From Takakia lepidozioides (lineage: Eukaryota > Plantae > Bryophyta): a DNA stretch of 64,000 bases. Location of the stretch: positions 59,396,001 through 59,460,000 of the forward strand of contig CM060731.1 of assembly GCA_030704615.1 (NCBI GenBank). The letters are read 5' to 3'. A program made the translations under genes and the position numbers. The notes under the pieces are model-generated. The model was given only the letters and a program-made list of their open reading frames with translations. It was not told the DNA's origin and did no database searches. This document shows, piece after piece, positions 1-64,000 of the stretch (its first letter is position 1; each line of letters begins with the position of its first letter).

Positions 1-357
1 ATCAGTCAGCCCTGCATAATCACGATGGCGGCAGTAACCTTCTAACCAGTGACATGAAAAAACCTAATTGGGCATTTAGGGTTAGGGTAATTTAAGATTT
101 AGGGTGTTCCTTTAGGGGTTTTTTTTATAAATTTATTTAAATGTTAGAGAACAGGGGACAGATTAATTTTATTAATAAAGATGAGGAAAAAATAACCTCA
201 GATACAACCATAAGGATGAGAAAGGGGGCACTGCCCTCTGACATTTAGGGTTCAAGCTTGCAACAGATGAAACATGCCAATAACATTTGATTTTTCTTTT
301 TTTCGTTTTTTTTTAATGGGAAGGAAGCCCTTTAGATCATTAATAAAGGTACCAACA

Positions 358-600
358 GTCAGTAGCTGAGTTGGTATAGTGCACTGAGTGCCATCCGGAT
401 GACACTGGGGTCAAATCCTGCTACTTGACAGGTGTGGTACGCTCTTCTCCCCCTTCCCTGCGCAGTGTCGCAACGAAAAGCCTTACGGCGAGGTTACTGA
501 GAGGTTATTTTCTCCTCTCTCTATCAAGGGGCCTGATTTGTGAGTTGTCGCTCCCAGGTGTTTCCCTTTCTTCTTCTTTTTTTTTTAATTTTTTTAAAAG
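358..600 (+). mobile_element. tRNA-derived SINE-like element
   Basis: A-box-like TAGCTGAGTTGGTA and B-box-like GGTCAAATCC. The body GAGGTTATTTTCTCCTCTC...AAGGGGCCTGATTTGTGAGTTGTC.CTCCCAGGT recurs in reverse complement at ~60640-60710. T-rich 3' end. Confidence 0.55.
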
Positions 601-2559
601 GGTGTCCTGGAAAAATTAACCAGGACAGGGGGCCGTAAGGCTTACATCTTTTGAAAGATTGGGTCACACCCTAACCAAGCCCCAAGGGCAAGCTAAGCCA
701 TCAAGTTAAGAACTAGAACCTGGAGCCCTGAGGAGTTCAGGACGCTAAGCTTTGGGAAGGGGATTGGACAAAAAGACCCCCAAACTTGAAGTAAGAGTTT
801 AATCAGGGCTACAATCCCCCTGTTTTAAGAATGTCACTTGGAATCTCCGTTGCGTGTTTCTACACACAAAGCAATGTAGTTAGATACTTGGTTGTCAACA
901 ACACGGTGGGCAGAGTGATGGTGATGGTGGGTGGATGGATGTTGATATTTCATCCATCCACGCTGTGTCTCTGCCATCACACCCATCGTCCAAGCGACAA
1001 AGACGTGTGTTAAGTCGGTGCGGAGGTGGCACGTGCGGCACACTCCAGAAGCACCACCCTGACAAGTACTTTGTTTGTTGGCCGGCCACTGCAATCCACC
1101 TGGGTGGTTCTGGGTTCAAATTCTGGCTACCATTAACTGTCAGGTACTTAAGTGATTCCGGACTCAAATCCTGGAATGTACCACAGCACATGCCGTCCTT
1201 TTACCCCCACCTGGAGCCTTTGCAGGTGCGCCCTAAATGTGCCATAAACACGAGTACATTGCCTGCCACAAGTATCAATGTCGGTCTCACTCATCAGTGT
1301 CATCACTGCACGGCTGCGCTGGGCCCACACACGTGGCAGTTACACACATATGTATTGTGTACATACAGCAACACACCAAAAGCTGCCAACGTTCAAACCG
1401 AGAGCAGTAAAATTAGACTTGAGATTGGGAGTGACATGGAAGTTAAGTTGCAAATGCATGACTGGAAATGATAACAGTTTAGCGGATGCCACACTAAACG
1501 GGCTCCCCAACCGAACAACAATTACAACTTCACTTACTGTAACTGAAAATGGTGATTATCAAGTTGTGAAGGCAGTGTGATGATTGTGGACTGAATTGCA
1601 AGTAAAACCCTAGAGTACGTAAACGGGCAGTACATAAATGGGTGTGCAGGAGCCTGGAGGGCAGCGGCTAAGTGAAGGCTCATCGCAGAGGGGAGTTGAG
1701 AGCTGAGAGCGCAGTGATACACGCAGAGCGCACTTGCAAAGCGATGGGCGGGGTGATGAGGAAGCAGCGGCGGCAGAAGCGAAGGAGTGCGATCTGCGAA
1801 TGTTGCATCTTCGGCTTTTTCGCCATGGATCACCTTGCAAGCTGGCCTTCCCCTTGGCTTGGGATTTCCTGCGTAGGCTCCGCTCTGCCGCTGAACGCAT
1901 CGCTTTGCATGCTTAGGCTTGTGAAACACTGTCGATAATCGTTCTCCCACATTGCATCCATTTCGCGGGGCGGAGGCTTCTCAAAAATCGCTGATTTCTC
2001 TAACCAATCCCAGTTGTCTGTAAAACCGCCGATCACTTCGCACCAATTAAACATCACCTGTCTCTGTGCGTATTAGGCATTACCTGTCACGCTGATCATT
2101 GTGCAAATTGGGCCGTTTGATCCAGTTCCGCTTGCAGCCTTCTTTCCAATCGTTCTGGTTCTCGATTTATCACTTGTACGCACAGTCCGTCTTCGTTCTC
2201 TTCATTTTCGGTGGTGATCCATTACATGTATTCATTCTATTTGTTGCTATTGCTTCTACCAGATGCATAGTATTTGCATGCACTTGATGTCTACTTCATT
2301 TCTGCAACTAGATCAGCACTGTTCAAACTTAGTTGCTGTCTCCCTCCATTACTGTACAAGTGTGATCTTTGATCTGATGTTCTATTGGTTAGCAATTTTC
2401 CACATAGCTGATTCCATTGTTTGGCCTTCCTCCTGATTTTTGCTTTAGCTCTCTTGCACTTCTTCCATATTTGGTATTCACTGTACATGCGGTTTTGTCT
2501 ATTCTGCTATTATGCACTCTGCACATGTTCACTCACAGTATTAAGGAGGCCCTGGCGTT

Positions 2560-3250
2560 AATCTCATGTCTAAAAAGAGTGTAGACCTGTAGTGTATGGA
2601 AGACTTCACTGTCAGAAACGTCTGGTGTATTGTGAGAGAGCCATGGTGGGTGGGGGCTGAGAGCAGCAGCAACTTGTGTGGTCAACCGTTTTTCTATCCA
2701 TAAAACGTCTTTGATGTGTTGAAATCAATTAGTCCAGCGATAGAGTAGGGAGCTAATGGGTCTGGTCCATCAGCTCGTCAAAAAGGAGGTGGTGAATGGA
2801 GGTGCTGACAATGAAAATTTGAGGTCAGTAACCAATGTATTCATGTATTTTTACTTTTCACAGGAAAGGAGACTTTGAAATGCAATTGATAGAGGTTATG
2901 GAAAATGATTGGGTAGACCCAACTTCAGCAGGCTACTACTGCCAACAAGTTCACATTTAACAGCAAGCTATGAACCTTGGCTATGAAAAAAGCTGAGTAC
3001 TAAAGCTAGGAGAAGCTATCAGCCTTCTAGGATTGAGCTAAGAACACCAGGAGCCACCGGCTCTATGTAGCAAAGCCAAAGCATCTCAAGAAAGAACAGG
3101 GGGGGACTAGAGAACTAGAAATGAAAATGAAGGAGAGCTTTGCTACAACAATCCTGAAGCTATCTAGAACGTAGAAATCCGCATGGCTGAGAGGGCAGAA
3201 AGCTCGTTAGCGCTTGCGGGGTAGCTCCTCTCAGTTTAGATTCGCCTTCT
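2560..3250. repeat. Left arm of a long diverged inverted repeat (partner ~5330-5950)
   Basis: Blocks such as GGAAGACTTCACTGTCA, GGCTACTACTGCCAACA, GCTATCAGCCTTCTAGGA and CGCATGGCTGA match the reverse complement of 5330-5950 in colinear order. Confidence 0.7.
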
Positions 3251-3285
3251 GTGTGGACCTGTATAGGTGAAAAAATAACTGAACG

Positions 3286-3399
3286 TTGAGTTCTTTGAGT
3301 CCTAGCGATGCCTGTGGAGAGGTTATTCGAGGAGCAGGAACTGATTCACCTCTCCACAGACATCTCTCCACAGACATCGCTAGGACTCAACGGACTCAA
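3286..3399. repeat. ~35-bp-stem hairpin
   Basis: TTGAGTCCTAGCGATGCCTGTGGAGAG pairs with CTCTCCACAGACATCGCTAGGACTCAA. Confidence 0.75.
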
Positions 3400-3517
3400 G
3401 AGGATCCATTCACGAAATGTGGTTTGGATGCATTCTCCCTTGTTCTTCCCCTGTGAAGCGAACCAACGCGAACCAACGGCGAGACTGCTTTGCACAATAC
3501 GGGCCGCCTTGATGGCA

Positions 3518-3655
3518 GTGACTCCACCTTTGGGTCATGATTGACTATCCAATAGTGACTCCACTTTTGGGTCATCGGATTGACTATCCAATATATACTC
3601 CAGTGGCAACCGCCCAGTACTATTGGATAGTCAACCCGATGACACAAAAAGTGAA
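3518..3655. repeat. Two ~38-bp direct repeats plus an inverted third copy (hairpin)
   Basis: GTGACTCCAC(C/T)TTTGGGTCAT..GATTGACTATCCAATA twice, then TATTGGATAGTCAACCCGATGACACAAAAAGTG. Confidence 0.75.
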
Positions 3656-4331
3656 ACAACTACCGGATTCAGAATGGACGCCGAATCCTCAATCCATGCC
3701 GTTTCGCAAACACTCGAGCAAGCAGTCCAGAATACTATAGAGGCCACTACAGATGAAGTGGAGATACAAGTCGAAGAACAGCAACATTCTGCAAACGTCT
3801 ACAAACTAGATCTTCCCAATCCAGATCTTCCCTGGCTCAGTATTTGCACAACTAAGGATGGTAGTCTGATCAGGTTCGGGAAGGACTGTCGCCGTCACCA
3901 TCATCTTCGTCCCACTCTTCTCTTCCTCGTTCACACTCCAATAACCACTTCAATGACCAGCCCGACATGTCACAAATATAAGCAGTCTGTTGCACATATT
4001 ACAAACCAACAAGGATATCTCTCCTATCTACCTTTCTCTGTCTCTCTTCTGATGAGGGCCGGGCACTGGGAGGTGAGGAACGACAAACCAAAGATCGGGA
4101 AGTGCTCTCTGTGCGCAGTGATGGAGGTTCAAGCGTTTAAGTAGTGTGGGTTTCTAGGGTTCGTGATGCTCAAAGCCACCATGGCATGTTATGTAGCATG
4201 GCATACATGTTATGCATGCCTACACAGGTTGGTTTGTGATTAGGAGAGTAAAGGTTCAGGGTTCAAATTGGAGAGTAGGTGTGTTGCAAGGATTGATGGG
4301 GCATTTTCTTGGGCTGATAACGTTGGAAAGG

Positions 4332-4640
4332 CTGTCATGTTCATTATTCCTGCCGCCTTTGTCTACTGTTCCAGGAAGGAAGTCCCTGATTTCTTAGTTC
4401 TTCCTTTTTCCTTTTCTTTCCTGCTCTTTCGGTGGGAGATTCAACTGTCTATTCGGCATATAATTAATCTCTCACAGAGACAATCCCTTGAGTTTTAGTT
4501 GCCTTTGGGTTGTATGTTGCCCTTCTCTTTCTTGTTTCTTGACGTTATGAAGTACCATATCATTTCATTTCCTCCTCTTGTCCCATCAGCTCTGTGAGCT
4601 TCTCGCGGACGTTATTGAGTATCATTTCATTTCCTTCTTT
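4332..4640 (+). pseudogene. Inverted duplicated fragment of the TMEM104-like gene (exon AVMFIIPAAFVYCSR plus intron with LINE tails)
   Basis: GCTGTCATGTTCATTATTCCTGCCGCCTTTGTCTACTGTTCCAGGAAG matches the reverse complement of ~7030-7082, followed by the same intron start and LINE 3' tails found at 6600-6930. Confidence 0.75.
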
Positions 4641-5329
4641 CCTTCACCCCCTGGCTCTAACTAATTCCTTCTCTCTCTCAACTTCTCTATGGACCACTTG
4701 CTAAGGTCACAAAATCAGGTTGCACTTGTCTGAACCTGCTCCTACAATCCGATAGCATCCCCGGCCACACAAGAGAACCTGCTCGCTTGGCCAAAGCCTC
4801 TGCCTTCGATAGACTCCGACATGCAGGCCGAGCACAGAGCCGTGGCTGGCGACCGTAGAGCCGCAGCAGAGAACCCCAACCATAGGTGCCCCAGGATGTA
4901 GTTCTGCATATTGTGAAGGAACTGGAAACTGGACGCTCGGTGAAAAATACCATCAAAAGTTTAGCCCCATATCGTTTGCGCAGAAAGTCGGAGCAAGTAT
5001 AAATATGCCAACGGGCCGCTGACTTAGACGACTATACTTGAACAGGATCTGTTCTATAGTGCGTACATTCGATCTGACAGTTCCGTCTCAGACAAAACTC
5101 ACAGCCCGGACGATGAGTCGTGGCTCGCCGCCCTGAGCGCGACTGCCGCCGGGATGCTCCGGCCTTGGCCGGAGCCCTCGGCTCGATGAACGTCCCACCC
5201 GCTCATTCCGCGGGTGGTGATGGGCGGCGAGTGTTCTGACGGGTCTACTCACTTTTTATTTTCCCTCTGACATCGCTTGTTGTAGACATGATAGGACATG
5301 GAAGCAATTTGTTTGTAATTTGGAGGAGC

Positions 5330-5950
5330 TGCGCCGCAAGCGTTAACGACATTTCTGCGCGATCAGCCATGCGATTTCTCTTCTAGCTTCAGTCTGGATT
5401 TAGCAGCTCCTTCATTTTCTCGTCTTCTTCTCTACTTTCCCTGGAGATGCATTGGCTCTGAGTTCTACAGAACTGGTGGCTTCTCACATTCTTAGCTCAG
5501 TCCTAGAAGGCTGATAGCTTTAGTACTCAGGTTTTTTCATTTGCAATGTTCATAGCTTGCTGTTATATCAGTGAACCTGTTGGCAGTAGTAGCCTACCTA
5601 AGGCGTGCCCCAGTGCTACTACATCATTTCTTGACAACTGCCTCAATATGGTCTCCTGTTGTTGTGATTTTTCCCATAACCTCTATCAATTGAGTTTTCA
5701 GAGGCTTTGCCCCTTCTGCTTTAACCAAAAAAACATGAATACATTGGTTACTGACCTCATTATTTTCATTCTCACCACCTCTGTTTAGACGAGTTCCCAA
5801 CTCCATTGCTACTACTAGTCGTTCGAAGTTCGAACACTCACATTTAACGAACAGAAAAAATGTTTGACCTCAACCTCTAGCTCACGAAACACTCTTGACA
5901 GTGAAGACTTCCACACACTAAAGATCTGCACACACTAATTTAGACATGAA
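5330..5950. repeat. Right arm of the long diverged inverted repeat (partner ~2560-3250)
   Basis: Same matching blocks as the left arm, reverse-complemented. Confidence 0.7.
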
Positions 5951-6233
5951 CACGAAAGATACAGGTAGGTGCTAACATTGCTTACTTGCAGACATCATAG
6001 CACATGGAAGATGTGTGCTCCAAAGACAAGCACTTGCCCGATAGGCTAGAGATGTAGTATTAGGAACCGGTTGTGTACCCTGAGCCCATTATTACGATGT
6101 GCTTCGTACATGGGGGTGAATGACGAATCCACAAGAGGAAGTTAGCCACTCTCCAAATGGACGTTTGATCCTGTTTCTTTTCATTTACAGTTCGACAGTC
6201 TACAATCTACCTAGCTTTTACATGGGAAACAGA

Positions 6234-9200
6234 TTAGAGAATTTTTTCAAACCATTGAAAAGTAAAGCCACACCTGCCCAAGCCCAGATTGTGTATACCC
6301 AACCTTGTCCCCAGAAAGGAGATGCATGGAAGTTACTGGGCACAGTCCCCTTGTGATTCTGTGCTAGCATGTAGGCCTCTGCGAATACTCTGCATCAACC
6401 AAACAAAACCCACATAGGTCGTTACAAACACTCTACACAAATATTGCACAACAGATGTCAAGAGTCCAGTGTGAAAATAAGCCAACCATTCGCACTTTCT
6501 TTTTGAGGGAAACTGTGACATGAGAGACAGGAGAGAGAAGGAGAACATTTGTTATGGCCACAGGAAGCCTGAAGGCCTTTGAAACCAAAACGAATTTCCA
6601 GAGAAATGAAATGATACTAAATCACGTCGAGAGAAAGAAAAACATCTTTGTCCATAGAGAGAAAGGAAAGGAAATGAAATGGTGCTTTATAACGTCCGCG
6701 GAGAGAGTGAGAGAGAGAAGGAATTACGGGGTGGAGGAAAGAAGGAAACGAAATGGTACTTTATAATGTCCGCGAGAAGCTCAAAAAGCGTATGGGTCAA
6801 GAAGAAGAAAGAAACAAGAAGAGAGAAGGGCAACAAACAGCCCAAAGGCAACTAAAGCTCAAGGGATTGTCTAAAAGCCAATGCTTCATGCAGGTAAGCT
6901 GCCAAGCATTTCTGATCCTCGTGTTGGAAGGGATTGATTATCCCAGATTGGACAGTTTATCTCCCACTGATCTCATAGTATAAAGGGCAGGGAAGAAAGG
7001 AAAGAGGAAGGAACTAAGAAATTAGGGACATACTTCCTGGAGCAGTAGACAAGGGCAGCAGGAATAATGAACATGACAGCACAGCCAGCAAAGGCCCCTG
7101 TCAGGCCAACAAGCTCATCCACCGAAATATTTGAATGCTGCCATCCATTGTCCAATTGTTAGTCACTGCCTCCTATACAGAGTCACTACTGTACCTACTT
7201 ATACTCCCATTATCGAGTATTTTTGAGGTGGTTCGACCTGTCTCTGTACAATATTCTCCCCAAAGAACACTTCTTCTACTGCCCTCTATACTACGAGATC
7301 CGTGGGAGATTCCACTGTTTATTCAGTGGAACCCAAACTCTCACTGATGTCTTCCACTATGAGGATCAAAAATGCTTGGCAGCCTACCTGCACGAGGCCT
7401 TCACCCTTAGACAATCGCTAGAACATTAATTGTTATTCTTGGTTTCTGGATTTGTTCCTCTCTCATGTTTTCTTCCATTTTGTCCCATAAGCTCTATGAG
7501 CTTTCCGGGGACGTTATAAAGCACCATTTCATTTCATTTGTCCATAGCAATACCATGCCATCAACATAATTCATCGATGTCATGGCTTCCAGAGATTCGA
7601 CTCTGACTCAGGTGTGATTTCTGCCAGGGAAGATGGCAAGTTGTATAAATCTGTGACAGAAGAGACAGGGAAGAAATCTGTTGGTAACACCACCAAGATG
7701 ACACTTGCAGTAAGTAGAACGGTGAATGAAATTCTAAATTTCACATGATGTGTCAGGCAACTTGTCCTTTTGGGCTGCTGGGCGGGCGGGCCCTGATGCA
7801 AGAAAAAAACCTCATAGGTCCAGTAATAAAATATTTCAAGGGCATATTCTGAAATACCTCCATTCCCTGCACTTAACTGAATGATCATGGGCAGGGAAAA
7901 CCTCGGCAAAGTAGCTGAATAAGGTGGGAGGAAGCACAGCCAGCAATGTAAGGAGACTCTGCCAGCGCCAATCTTCATGCTGGGCTTTCTTTGCAATCAC
8001 CAATGTTGACTCCACCTCCATTGACCCATGCGTTGCTGCAAAAATTTATCCGTAAGTTTCTTTCATCACCTGTATTGCCAGGCAAACAGAGACAATAACC
8101 TTGCAGACATAATAGGGACCTGCCAAATACAATGCATTTAAAGCTGTTACAACCAATTCAATTTCTTTTGAAAGGTAGCACCACCAAACCAAAAGAAAGG
8201 AAGAAAGTCCCCTCCCTCAAGGAGAACAGACCTTTTTGAGACATGAGTTGACACATAATTCCAAGGTTGTTGCGCAAGGTAATGGAGAGCATGGGAAAAT
8301 TGGACGACAATGTGAACACTGGCCACCCAAAGATCCCCACAGGCTCAAGTTTTTAGGTTACAAATCTCTTTGCCCTTCAAAATCCTGTAGGTACAAGAAC
8401 CAAAAGGTACACCAAGCAAAATGATTTTTCCATCTATTGGTGAGAAGAATTTATCACATACCTGGAAAAAGAATGAGGGCATCGCCAACAAAACCATATT
8501 CTGACCCATGTTGTTAAGGATACACTTAGATGCAACAAACAGTGCTTTGTATGTGATAACTTCTAGAGAGGAACCCATGTTTCGGACACAAAACCTCTTG
8601 ACTCTCAAAGGGATACTCGCAGGAGGGAAATTAAACGTGATTGGGTCCATGATGCCAGTGCCTACAAAATCCATCCAAAGAGGACGTCAAAATGGCTACC
8701 CTACATAGTCAACGACCCTGACAACACAGTTACATGGTTGCTTGACAGTTACATAAAAAGTGCAGGCAATGACACTAACCACCCTCACGGCTATACAATG
8801 CCCATCATAGCAAACTTACTTGAAATTTTGAGGAACACAAAACAGAAGAAAGAAACCCCCAAGCAACATTACATGCTGCTTTATGCACAATTCCACAGCT
8901 TCATACCATACTGACTCTTATTCTAAACTGAAATTTTATGATATCATACTCTACTTTTAAATAGAATACATTCATCCCTTGCTTCAGAGTAGTAAGGACA
9001 TACCAAAAGCGAGCCCACTGGAGATGAAGAGAAGCATGTACACGACAAGCACGCTCACAAATGCCATCGCTGTGATGTGCATTACATGTGCTTTGTCTCG
9101 CATGGGTGTGATGATGCTTGGCAGACTGCATCCACCACTCCCACAGGGGTTTTGCTGTTACTGCCGAGTCCAGAAAGTACTTGTAGGTACGTGTATGGTG

Positions 9201-12200
9201 TGAACATGGGATGAATGATTTTGCACGCTGCCTCTAGCTCCACATTGACAGTCCAGCAGACATCCTTAAAAAGGGCCCAACCAAGACCTTACGATCTGTG
9301 ATACAAATGTTGCTCACATACCTGTGGTGACACATGAAAGAATACACAGCTCCTCCAAAGAGATTTGGCAGTGCTCTGCAAAAAGACGTGCTTCCTGTGA
9401 GTTTGACATTCCTCTGAGCACTAAAAGTGCAGTATGAGGGCAAATTCTAGAAAGTGCTTTCTGGGGCCTTTTGCACTAAAGCCTACCTTTTGTTCATTAG
9501 GACAAATGCAGCATGCTGCTAAAATCTTCAAATGTCCACAGTATGCCAGTATCAAGGGCTAGTTCAGCAGTTTGACTGCTAATAGGAACCACCCTCCTGT
9601 ATCTAAGCAACAATTAAATAGAAGAGCATCCACAGCAAAGCAGCTTACGAGATATTGAAGCGCGGAACATCCTCATCATGAGGGCCTTTCTTTGCGACAG
9701 CCAGGATTGCCAATATGATCATGCTGCACTCAGACATTCACACAAGTGAATCTAGAAATGCGGGATACTCATTTGAACTTCCCTTTTATGTCACAACGTA
9801 AACTCCTTTAACGTAGACCACAACAACGGCCGGAAACAGATACATACGTGTTAAGTGAAATGTTGCGAATAGCCTGCGTCCATGCACCAACAACAATACA
9901 TCTTCAGCTCCTCCCACTTGATTGGGATGTGATGGTAACCATGCACCATTGCATAAGTTTTGTTATAAGAACATTGACAGAGTGCCTTGAGAGTATGCAT
10001 CTGTCTCCAGAGAACATCTCTATAATTATCAAAGATTTGTCAATTCACTCCTTTCTGTGTGTTTGATTAAGTTTGCTACAACTACTCCCAGGTGCCTATA
10101 ACGTGCCAGCAGCTCTACTGTTCCAAAATCGCTTATTCAGTTTTCCCACAGATGCACAGTCCCCAGCCTTGTTAGTAAGAAAAGTAAACACTTCTCCCGA
10201 CAGAAATTTAGTGATGAGAAAAGTGGATGGTGGAAAGAAGGCCCAGCACATAGTTCTCAATGACATACAGACGTCACTGCCATGCTGGTCCAGAATTCCT
10301 GATTGCATACATCAGAACAAATCACATCCCCATATCAACCCATATGCACAGGTGCCCCAGACGTACCACAGTTATAATTTGCAAAACTTTTGTCTTTTGG
10401 AAGTCGAAAAAGCTGCATAGAAGCAAATGCTGAGGTCTATCAGATGGGAGTCTATAATATGTATAACCAGGACCCAATCCTGGTTGCTTTGTCAGCCTAC
10501 TAAGGACATCAAAATAACTAAATGTCGCCCAAAGAGAGAAAATAAGGAAGAAATTTGTTATGCCTACGGGGCCCTTGGACTTACAAATTCAACATTAAAT
10601 GAAACACAAAACAGCAGAAAAAAGAAGAAAGAAAGGGACCTTTATAACATCGTCAAAGAGCAGAGTGAGAGAATAGGAATCATACTGTGTCCAAGGAGGG
10701 GGAAGAAACAAAGAAACTTTATAGCATCCACAGGGGCCCTGAGGTAGGGTTTAGAGAGCTTATGGTACAAAGAACCAGAACACTACCACTAGTCAATAGA
10801 AAAGAAGAAAAGAATCCTGCAGCTCAAAAAGCTTAAAGTAAAGAATATCCCTCCACAGCAGAGGGAGAGAGAGAGAGCATAATTACCAGAAAGGTAAACT
10901 GACGAACAGAAAGATGGTCAGACACAAGTCAAATGCCCATGGTTTGGGAGTGGAACCAAAGAAAAAGGCCACCAGTGAGCGAGCCACCACAGTGCTATAA
11001 ATGACTGAATCTCCATATAAATATAACTGCACCACAACTGCGAGCTCTGAGTTTCCCAACTTATGTCTTAGGTCCTTCTACTTGAGACACTAGACATTGC
11101 ACCAATCAAATTGAATATTACTCTACTTGTATTGGAATGCATGAAGAGTGGGAAGGAGGCACATTACAATCAAAGCAGAGTAGAACAATATAATGCCCCA
11201 CTGGTTGAAGAACAGACCCTGCAGCCAGACAACCACACTTAGCAACAACTGTGGTAAGCACATTCAACACCTCAGATTTACTTATCTTTCAGAAAAACCT
11301 GAGATTTACAGAAGACAAGAGCTGCAGACAATGGTCAAGTAGAAGGCCAAGGCAATTCTTCATGGACTCAACCTGTCAATTGAATTGTGCCATAGAGAAG
11401 AAAAGACTGATTTGGGTTGATTTGGAAGTACAAGCCCATATTTCCTCATTCAATTTCCTTCGACTTTCAACAATACCATAACAAGGAAAAGTCTCAAAGA
11501 TTCATATATTTGTACCCGAGTTTATTTCTCCGACTTATACCGCACAAAGAATTACGATGTGGAGTAGGAGAAGCGTAAGAGAAACGCACGGCCATTTCAC
11601 CGAGTTCTGTCCGTTTCGTGATCTGGAACAATTGATTCTCACTTAGTGAAGGAAGGGGTGGTGACTCATCATGGAGGGCACCATCCTCTGAAAGGAGTGC
11701 GGAGTTCTCACTCACAGCACTTTTGCCAACAAACCCATTCTCGCCCTGCAACAGATACACAGAAAGTAAGTACAATTATATTCCCTGTAGGCTGATGACA
11801 TTTTCTGTGACAGAATCCAACAAACCAGCTAAGATCAACAGAGGAAACAATGGCTAGAGCCATTAGCTTGGCGGTCAGATATCCAAACTTCACGGTGTTT
11901 GGCCTCACTCAGGTCCCATTTTGTGATACTTTCAAGTGATAAGAAGTTGGCCTCATGGCATGGCCCTAAAACACATTACATCGAATGAAATTGACCACTG
12001 TTGCAAAATTAAATCACTAACCAAAACCATTAGACAATGCATTATCCCATCAAATGATCTCCCAATAACTAGGCTGTCTACAAGAACGAATTCAATGCCT
12101 CAGAAGTGCTCATTGAGTCTGCAATATACCCTGCCCTGAAGTCGAAGAAGAGCATTGGCAAAGGCCATAGACTCCAGCATAAATGTCACAGTAACATAGC

Positions 12201-14430
12201 TGGACAACGTATACATGGAATCCAGTCAGTCATAATGAGTGAAGGAAATTTTGATCGTGCCATATAACTGTGCACTGTCTGAGGCAAGTTAGAACCATCT
12301 CTGATTTGAACATATTGTCATTACATCAATACCACAGCCGTTCCACATCTGCTTGCTCAATCCACCCAGATTGCATTTAAGGAAACATCCCACACATAGG
12401 ACTTCATGTTAAGTCATCACTTGACTTGCAGGACAGGGTAAGGTTCTTCATCTCTTCGAGGAAATTGAGTCTGGGAAACAGAGAGCCATCTTGCCAAGTT
12501 CTTCGCCCACTCGCATCCTGCTTATGTGTGACTGAAAGTGATTTGATTTTAACTCGGACTGAGCAGGTCCTAGATTTGATTGCATTAGCAGGCATCAGTT
12601 GCTGCATGAACTTGAACTCCTCAAAATCCCATTTGCATACACTTGGATGTGGATTAGAGACAATCCATTTAGAATAGGTAGTAATCACATACCTGAGAAA
12701 AGAAACAAGTACAAGGAAAATGCCACCCAATAACTGCATTCACGAGCAACAGGCTGCCTTAGTTCATAACACTAACTTACTTTGCAGCTAGCATGCGATA
12801 TGGAAAATCCCCCCCAAGAAGAGACTTCAATGTGACAAACACTCAAATTAGAGGGGACTGATGGTTCTCTGATAAACCAGCCAGAAATGAAGTGTCCCTA
12901 TGTTTGCTAATAGAGCTGAAATCTTGCTGAACAATTGTCATCTGGTGGATACTTCATAAACTGAAAGTAATGATAATTCACCTTGCCTTGTTGTATCTTA
13001 TAATGTCCTGCTTCAGATCCGGACAGGATTTGATAATTTCACGGGAAACTAAAATCTTGAGGCTAGTGAACATTTTATTGACCAAGGGGAACTTCATTCT
13101 CTAGATGAGATACCAGAGAGAAGGTCTAAATAATGACAAAAGGAACTTTATACAAACAAAGAAACCAAAGGAAGAGAAAGACGTTTACTACATCCGCAGA
13201 AGCCCAAGGGACTGAACCGAAACAACTACTGAGGCACTGAAACAAAGCCAAAAGGACTAATCCAGCTTGGAATGTAGGTGAAATTCCTCAAGGAACTTTA
13301 CAGAGTTGAGAGGGGACAGAGTAAACTACTTCAGAATACATCATGTGAAGAACTGGAATCCATTCACTTTTGCCAAGGATCCGATGGGAAGTAAGACCTG
13401 ACAAAACATGCGACATCTAGCGCCCCAGCGCGCCAGTGTCTCTGTGCGGTGTATGAGAGAAATAGAGAGAAATCTTAGCTTGTCAGGGTTGTGATTGCAA
13501 TTTTTTATTTACCCAAGGTGTTTCCCATGCACCGAAAAAAAGGAAGAGATATAGTGACCTAACAAAATCAGGAGGAGCGCTGGAGGATACGCACCCAGCC
13601 TCCCATGATGAGGACTGAGGGAAGGGCCAAAACGCCAGTCCCAACCACCAAGTTGAAGATGTAGCTGCACCATCCCATGCTCAGCTTCGTCATTATTTGC
13701 GTTTAGAGTTGAAAGTAAGGTGTATTCACACTCACGAAAACTCTCTTCTTTTGCATTTTTGGCACCATGAACACAGCACTGGTGTTTCTTTCACCACACC
13801 TGTCTACATTGTATTCCACAACTTATACTCTCTTATTGGGTATACGAGAACTGCACTGATTGGCGACACATTCATCCCGAATTAGCTACTTCAAAATTCA
13901 GCCTCGAAAAATTTGCGTCTGATGATCTACTTGAAGAAGTCGAGCCCTTGCATCCACAGTGACTCACATGCGACCACAATTCTACGCAACAGTACAAGTC
14001 GTTTGTTTTATGATCGGAAATGATGCCATTATGCCCTGCCCTGCACCTACGTTTGAATCGTGCGATTGATTCTACAAAGACAAACGTCCCATCTTAACCT
14101 GAAGCATTTCCGAGATACATTTAGATTTGAGCAAACAGCCCGAAACATTTGAAATCAAAACTTGAAAGATGACAGCCGCCTGTGGGCGTACATGAATGCC
14201 ACAAAAGGCGAATACTCGGATCCATTGGGCTCTCCCATCTCTCCGCTGTTGCAAGCCAGACGTGCAGTCTAGAGCGTATTGCTATTATCAAAACAGGCAC
14301 CTCGCCAATCCTGATATCTCAATTTCTTCTTGCTTCGAATCACCCGCTGTGACGGAAACTCTTCCCCTCCCTTTGTGAATCCTTTCCCTCGAGACCCATC
14401 ACCGTTTAAAGCTTCTGGCTGAGGTGGCAT
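6234..14430 (-). CDS. TMEM104-like amino-acid transporter (Aa_trans/SLC38-related), many small exons; 5' end uncertain
   Basis: GT-AG bounded exons read in order: SYIFNLVVGTGVLALPSVLIMGGW (~13595-13667), LLGGIFLVLVSFL, YVTVTFMLESMAFANA, FQITKRTELGEMA, GLFFNQWGIILFYSALI, LYLYGDSVIYS, FFDFQKTKVLQI, PNLFGGAVYSFMCHH-SLPSIITPM, WPVFTLSSNFPMLSITLRNNL, LVGLTGAFAGCAVMFIIPAALVY, HASPFWGQGWVY...FS* (stop 6234-6236). These follow TMEM104 motifs. The ATG at 14430 is tentative. Confidence 0.8.
6560..6930 (-). mobile_element. Stacked 3' ends of an RTEX-like LINE in an intron
   Basis: Three successive GAAATGAAATG(G/A)T tails (reverse complement of (CATTT)n), plus the LINE C-terminal/3'UTR sequence shared with 7255-7540. 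Confidence 0.65.
7255..7540 (+). mobile_element. 5'-truncated LINE 3' end (same family as 18465-19572)
   Basis: EHFFYCPLYYEIRGRFHCLF...RQSLEH*, similar to EEHFFFYCPVYYDIR of the LINE at ~19530; ends in CATTTCATTTCATTT. Confidence 0.75.
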
Positions 14431-15048
14431 CCTTTCATGATCTGTCCTCTTGAAGATGCTTGTGCAAATATACGCTTGCTTACCAGGATTTCTCAGGTAC
14501 CTCTCAACATAAGATAACTTAATATATTAGGTTACACATTTCCTTAGCCCAATGTCATCGTCCCCATCAAATCACTGAAATAACATGCTATCCACTGTTC
14601 ATGAGCACCATCACGTAGTTAGCTAATCAATAACTCTGTTTCAGTTTCCAAAATCAAGCACTGCGCGCGGATAAAAGCAGCAGCGCACAAACCGACAAAC
14701 GGGATGCGGCGTCACGACCTCGCCTGCCCAACAGTCGCATATGTACATAGCCACTGCCCAGTGCGATCTGCCAGACTACCAGAGCTCAATTTGGGTCCCA
14801 CTTGGACATGAATGCGTGGGCCTGGAACTCTTCCTCTCGATCAGAATGACCTCGGTGAGCTATGACGCAGTCGCACATTTCTGAGGGCTGGCGGATGCAT
14901 GCACCTTTTCCTGACTCTGTACCTCAGCACCTTCCGCGAGCTGAGTACCTGCCACGAGGACACAGGGTGAGAGAGATGGGGGTGACAAACTCCATGCAGC
15001 CTATTCCTATCCTAATCTTCAACGCAGGTATGTGATGCGCGGGGAATT

Positions 15049-15094
15049 ATCCCATATCGATTGCCCGAAACCCACTAGACTTTGGGTATATAAA
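15049..15094 (+). promoter_or_regulatory. Plant snRNA promoter: USE (ATCCCATATCG, 15049-15059) and TATA (TATATAAA, 15087-15094)
   Basis: One mismatch to the plant USE consensus RTCCCACATCG, directly upstream of U1. Confidence 0.8.
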
Positions 15095-15116
15095 GCATCT
15101 CGCTACATCAGTAGTC

Positions 15117-15275
15117 ATACTTACCTGGGCGGGGTTAATCGATGATCACGACGGTCAATGGCCTAGGCTATCTTATCCCATTGCACTTTGGGTCAGGTGA
15201 GCCTAGCATCACCCTACAGGGTGCATGCACGTCGTAATTTGTGACAGCGGGGGCTCGCGTTCGCGCGGCCCCCTC
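15117..15275 (+). ncRNA. U1: U1 spliceosomal snRNA
   Basis: 5' ATACTTACCTGG, loop I GATCAC, loop II ATTGCAC, Sm site AATTTGTG, terminal stem GGGGG...GCGTTCGCGC...CCCCC. Confidence 0.93.
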
Positions 15276-16978
15276 CTGCTCAACCCATAAACGGAGCTAC
15301 AGGGATATGGGAAGTCCTAAAGTCGGAGTTTGACTACAGTTAAACTAGGGAATTTTTGGCTCATCAGGTTAGAAGGACGTGCAAAAGGATGGGAGATTGT
15401 GTACACCTGTCTAGCAGAGGCGACTCAGCTTTGTATGGAAGTTTGTCCCGGAAGGGAGTTCTGCAACCCAAAAGGAGCGCGAACCTGGAAACGGTTAGAG
15501 GAGTTCTCCGCGGGAACCACTTGAATGAGTTCCACTGCTTTGTTCACTTTCCTGTTGGTTCAGCATGCCATTGATGGTACCTACTCATGCGGGTTTTTGT
15601 GTGGTGAACATGTATGAGAAGCATCTAGTGCCCCCAAGCCTACTTCGTTAGCCCCAAGCGCTCCACCTTGAAGAACTGCCTTAAGGCGCGATCCCACTGG
15701 TCCCACACTCTCCACCTGTACTGTACCAAGCCCCAACCTTCTCTGGACTTGCCAGAGCTCCTCTATACTCCAGCACCTGCCAAAACCACAACCACTAGTG
15801 AGTTGCTTCTCACCAGCGAGTTGCTTCTCACCGGGCACTTACAATAGTAGAACTATCTAGAAAGCAGTGAACTAATGAACTCCAAATGGCTACAGTCTAT
15901 CCTACATAAATGTTACCTCTATAATCGTTAAACTACCATAAATATTAGAAAATTTTACTCCCCTACTTATGCATGCAAATGTTAAGTGTTATTAGTGTTA
16001 ACAAGTTTACTCCCCTCTTCATTAATTTGCCCTCAACAAATGTTAAGTGCACCATTAAGGCTTCGTAGGTCAAATGATGCAGATCTAGATGAGGTCATTG
16101 CATTGTTGAGGCAACTTTCCTTGGCCTATGAGGATACTACTTCCTTGGTTTCACCTAATATGGATGCCCAAGATTTTGTCCATGGTTGAGATTGATCTTA
16201 ACCCTTAAAGGACTAGCACTATTTTGGTGGCCCACTAAAATTCGGGCATACCCTCATGGATAACTTTTTAGCCTCAATCATCCATGGGGATGAACCTTAT
16301 GTGCCTATCTACTACATCCACGTCCTATCAAAAGTGTAGGCAATTAAACCATTACATTTGGGAGATTATTAAAAAAAAAATTGACCTAATTTTATAAAAA
16401 TATTTTAAGATTGCAGGGCAAAAATGGTTTGACCCCTAAATTCAAGTATTGAGTTGAAATTTCTGATTAAGATGCCCTCCATAATCTGATTATAGGGCAC
16501 CAGGGGACTCTCTCCCCCAAAAAGCAGACCAAAATTCCAAAAATATAAATAGATTGCGTTGTATGTGAAATCTGGGAGGTATTAATCATGGTTTGGCTTC
16601 TTACCCAAGTACGCCCATGAGGTCATATTTGTTTTCTAATTCCTCTTGTAAGTAAGTGCACACTAACATTACATAGTGCCTTGTCAAAAAGAATTGGCAT
16701 TTTGATAAAATCTGAGCCCTAGATGTTGTTTTCAAGACTCCTTATTTGGCATGCCACGTAGGCAAGTCAACGCTGGATTTCCAGACCCTTGGCACTTTGA
16801 AAAATTCTAGGGAGCAGAGCTTTTAATATTTTAGGACGCTTTAAATTCCCACGTGTGATTTTCCCTAACCCCCTCACTTCACCTTCAGGACCTACTTTCA
16901 TACAAAGCACTGCCCTGCATATCACATAACAACTAATTCTGCACAAGCAATAAAACCCACTCGTGGGTGTCTCTTCCC

Positions 16979-17863
16979 TCAGAACATGCCACAACGTAAG
17001 AGCAATGAGAAGGGGGTGAGGGAGATTACCAAACGGGCTGCTTGGCCTGCAACTCCTGCCCGGCCCCAACGCGAGGGGTTCGTGACACAAGCACGCGCTT
17101 GCTTCATCCCTTCAGCCTTTGCAAGTCCACGAGGGGACTCCCAGTAGGCAACAAACTTATCCCAATAGGCGGGTTCAGTGTTCATTGGCCTCACACCAGT
17201 CTTCGCCCATTTATCTTTCAGTTTTGCTCTTTCTCCTTTCATTATCTTCCCACATTGCTTCACTATAAAATCACGATTGGCAGGGATAGGTGTGTACTCG
17301 TACATTCCATTTATGCCCTCTATTACTGTGGACATGGCACTCTGGGACTGCTGGTCAATGTCTTGTACGCTTGAGTCAAGGTAACGCAATGCCAGGCCAC
17401 GCAAATCACGCTGCCAGCGTTCCTTACCTTCGCAGCCAGCATTGATGACTCCATTTCCATGCACCTCCACCTTGTGGCGCTTTAGCCCTGCAGCCACCCT
17501 TCCCTCTCCATCTCCTTCCCATTGTTTCATGGCATGACGTCGTTCCTTCCTCAGCTCTGATGTCCGTTTCCTGCCCCCATACTTTGGAGCAACGCCGTCA
17601 TACGTTGTGGGGGGTGACTGATGTGTGCCGGAGGGGGGAGGGCCGTATGGAGATGTGGGAGGCCCCCATTGTGACGTGGCAACATCAGGAAGCCAGCGCC
17701 ACGACCCCGAAGCAGGGGGGGCTCCCCATGGTGCACTCTGTTGTGGAGACCATCCGGCAGGGGGTGGGTGCCAAGGTTGGTGTTGGTTGGCATTGTGTGG
17801 TGGCTGTGAGTGCTTTGCTGCAGCTTCACTCCCCTTCCGCTGCCAAAAACATCCCACACACAA
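16979..17863 (-). CDS. CACTA ORF2/TnpA-like exon (Transposase_24, Ptta/En/Spm type); probable upstream exon ~19600-19885
   Basis: ERAKLKDKW...P...YWDKFVAYWESPRGLAKAEGMKQAR...SRWGRAG fits the Transposase_24 pattern. A splice donor at ~17030 has no recognisable downstream exons. Confidence 0.65.
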   Translation of the reverse strand: MCVGCFWQRKGSEAAAKHSQPPHNANQHQPWHPPPAGWSPQQSAPWGAPPASGSWRWLPDVATSQWGPPTSPYGPPPSGTHQSPPTTYDGVAPKYGGRKRTSELRKERRHAMKQWEGDGEGRVAAGLKRHKVEVHGNGVINAGCEGKERWQRDLRGLALRYLDSSVQDIDQQSQSAMSTVIEGINGMYEYTPIPANRDFIVKQCGKIMKGERAKLKDKWAKTGVRPMNTEPAYWDKFVAYWESPRGLAKAEGMKQARACVTNPSRWGRAGVAGQAARLVISLTPFSLLLRCGMF

Positions 17864-18464
17864 GGTACATCAGCTGTAGTCCTACTGAACACAACGTCAC
17901 CAGAGCACAAACCATCCCACAACCACAACTATGGATTGGCTGACCTCAAACCCACTCCCCTGCAGCGCAAAGTGCCAAAAACTGAAAAGGAGAGGGACAG
18001 AATGTCCTCATAACATGTAAGCCCATTCATTGGTGAAGAAACAGAATGTGGGCGGGTTCACATCAGTACCACATGAAACTTACCAGGAAACAGAACATCC
18101 ATCCGAGTTTTGCACATATCCAGTGGACATCTATTCACACAATCAGCAAATGGCTGTATGGCAGAGCCCAGCAATGGAGCCCCAAAAGGCCTAAAGACTC
18201 TCAATGTTGGTAAACACAGGTGCAGACACAATTCAATTGAAAGGATATTGCAGACCTAGCCTCATTGGAGTTATCAACGCATATAGCAAATGCGTACTCC
18301 AACGCACGTGCAATGACGTGACAAAGCAACATTTCCTTGACCTAAAAACTAGTCCCTCTGCACACAGTGGTAGACCCGAAGGTTTTTCCACGATGTCCTC
18401 CCCCATGACACAAATTGAAAACATGTTCAGGGATGTTTTCTGCCTAACTTCATTTTCTGCCCAA

Positions 18465-19572
18465 TCAGATCTCCTCTACGCTGATGATGTTGCCCTTTTG
18501 GCACAATCCCCGGTCTTTCTGCAACGCCATATCAAAATTTTGGAACAGTTCTGCAAAGACTATGGGATGCAAGTCAATCTTAGCAAGACCAAGATCATGG
18601 TCTTCAATGGCCAGGCTGATCGTAGATTCATCTTCAACCAGCAGGAAATTGAGATTGTCAAATCATACCGGTACCTAGGTCTGGTTATCCACTCCCCCAA
18701 GTTTCACTTTGCAGCCACTGCCTTGGACAGATTGACTAAAGGTAAGGCGGCCTCCGTCCGCCTTCATGCCAAATGCAAGCAAATACATCTGCGGCATCCC
18801 CCGACCAAAAAGTGGTTGTTTGACACCGTCGTCAGCCCTACTACCATCAATGGTTGTGAGTTTTGGGCACCTGGTGTCCCTGTCTCCTGGTGGGAAAAGA
18901 ATTTGGAACCATTACAGTCATCTTTTCTCCAAGCAATGCTTGGCGCCAGGAGCACAACTCCATCTCAGATCCTAGGTGCAGCGTTCGCATGTGTACCATT
19001 GCCATCCGAGGCACAGTTCAGGCTTACAATCTTTCTCCATAGATTGCAGGCTCTTCCACCCAAAGGGCTAGTGGCAAGGGCCCTCACAACATCTATGAGG
19101 CTCAAAGCTGCAGGTTTCGGGAACTCTTGGTATGCTCGAGTGGACAGTTTATTGAAACGTAACGGACTTTCTACTGCTTTCCTATTACCAATGAACCCAC
19201 ATGAGGTGGACATCACATCCAGACATGACCGCAACAGACTCATTCGGAGAGAGCTTATGGAATTACATGTCAAGAGAACTTGGATGCTACCCAATCTCAC
19301 AACAAAGCTCCACTTCTATCGAGAGACATTCTTGGTGCTCCGCGATGATATAATCTTCAGACCAAATTACCTTTCAGCACCCTTACCTCCTTCCCTCTTG
19401 AGGGCATTGGGGCGGTTCAGGGTGGGTTCCCACAACCTACGGATAGAGACTGGCAGATGGGAAAACCTGCAACGGGAGGACCACCTATGTCCAGCTTGCA
19501 TAGGGCGCAGCAAGGAAATTGAAACTGAAGAACACTTCTTCTTCTACTGCCCTGTATACTACGACATCCGTT
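18465..19572 (+). mobile_element. RTEX-like LINE fragment (RT C-terminal part and Cys/His domain) nested in the CACTA ORF2 gene
   Basis: LLYADDVALLA, VNLSKTKIMVF, YRYLG, FRVGSHNLRIETGRW...CPAC...EEHFFFYCP. Both ends truncated. Confidence 0.85.
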
Positions 19573-21596
19573 TGAACAACTTTGTGGATATGTGCATCCC
19601 AGTTTCAGTTTCAGGAGAACTCAACGCCCAGAAAACAAGAACACAAGTAGGGGTAGAACTCACCTCATGCGCAGCGGTTTTGTGCCGTTTGCGCACCTTT
19701 TGGAGAGACTCTGCAGATGGAGGTGCAATTTCCTCCGAACTGTCCTCCACCTCATCGTCGTCGCCCATGCTATACTCGCTTGTGTCAAAATCCGAACTCG
19801 AAGACCGCCCACCGCTCTGCCTTCCCTCTCGCACCGACGCCATCTGTACCGGATTCAGTCGAGCCAGGCGGGGGCTCCTTCGCACCGCGGGGCTGGAATG
19901 TGCAGAAGTGGGAGGAGGTGATGCTGCCTCGGCGGTCGAGACCGCTTCTTACTAGGCGTGGACATAGACCATGACAAAGATGAAGACGAGCGAGGACATA
20001 GACCATGACCAAGACAAAGACGAGCGAGGAAGACCAAGACATGCAAAGGAGGAAAGAAGGACAAGGAGGGGAGTGTGATCACACACCCCCCCGATCTGTA
20101 GTGAAGATCCGGCCGTTGTTGATTTCAAATATGAACACGTGTCGTGCATCCGACACTATGGCCTTTTCGACTTTGAGACGTTAAACCCTAAACCACTTAC
20201 AATCCTCCAGACAACTAATGTAGTGATTCACACAACTGACATGGATCCGTTAACTTTTTTTCGTTCAAAATTAGGCAAAGGAAACACACTGCAATGATGC
20301 CGTGTATGGCTCCGCTTTACATGCATTCTTGGAGAAAATGCGCATGATGTGTGAGAAGTGAACACAGTGCTCTGCCAAATGATTCAGCAAAAACAAACTC
20401 AACTGTAGTGGTTCTCCCATCGCAAGAAGGGTCCATTCGACACCCATCGCACCATGCCAGGTTGAGGTCCTCACACACACACCTACACACCGAGAATTTG
20501 TGAACCCACATCAGCTGGGAGAACATGGAAATTACCCGTGGATCACATGCAAGCATGAATGAGAAATGGGTTTATGTTACATGGGAGATTTTGGTGTACC
20601 TGCGCGACATGCAACTCTGTCTACATACTCCATAAGTCGTTGTCCCAAGACCCAAGTGGACAGGGGAGGCCGGTGAGTCTGTACCACAAATGGTAATCAT
20701 ACAGCAGAGGGTACTGCTGCCCAACGTGCAAAAGCCGCCGGCTGCAGGATGCTAGGCATGCGAACTCGGGCACAGTACGCCTCCTCTGCACCCCACTCCG
20801 TCCCAACCAGTGCAAAACAACCGTGCATGCATTGACTGCCCTCTGGCTTTCTCTCCAGGCATTTGGGGGTCTGCGATCTGCTACACGTAAGTGTCTTTGA
20901 ATGCGACGATCAAAGGATCCGGTCACTTGCAGTTGCCGTCTCAAGGGCAGCATTGCAAGAATCAGAATTAAGTAAGAAAGATGGTGGAAGAAGCTGCAAA
21001 CAGCAAATGAGTGAAGTGGCAGGGCGATGCTCCATTTTTAACATGCTCCCCTTCCCGCCATGGTGATAGACCCACACAAATGGACTCCCTTCCCGCCACG
21101 GTGCAATTTCACGGCAACTGTTCACACTTCAATGCACACATTTCATACACATTCAACCATATGCCCAAGATCACAACGTCGTCAATCGTGAAAATTGAAA
21201 TTCCACGTACGTCCTCCGATTCCTCACACACACACGAACTGTAGAGACAGGTCGTTTTCCAGGATGTCGTTGTTTGAGTCGATTTTGGTCATTTCTCTCA
21301 GTGTCTTGTTGAAAAGATTCTAGTTATGATGGGAAGCATCGTGATGGCTTTTAAATGGTTTGCTGTTGAGTGTAACTTTTCATCATGTTGTGGAATCTAC
21401 CGGTTGGTATAAAATGTCAACTGTCTTCTCTGCCAAAGGATGTGCGGCTGAACCTTTCAAATTGAGATTGCAGGAGGAGGGAATTGACGGTAGTGAAATG
21501 GGAGTGGCAGAGCCAAATTGAGGAATCTCTGCAAAGGAGAATCCGGCCCCCTGCAACGGCGTGCACAAACAGCATTGAAGAGGCTCCCCAACAAAA

Positions 21597-24500
21597 ATGA
21601 GTTCCCCTCGCCCATGCGGAGGACTTCCAATTAATCACCCCTGTAGACAGAACACCCGAGATGACAGGTTGTGGGAAAGAGAAGTGGCACGTGCCCGAGC
21701 CCTTGGGCTTTCAAGGATGCCATGCCCATGTGAACGTTGTTTGGGCACTACAAGTAGATCTGAGGACGGTGTGCGCACACATCTCCTTCACCACAAAAGA
21801 CATGAAGCATTTCGGGTGTGGATTGGAGATGGACCTGCAGACGAAGACGATGAGGAGTGGGCACAATTGGACAATGCACACCCCCGAGGGAGCCATACAG
21901 ACAGGCCAGACGAGGACTATGTCATGGGCGCAGGACATGAACCAGGCATGGACGGAGGGGTGGAGATTACTCGAATGTTGCAGGAAGCATTCCACATCAT
22001 GGACGATGCTGAAGAGGGGGACGGCGCTGCGACAACTGGGGATGGTGATGACGCAGGAAATGAAGGCATTCACGTGGGGGAAGGCGTGGAAGGAGGTGGA
22101 GATGGAGAATTGAATTCTGCACACATGACACTAGAAGAAGCATGTGTGCCACTGTACGAGGGATGCAAATCCACAAAGCTTGCTGCCACCATGCTGTTGA
22201 TGAACCTGTGCACAACCCACGGTGTCTCAGACCATTTTGTGGACGAGTTGTTCTCTTTGCTTCGGCTGAACTTGCTTCCACAACCAAATGAAATGCCAAA
22301 AAGCTGTCACATGGCCAACCAAATGATTGGGAAGCTCGGCCTCAACTACGTGAAAATACATGCATGTCCAAAAGGACATGTACTTTTCAGAAGAGAGTAC
22401 AAGGATGCTATGGAGTGCCCCAAATGCGGTGCAGCCCGATACCATGATGTGGGCAGGTTACAACAGCCAGCCAAGGTGTTGAGGCACTTTCCCCTTATCC
22501 CCCGTCTATTACGAATGTACAAATGCAAGACCATTAGTGAGCTCATGACTTGGCATTCCAGGAATGCCTCAAACGATGGTTTGGTAAGGCATGTCCCAGA
22601 TTCCCTTGCATGGAAGCATATAGATGCAACTTGGCCCGATTTTGCCGAGGACCCACGCAATGTGCGATTGGCTGTATCTACGGATGGAGTAAACCCATAC
22701 GGATCAAAGAGTTGCACATGGTCCACATGGCCCGTGCAGTTGGTGGCATACAACCTGCCACCATGGTTGACAACAAAGAAATTCTTTGTCATGTTGTCTC
22801 TCTTGATTCCAGGCAAGGAGTCCGTGACAAATGCAAACATAGATGTGTATTTGCAACCATTGATTGAAGAGCTACAGGAACTATGGATTGGAGTTGAAGC
22901 TTACGACATTTTGAAACCAGTAGGGCAACGGAGTTTCACCCTCCGTGCCATACTCATGTGGTCAATCCACGATTTCCCCGCATATGGCCTTGTTGCGGGT
23001 TGCAAGACGAAGGGCTACAAAGGGTGCCCCATTTGTGGGCCCTATGTGGATTCACGGCACTCAAAGCCACTAGGGAAGACAATATACATGGGGCATCGAC
23101 GTTACCTTGCAAGAAACTACCGACGAGCAGGAAGGCACTTCAATGGATGTGTTGAAAAGAGAATGGCACCAAATGCTGTGACACCGGAGGAGACATTGCA
23201 ATTTGCAAAGGAGAAAGAGGCGTTCATGGAGATTGGAGGGAGAGACGGAAGTAGTGCGGATCCAGCCATGGAGCACGGGGTGAAGCGCCGGACAATCCTT
23301 TGGGATTTGCCATACTGGAAGGTGCATGAATCCCCCCCCCCCCATTCACTCACTTTCTTTCACATTGTGCTTCCTGGAATTACCTTTACTGTCAGGAGTC
23401 CTTCCACCAACTCCTAAGTCAGTGTAACTACTATGCAGTAGATGTTGAAGTCGTACACCTCACTGTGGAGAGGATCGTGGAGTTGTTGAAAGCAGAATGT
23501 AGTAACATGGACAACTTCTGCCACATATTCTACTTTTTTTGCCCATAGAACTTGGTCTCATGGGAGGACATTTGGCATTTCAGAACCTCTTGCAGCGGTA
23601 CCTCCTGGACCCCATGCATTGTGAGAAGAACTTCTGCGAGAACATTCTGAAGACTATCTTTGGGGAGAAGGATACGATAAACGTACGAAAGGACATGGAG
23701 ATTGAAGGGATACGGTCACATCTGTGGCTAAGGCCTGATCCAAATAGACCAGGCAAAGTGCTCATGCCAGCAGCATCATACGTCCTGACCAAATCAGAGC
23801 AAGAGGATTTTTTGAAGACATTGGGAGCCATGAAAGTGCCAACCGGATTCTCGGGTGCTTTCCAAAAGCATGCCATAAACAAGAAATGGTCGGGGATGAA
23901 GTCACATGATCTACACGTGATGATGCAACAGATTTTGCCAGTGTGCATTCGGGGTACGATGGCGCCAGGTCCTCGAACAGCCATAATGCGTGTAAGTCGA
24001 GTGTTTAGGAAGATTTGTGCGAAGGTGTGGGATCCGAGGGACATTACATCGTTGCATGAGGATGTGGCTATGACCCTATGTTTGCTGGAGAAAGAATTCC
24101 CTCCATCATTCTTTGACGTCATGACGCACTTGCTAGTGCATCTTGTAGAGGAGTTGCATGTGTGTGGGCCCGTAGCCAGCCGGTGGATGTACCCCATGGA
24201 GAGGTACATGAAGGATCTGAAGGGGTATGTACGCAACATGGCACGGCCAGAGGGGAGTATGGCGGAGGGCTACATCCGCGACGAAGCCCTGGGCTTCATG
24301 ACAGAGTATATGTCTTCATTTGATGCAATACAACGACGGGTGTGGGACGAGAACGAGGAAGAAGGAGTTGTAGGCGAGGTCCTAGAAGGTGGTGGAACAA
24401 AGCGTGCCATGAGCCCGCGCCTTCGGGATGTGGCACATGATTATGTGCTGAACAACACAACAACCATGACACCATGGAGACAGTGGGTGCCAACTTACAT

Positions 24501-25666
24501 CCCTCCTGTGCTATTCTTAATGGTCTTTGTATGCTGGAATTACATATATATTGTCACAAGTCATTCCGGCCACTATGGGAGTGGGATCGTGTACTAACAG
24601 GGTGCTTCAGACGACTACAGAGGGTGTTTCGTAGATCTTGGTTGTTGCTTGCAAGTGATTATGAAGTAGGCTGCATCACTACAGTGTGCTTGAAAGAACA
24701 CACACTCTGCATGTGGCATGCATGTACAGCACGGTGTTGGTCAGGGGGACTGAGTTGCAGCTTCTATTTGGTTTCTGCCAGAAAGTACGCAGCGGAGAAG
24801 GTCCGCCTGAAAACGGAACGGAGTGCATTTGCAAAAGCATGGCGGAGGGGCGGTCGTAGGCGCAGATCCCGGTGGAGTACCCCACAACAATGGAGGAGCT
24901 GCAGCCCTTTACAGTGTGGGTCAGATCTGCAATTGCAGTGTACGCATCAGAGAACGAGGACCCATATGAGGGCATGGTATGTCTGTCATTCCCCCCAGGG
25001 CTGATTGCCACTTCGTACCGGTCAATGAAAGCATATGGCAATCACTATAGAGTGGACGATGCCAACACCAGCCTCCTGGTGACTTATGACAGCGGAGTGG
25101 CATCATTTTTTGAACAAGAGAGTAGGAGCTGTGCACGAGATCAGAATCCAATTTCATGCCATGTGCAATATGTAGGAGTGATCAAAGAGATCCTTAAACT
25201 AGACTATGGTCTTGTGAAGCCAATTCTATTCCGTTGTTCTTGGGTAAAAGCCAATATGGTAGGAGAGAATGCCACCATGAAACGGGATGAGTACGGGTTC
25301 CTCCTTGCTGATTTCAGAAAAATGCTACCACAAGATGAAGAGCCATTCATCTTCCCATCGCAAGTTGAGCAAGTTTTCTTTTCAGATGACACCCATGCGC
25401 CGGGATGGAAGGTGGTTCTTCACAAGGACCCCCGGGCCAAACGAGTCGTGGCCGACGTCCATGATCTGGACCTAGGGGAGAATGCCGACCACGAGGGTCT
25501 GAGGGAACCACAAAATCTACCAGATACGGCCGAACCAGTCTCTTTGGAAGGAGCAGTTACCTTTAATGAGGAAGACATTCCAGGGTTGGTAATTACCGCA
25601 AGGCAAATTGCAGATGTGGGTAGTGAAGGGGAAGATTATTTGGATATAGATAGTGAGCCCAGCTGA
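21597..25666 (+). CDS. CACTA TnpD transposase (Transposase_21 + DUF4218 + DUF4216); exons ~21597-23321, 23584-~24483, ~24782-25666; apparent 1-nt frameshift near 24855
   Basis: CPCERC, IHACPKGH, RNVRLAVSTDGVNPY, WSIHDFPAYG, LDPMHCEKN, KSHDLHV, FPPSFFDVMTHL, RWMYPMERYMK, PEGSMAEGY, EPFIFPSQVEQVFF. Confidence 0.93.
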
Positions 25667-26509
25667 ATCTCAGTGTCCATTAAGCCAACAGCTCATAGAC
25701 GAGAGCTATGCTAAGGACTCTTACTGTCCTTAGAACCCATTTTGTACAGTCCTGCAAGCGCGCAAGGGCGAGACAGTTAATAGTATCGATAATGTCCCGG
25801 TATGTGGTCCGTACTGTCTTGTGAACAAACCTTTTTTTGTTCTGCCAATATTGTTTCTGACATGTGAGGAGAGGATTGTCTTCATGTACGGGAAGTAGAC
25901 ATGAATGTGTGTATGCATTTTCTGGCCCAGCTGCATGCTTTCCAGGAACAAAGACCAGTGGAATGGGGGGTGTCTCCAAAGGAGCAGGACCGAACGACAC
26001 ATTTTTGTGCTTCCCTTGCTTTCCTTCTCACCGTTGTTGCATTCTCCCACCTGCCCAACAGCAACACTCTCGAAGCATTAGCATGACATATGTTGCAACA
26101 TGGTCTTCTTCACCAGCGAATGAGCTTTTTTGCTACATGTACTGCCACGTCCACATTAACGTTGATCCCTGCAAGCACTTGGCAAGACACCCCAGAGCCG
26201 CAAATCCAGCAACCACCACAAACACATCTAACTGATTGTAGTGACACGGGAATAGCTCACTTGTAGAGGAATTGAACCTCCAGCCAAATGAATGGCTCTG
26301 CCCCTTGTAGCACAAGTGCGATGCAAAAACAAGGTGAGTACAAAATGAAGAAGCACTTACGAGGTCCCCATCCCTCGGATGGGCTCCCACTTGTGCTCTG
26401 GAACTGTGCAGGCCTGACTAGCACCAAATTGCATGAATCCTAAGCCTGAATGTCATATGCAGGTTTATGTCGCGATGCAGCACGCCATCATCTAACCTGT
26501 AGTTTCCAG

Positions 26510-27195
26510 TTTTACTGGTGTCACAACTGCCTTCAAGTCAACATCAAAATTAAGTCCACCTATGCGCAAATCGCATAATGTCTCATGACACCATCTGCCG
26601 CCGCTGGTTTGGCATGATATGATTGTAGTTCACAACCTTAATGAACGCTTTCAGCCTTGACCTCTTTGCGATCTTCTTCTGCGACTGCTTCTTCATAATT
26701 TATGAAAGGGAAAAACAACTACACATCAAATTCTTGCAAGTACAGGGGGGTACTCAGGCCTCCTTGGGAGAAAGAGTGCCATAAACACAGACACATCCTT
26801 AAATGTAAAAATTGGAGAAGCGAACGTCTGGTGGCAATAACTGCCTAAACCAGAATTATACTCCATTCCAGCGCACATGTAAAGGGTCGGATGATAACTC
26901 GGAATCCCAGTTGGAGATAATGAGACGAATACATGACTATCTTGCGAGTTTCAACTTTCTTGGAGGTAGTTTCCAATTTCTCTGGTGTTACAACTGCCTT
27001 CAAGTTGGGTTTAGAGGAATTAAGTCCCACTCGCAAATGCAGAATGTCTCCCTCACCTGCGTAGGCAAAATGAGGTTTGGCATGATATGATTGTAGTTCA
27101 CAACCAAAGGGCATATTCTTCAGCCTTCACGTCTTTGCGATCTTCTTCTGTGACGTCTTCTGCATAACTTGTGAAATGGAAAAGCAGCTACACAG
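26510..27195. repeat. Internal ~210-bp diverged direct duplication (26510-26725 and 26980-27195)
   Basis: Shared blocks ACAACTGCCTTCAAGT, TTTGGCATGATATGATTGTAGTTCACAACC and TCTTTGCGATCTTCTTCTG. Confidence 0.7.
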
Positions 27196-27600
27196 GACCG
27201 AAACTTTGCCCTCTGGGGTGACTGTTGTCTCCCAACCCACTGAGGTGAGACCCCGTGACACCCCTTCAAAAGCTCCTTTCATAGAAAAGTTGAAACTAAT
27301 TGTTCTAGACCTGAACGGGATCATGTGCCACTCTATTCCTAACTTTCAGCCCAACCCGAGGCGTCATTGGCCATGGGTGTTGACCACCAACAAGTATGTT
27401 TTCCCAAGGCCCCAGGTCTGCGAGTTTTTAAACCTTCTCTTCCGGTATTTCTACGTTGGGATATGGTCCTGTGCTTCCAAGGGGAATGTTGCAGACATCT
27501 TCAAAGTGGTCATGCAGGGGGTCAAGGGTTCTCCCCTCTTTGTGTGGTCACAAGAGGAGTGTGACCCCTTGACAGAGCCACACCCCACAAAAGGGCCTGC
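27176..27600 (+). CDS. FCP1/NIF-like HAD phosphatase domain (N-terminal part) carried inside the CACTA
   Basis: KLIVLDLNGIM, VFPRPQVCEFLNLLFRYFYVGIWSCA...LFVWSQEEC are typical of the plant DLNG-type NIF family. C-terminal motifs not seen. Confidence 0.75.
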
Positions 27601-27749
27601 CATACAGAACTTATGTTGGTACACCGTGAATTGGCTGCTGATTCAGTATTGTGGCAACCAAGATCGTTTCCATGCCCAGCTGCGCTTGACTTTCACCCTG
27701 TCATTGCTATGTTTGTTGCTGAGTGGACCCTGATGTTGGTGTCTGCAGA

Positions 27750-28031
27750 TATCAGATCTTGTGTTTCTCCTGAACCCCCATGACAAGCGGTCAAAGACAG
27801 CCGCCGCCAAGGCGGAAGTGGTGGGAATAGCCGGGGTTGACAAGTTCCACTGCAAGGACATTCGATCCGGGTGGTACAAGGTGAAAGTCCACGAGATCAT
27901 GCTTCCAAGTGTTACATTGCCTTGCCCAAATGTGGACGATGCCCCCCCCCCAGACCACACTAGCGCACGTGAAAGGCACGGTGACTCTGTGGCCAGAGAA
28001 GAGTATGAGGAAAGGTGAAAGTACCAAGTGA
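27750..28031 (+). pseudogene. Tnp1/En-Spm-like C-terminal domain exon, frameshifted in a poly-C run
   Basis: AKAEVVG...FHCKDIRSGWYKVKVHEIMLPSVTLPCP, continuing in another frame as QTTLAHVKGTVTLWPEK...*. Confidence 0.55.
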
Positions 28032-29157
28032 CATTTCATGTTTGTAGTCCTGTTGGGTGTGTAATGATACTCATAGAAGTGTGTATGATACTCACGTTAC
28101 CAGTTTTGAACATTTGGGCCATGACAGTTTAAGTGATGTCCGGCAACCATGTATGTTGGCATTTAGTCTTGCTCATATGCAGGTGTGCCGTGACGGTCTC
28201 TAATTTGAATGTAATATCACATTTCCTGACTTGTCGTCGTGTCCGTCCACCTTCTATGTGTATGTGTGATGGTCTTTGGTCTCCCTGTTGCCTCGTCTAT
28301 TTGGTTCATTAGCGTGATGTTGTGCATGCATCGTGGTCTGTGTTCTCAATCTCGCCCAGTATCATTGCTTCTCAATTCCCCCTGCATATGGGTGAACCAC
28401 TAAAACCAGTAGAATGCATCAGAACCATATTTTCAGCTTAGAATGCAGGTCAGTTGGAAACTCACACAAACCACTACAAGTGCTCATTTTTTGTGCTTTC
28501 CTACTGTAGTGCAACCAACTAGCACAGTGGCAGCGGAATTGGCCAAAGCAGTCCCGAGATGGCACAAGCACTCTGCGTCTTTCCACTAGCAGTCGTACCC
28601 GTCACTGCCATTGCGTGGGGACGACGCCACGCGTCGACCCACACACTCTCCACGTGGTCCCCGTGGATTCGTCTGCCGGAAGTTGTGCAGTTGACTTCGC
28701 CAGTGGCTGTTGCGACGTCACATGCAGCACTCCAAGTGATGTGGCCGACTGCGATGTGGCGTCTTGGGGCCGTGGCCACGCGGCAGCATTGCCGCTCGTC
28801 GCGGCGCCGCCACATCGGCATCCACGTCCGCATCCACGTCTGCGTCCATGTGTCACCGCGCCCCGGGTGAGTCAGTCCACTCATCCGGAGGGAAAAGTCA
28901 AAGTCAGCCCAAAAGGTCAGACACACGGGCGGCCCGCCTGGTTACGCCACGTGGTTCTTCAGCATTAATCGCATTAATCGCTGAGCAGTTGTTCGCGCGT
29001 CTGCAACCTTTACCACTCCAATCATTGGATGTCCAACCCAACTACCACGTCTGTTGTAACTAGTCTGTTGTAACTTCCAGTCGATCCCAGTTTTTTGACT
29101 TTTACGACTCAAAATGAGTCGTTACCCCAGTGGTAAATGACACGAATGCTTCTAGTG

Positions 29158-31200
29158 AAGCATCGTGTTCCACGACACCACATCTCGTTCAGCCATAGTG
29201 TTGAACAATCCCTTTGCATCCTCAATGCTCCCACATTTGGCATACATGTCCACCAGGGCAGAGTTCAGAATGACATTGGGTACAATTCCAGCTTTGACAA
29301 TGTCACCATGGACCTCTTTGCCCTTTTCCAGGGCTGCCAGGCTTGCAAATGCACACAAATGTGACATGGTTGGGCTTCACCCCTTCGCAGATCATTTGCT
29401 CATAGGTCTCCAAAACCTCCATCCCACGCCCTTGCTGTGCATATCCTGCAATCATCACACTCCACAACACCACATCTCGTTCAGCCAGATTGTCGAACAC
29501 TCCCTTTGCATGCTCGATGCTCCCACATTTGGCATACATGTCCACCAGGGTATTGTTCAGGATCACATCTGGTACGATTCTAGCTCTGACGATGTCGCCA
29601 TGCACCTCTATGCCCTTTTGCAAGGCTGTCAGGCTTGCACACGCACTGCAAACGCACACAAACGTGATGTGGTTGGGCTTCACCCCTTCCCCCATCATTT
29701 GCTCATAGGTCTCCAAAGCCTCTATCTTGCGCCCCTACTGTGCATATCCTACGAGCATCGCACTCCACGACACCACATTTCGTTCAGCCATATTGTTGAA
29801 CACTCCCTTTGCATCCTCGATGCACCCACATTTGGCATACATGTCCACCAGGGCAGTATTCAGGATGACATCTGGTAGGATTCCAGCTCTCACGATGTCG
29901 CCATGCACCTCTTTGCCCTTTTCCAGGGCTGCCAGGCTTGCACACGCACTGCAAACGCTACAAACGTGATGTGGTTGGGCTAAATCACTTCCCCCATCAT
30001 TTGCTCATAGGTCTCCAAAGCATTCCTACCACACCCATGCTTGCTAAATCCTGCCAACATGATATTCCACGTGATCAAAGATCATTGAGGCATTCTGTTG
30101 AACACTTGGTGAGCATCCATGATGCTCCTGCATTTAACATACATGTTGACAAGGGTGTGGAGGAGAAAAACATTTGGCGTGAATCCACTTTGGATAATGT
30201 GAGTGTGCATCTGCTTTCCAACTTCCAGGCCTTTCACCTTGATGCACTTATGCAAGAGACAGACATGCGTTTCTGAATCTGCTGAAATGCATCTTTGGTT
30301 TAAATTAAAGTCTGTAGAGCCTCTTTCAGTCTGCGTGCCTCACAAGGCATCTTCACATGCCCAGAAGTGCCAGAAGAGGCTTGTGGATTCCCTCTCTTGA
30401 TCCTCTTCCAGAAGTTGTGGTCTTGGTTGAGGTGCTTGATTTTATCAATTGTGACATTGCAGCTGCCGCCTTTAGTTGACCATCTACCCATGCAGGTTTC
30501 TTGTAGCTATTGATCCTAGTTAGTGCCTTGTTCTATCAATGTGCTGCTGCCGCTGATGTTTCCAATTGACCATCTACCCACTTGTAGCCGCTGTGCTATT
30601 GAAGAAGGTGCCCCCTTTCCCCCATTTTCCAGAGGTCCCAGGCTTGCACACGCTTTTGCAAACACAAACACCCACGCGTGGTAAATCCTTCCAGCATTGT
30701 ATTCCATGAGATCAAAGATCGTTGAGGCATTCTGTTGAAAACTTGGTGAGAATTCATGATGCTCCCGCACTTAACATACAGGTTGACAAGGGTGTTGAGG
30801 AGAAAAACAGTTGGCGTGAGTCCACTTTGGATCATAATGTGAGTGTGCACCTGCTTTCCAGCTTCCAGACCTTTCCTCTTGATGGACTTAAGCAAGAGAC
30901 AGACATACTTATCTAAATCTGCTGAAATTCCTCATTGGTTTAAAGTCTGTAGAGCCTCATTCAGTCTGCCTACCTCACAAAGCATCTTGATATGCCGAGA
31001 AGTGCCAGAACAAGCACTGTGGACTCCCTCTCTTGATCCTCTTCCAGAAGTTGTGGTCATGGTTGAGGTGCCTGATTTGATCATTTGTGCCGTTGCTGCC
31101 GCGGCTTCCAATTGACCATCTACCCATGCAGGTTTCTTGTAGCTATCCTTCCACAGGGAATCATAGGTGATCTGGAGCTTGAAATCCGGCCCGCTTCGAT
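29158..31200 (-). pseudogene. PLS-class PPR pseudogene, cut by the CACTA, with frameshifts and a duplicated 5' segment
   Basis: Repeats of ALVDMYAKCGSIEDAKG-F---AERDVVSW, EGVKPNHITFVCV and ACASL-AL-KG-EVH. Segments ~30000-30520 and ~30680-31150 are duplicates. Confidence 0.85.
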
Positions 31201-34200
31201 GAATCTCAACCCACACTCTATCCCTGCTCCTTTATTCCAGAGCTTCTCTTAGTTTCTGTTATCTGTTTTCAATACTTTCCTGTTGCCACATAGGCAGTAA
31301 CATGTCAAATCACTTCAAAACCCCCGGTACCATAGATCCACCAAGAGCTAACTTACAGAATTCAACATGAAAATTAGGGACAACTCTGATAACAAGGAAA
31401 ACAGGCTGAAATGTATTGAAGAAGGTGCCTCCGTTACCGCTGCCTAGTTCTATCAACCGAGTCTGATGGGAGGGAAAAACAGGCTGAAAATAGGTCAAAG
31501 AAGAAGGTGCCCTCACCACATTGTCCTCGACCTTGTGTCATGACCCATGGAGGATTTGACTGACCATGAACCTAAGAGAACCTCTTGTGTGTGCTGCTTG
31601 TGTCTGTAGTCAGATAATGTCTGATTGGTCCATGAGAACCACCACGGTGCAGCTGAACGGGCAGAAATTGAAGCACGGCCTGCTAAGACCAAACTGACTC
31701 TTCCAAGAACCTTGTAAACATCAGGAAGGATACCAAAGCACAGTACTAGCAGGACATTTGCAGGATGGACAAACTTCTTCACATCGTACATTAAGAAAAA
31801 GCCACACCTTGCGATTGCGGTTGTCCCACCATCGTGAAGGATCTTTAAAAACTCATGCCAGCTCTGCTCCGTGCTACAAATTTAAGGCTAAGTTTGATGA
31901 GAGCGCAAAACAGGCTGAAATAGGTCGAAGAAGAAGGTGCCCTCACCACATTGTCCTCAACCTAAGACCAAGCTGACTCTCCCCAGAACGGCGAGCTCTT
32001 AGCCGACACCTAGTCCTCGCACACATACCCTAGCGTTTGTCGGGTTGCTTGCTTTTCAGATGCGAAGGTTGCTCCAAATGCGGGCCTCCCATGTTTGCCC
32101 TCCTTCCCGCTCGCTGCTCTAAGTCCTAGCCCTCTCTCTCTCTCTCCTGCTCACTCGCTCTAAGTCCCAACCCTCTGTTCACAGCTACCGGGATGGGCAA
32201 CTTATTTTAAAAATTAACCTTTTGCAAACCCTACAAGCAACTTTTGCAAAAAAAATTAAACCTTTTGCACTTTGATCTTTAAACCTTTTGCACTCTGCAA
32301 CAAGTTTTAAAGGTACCATGTACTAGCTCTACCCTGTTTTCATTTTACAATGTTGAATGATTCATATTTATGTCCCTGCACTGATATGGTCACACTTAAT
32401 TTGACTCCCTTCAATCATAATATGAGGATTGTTAAGCTTGCATTGCATTTGGTTTACATTGCAAAGTGCGACGACCACCTCTTCGTCTTTCCGAGGGCAG
32501 ATTTCTGAAGTTCATGATTTATTCCATTTGCAGCGGAGTACTAACTAAACCCATACACCACAATCAGTGGAAATAATTGTATGGTCCCATTTCACATGCC
32601 ATGTAAACTAAGCCAACCCCTGCCACGGTCATGGCTGTTTTCACACCATTCTTGCCTGGGGTGTGGACCACATGTGAGACACCCCACAGTTAGGGCATAT
32701 TTAGACCCACACCTTGGCTCAGTCTACAGACCCGTGATAAAAGCCGTGGAATGTGCCAGGTGTGAGATGGCAGAGCCGTGGAAAAAGCCGGTTTCTCTTT
32801 TAGTGGGATAACCTTCTAGAGGATCAGCAAACCATTGGGAGGTTGACTGCTAGATTGCTGAAAGAATAGACTCTGAGTAAGGTAAGAGATGCATCGGGCG
32901 AACATGATGATGAGGCTTTTTTGGTGAATGCCATCGACAGAAACCATGGCCACGATAGAAGCGGCAGAAGAAGAGAGGACTCTGAGTACATAAAGGAGCT
33001 GAAGAGGAAGACCACATGTAATAAGTGTGGAGAGATGGGTCATTGGGCAAGAGAGTGTAAAAGCCGAAGGAAAGATAGAAGAGACGAAGAGAAAAGCCAA
33101 GCAAACATCCTTGCTAGTGGGAGCATCGCGTTTGCTGCCACATCAAGTTAGCAATCGGACAACGAAGCTTGGTATGCGGATGGAGGTGCATCTGAGCATA
33201 TGACAGATATGCGAGATTGGTTCAAAAATCTAACATTGTAGAGAGCGGTACTTGGCTTGTTCACGTTGCAAATGATCATAAGTTGTGGGTTGCCGGTGTT
33301 GGTGACATTGAAATAAGTTGTAAGGAAACAAGATCATGGCAGGAGAGATCAAGAAAGCATTTTACATTCCTGAATTGAAGAGGAACCTTTTCAGCATTGG
33401 ACAGGCAGCAGACAAAGGGACCAAAACTACATATACAAAGGAAGGATGTAGTTTGATCGATGGTCAGGGAAGAGAGGTCATGATAGGTGCAAGAGAGCAC
33501 AAATTGTACAAGCTTCATATTCGCGTGATTGTACTAGACCAAGCACTTACTGTGTCAGCGGCAGAAGCAGAAGGGAGTGATAAAGCAAGAGCTGTTCACC
33601 ATGCCCCAAATGGTGGGGAGTTGAAATTATGGCATGAGGGACTTGGGCACTTGAACGTTGCAACAATACGAAGGATGAAAAAAGAGGAGATGATTGAAGG
33701 TTTGACAGTGATAAAGGAAGAAGGCCTAGCAGATATCTTCTGTGAGGGATGTGCACTTGGGAAGGAACATCGACTTCCTTTCAATACCAACCAAGAGAGG
33801 AAACGGGCTGAGAGACCTGAAGAGTTTTTCCACACTGACGTGTGTGGACCAATGAGCGTGGCCTCAGTTGGAGGTGCCAAAAATTTTGCATTGTTTAAGG
33901 ATGACATGAGTGGCTTCAGAATTGTCTATTTCATGAAGGAGAAATCAGAGGTGTTTGCATGTTTTCAAAAACTTCAGAAACATATAGAAACCTAGCTTGG
34001 CACAAAGATCAAGAAGATAAAATTAGATAGAGGCGAGGAATATATGGGCAAAGACTTTGCACATTATCTTGAAAATATTGGCATCGTGCACGAAACCACC
34101 GCTCCTTACACTCTTGAGCAGAATGGGGTCGCCGAAAGAGACAATAAGACACTGTTGGGCACTTGAGAGTTTTTGGTTGCGATGCATTTATGCATGTTCC

Positions 34201-34336
34201 CAAGCAGCTGAGGAAGAAGTTTGATCCAAAGGGTTTGAAGCTACGGTTGGTTGGATATTGCAGTGACAGCAATGCATATAGGCTTTGGGATCCAATCAGG
34301 AGACAAATAAAGGTGAGCAGGGATATAATTTTCCAT

Positions 34337-36334
34337 AAGAGGACTCGCCAGCAAGGAGCAGCTGTTGTGACACCCGCCAAAACGAAGAAGCAGAAACAGC
34401 CTGTTCAGGAAGAGGGTGACGAAGAGGACTCCGATGGAGACTTTGCAACCAGCCCACCCCCCCAAATGCAGGCTGCCTCCCCTGTGCCCACCGTTGTCAC
34501 GAGAGGCACGAGAACTGGCTCGGCAAAGAAGGCACTCTTCAACCCCCCAGGGGGGCACCCTTTCGAGCCGGTGGAAATGAAGAGGCCGAAAGTGGCTCCC
34601 GAAACAGTAGTCCAGTGTGTAAATGAGAGTTTCTTGGCGGCTTTGGATGGACGGGCAGCCAAGTTGGCATACATGAAGACCATGGAGGGTCTGAAGGGCA
34701 GAGCACTGAAGAAGGCGACTGCCAAAGAGCCTTCCGACACCCCAGGATTTCAGAATATGGTCTCGTTCTTTGAGAGGGTGTGTGCAGACAAGGATTGTAG
34801 GAGGGGCGGAAATGCCACCGAGTGGTCTTGCGATATGATCATCTTGGATATTCCGGACGGAGAGCCTGTGGAAGGACTGCAAGCTTTGCCATCTTGGAAC
34901 AGGTACTCAGAGGACTTTTGGAAGAAAGGATTCGGGCTTGCCCGCATGGTGTTGGACGACAGAGACTGTGTGGTTGTCCTGGCGAGCAGAGGAAAAAACA
35001 CTCAGACAGGAATTGCGAAGTGGACCCGCAAGAGCGCCGTCCTGATTCTGAAAAAGAAGTGGACGTGCATCAACACACTGGGCCTTCGGTCGGAAGGGAA
35101 GAAGGTAATTACGACACTGGCACTCGTCCATTCATTTGCTTGGGTGTTTTCAAATGCGGTGCCGCATTCGGTTTCTAATCGTTCCCCCCTGTGTATGCAG
35201 ACGAAGCAGTTCGATGCATACTGCTTTGTGAAGGAGAACTCCACCTTTGCTTTCCGGAAGGAGGGAGGAAAGGTTGACCCGAACTGCGACCCCCTCGATT
35301 ACGACGTTCTGTTCAACAACGTTCCCAAGGAACTTCTCCCTCATAGCCTCACTTCAACGGAACCCTTGCGGTACTCACGGACTCGGAGCCCTGCCTTCAT
35401 TCAGACAATTATGGAGACATGCACAGACATGGAGGGCACAGTGCTGGACCTCATCTGTGGGACAGGTATGCAGAATCTTGTTCTATGTTGTTCTGCAAAT
35501 TCTCGTTAGGATGTAGTTCGCAACATCTGAAGCGCCATGTTGTAATGTGTGGATGGCATTGTAACAGGTGCCTCAATGTGGGCTGGGCGGTTTTCCGACC
35601 GGCACCTCTTTGCCTACGAGGAGGACTCATCCGTGTGGGGATCCCATCTGGAAGGGCTGCAACGGAATGTTAAGGCTCCCAAAAGAGCAGAAGTCTCCTC
35701 GGATTCGTCGGAGTCCGAGGAAGACACAGTGGACATTGATGCGGAGGAGAACCCGGAATACGAGTGAGTGCAAACATTGTAAGTTTGCAAAGCCTTCTGG
35801 GTCATTTTTGTCAAACGAATTTCCGGATTGTGGTTCTCAGTAGTCTCGATGATTGTCATGTGCAGGATTGCAGGGTCCGGGTCGAAACATGTAGGGCCTA
35901 CACTTCCTGCCAGGAAGAATGTCCCGTTCTTTGCGAGGGCCGACTTCATGACGAGCCCGGTGAGAGACTACTCCCTTCCTAGTTATGCAGCTAAACTCGC
36001 AAATACAGCGATTAGAAGAAGTGAGAATCCCAGTAAAGTAGAGCAGATTTTGGAGAGGGCTAGGGAGGACAGAAGGATAAGGAAAGAGTTGGCAGCAGCT
36101 CAGACAGGTAGATGGATACGAAAGTACATATGTGATTCAGCGGATGAGAGCGACGCAGACAGGGAGGAAGACGACCCAACAGAGGTGAGATGGACAGTTC
36201 CGCAAGGGGAAGATGGGATTTTCGAAAGCCTGGCCAACGAGCAGTCCGCTGGAGATGAGAAAGGCAATGAGGGAATGGAGGCGGAGCAGGACAGTCTAGA
36301 ACAGGATGAGGATTCGGATGATTTTCAAGATTAA
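34337..36334 (+). CDS. Spliced beta-class N4-cytosine/N6-adenine DNA methyltransferase-like gene (5'-truncated); exons to 35104, 35201-35465, 35568-35763, 35866-36334
   Basis: Motif IV-like CDMIILDIPD, then F-LARMVL----CVVVL, then RSPAFIQTIMETCTDMEGTVLDLICGTG|ASMWAGRFSDRHLFAYEED (motifs X-I-II). Three GT-AG introns of 96, 102 and 102 nt all keep the frame. Confidence 0.75.
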
Positions 36335-36470
36335 TAGAATTTTAATGAAGTCTCTGTAAATGTAAATTCTCTTCCAGAGTATATAAAGGAAATTCTCCCC
36401 GACATTCGTGACCCCTCTCCAGTGTGCATTCTAGCCACACAATCGCCCAAACCACGACGCTCCCAAAATC

Positions 36471-37193
36471 AGAAATGGGGCACCACATTTCCATGTACGA
36501 CCGAAATTTTGGCAACTCTAAAAACCTCTTTTGGAAATGCGGCACCGCATTTCCAAAACAGGGGAGGGACTAAATTTTCCATTTCATTGTTGGCATAGTA
36601 AAAAGTAATCGGCCGATTGGAAATGCGGTGCCGCATTTCCAAAATTTCCTTTGTCCACACGCCAGTTTTGGCCTCTCCCGCTCATTTCATGGATGCCACC
36701 ACGCTTACAGAGGTCGAACAAGGAGGTCGAAATTGCGGAATTGGAAATGCGGTGCCGCATTTCCATATTGGGGATGGTCGTTGTTCGAACTGTAGGCCCA
36801 TCAGCAAAAATTGGCACCGCATTCCATTGTAAAAAAAAAGTCGATGACGGACATGGAAATGCGGCGCCGCATTTCCAGAACGGACATCGCAATTTGTCCA
36901 TTTGCAGACCCTCTCACGGAAATGCGGCAACGCATTCCATCGCGCTGGTCGGAAATGTCACACTTTTCGAAGTGTTGGACGGAAATGCGGCACCGCATTC
37001 CCTTGTCCAAAAAGAAGTTTCCATTGCCAAGCTGGAAATGCGTCGCCGCATTTGCAATGCCAACCTCGTTGTCTGTCCAATTTATAGACCCGTGTTGGTA
37101 TTTCGTGTACATGGACGGAAATGATGCACCGCATTCCAATGTCCGACATGGAAATGCGGTGCCGCATTTCAATGTCCGAGGTTCTTCATCGTG
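36471..37193. repeat. Array of ~11 palindromic GGAAATGCGGNNCCGCATTTCC motifs ending at a putative CAC-type TIR
   Basis: Copies at 36471, 36533, 36619, 36743, 36807 (partial), 36855, 36918, 36981, 37034, 37117 and 37150. The array ends ...TTCTTCATCGTG (reverse complement CACGATGAAGAA), after which Copia-like sequence resumes. Confidence 0.8.
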
Positions 37194-39195
37194 GGAACCT
37201 TGGAGTTAGGGTTTTGGCTAGTGATCAACCCACTGAGGGTTTTTGTCAACAAAATCTTGAAGAGAAGGTTTTGGCTAACAGAGGGTTTCAGCCAACAAAA
37301 CCTGCACTTGAAAAAAGAAACCATGAAGGCAAAATTACCATAAATGAAGCACGATCAGAGCTGAGGCACCGTGAGATGAGAAAGACTGCATCAATCCCAA
37401 GTTGGGATCAATGGATCAAGAGATATTAGAACCAGCTCCATCAAAGACCGAGGGAGAATCTGTTGTGCCAGTGGGAGCTGATATCGCATCTGGGAACCTA
37501 TTTGTAAAGGGAAGGATAGATGGTGATGAAGTAAGAACAAGACCAGTGAGGAATAGAAGGCCACCAAACCATTATGGAGAGTGGTGGGAAACAACTGGAA
37601 GAAAAGATTCACAAGCTTGGATAGTTGTGGCAGTAGACATGGGGACCATGGAAGAACCTGCATCGTTTCAGGAGGCAACCCAGTCAGCCCATTGGATCGG
37701 GGCCATGAACGAAGAATTTTCATCGCTCCAAAAGAACAAGACATGGGAGCTAATACACCTGCCCCAAGACAGAAAGGCCATAAAATGCAAATGGGCATAC
37801 AAAACAAAGGTGAAGGCTGATGGTACAATGGCACGCTATAAAGCACGTCTTGTAGCAAAAGGATGTTCACAGATTGCTGGAATTGACTACGATGAGACAT
37901 TCTCACCTGTTGTCAAGTTTGATTCCATTCGAGTCATCCTAGCTATAGCTGTAGCGGAGGACATGGAGATTCATTCAGTTTGATGTGAAGACTGTCTTCC
38001 TTAATGGAGATCTTCACGAGGAGATTTACATGGAGAAGAAGGTGATGTGGAGAAGGGACAAGAAAATATGGTTTGTATCCTCAAGAAAAGTCTTTACGGG
38101 CTGAAGCAGGCATCAAGGGTGTGGATTTCATGAGTTCTTGGTGAGATATGAGCTCCAACCTAGCTCTGCATACCCTTGTGTTTATTATAACTCAAGGGGA
38201 TCTAAGATCATCACAACCATTTTTGTAGATGATGGACTTGTATGCGGTGTTGACCGAGCAACAGTCAGCTTACATACTGTGAGGCAGATTGCTATGTTGG
38301 ACTTCAAATCACTCGGGACAGACCTCTATGCAGGATTTTTCTCAGTCAAACGACAACCATCGTGGAGCAGTTTGGCTTGCAAGATGCCTGCCCTGTGTCC
38401 GTTCATGCAGACCCTAATTCCCAGCTAAGACCTTTCTTGGATCTTATTGATGATATCCCGGATGAAGTGGAGAGCGTGTTGTATCAGAAGGCAGTTGGAA
38501 GTCTCATGTTTGCCATGATAGGCACTTGGCCTGACATTCGATAGGCCATGAGCATTGTGGCAAAATTTAGTGCCAAGCCAAAACGAGACTATTGGGAGGC
38601 TGTCAAGCGTGTGTTCAAGTATCTCAAAGGTACCATGCACTATGGTCTGTGCTTCAGTGGAAGTGATTCTTTAAATCAACTTCTCGGATTTTGTGACTCT
38701 AACTATGCAGGGGATCTCGATACTAGAAAATCCAGAAGTGGTTATGTTTTCATCCTAAATGGTGGGGCAATAGGGTGGACCAGCCAACGCAATGCACATC
38801 AACTTCCACGACTGAGGCTGAATATGTACATCATGCATTGCTACCAAGGAAGCGGTGTGGCTCCGCATGCTCTTACATGACACTGGTTTTGGGAGGGAAA
38901 GACAACGGCTCTGTGCAGCGATAATATGGGCTCCATAAGATTGGTACATAACCCGGAGTTTCATAAGCGCATCAAACATATCGATGTCCAGTATCACTAC
39001 ACTCGAGATAAGCAAGTAGAGAAGGTCATTGACATCAAGTATGTCAGCACGCATGAGCAAATGACAGATATTCTTACAAAGGCTCTAGTTGCTGAGAAGT
39101 TTAACAAGATCCGCAATGCATGTGGTATAATGGCATGTGGTTTTGGCTGATGAAACTGCTTGTGATTCTGTAAGGGTTGATTTGATAAGTGGGAG

Positions 39196-39492
39196 TGTAC
39201 AAATAATTCGTGATACAACAATCAGACATTTCACAACTCATACATTTGCAGCAAGATTACTGTAGCCTGGCCGTTAGACTAGTGAATTCCAGATACCAGT
39301 GACTAGTGACTTTATCTTTTCTTGGTAGATAGCATCTTGGTTTGTAAACTTGCTTTTATACGTGCCTAGTAGGATTCAGTGAGTCTAACATTTTGTTTTA
39401 ACATTGTAACAGCTTTGCTTTGTATTATGAGTAATTCCCTTACAGTTGCAGTAATATACATTATCTGATTGTACTCATCATAATTTTCAACA
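39196..39492 (+). repeat. Putative 3' LTR of the Copia
   Basis: Purine-rich GATAAGTGGGAG, then TGTACA...TTCAACA. No partner LTR in the window. Confidence 0.5.
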
Positions 39493-40752
39493 GATCGCAA
39501 CCTGATGAGAATACCTCGGATAGTGAATAACAGGCTCAAGGCTGGGCTATGGAGTTGAAGACGACTTATACTCTAGCTAGTGGTTTGTCCATCACTATGC
39601 ATGGAGAAACATAACGATTTGCTGTCACGGCAAGGGAACTGGTATGGCTTCCATGCTACTTGCGTTTAAGTCTTTTTCCTCATTGCACCACAAAAGCCTA
39701 TCTTGTTATGTCAAATTAGGATCTCGAGTCTGAAGCTATGCATACAGGGAGTTTTTAGGCAATACCACTATAGACAACTTTGCTTTTGTGTTGTATACAT
39801 CTTTGAACATTGTCACAACAAGTCTTAGGCAGCCTATGCTTGGATGTACAAGGGCAGCATTCATGCAATTGCGGCTGTAGCATAGTTGTGCCGACTTGGC
39901 ATAACAGGGCTTGAGTAGACATCGTGCCCTAAATTGGGCTGGGCTAATAAGTGGTGCGGGTGGACATGTGACTCTCTTCTAGTTTTGTTCTTAGTTTGGT
40001 GTAGAGCTACTTGGATGAGGCAAGGCATTGTGAGGGATCTAGAGATAGGGTACGGAGCATGTAGGAGCACATAGGTTGCGGCCATGTAGCAATTGAGAAG
40101 TTTTGAGTTAAAGATTCTAGGTGAAGTTAAAATGTGCCTCTTTGAAATTCTTTTAAAATAGAAAACCAAAAGCTTTTGCGACCACATTTGTTCGACAGAG
40201 AATGAATAGTAGAAGATGGCAGTCCTTATGGTTTCTGACATCTGTGATTAAGCTCATGCGCCATGAGTGAGCCTTATGGTTAGAAACATAGGCAAATCTT
40301 GCATATATATGGCTTATAGTACTGGCACATGACATGGGAAGGGCAGACATAGGTGGAGAGAAACATACCAGGCTCTTTGAGATTCTAGGTTTACTGCTAT
40401 GCGATGTGATCGCCATATGGGATAGGGTCTTATATAGTATGCATTAAAGACTGAAATGATAGGCACATTACACATAGAAAGTATAAGAGAAATTGCAGAA
40501 ATTAGGTCATGTCATGATTGAAATGCTCGAACCAATGTAGGTCTACGCAGTGGCATCATCGTAGGAAATTTGAGTGGTATCTTGTATGTTCAATGAGTAG
40601 TGTTGATCAAAGCAGGGTTGAGAACTTGAGATGAGGGTTTGAACCCTTTGTAAGTACTATGGGTGACTAGCCCACAGTGACAAACATGAATGTGATCACA
40701 AAGGTAAGGGTAGCTGTAGATTAAAGACCAGGGATAGAGTGTGGGTCCAGAC

Positions 40753-41443
40753 CAGTGTTTGACCGGTATCATGAACATTTCATATCAGCCAGGGTATGGT
40801 ATGTATATTGTTTTTGTTTGGCCTGGTATGGTATGGTATCAGTATTTCAAATTTCAAATCTTATACTGGGGGTATATCAATACTGGTATCAAAACAGTTA
40901 TTTTTTTTATTTTTATTTATTTTTAAACTGAAAAATAAAAATCTGTCCAAATTACACCGCCGAGGTTATCACTTCAGCGGCTTTCAACCGCAATTCATAA
41001 TAACAAGGAGCTGGATCTCATCTTAGGTAATTTGAGGTCACCTTACAAGAGCCATATTACAGGCTGATAAATGAGACAATGCTCCAAGCCTAAGCAGATT
41101 TTTGAATGGCAAAATCAGAGCCCCCAAAATCGCCATTTAGATAGTCTCAATCAAAGAGCCGCAACTCTCCATTACTGCACCCTAAATCCCTAACGCTCCA
41201 CATATTGATACCTAGGGTGCAAGCAATGGCGGAAGACAAGTACTGGTATCAATAAAGTTGCAATCCTTGCGACACCAGGTTGGTCTACTAGGAGCCCAGG
41301 TATAAGCGTTATACTATATTGCCCCCAATATGTTTTGCCCGGGGTATTGCCAGTTGCTTATACCCGCCTGGTCTGGTATCCTGCTACGATACCCTTACCC
41401 GTGCTGATATCCCGCCTCACCCCCATATACTGGTCCAACACTG
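40753..41443. mobile_element. hAT-type MITE no. 1
   Basis: TIRs CAGTGTTTGACCGGTAT / ATACTGGTCCAACACTG (15/17 match); 8-bp TSD GTCCAGAC at 40745-40752 and 41444-41451. Confidence 0.85.
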
Positions 41444-41451
41444 GTCCAGAC

Positions 41452-42380
41452 CAGTGTTGTGCGGGTCCGGGTTTTGAAGGCGGGTACCCGGCGGGTTACG
41501 ATCCAGGTTACCCGGATCCGCACCCGGACCCGTGCTATCACAAAAAACCCGGACCCTAACCCAGATTCATTTCTAAAATGAACCCGGAACCGGACCCGGA
41601 CCCGCCTGCTGGGTCCAGAACCCGTTAAACCCGCTACCCGTGGGCCAATATAGCGGGTCAGGTCCGGGTCTTAAATTTAATGGGGCATACGGGGTCCACC
41701 TTAGATCTGGTAGGTTTTGTCATATGTGTGGAGGGGACGAGCAACAACAGGCCGCAGCAGCCAGCCCCACCACGTTGTAGCCCAGTGGTAATGCCCACAT
41801 ACCACCTCAAAAGCGGTTGTGGGTTCAATCCCCGGAGTGGTGTCACAAAGTTGTGACCTCTGGGACCATAATTTACACCTCCCAAAGGAGACGTCATATA
41901 TTATTATTATGCCAGATCCCACACATCCATGCTATAGCTTGAGGCATATTACTATTCTTAACATGTTTAAAGAATTGATATTAAAAAATAGAAAATGGAA
42001 CTCAAACTTAATTTAATTCTTATTCATGTATACATATTCATATTCATGATATATTTTGAAGGAATGTCTCTTAAAATAAAATTCATTATTAGGATTTAAA
42101 GTTTTTTCCAGCCAAAAATAAATTTATCCCTAATTAATCTTGATTTTCTAATTTACTTAATCAATAAATTAGGACCCGGATCCGAACCCGTGAACCCGCT
42201 AATATTTCCCAACAACTACCCGGACCCTAACCCGAGTCCGTGTTGACAAACCCGGACCCGAACCCGGACCCGGATTTTCCAAATTTCAAAAACCCGGATC
42301 CAGACCCGGACTTGGCTCCGAAAAAAACCCGCACCTGGACCCGTCGGGTTCCTTAAAAAGGCAGAACCCGCACAACACTG
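41452..42380. mobile_element. hAT-type MITE no. 2 with (ACCCGG)n subterminal repeats
   Basis: Perfect 15-bp TIRs CAGTGTTGTGCGGGT / ACCCGCACAACACTG; TSD GTCCAGAC at 41444-41451 and 42381-42388. Confidence 0.9.
41772..41900 (+). mobile_element. tRNA-like SINE head inside MITE no. 2
   Basis: A box TAGCCCAGTGG and B box GGTTCAATCCC, but no intact cloverleaf. Confidence 0.5.
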
Positions 42381-42479
42381 GTCCAGACTCATCCAAGAGG
42401 GTTGGATTTCAAGCACAAGATTGTCGGCAAAGTGAGCTTTTTTCATGTAGGATGTGAGGGAGTCTAGAGGTTGACTGAA

Positions 42480-42995
42480 CTTTGGTACGATGTATATGTA
42501 TACCAAATGTGAGAGCATCTTGGATGCAAAGGCAATGTTTGACCATATGGCGTGCCAAACAAGTTGTAGTATACCGTGTCTTGGAGTGGTGTGATTGTAG
42601 GATATGCACAACATGGGTGTGGATGGAGGCTTTGGATACCAATGAGCAAATGACGTGGGAAGGGGTGAACACTGACCAGGTGATGTTCGTTTGTGTTTAT
42701 AATGCTTGTGTGAGCCTGGTAGCCCTGGAAATGGGTAAAGTAGTCCATGGTGACATTATCAAAGTTGGAATTCATGTACTTGAATGCGCGGGAAGGGATA
42801 AAGCCAAACCAGATCATATTTTTGGTGTTTGTGTGTGCAAGCTTGGCAGCCCTGGGATGGGCAAAGGTAATGTGGTCCATGGTGAAATAATCAAAGCTGG
42901 AACCGTACCAGATATCATTCTGAACAACATTACCCTCCTAGACATGTATACTAAATGCAGGAGCATCAAGGATGCAAGGGCGTGTTTGACAATGT
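42480..42995 (+). pseudogene. Degenerate PLS PPR fragment
   Basis: EALDTNEQM-WEGV--DQVMFVCVYNAC-SL-ALEMGKVVHGDI and LLDMYTKCRSIKDA, with frameshifts. Confidence 0.75.
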
Positions 42996-43426
42996 ATACT
43001 TGAGTGTTCAAGCGCCGGCAGATGGTTTTCAAAGCTTCCCCACGTGTGCTCATCCCCTCTCTAAACGGCATTAGCCCTTACGTTGTCGCTACACGGCAAG
43101 GTGCTGCCAGATGGTTCTCGAACCTTAGGCCTACACACATGTCTTTCTCCTATGGCTGCATCCATCCCTCCACTATACCCCAGGTCTCCCTCTCTATTGG
43201 TAATTTGGTTGTTCCCACCGGCTCTACGTCCATCAACCATCCTTAGTTGAATCTTGCTTACACTTTCCTTCCTATTTTTTTGCACCCTCGTTTCTCGCCC
43301 ATAGCCCCTTTTGCTCGTTCCATTCCCTCATTTTGTGATTCTTCAATCATCATCTAATCCTCAGAGCCCACACAAACTTGAGGGGCTTATTAACAATATT
43401 AAAAACAATATAAAATATAACGTAGG

Positions 43427-43773
43427 TGTCAAGTTAAATAAGCACAGTGTGAAAACAGCTAGAATAAAACTAGTTATTTGTATTTAACACTTGGATTTAG
43501 GTCAAGTGTTAAATCAGGTGTCAAGTTTAGTTTGACACCTGGTCTGTCTTATCTTCACGAGAGCGGCAGTCGCGCAGCTCATCTCTCTCGAGTTGAGCCT
43601 GCGCGACCGAGCTCCTTCATCGATTCAGATATGAGTGTGCTTATGATGGGAGTGTAGGTTGTTGTGGGGTGGAGTCCCCATAGCTTGGGGTGCCCCTGGC
43701 TCGACTTCTATTTCTAAGAGTGATGGTTTGGTTTTCATGCTTTGCATCGTGTGTGTCCTTAGCTTTCTTATCA
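43427..43773 (+). repeat. Left terminal repeat segment A (near-identical to 54896-55232)
   Basis: TGTCAAGTTAAATAAGCACAG...GCTTTCTTATCA; only a few small indels versus the right copy. Confidence 0.95.
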
Positions 43774-43791
43774 CTCGAGAGAGATGAGCTG
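43773..43791 (+). promoter_or_regulatory. Self-priming PBS complementary to LTR positions 43575-43593
   Basis: ACTCGAGAGAGATGAGCTG is the exact reverse complement of CAGCTCATCTCTCTCGAGT. No tRNA-type TGG PBS is present. Confidence 0.8.
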
Positions 43792-44786
43792 TCTAGTTTT
43801 CTAGTGCTAAGCTAGATATGATGTTTTCTGTTTTTAAGCACTATTATAATATAGCTTGGTCACAGGGAGCCTGCAGTCAGACTAGCTATGTGTGCCGAGT
43901 GGAGCAGTACAAGAAGGCGGAAACCATTTGAAGTGTTGCTGCAACAGTTCAAAGCCAACAATAATCAGCCTGGGAGACAAGGAGGCCTGCCGTGCTCAGT
44001 TTATGAGGGCACTCGTGCTGCAGCGCGAGAAAGACCATTGGTCGGAATCCCCCGTTTGGGCTGGCTGGGTTTGATTTATATTGGCGACTTGGAGGCGCTC
44101 CAGAGTTTCGTTGGCAGTGGGTGTTGAGCCGTTCAGGCTATTCGTGTGTGGCTTGAACCTCACCAGCCTGCCTAGCACCTGTGTGAGGGGGCTTGTTACA
44201 CCACTGCCTATATATACTGGGATTCTTGCAGGGCCTGGCTTGTACACGTTCATGATTTCAAACTCGTCCCGTGGTGGTGTAAGTGGATCTCTCAGCCTTT
44301 GCGAAGGTAGACTGCGCTGCATGGTTGGTCGCTGATACAAATTTGGCTTCAGACTGCTGCTTCTGTTGGGATTGAGGCTCCTGGACTCTAACCAGAGGAG
44401 CCTCAACGGGAAACGGATCAGGAAAGTGCAAAGGTAGTAGAGTCGTCGTTTTAACTTCCTGGGGTTGTGCATGTCCCTTGTGGAGACGCTGGCAGAATTG
44501 AAACTTAACACACAAGCTAGGTTCAAGCGGGTACGTGCCTGTGAGCAGTGCTGCGGGGCCCTTATGCCGAGTTATTCACGCTGGTGGTGTTCCTACTAGT
44601 AGGGAGTTATTCTAGCTAACTTCGAGCTATAATGCCTCAGTCCCGTCATGCTCATTATGTCTATCATAGTGCACCGTGGCCTTACGTTGTCACAGGAAGA
44701 CAAATCTAGCTGTGAACCCTGGACCTCGCAAAGTTCTCACACCCTACCAGGAGTGGAACAAAGAAAGTGCTCGAGAGATCCCCATT

Positions 44787-44965
44787 GAGAAATTGAAGGT
44801 TATCGGTTCCCTGGACAACTGGGCGCAAGAGAATTTGCTACCCCTTTGAAGCCCGTAGACAAGTGCTGGCAACCCCAGGACTTCCTTCCTGAAGCTTCAT
44901 CGGAAAGTTTCTTTGATGAGGTAACGGAGCTCCGAGCCCGGGCCAGGGAACTGCCTGATGACTAT
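44787..44965 (+). pseudogene. Captured stearoyl-ACP desaturase (FAB2/SSI2 family) fragment inside the Gypsy leader
   Basis: [59 protein letters not shown], with one frameshift. Confidence 0.85.
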
Positions 44966-46175
44966 GTGATGTGGCGTTACAGAGAGGCCAGATACTGGGC
45001 CCACTTTGGTACCCTTGGGTAATTGATAAGGTGATAGGAGCTGACCTTCTCGCCCATCAGGTCTTGTAGCAGGGAAGAAGGGCTGAAGGAACTCGTCATG
45101 CTCTAATTGGCCAATGCTCCAAGTGTGTGGAAATCAGTGTTGCAGATCACACAGATTACTCAACTGCACGATTTTGGAGGAACAAATGACCTACAGATAC
45201 GGCACACAAAAGGTCACATCAACAGATCAAGGCTGAGAGTGGATTAAGTGTGAGTTTCGGAGATATATGAGTGATTCAGGAGGAAACAAGAGCAGTCGGC
45301 CCCATACTGGTCACAGAGCAACGGACGGATTGATGCGTGATCAATCATTGAAGTCAAGCATCAAAGTAATCAGCGGAAGAAAGGGTGGAGAGTGTAACAG
45401 AGACCTCAAGACATGGTCTGGCAGTCGAGTTTGAAGTGCAGGCTGCCGTAATCTCCCTCCATGCGAGCTGGAACTTACGGGAAACGATCTGAGAGTTAGC
45501 AAGTATGATGACGGACACCTGAACAAATGCAGCTGAATGACGAAGCGGCAATGCGGTCCATCATGGAGGAGAAGCCGATCGGAGCTCAACAAATCGAGCT
45601 GCTCCGTGGTAATTGGCGAGGCGACCCCAAAACAACAGAGAACTACATGAACATGTTCGGAACTGTGTAGATACCTGGGAACGGTTCTTAATGCGGGAAC
45701 GTTTTGGTGTTAAAAAAAAAAAAAAAAACTTGATCTAATTAAATGATAAAGAGTCTGGTTGGTCATACTTTGTCCAATGAGCTCCGTTGACTCAGTTTTT
45801 GAGGGATAGCTGCAGAAAGGGGAAATCTACCTATCTAGACCTGGTTTCTGTTTTTGGGACTCTGCTAAAAATCTATGGAATTTTAGAGTGTGAGTGTGCC
45901 ATGAAAGATCCACAATCCTGTTTCTAGAACCTGTGCTGGTCTATATGAGAGACAAATCTGGGATGTACTCCTTGTATGGCTGGGGGAAATGAGGACGTAA
46001 TTGAAGGGCAGGTCTTCTCTTAGCCTGTGCACCAAAGGGGACAAGATTTATGTTTCCCAAGGAAACTCAGACTGATTTGAGTGGAGAACAGTTGGACGAG
46101 TTGATTGATTGGGGAGTCAGGCATTAGCAGTAGACAACAGACTGCTTAGTTGGCATTGAGGGCCTCAATATCGCC

Positions 46176-46724
46176 TTGGACAGTCAGAACTCTGTTGGAG
46201 CCAGCAGTTCTGCAGCTGTAGGTGAAATACCAAAGTGGGTGAAAGCTAGGCTTGGAACACAGCCAAAGACAGCCCCGGGGACCAAGGTGTTCAGCCACAA
46301 GGCCGTGGTGTACTGGAGCAGAGGAGCAGGAGCTACACAAGTTTGTGCAATCAGACACGGTTGCAGCCGGATACGCTCTGCACAGGGCAACCACGAGCGG
46401 GGGTTCATCAGCAATGACATGTTTGTTGTGCGTGAAGGAGATGCAGTCATTCGCAATGAGGACACCCGCAACCGTCTCAAAGCTTTCGAGTTGAGAGACT
46501 ATCAGACCCTACCTTTGTTTTCTTTAGTGTTCAGTGAGCGGGAGATAGGGGAGTATTGCTTTGTCTCTACCTGGCAGAAAGAGGAGGAGGAGGGTTGGTT
46601 AGAGCGAGCTACTGTAGCTTGGGACAAGGTTAGTGGCAGGTTTCTGGACATAGATATACCTCCTACACCTTACCATCAAGCAGAGCGAGGCACTTTGAGA
46701 GAAGTCTGGAAGTTGATAGCATAG
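46176..46724 (+). CDS. Extra ORF of unknown function upstream of gag
   Basis: 182-codon open frame with protein-like composition; the frame extends upstream through stop codons. No motif recognised. Confidence 0.4.
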   Translation: MDSQNSVGASSSAAVGEIPKWVKARLGTQPKTAPGTKVFSHKAVVYWSRGAGATQVCAIRHGCSRIRSAQGNHERGFISNDMFVVREGDAVIRNEDTRNRLKAFELRDYQTLPLFSLVFSEREIGEYCFVSTWQKEEEEGWLERATVAWDKVSGRFLDIDIPPTPYHQAERGTLREVWKLIA

Positions 46725-47240
46725 ATCAGGATTAGATCTTGCTTGGGCGGGCTTCTATTCTTCCCCTCCATCTCTGTACTATTTTCATTACCTTGTACTT
46801 GTAGTTGCCAAAGCCTCTCTTGGTGGAGGCCAGTCAGTCCGGGGTTTTGGGCTGGGATATTCTGCAGGATCAGCATTGCAGCTGGATTTTGGTGTGGGGG
46901 TGTTGATTTTGATTTCTTGTGTTTGGATCCCCCCAACACCTGCATGCTTGACTGTGCGCCATGTTGGTTTTGTGTGGGCGCTTGCTTTCATAGGGATTAG
47001 GCCGGATTTGATCACCGGTCAATCCTAGAGTATGCTGTCGGTGGTGAGGCTGGAGTGATGACCAGCAAGACCACCAGTGTTTCTTCTATGGTGAGGCTGG
47101 GTTGATGACCAGCCAACCATAGGAGTTCTTGCGGTGGATGCAGGTGCAGGTGCCCTGAGCCATTGGGATATGACCCTTAAACTGCAACAGGTGCCCACCC
47201 GTGTCACTATTAGATTAGTACTAGAGCCTTATAGTGTCAC

Positions 47241-49750
47241 GTGGAGGAGGTGCACATTGTGAGTGTCATTACGGAGTTACCCAAGGGTTTTGAGGGGAGT
47301 ACGGCTACAGGCAGTAACAGTGAGAGTGGGTTCACAAGACGAGGTATTCGGTTCAGACCACCTTCACCGCCACCCTCAATTACTGTAGAGTCAGACACAG
47401 ACTCGGAGGCTTCATCAACAGGTGTGCACTTTCATTCGCCATTGTTGTGGGACGACATGGAGGAGATGTATGGAGCTACCAAGGGGCCTCGTAGGTACTC
47501 TGGAGCTGTGGGCACAATCGAGTTGGATGACTTTATCCAGGAGTTCGACAGCTGGTGTGATTTGCAGCAGATGCGCAATCCACAGCTATTCACCCCATTC
47601 ATGGCGTGGAAGGGACTGTTCCAGCATTTGGAAGGCCCGCCTATGGACGATTACCACGAGTTCAGGCGAGGACATGAAGCAGAGATTGAGGAGTGGAGGA
47701 TGTATTGGTCACCTGACTACGTCTCCCATTACTCGAGGCACGACGCGACCAGTAGCTGCATCAGTACCAATAGCTCCCACTGCCAGCACTAGTAGTGGAG
47801 CAAGTAGTGCTGGTACTTCTGCAGGTGGTACCAGTTCAAAAGGTGCTACTACTCCTCCTGCCACGACTACAACACATGTGCCTAGATTCAACCCGGTGGT
47901 GGAGTTCTTCCAGGAGTTGCGGAGGAGGAACTACCAAGGTGTACGGACAGAGAAGCTGCGAAGTTTGCAAGACTTCCAGCGCAAACCCAGTGAGAGCCTG
48001 CGAGAGCGTACACTCGTATGAGGCGCTTGATAAGTGTGACCCAAGGGGTTACTGAAGCTCAGGCAATCCAGTTTTGGTATGGAATTCTGGACAAGGAGCT
48101 CAAGAGAAGGGTGCGAGATGCAACCCTGTTACAAGCAGCCCAACCCACATTAGCAGATGTGTTTCTGCTGGCTGAGCGGATTGAGCTCAACATGGTGGAG
48201 GAGCGAGTTGTTACAATTGGATTTGGCAAGGACATGCCTGTACGGGGCACAGCTGTCAGCCCACAGGCACAAGGGACTGCCCAACAGCGTGGTCAGGGGG
48301 GCAAGGTTGCCCAGCCCAAGTTCCATGGAGCTTACAGGGGACCTCAGGTGCAGAGGCCCGTGGGCATTTTGCAGGCCAACAGCAACCAGGGGTGATATGT
48401 TGGACATGTGGAGGACCCCATGTCAAAAGAGATTGCCCAGAGAGTGGCAGAAGGCCGGCACAAGCACAGCCTGCACAGTTGCAGTGTGGGCATTGTGGCA
48501 AGTATGGGCATGGAGATGCCCAGTGTTATGACTTGCATCCTGAGTTGCGCCCAGGCCAGTTCCAAGGGAACAATGGTGGCCGGGGGCGAGGTGGACCAGC
48601 CCAAAGAGGACGAGGTGGTCGGGCACGAGGTGCAGGCCAAGGGCAAGCTCCACATGGCCAAGGACGCGGAGGTCAGGGTGTTGACCAAGGCATGGCCAAT
48701 CGGCTTCAGCAGCTAGAGCAGAGGCTCGCTGCCATGGCTATAGCTCAGGCGGTACCGGCTCCCAGGCGGGATGGTCCACCTCCTGCTCCTGAGGGAGGAG
48801 ATATGGGAGGCATGGGATTCATGTGCGGAGCAGCACTACCACTAGAGCAGGTGGAGTCTGCTGCAGCCGTGACTCGAGGAGCAGCACGAGTTCCTGAGCC
48901 ACGAGGTGCAGAGGTGGAGTTGGATCCACAACGTGGGGAGGCAAGCCGTCAGGCGAGGCTCCTCAGTCATTCACCTTGGCGGAGACAGTGTCAACGCCAT
49001 CCATGGCACCTAGTTCTCGCCCGACTGTTACCGAGGCGGAGGTTACTATGCCATTGGGGAGAGCTACACGTGCAGCACTGACACCTGCTACCAAGGCTAG
49101 TGCAGCCGGTGTGTTATTGGGGGCAGCCACCTCTGTGTGTCAAGCCCCACTGTTCTCGGCAACCATGATTGCGACGCCGGGGGTGAGACCAGCTGCAGTG
49201 TTCAGACTAGCAGCAACACTCTGTGAGAGTGGGGAGGTCACTTCATCTTCTGCGGAGTTAGTGGAAGGTGTAGTGGCAGAGGGATCCTCGGATTTGAGGG
49301 TCAAGACTGCCACGGCTGCGCCATGGCAAGCTGCAGCTGCCAGGTTGACGGAGCTGCCAGCTAGGCCAGCCTTTGAGCGCGCCATGGTGACACCTGGAGT
49401 TGTCTTGTTAGACAACCAGGGAGGCATTTTCACTTTGAGTGGACCGGCAGGCAAGAAGTACCGGCCACTGCGGGTCTTGTTGGACTCAGGAGCTCAGCCA
49501 CTGATGTTGGGCAGAGCTGCTATTGCAGGTTTGGGCCTCATGGAGGCGGATATGGAGCCTTGTCCTTTCCAGATACAGACATCTCTGGGAGGATCAGAGC
49601 AGGCTCGGCATGACACGGCATCAGTTGGCTATTAGACTGCAGCCGGATCATCCTGTAGATGGCTCAGTGATGCGAGCCAAGGCCATTGTGACAGACGCGG
49701 TCTCTTACGATGTCCTCGTTGGTGGGGCAGTGTTATACCCCATGGGCTTC
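47241..49750 (+). CDS. Gypsy gag (two zinc knuckles) and aspartic protease, frameshifted
   Basis: ELDDFIQEFDSWC, CWTCGGPHVKRDC, CGHCGKYGHGDAQC, RVLLDSGAQP, YDVLVG. Confidence 0.85.
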
Positions 49751-50192
49751 ACCCTGGATTTGGGAGGAGTCAGCATCCTACAGGCCTGGATGGCAGTCAG
49801 GGGATGGTCGCCGTGCACAGCTCCCTGTGACATTCATTGGGGGTATTGCAGCTGCCCAGCGGGGCAAGATGCCAACACTAGCCGCCTTCACAGCTGCAGT
49901 TAGTTGGCCTGGAGAGTTGCTGGAAGGCAATGCCCATGCAGAGGATGTGCCACCTCCAGCAGAGCAGGATGACATGCATGGTACGGCGGAGTTGCCTGCC
50001 ATGGTTGCTCACACTCCGTTGTGGGGTACGAGCAAGGATTTGCAGCAAGCTGCTGATGGACGGGTGCAACAAGCTTGGGTAGAAGCTTTTGTACCGTCAG
50101 GAGAGGAGGAGAGTGCGGTGATTGCACCAGGGCCACCTCAGTTGTCGCCATTGGACACCACACCTCTTGTGTGGCAGCGGCCGGATGAAGGC

Positions 50193-51135
50193 ATTTGCCT
50201 TCTGGACTTGTTTGGCGGGATCAGCACCGGATTGGCTGCTGTGCTACAGGCAGGTGTGCGGGTAAGGCGTTACCTGTATGTGGAGAGGGATGAGACTGCA
50301 CGACGCGTCTCACTGCGCCATGTTGCTCAGTTGGTACAGCAGTACCCTGACTTGTTGCCTGTGTCTGCAGTTCGTGGATACCAACAAGCCTTGCCAGCAG
50401 ACATTTCCTTGTTGGGGGGCGCAAGATTTGGAGCAGGTTGGCTCCATTGATCTGTAGTGGCAGGTTGGCCCTGCCAAGGGCATTCATCAGCCGGGCATGG
50501 CAATGGATTGCGAGACTCGAGGACGGGTCTGTTTTGGGAGATGGTGCGGATTTTGCGCTGCTTGCAGCTTCATCAAGCTGTATCTCCAGCATACATCTTG
50601 GAGAATGTGCCACTGATGGGTGATTCTCGGGCCAGGGTGATGGCCAGTGTGCATCAAGTCCGGTCGTGGCTTGGGTCAGCAGTATTGCTGGATGCAGCTG
50701 CAGTGGGGTCACGGGCTCATCGTCCACGACTATGGTGGACTAACTTGATGCCACCCGCACTGCTCAAGCGTGCATTTGATGGGGTGCAGCGGCCAGCACA
50801 CCTCACCGTGGATGGCATTTTGGACACAGGAAGGCAGTCTCAACGTGTGAGACACGATGACCGTTCGCCTTTGGCAGTGGTCAACAGGGTGGGTCAACCA
50901 CGAGCAGCATTACCTACACTGCTCAGCTTCCCAGGATCCCATGCTTTTCGGGATGGTGGACCTGGCCTCCTGTGGGATGCTCAGTTGCAGCAGTTAGTGG
51001 AGCCTAATGCCGACGAGCGAGAGCGGGCTATGGGGTTTTCCACTGGGACCACGGCGGTGCCTTCTCTTTCTGAGGCATCACGTCGTCAGGTGTTGGGGCA
51101 AGCAATGGATCTCAATTGCTTGACCTGGATTGTCA
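50193..51135 (+). CDS. DNMT3-like C5-cytosine DNA methyltransferase domain within pol (one frameshift near 50420)
   Basis: Motif I LLDLFGGISTG, II YLYVERD, IV AGWPCQGHS, V LFWEMVRIL, VI YILENV, VIII RAHRPRLWWTNL, IX ERERAMGF, X RRQVLGQAM. Confidence 0.93.
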
Positions 51136-51639
51136 GCTTGGCTATGGCTGAGCAACGTAGAGTGCGGAGTGCACTTCCCTTGACGGTCTCTCTGCCTACC
51201 GAGACGGTACAGGCAGCGAGTGGGGGCGAGCCGGTGAGGACCACGAGGTGTAGACATCCATGGCACATGTGGGAGGTGCTCGAGGTCAGAGGGAGTTGGC
51301 AGCGAAGGCAGCTGTGATGGATGAGGTTGGGGATTTCTTCTCGGGATGAGGAGGTTCTCAATGATGAGATGATGGGCAGGATGAGGCCTTGTCATTGACT
51401 GAGCAGGAAGGGGGTACTGCTCAAGAGGTTGCAGCATAGCAACCACGGGACGCGTCCTCTACCTCTAAGCCCACTGGACTTAAGGTTGCAGTTACGGAGG
51501 ACAATTGGGAGCCTGACATTGGACCCATTGTCACCGGAGGAGAGAGACGACGTATACGGCGGTTCCTGAGGGCTTACAGGAATTGCTTTGCCTTCAGTTT
51601 GAAGGACTTGGGAGCACTGAAGGGTCAAGAGATCCGTAT

Positions 51640-54300
51640 TGAGTTGGCCACTGACGCCAATCTTTCGGAGACCCTATAGATACAGTGACATGGAGAGGTC
51701 TTTGATTCAGATGAGGACTCAAGATCTCTGGGAGGCAGGTTTGGTGGAGCTCTCTGGTGGAGATGCTTCAGCCACAGTGATGCCAGCTAAGAAGGATGTC
51801 TATGGCAATTGGACGGAGAGACGTATGTGCGGTGATTACCGGCCTGTAAATCGTCAGACCAAGTCCGATAGGTATGCCATGCCAACACCAGAGGAGATCT
51901 TTGATGCCATTGGGCATTCCAAGGTCTTTAGCACGTTGGATTTACGATCCGGATATCACCAGTTGCCGATCAAGGAGGCGGATAAGCAAAAGACGGCATT
52001 CTGGGGGATCAATGAGCACGGGAAGGATTGCCTATACCAGTGGCGGTTCTTACCATTTGGGCTTAAAAACGCTCCCGCTGAGTTTCAAAGAGTCATGGAC
52101 AGGATTCTAGCAGGGGTGGAGTTTGCTCGGTGCTACATAGATGACATCATCATCTTTAGTGCTACGGTGGAGGAGCATGAGAGACACCTTCAGGGGGTAT
52201 TTGAGCGCTTGAGGACGCACGGATGAAGTTACATCCGGGCAAGTGCAAGTTTTTCCACAACCAGATTGAGTATCTGGGTCACATGATATATCCTGGAGGA
52301 TTGGGGGTACAGCAGACTAAGGTAGAGTCCATTGCACAGGTTCCACGCCCCACGGATGTGAGCCGAGTTCGAGCTTTCATGGGGGGTTAGCTATTACAGG
52401 ATTTAGTGCCATTGCAAAGGCTCTAACCAAGCTGACCAAGGTGGACCAGGAGTGGCAGTGGGAAGATGAGCAAGAACAAGCTTTTCAAGAGCTCAAGGCG
52501 AGGTTGACCTCGGCGCCCATCTTGAGACGACCTATCAGGGGGCGTCCTTTTCAGCTGCATACAGATTGGAGCATGCTGGGGCTTGGAGCGGTGCTCACAC
52601 AGGTGGATGATGAGGGAAGAGAGTTCGTAGTGGCTTATGCTAGCCGCTCGAACAATGCTGCAGAGTCTAAGTATAGCTCATATGAGGGAGAATGCTTAGC
52701 TGCAGTGTGGGCCGTGGCACACTTCAGGTGCTATCTATACGGCAATCTCTTCACCCTTGTCACGGATCACCAACCACTCAAGTGGTTGATGGAGTCAGAC
52801 AAGCTTACGGGGAAGCTTGCACGGTGGGCACTCATCCTTCAAGAGTATGACTTTCAGGTGGTGCATCGACCGGGTTTGGTCAATCGAAATGCAGATGGGT
52901 TGAGTCGCAATCCATGCACGAGCCAGCAGGATGACACTGGAGCTCGGTGGCATGGTGTGAGACGGACGAGGAGATGGTGCCCGGATGGCATGCATCTGCA
53001 TTTCTGTGTATCTTGGCAGCGGAAGGCCAGGTTGGACCTACAACAGGGATGACTGTAGATCAAGTGTCTGAGGACCTGAGGCCAGCAATGAGCAGGGTGG
53101 CGCCAAAGATATACATGAGGATTCAGTTGTGTTGGACTACCTCCGCAGTGGAGACACGCAGCCACTATGACTGCCAAGGAGAGGGATCGGATCCTACAAC
53201 GAGCCAAGAGGTTCAGGTGGGAGGGGACACACCTGCTCCGAGTGTGGGAGGATGGTCGAGTGAGGATTGTGCCTCACCCAACACAGCGGGCACGGTTAGT
53301 GCGGCATGCCCATGAGGAGTTGGGGCATTTTGGGGTGCGACGCACTCATAGTCTACTGCAGGGGCAGTATTGGTGGCGTGGTATGCACACAGAGGTGCAA
53401 CAATTTGTGGCTAGGTGCATGGTGTGTGACAGGGTGCGTGCTTCATTCAACGCCCCTACTCCACAATTGCACCCTCTTCCGATCATGGGATTGGGCTACA
53501 GGTGGAGTCTTGACTTCGCAGGGCCGTTGCCACTGACCATGCGCCACAACAAGTACGTGTTGGTGATGGTGGAGCACTTCTCCAAGTGGATTGAATTGGT
53601 TCCATTGCCTGATAAGGCTAGTGAGGGAGCTGCGTATGCATTCCTGGATTGTGTGCTTAGCCGATTCGGTGCTCCAGCTGAGGTACTCACGGACCAAGGG
53701 AGAGAGTTCTTGGGGGAGTTTCAGGCTTTGTGTGACAAGGCCTTGATAGACCACCGCACCACTTCTCGGATCATCCTGAAGCCGATGGCTTGGCAGAGAG
53801 AGTTGTTCAGACAGTAAAGAGGGGTTTGCGCAAGTATGGCTTGCAGAAGGGACACCTAGGAGATTGGGACCTTCAGTTACCCTGGTTAGCCATGGGCTAC
53901 AGGTTCAGCAAGCAAGCATCACTTGCCTCCTTCTCACCATACTTTCTTCTCTTTGGCCGAGAGCCGGATTTGCCTACATCCATTCGCAGAGAAGCTGCTA
54001 CAGTTCTTAACCTTGACGATCCGGACGTGTGGGCACGTGCATGTGAGCAGCGTGCAGAGTTGTTCAAGAGAGTCATGCCCATGGCTTTCGAGAACCTTGC
54101 CATTGCACAACACCGTGATACGTTGAGGTATGCTACCATACGTGGTGGGGCTATCGTCCTGGGGTTCGGAGATTCAACCCTGGTGACTATGTCTATCTGC
54201 AGCAGACTGCTCCTACGACCCTGGATGTGACTGCAGGACGTGTTATTTTGAGGGTTCGAGAGGTCTTGCCCTCAGGCGTCTTGGTCTTGGAGGGTCGGGA
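51640..54300 (+). CDS. Gypsy RT, RNase H and DDE integrase (frameshifted)
   Basis: RMCGDYRPVN, LDLRSGYHQ, PFGLKNAP, YIDDII; LHTDWS, EGECLA, TDHQPL, ADGLSR; HEELGH...CMVC, WSLDFAGP, LTDQGREF. Confidence 0.93.
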
Positions 54301-54407
54301 TGGCATCAACTTGGAAGGACCATGTGCGTAATTGTGCGCCATGTCACCTTCCGAATGTCGATGGCAGGATTGACCCAAACCTGGCAGTGGTATCTGCAGG
54401 TTTGAGG

Positions 54408-54549
54408 TGCATGTTGTGTGGGTGCTAAAGGGGCAGCCACCATGCTGGTATGTGATCGGTGCTCTAGAGGTTGGCATATGGGATGCTTGACTCCACCTCT
54501 TGAGATGGTTCCGGATGGGGATTGGTTATGTCCACATTGCATTGGATAG
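54408..54549 (+). CDS. PHD finger (C4HC3) at the integrase C-terminus
   Basis: CMLC(G/fs)AKGAATMLVCDRCSRGWHMGCLTPPLEMVPDGDWLCPHCIG*. Confidence 0.88.
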
Positions 54550-54795
54550 TGGGAGTGGATACAACCATGGAGGCTAACAAGAAACGCAAGGCCCAGCTAC
54601 TAGGAGACCTTGAACACACGAGATCTGGCTCAAGTTCATAGATTGCAAGACGGCGACTAACGATGGGGCTACTCTTGTACCCGGCCTCTTGGTTGATAGA
54701 GTTTGAGCACGATAAGACAGTGATAGAGGACTTAGTACGGCTGTGGCTATTACATCTTGTAGCTATCTGGAGGTAGAGGGACCTATCCACCAGCT

Positions 54796-55320
54796 AGGGG
54801 GGCGATTGTGCAGACTACTTTATTGTGCATATATGTGTGTGTGTGGTTTGGACAGCGATGTAGTTGTGTGTAGCGATATGTATGCGCACGACAGCTGTCA
54901 AGTTAAATAAGCACAGTGTGAAAACAGCTAGAATAAAACTAGTTATTTGTATTTAACACTTGGATTTAGGTCAAGTGTTAAATCAGGTGTCAAGTTTAGT
55001 TTGACACCGTCTTATCTTCACGAGAGCGGCAGTCGCGCAGCTCATCTCTCTCGAGTTGAGCCTGCGCGACCGAGCTCCTTCATCGTTTAGATGAGTGTGC
55101 TTATGATGGGAGTGTAGGTTGTTGTGGGGTGGAGTCCCCATAGCTTGGGGTGCCCCTGGCTCGACTTCTATTTCTAAGAGTGATGGTTTGGTTTTCATGC
55201 TTTGCATCGTGTGTGTCCTTAGCTTTCTTATCGATTGTGCTAGACTACTTTATTGTGCATATATGTGTGGTGTGGTTTGGACAACGATGTAGTTGTGTAG
55301 CGATATGTATGCGCACGACA
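54796..55320 (+). repeat. PPT (54796-54806), B (54807-54893), GC, A (54896-55232), GAT, B' (55236-55320)
   Basis: AGGGGGGCGAT|TGTGCAGAC...; B and B' are near-identical; A matches the left terminal repeat. Confidence 0.9.
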
Positions 55321-56282
55321 TAGGCATATGATATGATGGTACTTTCGTCGGAATTATCCAAAATATAAACAAGAGACAAAAATTCAACATTAAGAGTTTT
55401 GACATTTCATTAGCTATTACCATTATCATATTTATACTATCATTAAATATTAATAAATCAAAATGTGCTTACCACAAATCAAAGTAATTTTTGGAAGTGG
55501 AATAACATTTACATTAAATATGTGAACTAACAAAAGACATAAAAAAGAGCATATTTGACAAAAATAATTTTTTTATTAATTTATTATTTTTTTTTGGGCA
55601 ATTTGGGCAGCTTCAAGAATGTACATTGGTGACTGGCCGAAACGTGGCGACGATGACGGGGTAGAGATGATTTTTTTTTAAATATTTATTAGAAAATTCT
55701 CCGGGCAGCTTTAAACAAATGACGGCGATGACAAGGCTGATGATGATGTGGTGACAATGATAATGATAACGTGGCAATATGACATCCTATCCACACTAAA
55801 AATAGTCTCCGACCTTCAGTCGTTACTAGAATTAAATCAAATGTTAAATCATATAAGATTTAAAAAAAAAATCTAAGAATCTAATAAAGACTATTGATAC
55901 ATGGATGAAGATAACATGGTCATTTGATGTACATTGTTTGACTGTCACATCAACCCTCAATAAATCATCTACAAGCATTAAAACTTGATGTAGTACGGTA
56001 AAGATTGTAGTTGAAGACACAGTCGTTTGATAATCCATATAGGTGCTCCTTTTATCAATGGAACCGTTCTGTCATTCATAATGCCTGTGTGCATCGATGA
56101 ACACAAGATGAAGGTGGTTAGGGGATGGATCAGGAAAAGCTCGATGAGGAAGAAGGGTCACGCTGAACGGAATGACGGAGGGAGATGTATGGGCAAGAAT
56201 CAACCACATTCCCTCTTTTGTAGCGAAATATTTTAATTTTGGCCTAGATTCAATTAGTGGGACATAGATACTGCAAGTGGTA

Positions 56283-58520
56283 ATGGCCATAATATTAGAG
56301 TATGAAGAAGACACTGAGACGGTTGAGATGCAAGGGGTAATAAAGGCAATGGGAGATCAAGAAGAAAATGAAGAGGAAGAGGAGGAAGAAGAAGAAGAAG
56401 TGGAAGGAGAAGAAGAAGATGAGGATGAGGATCAAGAAGAGGAGGATGATACAACATTGGATGATGAGAATGAATATTCACCAGATCCCTTTTCCTTGCG
56501 ACCTTTGGATGCCACCAACAATGAGAGGTCTCATGATGAAATCTTGGGGTATCTTTTGACAGAGCATCATCAGCAACCTTTGGATCTTCTTGCAACAATG
56601 ATTGATTTTTTGTTTCGTAAGACTGATGTGGCGGAGCAAGATGGGTTTCAAATAAGAGTATATGATATAATCTCTGTAGCCAAACGGAGACGAAGTGAGG
56701 AAGATGACAATGAGGATTCTTTCAGGGTCCCTGAAAAGATAGCCAAATTTGAAAACAATCCGAGAGCAGTTGACGAGACAAGACTAGAATTAAATGCACC
56801 TGCAAATCAAGAGGTAGGAACACCTTCTCTAAAAACCCTAGAAAATGAAGAGGTTTGCGCAAATATAGAGGTGTCACCCATCATGGTAGGAGAAGATGAG
56901 CCTGTATTAATTCTTCAGAAACATGAGGCCGATCCAATTGTAATATATTCTTTTGAGGAGGACCTAGCGGAGCTGGAATCTGTGGACAAAAATGTGGCTT
57001 CGCCTAAACCTCAATTGGAGGAACCTGAATCTCAAGAGGAAGATACTAAACAAGATGGAAAAGGATTGAGTACGTTTCTGTCTCTCATTTCATTTATGCA
57101 AGTTCTGTTATCATCTTTTTATATTTCTTGCATTAAAAAAAATCAAAATTGTGTTTTGTGGTCTGCATTATTCAGATCCCAACGCTGGGAACGGAGCAGA
57201 CCATGAAAAGTACTCTTGGATGCAGACACTCTCAGAAATCACATTGTATATTTCAATGCCAGTTGGCACGAAGTCAAGGGATGTGATTTGTGACATCAAA
57301 CGAAATTATTTTATCACAAGTGTCAAAGGAGAGTCCCCTATATTAGATGTAAGCTATTTCCATGGGCTTCATTTTCTTCCACTTTATGTTTAGTAATGTG
57401 GTTTGGTTCTTTTAGGACATAGAGACCTGTTAAGGCTAGGTTTCTTTTGATATTGTTTCAAACCCTGATCCGACTATTAGTTCTTTAGGCTTCCTTGGAT
57501 ATAAAAGTTGTTTCATCTTTTTTCTTTTTCCATAGGATCTAACAAGGGGAAAAAGATATTGCATGGATTTCAACTTTGTTTACACAATCAAGTTGTTCTG
57601 CAGGGCCAACTGTCCAATCCAGTGAAACCGGCTGAATGCTTCTGGAGTCTAGGTGATGCTTTTACCTTGATGTATTCCATTTGGATTTCAATCTCTCAAA
57701 AATAATAATAATGTATAGACCTAAATATTTGTTTGGATCCATTCTCTTCTTCCTCATACTCTTTTAAATATATAAATTTGTTGCATGGTTGGATTGTTGA
57801 GTTCAGAGGGTCAGACTTTGTCCATTCTTTTGACGAAGCACAACAAAAATGAATGGTGGAAGTGTGTGGTGAAGGGAGAGCCTGAAATCAACACCCACAA
57901 AGTGCAACCAGAGAATAGTAAAATGTCAGATCTCGACCCCGAAACTCGCCAATTTGTTGAGAAATTAATGGTATGTAATTGCCAAAATTGCATTAGCAAT
58001 CTAGTTTTCTAAATCACTGAACTACTCTGATTACATGCAACTAAGTGTGGAAACTAGATGATAATTCCAATTCTGACTGAGGCGACCTGCTGAAAACAAT
58101 CAAACTTCCATGTCAACATTTTCATTGTATTAACGTATTCTAAATTATGGATGTCTGCAGTATGATCAACGACTGAAAGCCATGGGCTTGCCCACGACTG
58201 ATTCTGAAGTACAACAAAACCAGGATCTTGTGAAGAATCTTATGTCTCAGGTGTGCAGTGTCCCTCATGTATTGTCTTGTGATGGAAATTTTGTTAGGTT
58301 TTTCCTTAGTGAGTATTGCATAGTCACTCCTAGCAAACCCTATTGTTATTCCAAAAATATGTAACTTATGGGTGTAAAAGGACTAGGTAATTATATTGAC
58401 TTTACGTTAATGGTATTGATCAATGGCGTTTCTGGAAATAAATATGTGATTTTATTTTGTGGACTGTTGGTGGTACTACAGCATCCTGAAATGGACTTCT
58501 CAAAGGCCAAAATATGTTGA
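56283..58520 (+). CDS. BOB1: BOBBER1/NudC-domain co-chaperone, 6 exons
   Basis: MAIILEYEED, IDFLFRKTD, PNAGNGADHEKYSWMQTLSE, WWKCVVKGEPEINTHKVQPENSKMSDLDPETRQFVEKLM|YDQRLKAMGLPT, HPEMDFSKAKIC*. Confidence 0.9.
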
Positions 58521-59741
58521 AGCATGTCACAAGAATAGATAATGATGAAACTAACAACATGAGAATATTAAACTTAGATGAATGCGCAAATGATGATACA
58601 TTGGATCTTTGTGAAAAACAAATCTAAAGATGAAACGATTAGCATCAAAGAAATTATTTTATCTAGTGAAAAGATGTTCACGTAGAGTTGCAGATTTAGG
58701 GGACACATACATGAAATTGAAACGGATCTATGAAAGAGAATAATGTAAAATAGAAATCAAACCAGTGGCATTGAATCACTCATCCTCCTAAGTCCTTTGA
58801 AAGTATAGTGGGATGAAGTATGGTTTGTACGGTGGTTTTCATCATAATATGCATACCTCATTTGAAAATCTTAATTTTGGACTTCTTAGATGATTGTACA
58901 TTAAACATGTCTTCCTCCTTGGTCGAAGATAATGCTTTGCCCATGACTCCCAATTGCTTACGACAATTTTATTTCTTAGTAAACTAGGTAGTCATTTGGA
59001 GTCATTTGGGTGTATCTTTTGAATACGTTTTGAAAAAGTTGTGATTTAGACCACAAATTATTTTTTAAACAGAAATTATATTAATCTAAAAAAAGTTCAC
59101 AATGGGGAAAAAACATAAGGATAAGCTAGTTGTTTATCTGTAATATCATCTCATGCATGATAAAAACACATTTCATGAACGTACTATACTAGTGATTGCA
59201 TCATGTGCAACCTTATTTGTATCATGTGACCAAAAAATTGTGCTGTCAAGTTGACAATATTGCGCTTTTAAACTATATCTACAACACATTCATTTCAATT
59301 CAGAACCTATTTCATGAGATTTCTATGGTGACCATTGATTGGTGTGTATTTGCTTTGCTTGGACGTTACCTATGACTTAGTTAGTTTGCCAATTCAATCA
59401 CCAGCTTCTAGGGTTTTTTCCAGCAAGAGGTTTTGTCCTTCGCTCAACTTGCAGTAGAGCAAGGTTTTCCTCTTGTTGGATTTCCATCCCAATTGCTTGA
59501 GGTCTAATTGGTGGTATGATTTCTGCATTAGCTCGCAGGAGCTCGCTAGCAAGGGCGGCATGTAGCTTCGCATATGTGAAGAGCCTGATTTCTCGCAACT
59601 CTTTGTTCTCCTTTATGGATGATAAGGTTAATGTTGGAACAGGACGAGCTGTTACAGCTTGTGTATACCTTTAATTAGTCTTGGCTTGTCTTATGTTAAC
59701 AGCTACGTCACTTAGGATAAGTGCTTAACTGGCAGCCCACC

Positions 59742-60275
59742 TGTCATAGGATCTGGGTGCAATACGTATGGCCTATAGAAAGAGGCCAGATGGCAGATGT
59801 TATTAGCAAGATCCTTCTATTTAAACGAGGAGCTGGATCAGTCCGGCATGATGTTTTTGGTGTTCAAGTTTGTGTACCCAATGTTGAATGAATGTGTGAA
59901 TAGATGTGGTGATATGAATGATAGTTAGAATCGTTGAAAGCAGCAGTTGAGTCCTCTTGGATAGATCCTCCTTCTCGTGGCAGGCGCGCTTTTCCTTGCT
60001 GCACACCCATGTAACAGCTAACACTACAGAGGAGGGGAATCTCTAGTGTATGTCGGAATTTTGGCTTTACACCCTGCTGTCCCAAAGGTAGGACTAAGCA
60101 AAGGGTTTTTGGAGATTTGGCAAGAATTAGTTCAAGATAGGTGTAGATGGAAGACACCATCTCACCATAAAGAAACATTTCTCAGCAATGGTACAAGTTT
60201 AGGGTTTCATCTAGCACAAGACTTTTTATACAAAGGTGTCATTTGGATTAATGCACAGAATTGGGGATTTTGACA
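59742..60275 (-). mobile_element. Possible LTR remnant with adjacent degraded internal sequence (~59400-59740)
   Basis: Bounded by TGTCA...TGACA inverted termini; no partner LTR or TSD confirmed. Confidence 0.3.
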
Positions 60276-60361
60276 CATGTATTCTTATATTGGTGCCGTG
60301 ATTATGTTAATCGCCTTACAACCTATTAGAAATTATACAAGAAGAGAGGGCTTGCATGAAT

Positions 60362-60430
60362 TCCCAGGGCAGCAGGTTGAACCCCGAACCACCAAGGCGA
60401 TGGTGCACTTACCAGCTGAGCTACCAGCCG
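60362..60430 (-). mobile_element. tRNA-like SINE head
   Basis: Reverse complement GGTAGCTCAGCTGGTAAG...GGGTTCAACC gives A and B boxes, with no valid anticodon arm. Confidence 0.45.
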
Positions 60431-60639
60431 ATGTGCTCAATTTTTCTTTTCTCATTCGAAATAAAATAAAATGCAATGGAATACATGCAAGCCCCGCCTG
60501 CCCTCCTCAGCACATTTCATCACCACATACTAGCTACGACAATGCACCCTGTCACTCATGCATATAATTATTTATGCAGGGATTTCGTATGGTTCATCTA
60601 GGTCCATGGATGAAATTCACGCTATACCCTTCTTTTTTA

Positions 60640-61172
60640 AAAGAAATACCTGGGAGAGACAACTCACAAATCAGGCCCCTTAATCATAATGAGAGGAGAA
60701 AATAACCTCTTTCATAGTAATCTTGCCAAATATATATATATATTGCCATGAGGCACCGAGGATAATATGTAAACCCCAGTTTCTATCAAGGAAAATCGGC
60801 GAGTGACTAGCTAACATGATTGAAGTGGGGGCTAGTGGAGAGGTAGGGAAAAGACACGCATGGCAAGAGAAAAGGGGGGGTTGTCGAGTAGATGGGTGGG
60901 CTCGGGCTGTAGGGACGAGGGGGAGGGAATGTTTTATTTATAGAAGGTAAGGAAATAGGCCCACCATTGGAGCAGCCAATGGTGGGTTAGGATTAGAGGT
61001 TTTGTAGGGTTAGAATTAGTGGAAACGTGTCAAAGGGTGTAGGGTAGGACACGTGGGAATGTCTCTAGGGTCTTTTGGAAGCCCCACCACCGCCTCGCGG
61101 GGTCTTCTCCAAGTCTCCAACGCCCCCTCCCAGGGTGGCACTCAGCGCTCTATCCAATTGAGCTACGGACTG
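60640..61172 (-). mobile_element. Second copy of the 358-600 SINE family, split by a ~340-bp insertion
   Basis: Head GTAGCTCAATTGGATAGAGCGCTGAGTGCCA at ~61135-61170; body matches 500-570. Confidence 0.55.
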
Positions 61173-61691
61173 GGGATAGATACTTGTCTTTGACCTTAGA
61201 TAGTTAGATACTTAAGAAGAAGATACCTAAGAAGATACCTAAGAAGATAGGTACTTGTCTTGACTTAATTGGAAATATTATCACGAGCATGCTCAGTCAC
61301 AAAGTCTTGCCACGAAGGCAGGGCCAATACAAGGGCGCCAAGCAGGAGATGGGTGAGAGATTTTATCGCCAACACCCTTGTTCATCCAGGTGGCCAAGGC
61401 GGTTCAACGGTGGCCGTGCACAAAGACAAGTGCAGCGTCGCTTTGGCTGCCACGCGTGAGCTAAAAAATGGGGGTAACCCGCACGCGGTGAGGAAGTTGA
61501 AGAGAGAGATATGGACAGCAGCTTCGTCAGGAATCTACAGCGCAGGAAGATATAAGGGAGATTAAGAATTTGTGTAGAGAGAGGAGGAATTTGGAGATGA
61601 TATCCCAGAACTGATCGTACAAGGAAACATTATTCGCAACGCAGTGGAGGAAGGGCTTGGTGATCATAACGCCCGAGGAAGAGAGCTAGTT

Positions 61692-63772
61692 ATGGCAAGA
61701 GGAAACATTGTGACGGTCGAGGAGCAAGTGCGACCTGGCGTGACTCATGAGAGGGGGTGGATTTCGCAAAGTGAAGAGTCTGAAGTAAATGAGCGAGACA
61801 GCGATCGAGCCGATGACGGCGGGCTGGTTGACTTACCTGATGGTTGTATCGGTCTAATTGCAATGCGCCTGAGTCCCAGGGACGTGGCCAGGGGAGCATG
61901 TGTCTGTCATGCTTTTCGAGATACTTTTCAGTCAGACCTTGTTTGGGAGCATCTGCTTCCAGAATCTTACCCTAAGATTTTGGCACTTGCCTCTGACGTT
62001 CCTCAGAGCTTTTCGAGTAAGCGCGATATATGTGAGTTTCTTTCTAGGCAAGTTCTTCTTCGGGATGGCACACAGGTGAGAGATGAGTCCGACTCTTCTC
62101 CGCTCCTTTTGTTGTTTTGTTTTCGTACCAGATTGTTTTATGACATGACAAGGTTTGCGAGTGATTTAACCACGAAGCTAGAGTCATTGTTGTGATGTAT
62201 TGGAAAGATTTGAAAGCATGATGTTCGACAAATCCTCCACGGATGCAAATCGTTATCTTTCTTAGATATATTCTAGACCTGGATTCCGGAATAGTTCATA
62301 ACCATATGAAAACTAAGGAACCAGTTTCTTTGTAGATCAAGATGAAATCTGTGTCACGTATGGTGCATTTTACTTCTTGAAAGAAATTAGTACACATCTG
62401 AGAAGCTCCAGTTTTGCCTTGTGGAGGCAGTGGCTTCGTGACAAATTTATGTAGTGGGAACTACATACCTATATATTTATGAATGGTAGGTATTTCCAAG
62501 TAATACGTAGCTGAAACGATCAACGGTAGGTCATATTCCAGAGTTGAGACTGCAAGAGATTCTGAAAGTTAGAAGTTTTTACTTCGAGAAGTATCGTCGG
62601 CTGACTTGACTATTAAATCACTCGATGTGTATCCCACTCCGTTTATATGTTTTGATGCATGGAATGTTGTATTGAACAGGCATACTGGTTGGATAAGGCC
62701 ACAGGAGCAGTATGCTATAGTGTGTCAGCAAGGGGCCTGAATATTGTTTGGGGTGATGATGATCAATATTGGATGTGGCTCCCCCGAAAGGGCTCGAGGT
62801 ACTTCCATTCCAATTATGAAGTGTTGTGATGTGAACATTTCCAATCTGGTTTCACCTTCGGTCTCAGTAATATGTTTTTTTCAGTCTTAAAACTATCAGC
62901 ACACCCGGGCATGACAAAGAGACTCTAATTATAAGTATTTGGTTCTTGTGTCTAGGGAGCATGAGGCAGTGAAGTTTGGAAGGAATTTGAAAAAGTATGT
63001 GCGATGTAAATTGTTATACTGATGCTGCTTATACAAGTTGATGGATTGAGGTATATTGAGCAGAACTTTGTGAGAAATCATGTCACTTGGTCACTTGCCT
63101 TTCTGCACCCCTCTCACCTACTGGGCATTATCCTAAGGCGAGTAATTGCATGCAGCTCAAACTGTTTGGGCCGTGTGCAGATGGCCAGAGGTAGCATGTT
63201 TGAAGCAGGTGTGCTGGTTTGAAGTTACCGGCGAGTTGAACTGTCTCCTTCCACCGGGATCTTACACTCTATCATTTCGACTTCAGTTGAACGAACGCAA
63301 GGACTCCAGTGGCGATCATGCATTCGGTTGGGCAAGTGCACCCACCGAATTTTCTCTTTCTTTGAGTGATGGCACACAGGCTTCCAGCAACCACCGTTTC
63401 TTGAGCAATCGGCTTGAAGATGCCACGCTTCAAAATCAGCTACAAAATATAACATCTGTTCGAGTGGTGGAAGACGACTGGATGGAATACGATGTGGGAG
63501 AGTTTGTTGTAGAAGAAGGGGGAAAAAGTGTAGATCTGAGGTTCTCAATGATAGAGATCGAGAGAGGACAGTGGAAAAGTGGGTTGAACTTGGATGGTGT
63601 TGTGGTTCGCCCGACTTCCCTGACGCACACGGTTGGTTACAAACCGACTTTGGCTGAGCTGGGGGAGAGTGCAACAAGAGCGACAACGGATTTTGCAGGA
63701 TTCTTTCGTGGAAGGAGGATGCTGCCCAGAGCAGGCCGTCCTCGCTTGCCTGATGTTAATGGTAGGAATTGA
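61692..63772 (+). CDS. F-box/PP2-A (phloem protein 2-like) protein; exons 61692-62075, 62680-62798, 63181-63772
   Basis: F-box LVDLPDGCIGLIA...DVARGACVCHAF...SDLVWEHLLP; PP2 domain YWLDKATG...SARGLNIVWGDD..YW, LKQVCWFEV, WMEYDVGEF, WKSGLNLDGV. Confidence 0.9.
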
Positions 63773-64000
63773 ATTAGTTAACGTCGACTACCTCATAGGA
63801 TTGGAAGGGGAGGGGCCCCCACCCGGAATTTGTAAATCCCGCGATCGTAGATAAGTCAACTTTGATCTTCACCTGCCATGTTGTTGCTGCATGCCGCTGT
63901 CTGCCTTGATCCATGCTCCCTATCTTACTACTAAAAATCAAGAATACGGTGGTCACAGACTGCCCACAGCAAACCACATAAGAGAGAGAACCTACAACCA

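Follow-up and report, generated by a model that had tools for sequence, protein, structure and literature searches.

The 64-kb window analysed here, that is, the whole 64,000-nucleotide stretch of contig CM060731.1 from the moss Takakia lepidozioides, contains at 43427-55320 an 11.9-kb Gypsy-domain retroelement that encodes a DNMT3-like C5 cytosine methyltransferase. The presence of such an enzyme in a retrotransposon is a real, conserved and old feature, and the land-plant case extends the range of a kind described from algae. The two stronger points to emerge, as judged from sequence, are a stop codon that would place the enzyme with Gag, and element ends that would imply insertion through an internal site. 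The domains follow each other in the order gag-PR-DNMT-stop-RT-RH-INT-PHD, with a zinc knuckle in gag (Table 1), and the Gypsy order PR-RT-RH-INT with a DDE integrase is thus found in the element. No chromodomain was matched by Pfam, a PHD finger being present after the integrase. Likewise, no tyrosine recombinase was matched in the frames scanned (roughly those of at least 100 amino acids within the element, on both strands, except for a few alternative plus-strand frames), a scan that a badly broken gene could escape.

Table 1. Features of the element, with positions in the window.
Feature	Position	Strand	Evidence or remark
Left target-site duplication TAGG, 4 bp	43423..43426	+	Identical four letters 3' of the right end
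Repeat A1, element start TGTCA	43427..43772	+	Repeat comparison; promoter and RNA start likely inside
Predicted self-primer segment within A1	43575..43593	+	19-nt perfect complement of 43773-43791; fold z -5.8, 0/200 shuffles
Putative self-priming-type primer-binding site	43773..43791	+	Directly 3' of A1; pairing maintained with other letters in related loci
Low-copy insert, broken acyl-ACP desaturase	43825..45728 (left edge approximate)	+	PF03405, E 2.8e-13; poly(A) 45712-45728
196-codon open frame	46134..46724	+	Within the high-depth 5' region
gag and zinc knuckle, several frame breaks	47457..48961	+	79% to Marchantia P0005 N-terminus; zf-CCHC weak, E 0.044
Aspartic protease, broken	49345..49759	+	LLDSGA at 49477
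DNMT3-like C5 cytosine methyltransferase domain	50187..51155	+	Motifs, Pfam, homologues, predicted fold
Conserved stop TAG CAA CCA in RT frame; predicted readthrough signal	51437..51445	+	Fits CAR YYA consensus (PMC2754532)
Reverse transcriptase (RT) and RNase H, frame breaks	51506..52950	+	PF00078, PF17917, PF17919; YIDD 52134
DDE integrase, frame breaks	53179..54420	+	PF17921, PF00665; H2C2 zinc-binding, LDFAGP 53509, LTDQGRE 53686, HPEADGLAERVVQT 53772
PHD finger, end of pol	54430..54546	+	PF00628, E 4.9e-11
Purine tract AGGGGGG, putative plus-strand primer	54796..54802	+	Abuts B1; equivalent position in related loci
Repeat B1, ending GCACGACA	54803..54893	+	Repeat comparison
Palindromic junction CA-GC-TG of B1/A2, putative integrase site	54892..54897	+	Sequence and related loci
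Repeat A2	54896..55232	+	Repeat comparison
Repeat B2, element end GACA	55233..55320	+	Repeat comparison
Right target-site duplication TAGG, 4 bp	55321..55324	+	Matches the left copy

The window copy carries at least 12 frame changes when compared with intact relatives. At most of the best 12 of 92 indel places (50453 included), one-third to one-half of the read depth differs from the window by 1-3 letters, and since so much of the depth disagrees with the window there, the breaks are either assembly errors or private to this copy. A young age of the copy is plausible, but its assembly looks error-prone. The desaturase insert, for which no flanking duplication was found around 43825-45728, is with its poly(A) a host mRNA fragment captured by the window copy; its depth was 4-12, against 12,000-42,000 in the element body (run X1), and it is not part of most copies. 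The 196-codon frame had no match in Pfam, none above 0.86 in the atlas and none in the 80 related loci, which had been chosen by their DNMT, and is possibly an extra gene of the window element's family.

Elsewhere in the window, host genes occur at 56268-57206 and 61578-63772 (NudC-like, with a weak Nudc_N match, and F-box/PP2), the element being upstream of the NudC-like gene by about 1 kb. The F-box/PP2 gene and the nearest relatives suggest a land-plant host, probably a bryophyte. At 21579-27730 there are pieces of a CACTA-type transposase (Transposase_21, DUF4218, DUF4216) with a NIF phosphatase-like frame, and at 18195-19952 and 33324-37980 an RVT_1 frame, likely of a LINE, and pieces of Copia (gag_pre-integrase, RVT_2). 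PPR-like repeats without a Pfam match were seen by eye at 29052-30248 and 42216-43003, and a long inverted repeat cluster at 2955-7432 is possibly a foldback element.

The methyltransferase domain and the stop behind it

The original prediction, made from this sequence alone, had placed C5 methyltransferase motifs with the catalytic PC and ENV between the protease and the RT, and this was borne out: motifs I, IV (PC), VI (ENV), VIII, IX and X were all found, in unpermuted order, behind the LLDSGA of the protease and ahead of the YIDD of the RT. Motif I (LDLFGGI, from 50202) is followed by YVERD, motif IV (GWPCQ, with PC at 50469-50474) by FWEM, and motif VI (ENV, 50601-50609) by RAHRPRLWWTNL, ERERAMGF and RRQVLGQAMD. 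In the window copy, a short out-of-frame stretch at about 50420-50453, with a stop at 50448-50450, lies between motifs I-III and motif IV. The Pfam profile PF00145, which had been suggested as a check on the domain, matched over 50451-51314 (E 3.8e-10). Among solved structures, the closest by sequence were DNMT3A/3C/3B (E 1.9e-24), ahead of DRM (4.3e-13) and bacterial enzymes (7.8e-09), while identity to animal DNMT3 is about 20-25%. A fold search was run with an AlphaFold model built from a 12-row alignment (pLDDT 86.9, the single-sequence model reaching 35.5), and all 33 matches listed were DNMT3-containing entries, with a TM of about 0.7. By sequence and predicted fold, then, the domain is a DNMT3-like C5 methyltransferase, as had been claimed, and DRM, DNMT2 and bacterial enzymes are all more distant from it than DNMT3 is.

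The prediction had also put the domain inside pol. Instead, it ends the gag-protease frame, ahead of a conserved stop at 51437-51439 that divides the enzyme's frame from the RT, both being in the same frame. The lead-in of the RT was located within 500 bp in 52 of the 80 related loci, giving 49 distinct spacers. When these were read upstream from the RT in its own frame, 44 showed TAR-CAA (TAG or TAA, then CAA), the other five being damaged or divergent. One family accounts for 42 of the 44, with CAA CCC, CCT or CTC, which falls short of the full CAR YYA context; the latter was found in the window (TAG CAA CCA) and in the divergent locus L076 (TAA CAA TTA). The CAR YYA signal gives about 6-10% readthrough in Arabidopsis (PMC2754532). 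The Marchantia and Calypogeia ORFs stop at the same place, 75-79 residues past the domain, and 42 of the 46 intact gag-PR-DNMT ORFs from the database end 6-165 residues past it. ORF1 is thus gag-PR-DNMT. Marchantia has naturally intact domains, for example in Mp_4g09160 and Mp_8g17980. Since the conserved stop precedes the RT, the enzyme is likely produced at the Gag level, and synthesis of the RT-integrase-PHD part by readthrough appears quite probable from the codon context. In the main related family, though not in the window, an ATG lies two codons past the stop, and reinitiation could there take over from readthrough. Nor do all relatives have the stop, as DNMT and RT share one frame in seven proteins, three of them unnamed intact-looking ORFs. 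Both forms occur among the gene models of K. nitens: P0111 has DNMT and RT together, and P0106 ends just after the domain, meaning that the stop may be shared with Klebsormidium.

Terminal repeats and putative priming signals

The repeats of the element are split, with A1 at the left end and B1-A2-B2 at the right. A1 and A2 are alike in 337 of 349 columns (9 gaps), and B1 and B2 in 87 of 92 (4 gaps). The near-identical terminal repeats that had been noticed are thus there, but they are not plain LTRs, the ends having the form A...B-A-B. The termini are TG...CA, and the target duplication flanks A1 and B2. All six elements with both ends (window, L050, L055/L059, L014, L040 and L071) showed a 4-bp duplication, the sequences in these complete elements being TAGG, TCTC, CATA, TACA, TGTT and TGTG. 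The B-A-B arrangement was found in the window, in L010, L011, L050, L051 and L055/L059, and in L053, which has 49% identity, and CA-GC-TG or a near variant of it occurs at the B1/A2 meeting point in all nine junctions listed. That is, TG...CA termini, a 4-bp duplication, a predicted primer site and a purine tract are present as in an ordinary LTR element, whereas two full LTRs at the tips are not.

In seven of the eight related A repeats listed, TATAAA lies about 31 nt before the primer segment, and in related loci the pairing segment stands ahead of the same TGAGCC. Of 21 related A repeats scanned for self-primers, 5 had a perfect match of 10-12 nt where it was expected; the others, in which the match is shorter or different, are old copies. 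From the putative self-priming site after A1, the purine tract before B1 and the meeting of B1 and A2 in CA-GC-TG, it seems probable that the true LTR is B-GC-A, opened by the integrase at an internal site. Eight distinct right ends finish after a single B (A...B form), which counts against this reading. The copies at L040:13482 and L051:8171 occupy the same insertion site, with flanks 95% alike, one in the short A...B form and the other with B-A-B; since the short and the long form share a flank, single-B ends may possibly reflect loss after insertion or assembly collapse.

Ends of the type A-B-A-B could also have arisen as in the DIRS-type elements Ngaro, PAT and VIPER, the RNA spanning B2, the B-A junction templating closure of a circle, and the A/B junction being inherited, with a DDE integrase having replaced the tyrosine recombinase. 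The repeat order is indeed identical (PMC6681497; PMC5890265, Fig. 4 legend), the A/B junction is nearly the same in four of five related insertions, and B precedes A at none of 15 left ends (that is, there is no A-B-A form). However, the primer site abutting A1 and the purine tract abutting B1 mark LTR-type synthesis and predict B-A tips, and the A2/B2 junction joins exactly those two points, where A lies against the primer site and B against the purine tract, with filler sequence there in L050. Moreover, a cut by the integrase at the internal junction would still be needed, and we regard this origin as unlikely. Ngaro, PAT, VIPER and TATE, as described in PMC6681497, share the order A1 ... 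B1-A2-B2 with the window element, which differs from them by its DDE integrase, TG...CA termini, 4-bp duplication, predicted primer site, purine tract and lack of a recombinase match. SymbioDIRS-Dnmt3 (PMC5890265) likewise combines a DNMT3-like domain with A-coding-B-A-B ends, and its enzyme methylates CG in yeast; it has a tyrosine recombinase in place of protease and DDE integrase, and its enzyme (P0131) falls outside the clade described below.

A proposed replication cycle and a possible role of the enzyme

We favour, on balance, an explanation that combines a Gag-level DNMT, methylation of the cDNA and an internal integrase site. Most ribosomes would stop at the UAG and yield Gag-PR-DNMT, and a minority would read on into RT-RH-INT-PHD; the protease would then free the enzyme within the particle, beside the cDNA. 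The RNA would prime itself, and LTR-type synthesis between the primer site and the purine tract would give a cDNA with B-GC-A repeats at both ends, the two tips of which would be joined (A/B junction) either in a 2-LTR circle before insertion or by repair after it. The integrase would cut the internal palindrome after each CA, which would leave CA-3' ends with 2-nt overhangs and produce the A...B-A-B insertion. Marked by the enzyme, the cDNA would already be methylated on arrival, most likely for protection or camouflage, and the PHD finger may steer insertion by chromatin state. DDE enzymes that cut a joined end-to-end site are known from the circle junctions of the IS3 family. Foamy virus integrase cleaves the palindromic junction of 2-LTR circles (PMC1180852); there the joined site is made from the tips, whereas in the window it would lie permanently inside the LTR. 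From a circle with two equal sites, the mirror product A-B-A...B would also be expected, and its absence from the 15 left ends counts against the proposed cycle.

Release of the enzyme by the protease and self-methylation are both what we infer for this cycle, and for the cDNA as the main substrate of the enzyme we see about an even chance. Composition shows no sign of self-methylation, since the CpG observed/expected ratio of the element (0.50) resembles that of the flanks (0.54 and 0.58); the CpG and CHG ratios are uninformative. An active enzyme might instead act on the chromosome after insertion, methylating either the new copy or the DNA beside it (as self-silencing or to mark the target site), an option listed by de Mendoza et al. 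(PMC5890265). The PHD finger on the integrase would fit such a role, as would the fusion of the domain directly before the integrase in 60 of 67 RT-containing proteins, from where it would reach the target site. In the window, however, the stop follows the domain, which is grouped with Gag and would be made in large excess over the integrase, and action on the inserted copy thus seems rather unlikely.

Another possible reason for retaining the domain is a function in the particle that is non-catalytic or directed at RNA, such as nucleic-acid binding or RNA methylation. No methylation was seen with the Klebsormidium enzyme in yeast, a result that its authors judged inconclusive (PMC5890265), and EC replaces PC at motif IV in 69 of 135 distant representatives of the profile clusters. 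Against this, the catalytic Cys, ENV and RxR residues are preserved in the window's clade, and the retro-DNMT3 of Symbiodinium methylate CG in yeast (PMC5890265), which makes a role of this kind improbable. Among the 72 aligned relatives (cluster members counted), 69 have the catalytic Cys and all have the Glu of ENV. The distant representatives, 53 of which have ENT for ENV, include a large active-site variant group.

That the features proposed for the window element define a widespread class of green-lineage LTR elements, in which the integrase site has moved inside the LTR, end-joined cDNA is opened, and a de novo DNMT packed at the capsid level methylates that cDNA, is a tentative generalization, for which we would give somewhat less than even chances. 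If it is true, the choice between the two sites for cutting could depend on methylation of CA-GC-TG.

Relatives, known systems and significance

Two database searches yielded 67 and 89 long proteins, and a profile search 531 clusters at 50% identity (E up to 1e-30). The domain is 54-73% identical to proteins of Marchantia, Calypogeia and Sphagnum (some partial), 26-47% to those of Klebsormidium and 39% to that of Closterium. In a tree of 57 domains, which omitted partial domains, near duplicates and the Sphagnum proteins, the window domain grouped with Calypogeia and Marchantia (100/100), and 54 retro-type domains, including those of Klebsormidium and Closterium, formed one clade (100/98) relative to three long-branched outgroups (fish DNMT3, the Symbiodinium protein P0131 and one further protein). 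The expected comparison with the Klebsormidium retro-DNMTs has thus been made, in a tree that holds no plant host DNMT3 or DRM; a search for the former listed 120 proteins, vertebrate or unnamed, none of which was identified as a plant host DNMT3. Nesting in a host DNMT3/DRM clade as a recent capture seems unlikely.

Between the window and 11 near loci, pS was 0.72-0.76, that is, synonymous sites are saturated, while the pN of the DNMT was 0.17-0.20 in nine loci, and 0.27 and 0.30 in the two whose alignment crosses a break. The RT gave close values (0.13-0.17 in 10 of the 11). At the sequence level the domain is under purifying selection and constrained like the RT, as measured between families and not among copies of the host genome, and the neutral evolution that had been raised as a possibility does not hold. 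RT and DNMT distances are correlated (Spearman 0.44, 0/999 permutations), which shows a long association only, since kin share both. Read depth in public DNA runs was even over gag, DNMT and RT, and X1 and X3 (one sample) each gave about 88,000 matching contigs; the DNMT is therefore a regular component of a large family, depth not being copy number. The window element's family is high-copy in its host. With relatives in Marchantia, Calypogeia and Sphagnum and this even depth, the one-off gene capture that had been considered can be set aside: although capture happens, as the desaturase fragment in the same copy illustrates, it is very improbable that one copy recently and passively took up a host DNMT3/DRM gene, given that liverworts, mosses and Klebsormidium agree in the position and order of the domain, that the protein is kept despite saturated synonymous sites, that its depth equals that of gag and RT, and that it is so distant from animal DNMT3.

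Some relatives are arranged differently. The layout RT-RH-DNMT-INT-PHD, that of the 60 proteins mentioned above with RT in the same frame (P0040, P0043, P0141 and others), has its own 20-row clade; on at least one occasion, the domain has moved within the element. L058, L062, L063 and L074 are internally inverted copies, in which inverted RH/INT/PHD comes before DNMT-RT and an inverted piece of DNMT-protease after it. The divergent families L064/L065 and L067-L070 have about 3 kb of partly tandem repeats between DNMT and RT.

Because of the RT-like conservation and the one clade with liverwort, moss, Closterium and Klebsormidium enzymes, the element is almost certainly a land-plant member of KnitGypsy-Dnmt3 (de Mendoza 2018), with no new capture. 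The element of Klebsormidium nitens has DIRS-like repeats (Fig. 4 legend) and a Ka/Ks below 0.2 (PMC5890265). Common to both are the Gypsy domains, an unpermuted DNMT3-like domain between protease and RT (K. nitens P0111), purifying selection, the DIRS-like repeats and the shared clade, and the window shows the intronless domain in a polyprotein and the A-coding-B-A-B repeats of that family. The hosts differ, an alga against a land plant, the two enzymes share only 38-47% identity, and PMC5890265 puts the domain in the Pol ORF. The available text of that paper mentions neither a stop, self-priming, a target duplication, a PHD finger nor the origin of the repeats for KnitGypsy-Dnmt3, and the word Marchantia is absent from it. 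The original prediction had not counted such elements among the described features of land-plant Gypsy lineages. In the literature outside subscription journals and Repbase, no paper on a land-plant DNMT-carrying Gypsy was indeed found, nor one on the stop of such elements or, the legend in PMC5890265 apart, on split repeats in a DDE element; as a member of the Klebsormidium family, however, the element is not a separate novelty. PMC12344493 and bioRxiv 10.64898/2026.05.21.726589 mention 'streptophyte' retro-DNMT3 by citing de Mendoza et al., and their trees or supplements may include copies from land plants.

Several other systems share single features with the element. The EpiLTRs of Cymbomonas and Euglena, also LTR elements, combine a cytosine methyltransferase with a chromatin reader, but their DNMT is sister to DNMT4 and accompanied by DAM and a chromodomain, and their authors separate them from streptophyte Gypsy-DNMT3 (bioRxiv 10.64898/2026.05.21.726589). 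The Tf1/Sushi and Tcn1 chromoviruses (Neumann et al. 2019, PMC6317226) also have a primer site complementary to their own 5' RNA; compared by features only, they differ in having ordinary LTRs and chromodomains, as against the PHD finger, DNMT and permuted repeats of the window. A PHD-bearing Gypsy is described from Chlamydomonas (PMC9940879). Troyka, with CG...CG termini, a 3-bp duplication and a distribution in animals only (PMC12440569), was rejected as a match for the TG...CA termini and 4-bp duplication found here.

The anatomy of the ends suggests a DDE integrase that would routinely use an internal junction, a departure from the rule of insertion through the tips of linear cDNA, and elements of this kind would probably escape tools that, as in PMC6317226, require a pair of LTRs with a duplication on either side. 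Retro-DNMT genes may also inflate the DNMT counts of bryophyte annotations. From the position of the stop, each particle would be expected to contain much enzyme. The function of retrotransposon-borne methyltransferases has been an open question since 2018, their hosts in print being algae that are hard to work with. As the family occurs in liverworts and peat mosses and is high-copy in the present host, the question of their role can be answered in a tractable plant, and Marchantia, which has whole gag-PR-DNMT frames, would make both claims, the Gag-level enzyme and the internal-site insertion, approachable in a model land plant.

Follow-up and report, generated by a model that had tools for sequence, protein, structure and literature searches.

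The locus analysed here raises the question of whether a retrotransposon can join a reader of chromatin to a writer of DNA methylation. The window (the whole 64,000-nt stretch of Takakia lepidozioides DNA that was analysed) holds an element for which the first-pass annotation had described an integrase ending in a PHD finger and a DNMT3-like DNA methyltransferase, and had proposed that the two may select a chromatin state and methylate it. The reading favoured by the present analysis, to which a probability of about 55% is given, is that the PHD finger would tether integration to nucleosomes via the unmodified H3 N-terminus and that the DNMT would work apart, on the element's own cDNA.

The element and its coding regions

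The element spans positions 43427-55320, with the layout A1-coding-B1-A2-B2, and is highly repeated, as judged by summed contig depth. Pfam searches returned gypsy-type domains (including rve and H2C2), and the coding order (gag-PR-RT-RNase H-integrase, with a DD35E core) is that of Ty3/gypsy elements; the best PDB match was the Ty3 Gag-Pol (E=2.7e-145). The catalytic residues of the integrase (D247, D307, E342) were invariant across 40 aligned relatives. A predicted integrase model (pLDDT 70) combined with a fold search confirmed a retroviral-type integrase and nothing beyond. The tyrosine recombinase typical of the DIRS order had no Pfam match in the window or in the relatives scanned, and no relatives of the element were found among the viral contigs searched.

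The coding region lies on the forward strand. Gag and aspartic protease (47450-49760, approximate limits; LLDSGA near 49479) are broken by frameshifts and are followed by an intronless DNMT3-like C5 cytosine methyltransferase domain with PC, ENV and RxR motifs (50187-51161; one frame break near 50453). An amber stop and its CAA CCA context (51437-51445) separate this gag-PR-DNMT part from a second ORF (RT-RH-IN-PHD), which comprises reverse transcriptase and RNase H (51440-53118; several frame breaks), the integrase (53119-54407) and the C4HC3 PHD finger that closes it (54408-54549; frame break near 54422). The integrase consists of an H2C2 zinc finger, a DDE core, a long helix, a beta-rich C-terminal domain and a linker; further frame breaks between its core and the finger were located near 53769, 54146 and 54307.

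Across 349 positions, repeats A1 and A2 show just 3 substitutions and 9 gap letters between them, and one contig covers 51066-53215 with 6 substitutions and 29 gap letters relative to the window. The copy is therefore probably young, and its many breaks would be mostly assembly errors or private to the copy. The nearest named relatives are liverwort sequences (83% integrase identity, 75% DNMT identity).

A PHD finger in the place of a chromodomain

In a three-frame translation, the start of the finger (CMLC, first Cys at 54408) was found in one frame and the remainder (CDRC, His, Cys, Trp and CPHC, with the stop at 54547-54549) in another, so that all eight C4HC3 ligands, together with the Trp ahead of the final Cys pair, can be read once the single frame break is bridged. 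The earlier description of a complete finger, with one frameshift, at the end of pol was thereby borne out. The second piece of the finger matched Pfam PF00628, the profile that had been suggested as a check (E=5.7e-11; 42.7 bits, cut-off 24), and a pattern for the second half of the finger had a single occurrence in the window and none in 100 shuffled windows. The integrase frame in the window stops two residues past the PHD. At the break inside the finger, the contigs of all four runs (4/4) differ in length from the window, and the break therefore belongs to this copy or this assembly.

The PHD follows the H2C2 zinc finger, the DDE core and the beta-rich C-terminal domain, which is the place of the chromodomain in chromoviruses. 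Chromodomain matches were absent from the 27 relatives scanned (0 matches).

PF00628 was detected in the same protein as the integrase in 65 of the 90 longer integrase relatives; the named PHD-bearing relatives were Calypogeia, Klebsormidium, Volvox and Chlamydomonas eustigma, and the Riccia and Sphagnum matches stop short of the finger region. Among 189 proteins, 79 reach at least 200 residues past the integrase core and 76 of these carry the finger. The three exceptions comprise two divergent Cys-rich fingers (P0023, P0187) and one protein that runs out of frame (P0173). At the DNA level, the finger was found in 66 of 80 loci, which were sampled from few samples and include duplicates (L005/L007, L021/L026, L038/L041 and L060/L061); of the other 14, 11 end too early, two align into the finger region and one is truncated. 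In intact relatives the integrase thus ends in an in-frame PHD finger instead of a chromodomain, and the concern raised with the original proposal, that the finger might be out of frame in intact copies, can be put aside. The family ranges from green algae (including chlorophytes) to mosses and liverworts, and the PHD finger is a second, near-universal type of putative integrase reader in green plants besides the chromodomain, with a testable prediction on its target.

In an algal-like clade (L057:4083-4406, L042, L043, L040, L045, L068 and L076; P0040, P0073), about 90-490 residues extend beyond the PHD. Sequence and fold searches assigned no clear family to this extension. Its first part is predicted to adopt a small SH3/Tudor-like barrel fold, with an atlas lead to the PTM_DIR17 Tudor at 0.82 and best fold matches at Z of 5.0 or below, Tudor domains among them; as a lead only, the predicted barrel is a possible second reader.

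The DNMT3-like domain and its separation from the finger

Pfam PF00145 matched positions 50451-51314 (E=3.8e-10). The DNMT domain of an intact relative had DNMT3A/B/C as its best PDB matches (E=1.5e-11), with bacterial enzymes far poorer, and the element does carry a DNMT3-like domain, as had been annotated. In 103 DNMT domains of the family, the PC, ENV and RxR motifs were retained in 80, 83 and 94, respectively. The co-occurrence of DNMT and PHD across related elements, proposed earlier as a check, was found in 35 of 38 informative loci; the exceptions are L056, where a displaced DNMT was detected by tblastn, and L002 and L074, which are without the whole 5' part.

The two domains are separated in the window by the sequence TAG CAA CCA (at 51437, between DNMT and RT). 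A stop followed by CAR, 204-237 nt before RT, was present in 10 of 35 loci (TAG in eight, TAA in two) as well as in the window, and the exact CARYYA was read in 3 of these 11 stop contexts (window, L013 and L028), the other eight differing at the sixth letter. In L013, a single amber stop is all that lies between a 1369-aa open frame (gag-PR-DNMT) and one of 1047 aa (RT-RH-IN-PHD). Trees were quick or FastTree builds without a firm root (the RT tree was a quick build); in the tree of 93 DNMT domains, 44 of the 46 DNMTs in the window's nearest-relative clade (support 91) end without RT, some of them possibly cut by contig ends. In plant viruses, CARYYA after a stop promotes readthrough (PMC4132726), and the stop before RT is likely to be leaky, judging by its sequence context. 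The position of this stop bears on a question left open in the 2018 description of KnitGypsy-Dnmt3 (see below), the purpose of transposon DNMTs.

Other arrangements were found in the family. There is no stop between DNMT and RT in a second moss-type subfamily (L015, L019, L023 and kin), and DNMT and RT share one frame in P0023 and P0029. In one clade (support 91 in the RT tree and 98 in the DNMT tree), the DNMT lies between RNase H and integrase; nested inside it are P0046 and L057, in which the PHD was kept and the DNMT lost. L057 is a whole element on a circularly assembled contig, with one weak 39-residue tblastn match to DNMT. The PHD is thus fixed to the integrase, and the DNMT is movable and dispensable.

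These arrangements weigh on the proposal that the PHD guides the DNMT to a particular chromatin state for methylation, in the way that the ADD domain serves animal DNMT3. DNMT3A/B are the best PDB matches of the family's catalytic domain. However, the family DNMT is without ADD or PWWP, the finger is on another predicted protein product, and the finger itself is a canonical PHD with 0 ADD matches in Pfam or PDB. In the window subfamily, DNMT and PHD are kept apart by the conserved stop and by RT, RNase H and integrase, which together span about 1,000 residues; the second DNMT position and the retention of the PHD where the DNMT was lost (L057, P0046) also speak against ADD-type coupling, which was not upheld. 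The coupling reading can draw on the co-occurrence and motif retention given above, on the clade with the DNMT just before the integrase in the same frame, where the two might stay fused, and on the consideration that DNMT and PHD, even as separate proteins, could share one integration complex; on balance it is considered unlikely. A DNMT made together with Gag fits cDNA methylation better than the marking of target sites, as in the favoured reading, in which the DNMT would act apart from the finger. No sign of self-methylation was obtained from CpG depletion, which was 0.50 for the element, 0.56-0.64 for the other transposons of the window and 0.47 for the DNMT-less L057.

Further observations were made on the coding regions of relatives. 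A G-patch domain is present between DNMT and integrase in some (L040:6118-11835; P0068, P0172). In L040 (6118-6179) the RT is split over two long overlapping open frames with no stops around, which may reflect either programmed frameshifting or an error in sequencing. In Marchantia polymorpha, many "hypothetical proteins" (P0093-P0103, P0123, P0129, P0185) are gag-PR-DNMT frames of the family, and P0185 is a gene model that fuses DNMT, integrase and PHD pieces; because several of these copies were submitted as hypothetical genes of the host, tallies of plant DNA methyltransferases may be distorted.

Predicted ligand of the finger

The best 60 of 79 PDB matches to the finger were mostly PHF21A, CHD4, PHF12, ATXR5, KDM5 PHD1, AIRE, UHRF1, BAZ2, DPF and KAT6, and the ING, BPTF and TAF3 fingers were not among these 60. 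Most of the fingers matched read unmodified H3. In readers of H3K4me3, the cage Trp sits two positions before the His; in AIRE and BHC80, an acidic residue before the first Cys binds unmethylated K4.

Residues were counted in 75 complete family fingers (four incomplete fingers were left out). The position two before the His was Gly in 73, Ala in two and Trp in none (0/75), so that the cage Trp of the ING, BPTF and TAF3 type is missing, and methyl-lysine reading depends on a conserved Trp cage (PMC3214078, seen in part). Asp or Glu follows the third Cys in 74/75, Met stands three positions before the third Cys in 64/75, and PxGx precedes the last aromatic residue in 66/75. The matching Asp and Met of UHRF1 are tied to H3R2, the Asp binding it (PMC3214078). 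The finger therefore has the residues of unmodified-H3 readers of the UHRF1, AIRE and BHC80 type, namely the Asp for H3R2 and a PxGxW pocket for H3A1; several sources (PMC3214078 among them), in the parts available, describe UHRF1, AIRE, BHC80 and KDM5 as readers of unmodified H3. From these residues, the family finger is likely to bind the free H3 N-terminus.

An acidic residue within four positions before the first Cys occurs in 41/75 relatives and is absent from the window finger, which therefore may not sense K4 methylation. This difference from the well-kept H3R2-binding position would suit a general nucleosome tether that tolerates K4 methylation, as the UHRF1 PHD does, and that raises integration efficiency with no choice of chromatin state. 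UHRF1 reads H3 in this way (PMC3214078), its fingers are among the PDB matches, and the insertion site in the window sits among gene-like frames; this reading is nevertheless regarded as quite unlikely, next to the favoured one of a tether to unmodified H3. It is very unlikely that the finger binds another host protein or a nucleic acid, or aids integrase assembly on the internal junction described below, instead of histones. Such a role could draw on the near-universal presence of the finger in the family and on the family's likewise unusual ends, but the residues lining the H3 groove in solved fingers are its most conserved non-ligand positions.

Repeats, priming and ends

The element is flanked by the target-site duplication TAGG (43423-43426 on the left, 55321-55324 on the right) and its ends are TGTC and GACA, both as in Ty3/gypsy elements. 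Among 10 full elements, the 4-bp duplications were exact in seven, one letter off in two and missing in one; L019 is without a target duplication and that of L025 is atypical. Two complete LTRs are not present. On the forward strand, repeat A1 (43427-43772) starts with TGTC, a polypurine tract (54796-54802) abuts repeat B1 (54803-54893, ending in GACA) and not A2, and repeats A2 (54896-55232) and B2 (55232-55320, ending in GACA) complete the right end, giving A-coding-B-A-B.

A likely self-priming site directly follows A1: its 19 nt (43773-43791, forward strand) pair fully with 43575-43593, inside A1. Against shuffled sequences, such self-pairing stood out (at most 8/200) at 13 of 18 loci, which represent three different sequences; in the other five it was not significant. 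A TATA-like box precedes the pairing partner by about 20-30 nt in most other loci; no such box is visible in the window.

At the B1/A2 boundary, two integrase end motifs stand head to head across a 2-nt spacer, forming the palindromic junction GACA-GC-TGTC (54890-54899). The B/A spacer measured 2 nt in 30 of 32 junctions and, on inspection by eye, in one further junction, which leaves one unassigned; six distant loci (L013, L042, L045, L057, L068 and L076) have the junction motif as well. The A2/B2 joint shows mostly 0-3 nt of variation between copies, with few larger changes, as if made anew each time. In 13 of 14 copies, B2 resembled its own B1 more than it did the average of the others.

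With the self-priming site and the purine tract placed as they are, reverse transcription would give a (B-A)-coding-(B-A) cDNA, whose ends are unlike the integrated ends. It is inferred from these sequences that the cDNA ends are joined and that the integrase then cleaves at the internal CA-NN-TG junction. Such an end structure implies an integrase that does not use the ends made by reverse transcription, a departure from the standard LTR cycle. A-coding-B forms are common (L009, L025, L033, L071 and 13 single-B loci), and L009 and L071 keep exact 4-bp duplications; since B-by-B recombination or a collapsed assembly would look alike, these copies do not prove that circles exist. From a symmetric circle, A-B-A-coding-B copies would also be expected, and their absence among 80 loci (0 found) is not explained by the circle model.

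In circle junctions of the IS3 family, a DDE enzyme cuts two facing end motifs across a short spacer. The foamy-virus integrase, likewise a DDE enzyme, cuts palindromic LTR-LTR junctions with facing end motifs (PMC1180852, in the part available). The window element differs from both systems: it passes on its junction as an internal part of each copy, and the ends that are cut would not be those produced by reverse transcription.

Proposed mechanism

The favoured reading can be set out as a series of steps, as follows. The finger would bind A1 and R2 of H3 and, having no H3K4me3 cage, would bias insertion away from active promoters. Occasional readthrough of the stop would yield the DNMT at Gag-like levels and the integrase-PHD at lower levels, the protease separating them, and the DNMT would methylate new cDNA inside the particle. 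Reverse transcription would be primed by self-pairing after A1, with plus-strand priming at the purine tract in front of B1, giving (B-A)-coding-(B-A). The cDNA ends would then be joined and the internal CA-NN-TG junction cut by the integrase, resulting in an A-coding-B-A-B insert with a 4-bp duplication.

A wider picture, of an old gypsy-like lineage from algae to liverworts and mosses that combines self-priming, joined cDNA ends, integrase reopening at an inherited palindrome, a Gag-level DNMT3 that pre-methylates cDNA, and landing by an unmodified-H3 PHD, is put forward as a tentative possibility. If true, the joined cDNA of this lineage would resemble an insertion-sequence circle. The end mechanism and the readthrough split would be the most surprising parts to specialists. 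With copies in Marchantia polymorpha, the PHD target, the role of the DNMT and the end mechanism are testable in a model plant.

Comparison with known elements

Most of the cited sources were seen in part, and the statements below refer to the parts available unless specified otherwise. The closest described element is KnitGypsy-Dnmt3 of Klebsormidium nitens (de Mendoza et al. 2018, PMC5890265). It shares gypsy domains, an intronless DNMT3-like domain and a DIRS-like A-coding-B-A-B layout with the window element, and differs in that its DNMT is inside the Pol frame, whereas that of the window element lies before the stop (PMC5890265). Its DNMT was inactive in yeast, a result that the authors call inconclusive, and no end mechanism is given in the available text. 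The paper text and three supplement files do not mention a PHD, and the figures may show one (PMC5890265). The K. nitens integrase P0035 likewise closes with a PHD; it shares 78% identity with P0031, itself 77% identical to DNMT-RT proteins, and two K. nitens integrases match the window integrase at 58% and 53% identity. The window element most likely belongs to the KnitGypsy-Dnmt3 family.

PHD fingers are encoded by many retrotransposons (PMC6673714). REM1 is cited as a PHD-bearing algal gypsy element (PMC9940879; PMC6673714, in part), and a PHD in the gypsy Gag-Pol of Gypsy-7a_cRei was proposed to lessen harmful insertions (PMC9940879). The left LTR of Gypsy-7a_cRei lacks the 8 bp with which the right one ends, a difference reminiscent of the window's split repeats; no DNMT is listed for it, and it is likened to the window element by description only (PMC9940879). 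PHD and Chromo were the commonest transposon fusions in a survey (bioRxiv 10.1101/2021.11.30.470311), and a PHD occurs on a Ginger1 transposase (PMC2836005).

Chromoviruses resemble the window element in having a chromatin-reader domain at the integrase C-terminus and in self-priming, as in Tcn1 and Tf1/Sushi; Tf1-type self-priming occurs in moss elements (PMC6317226). In contrast to them, the window element has a PHD for the chromodomain, split repeats and a DNMT; the available text of this chromovirus survey mentions neither a PHD nor a methyltransferase (PMC6317226). In EpiLTRs, too, a single LTR element combines a reader domain with a cytosine methyltransferase, but the reader is a chromodomain, the enzyme is DNMT4-related and an adenine methylase is present, and their authors call them distinct from streptophyte Gypsy-DNMT3 elements (bioRxiv 10.64898/2026.05.21.726589). 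The window element would work in a chromovirus-like manner, with a PHD replacing the chromodomain, and by domain content is neither a chromovirus nor an analogue of the ADD-coupled DNMT3.

Nothing on this gypsy-PHD-DNMT family was found in the available parts of bioRxiv 10.1101/363937, PMC7466625 and PMC2836005. In the literature searched, no paper was found on the PHD with DNMT3 in these elements, on how their ends are made or on bryophyte copies; such material may exist in Repbase, figures, bioRxiv supplements, the Craig thesis or subscription journals. Gypsy elements with a DNMT3, gypsy elements with a PHD and elements with a chromodomain plus a DNMT are each in print, and the PHD-DNMT pairing is less new than the first-pass annotation implied.

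Neighbouring features of the window

About 2 kb of the 5' leader of the element (43836-45855) has a depth far below that of the rest. This insert is flanked by copies of an 11-nt repeat (43825 and 45845), has a poly(A) run near 45712 and contains a stearoyl-ACP desaturase fragment (44789-45019; FA_desaturase_2, E=2.8e-13); it is likely a captured piece of a host transcript that travels with this copy or with a small subfamily.

Further transposons lie to the left of the element: an RT frame (18195-19955) and a copia-type element (33324-38428), with a CACTA-type transposase set (21579-25666) between them. Repeats with periods of about 300 nt and 636 nt occupy 29052-31146 and 42576-42975, with an inverted relative just left of the element; they resemble PPR-gene remnants by eye and gave no Pfam match. 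About 6 kb to the right of the element, the F-box and PP2 domains of a host gene were located at 61578-63772.
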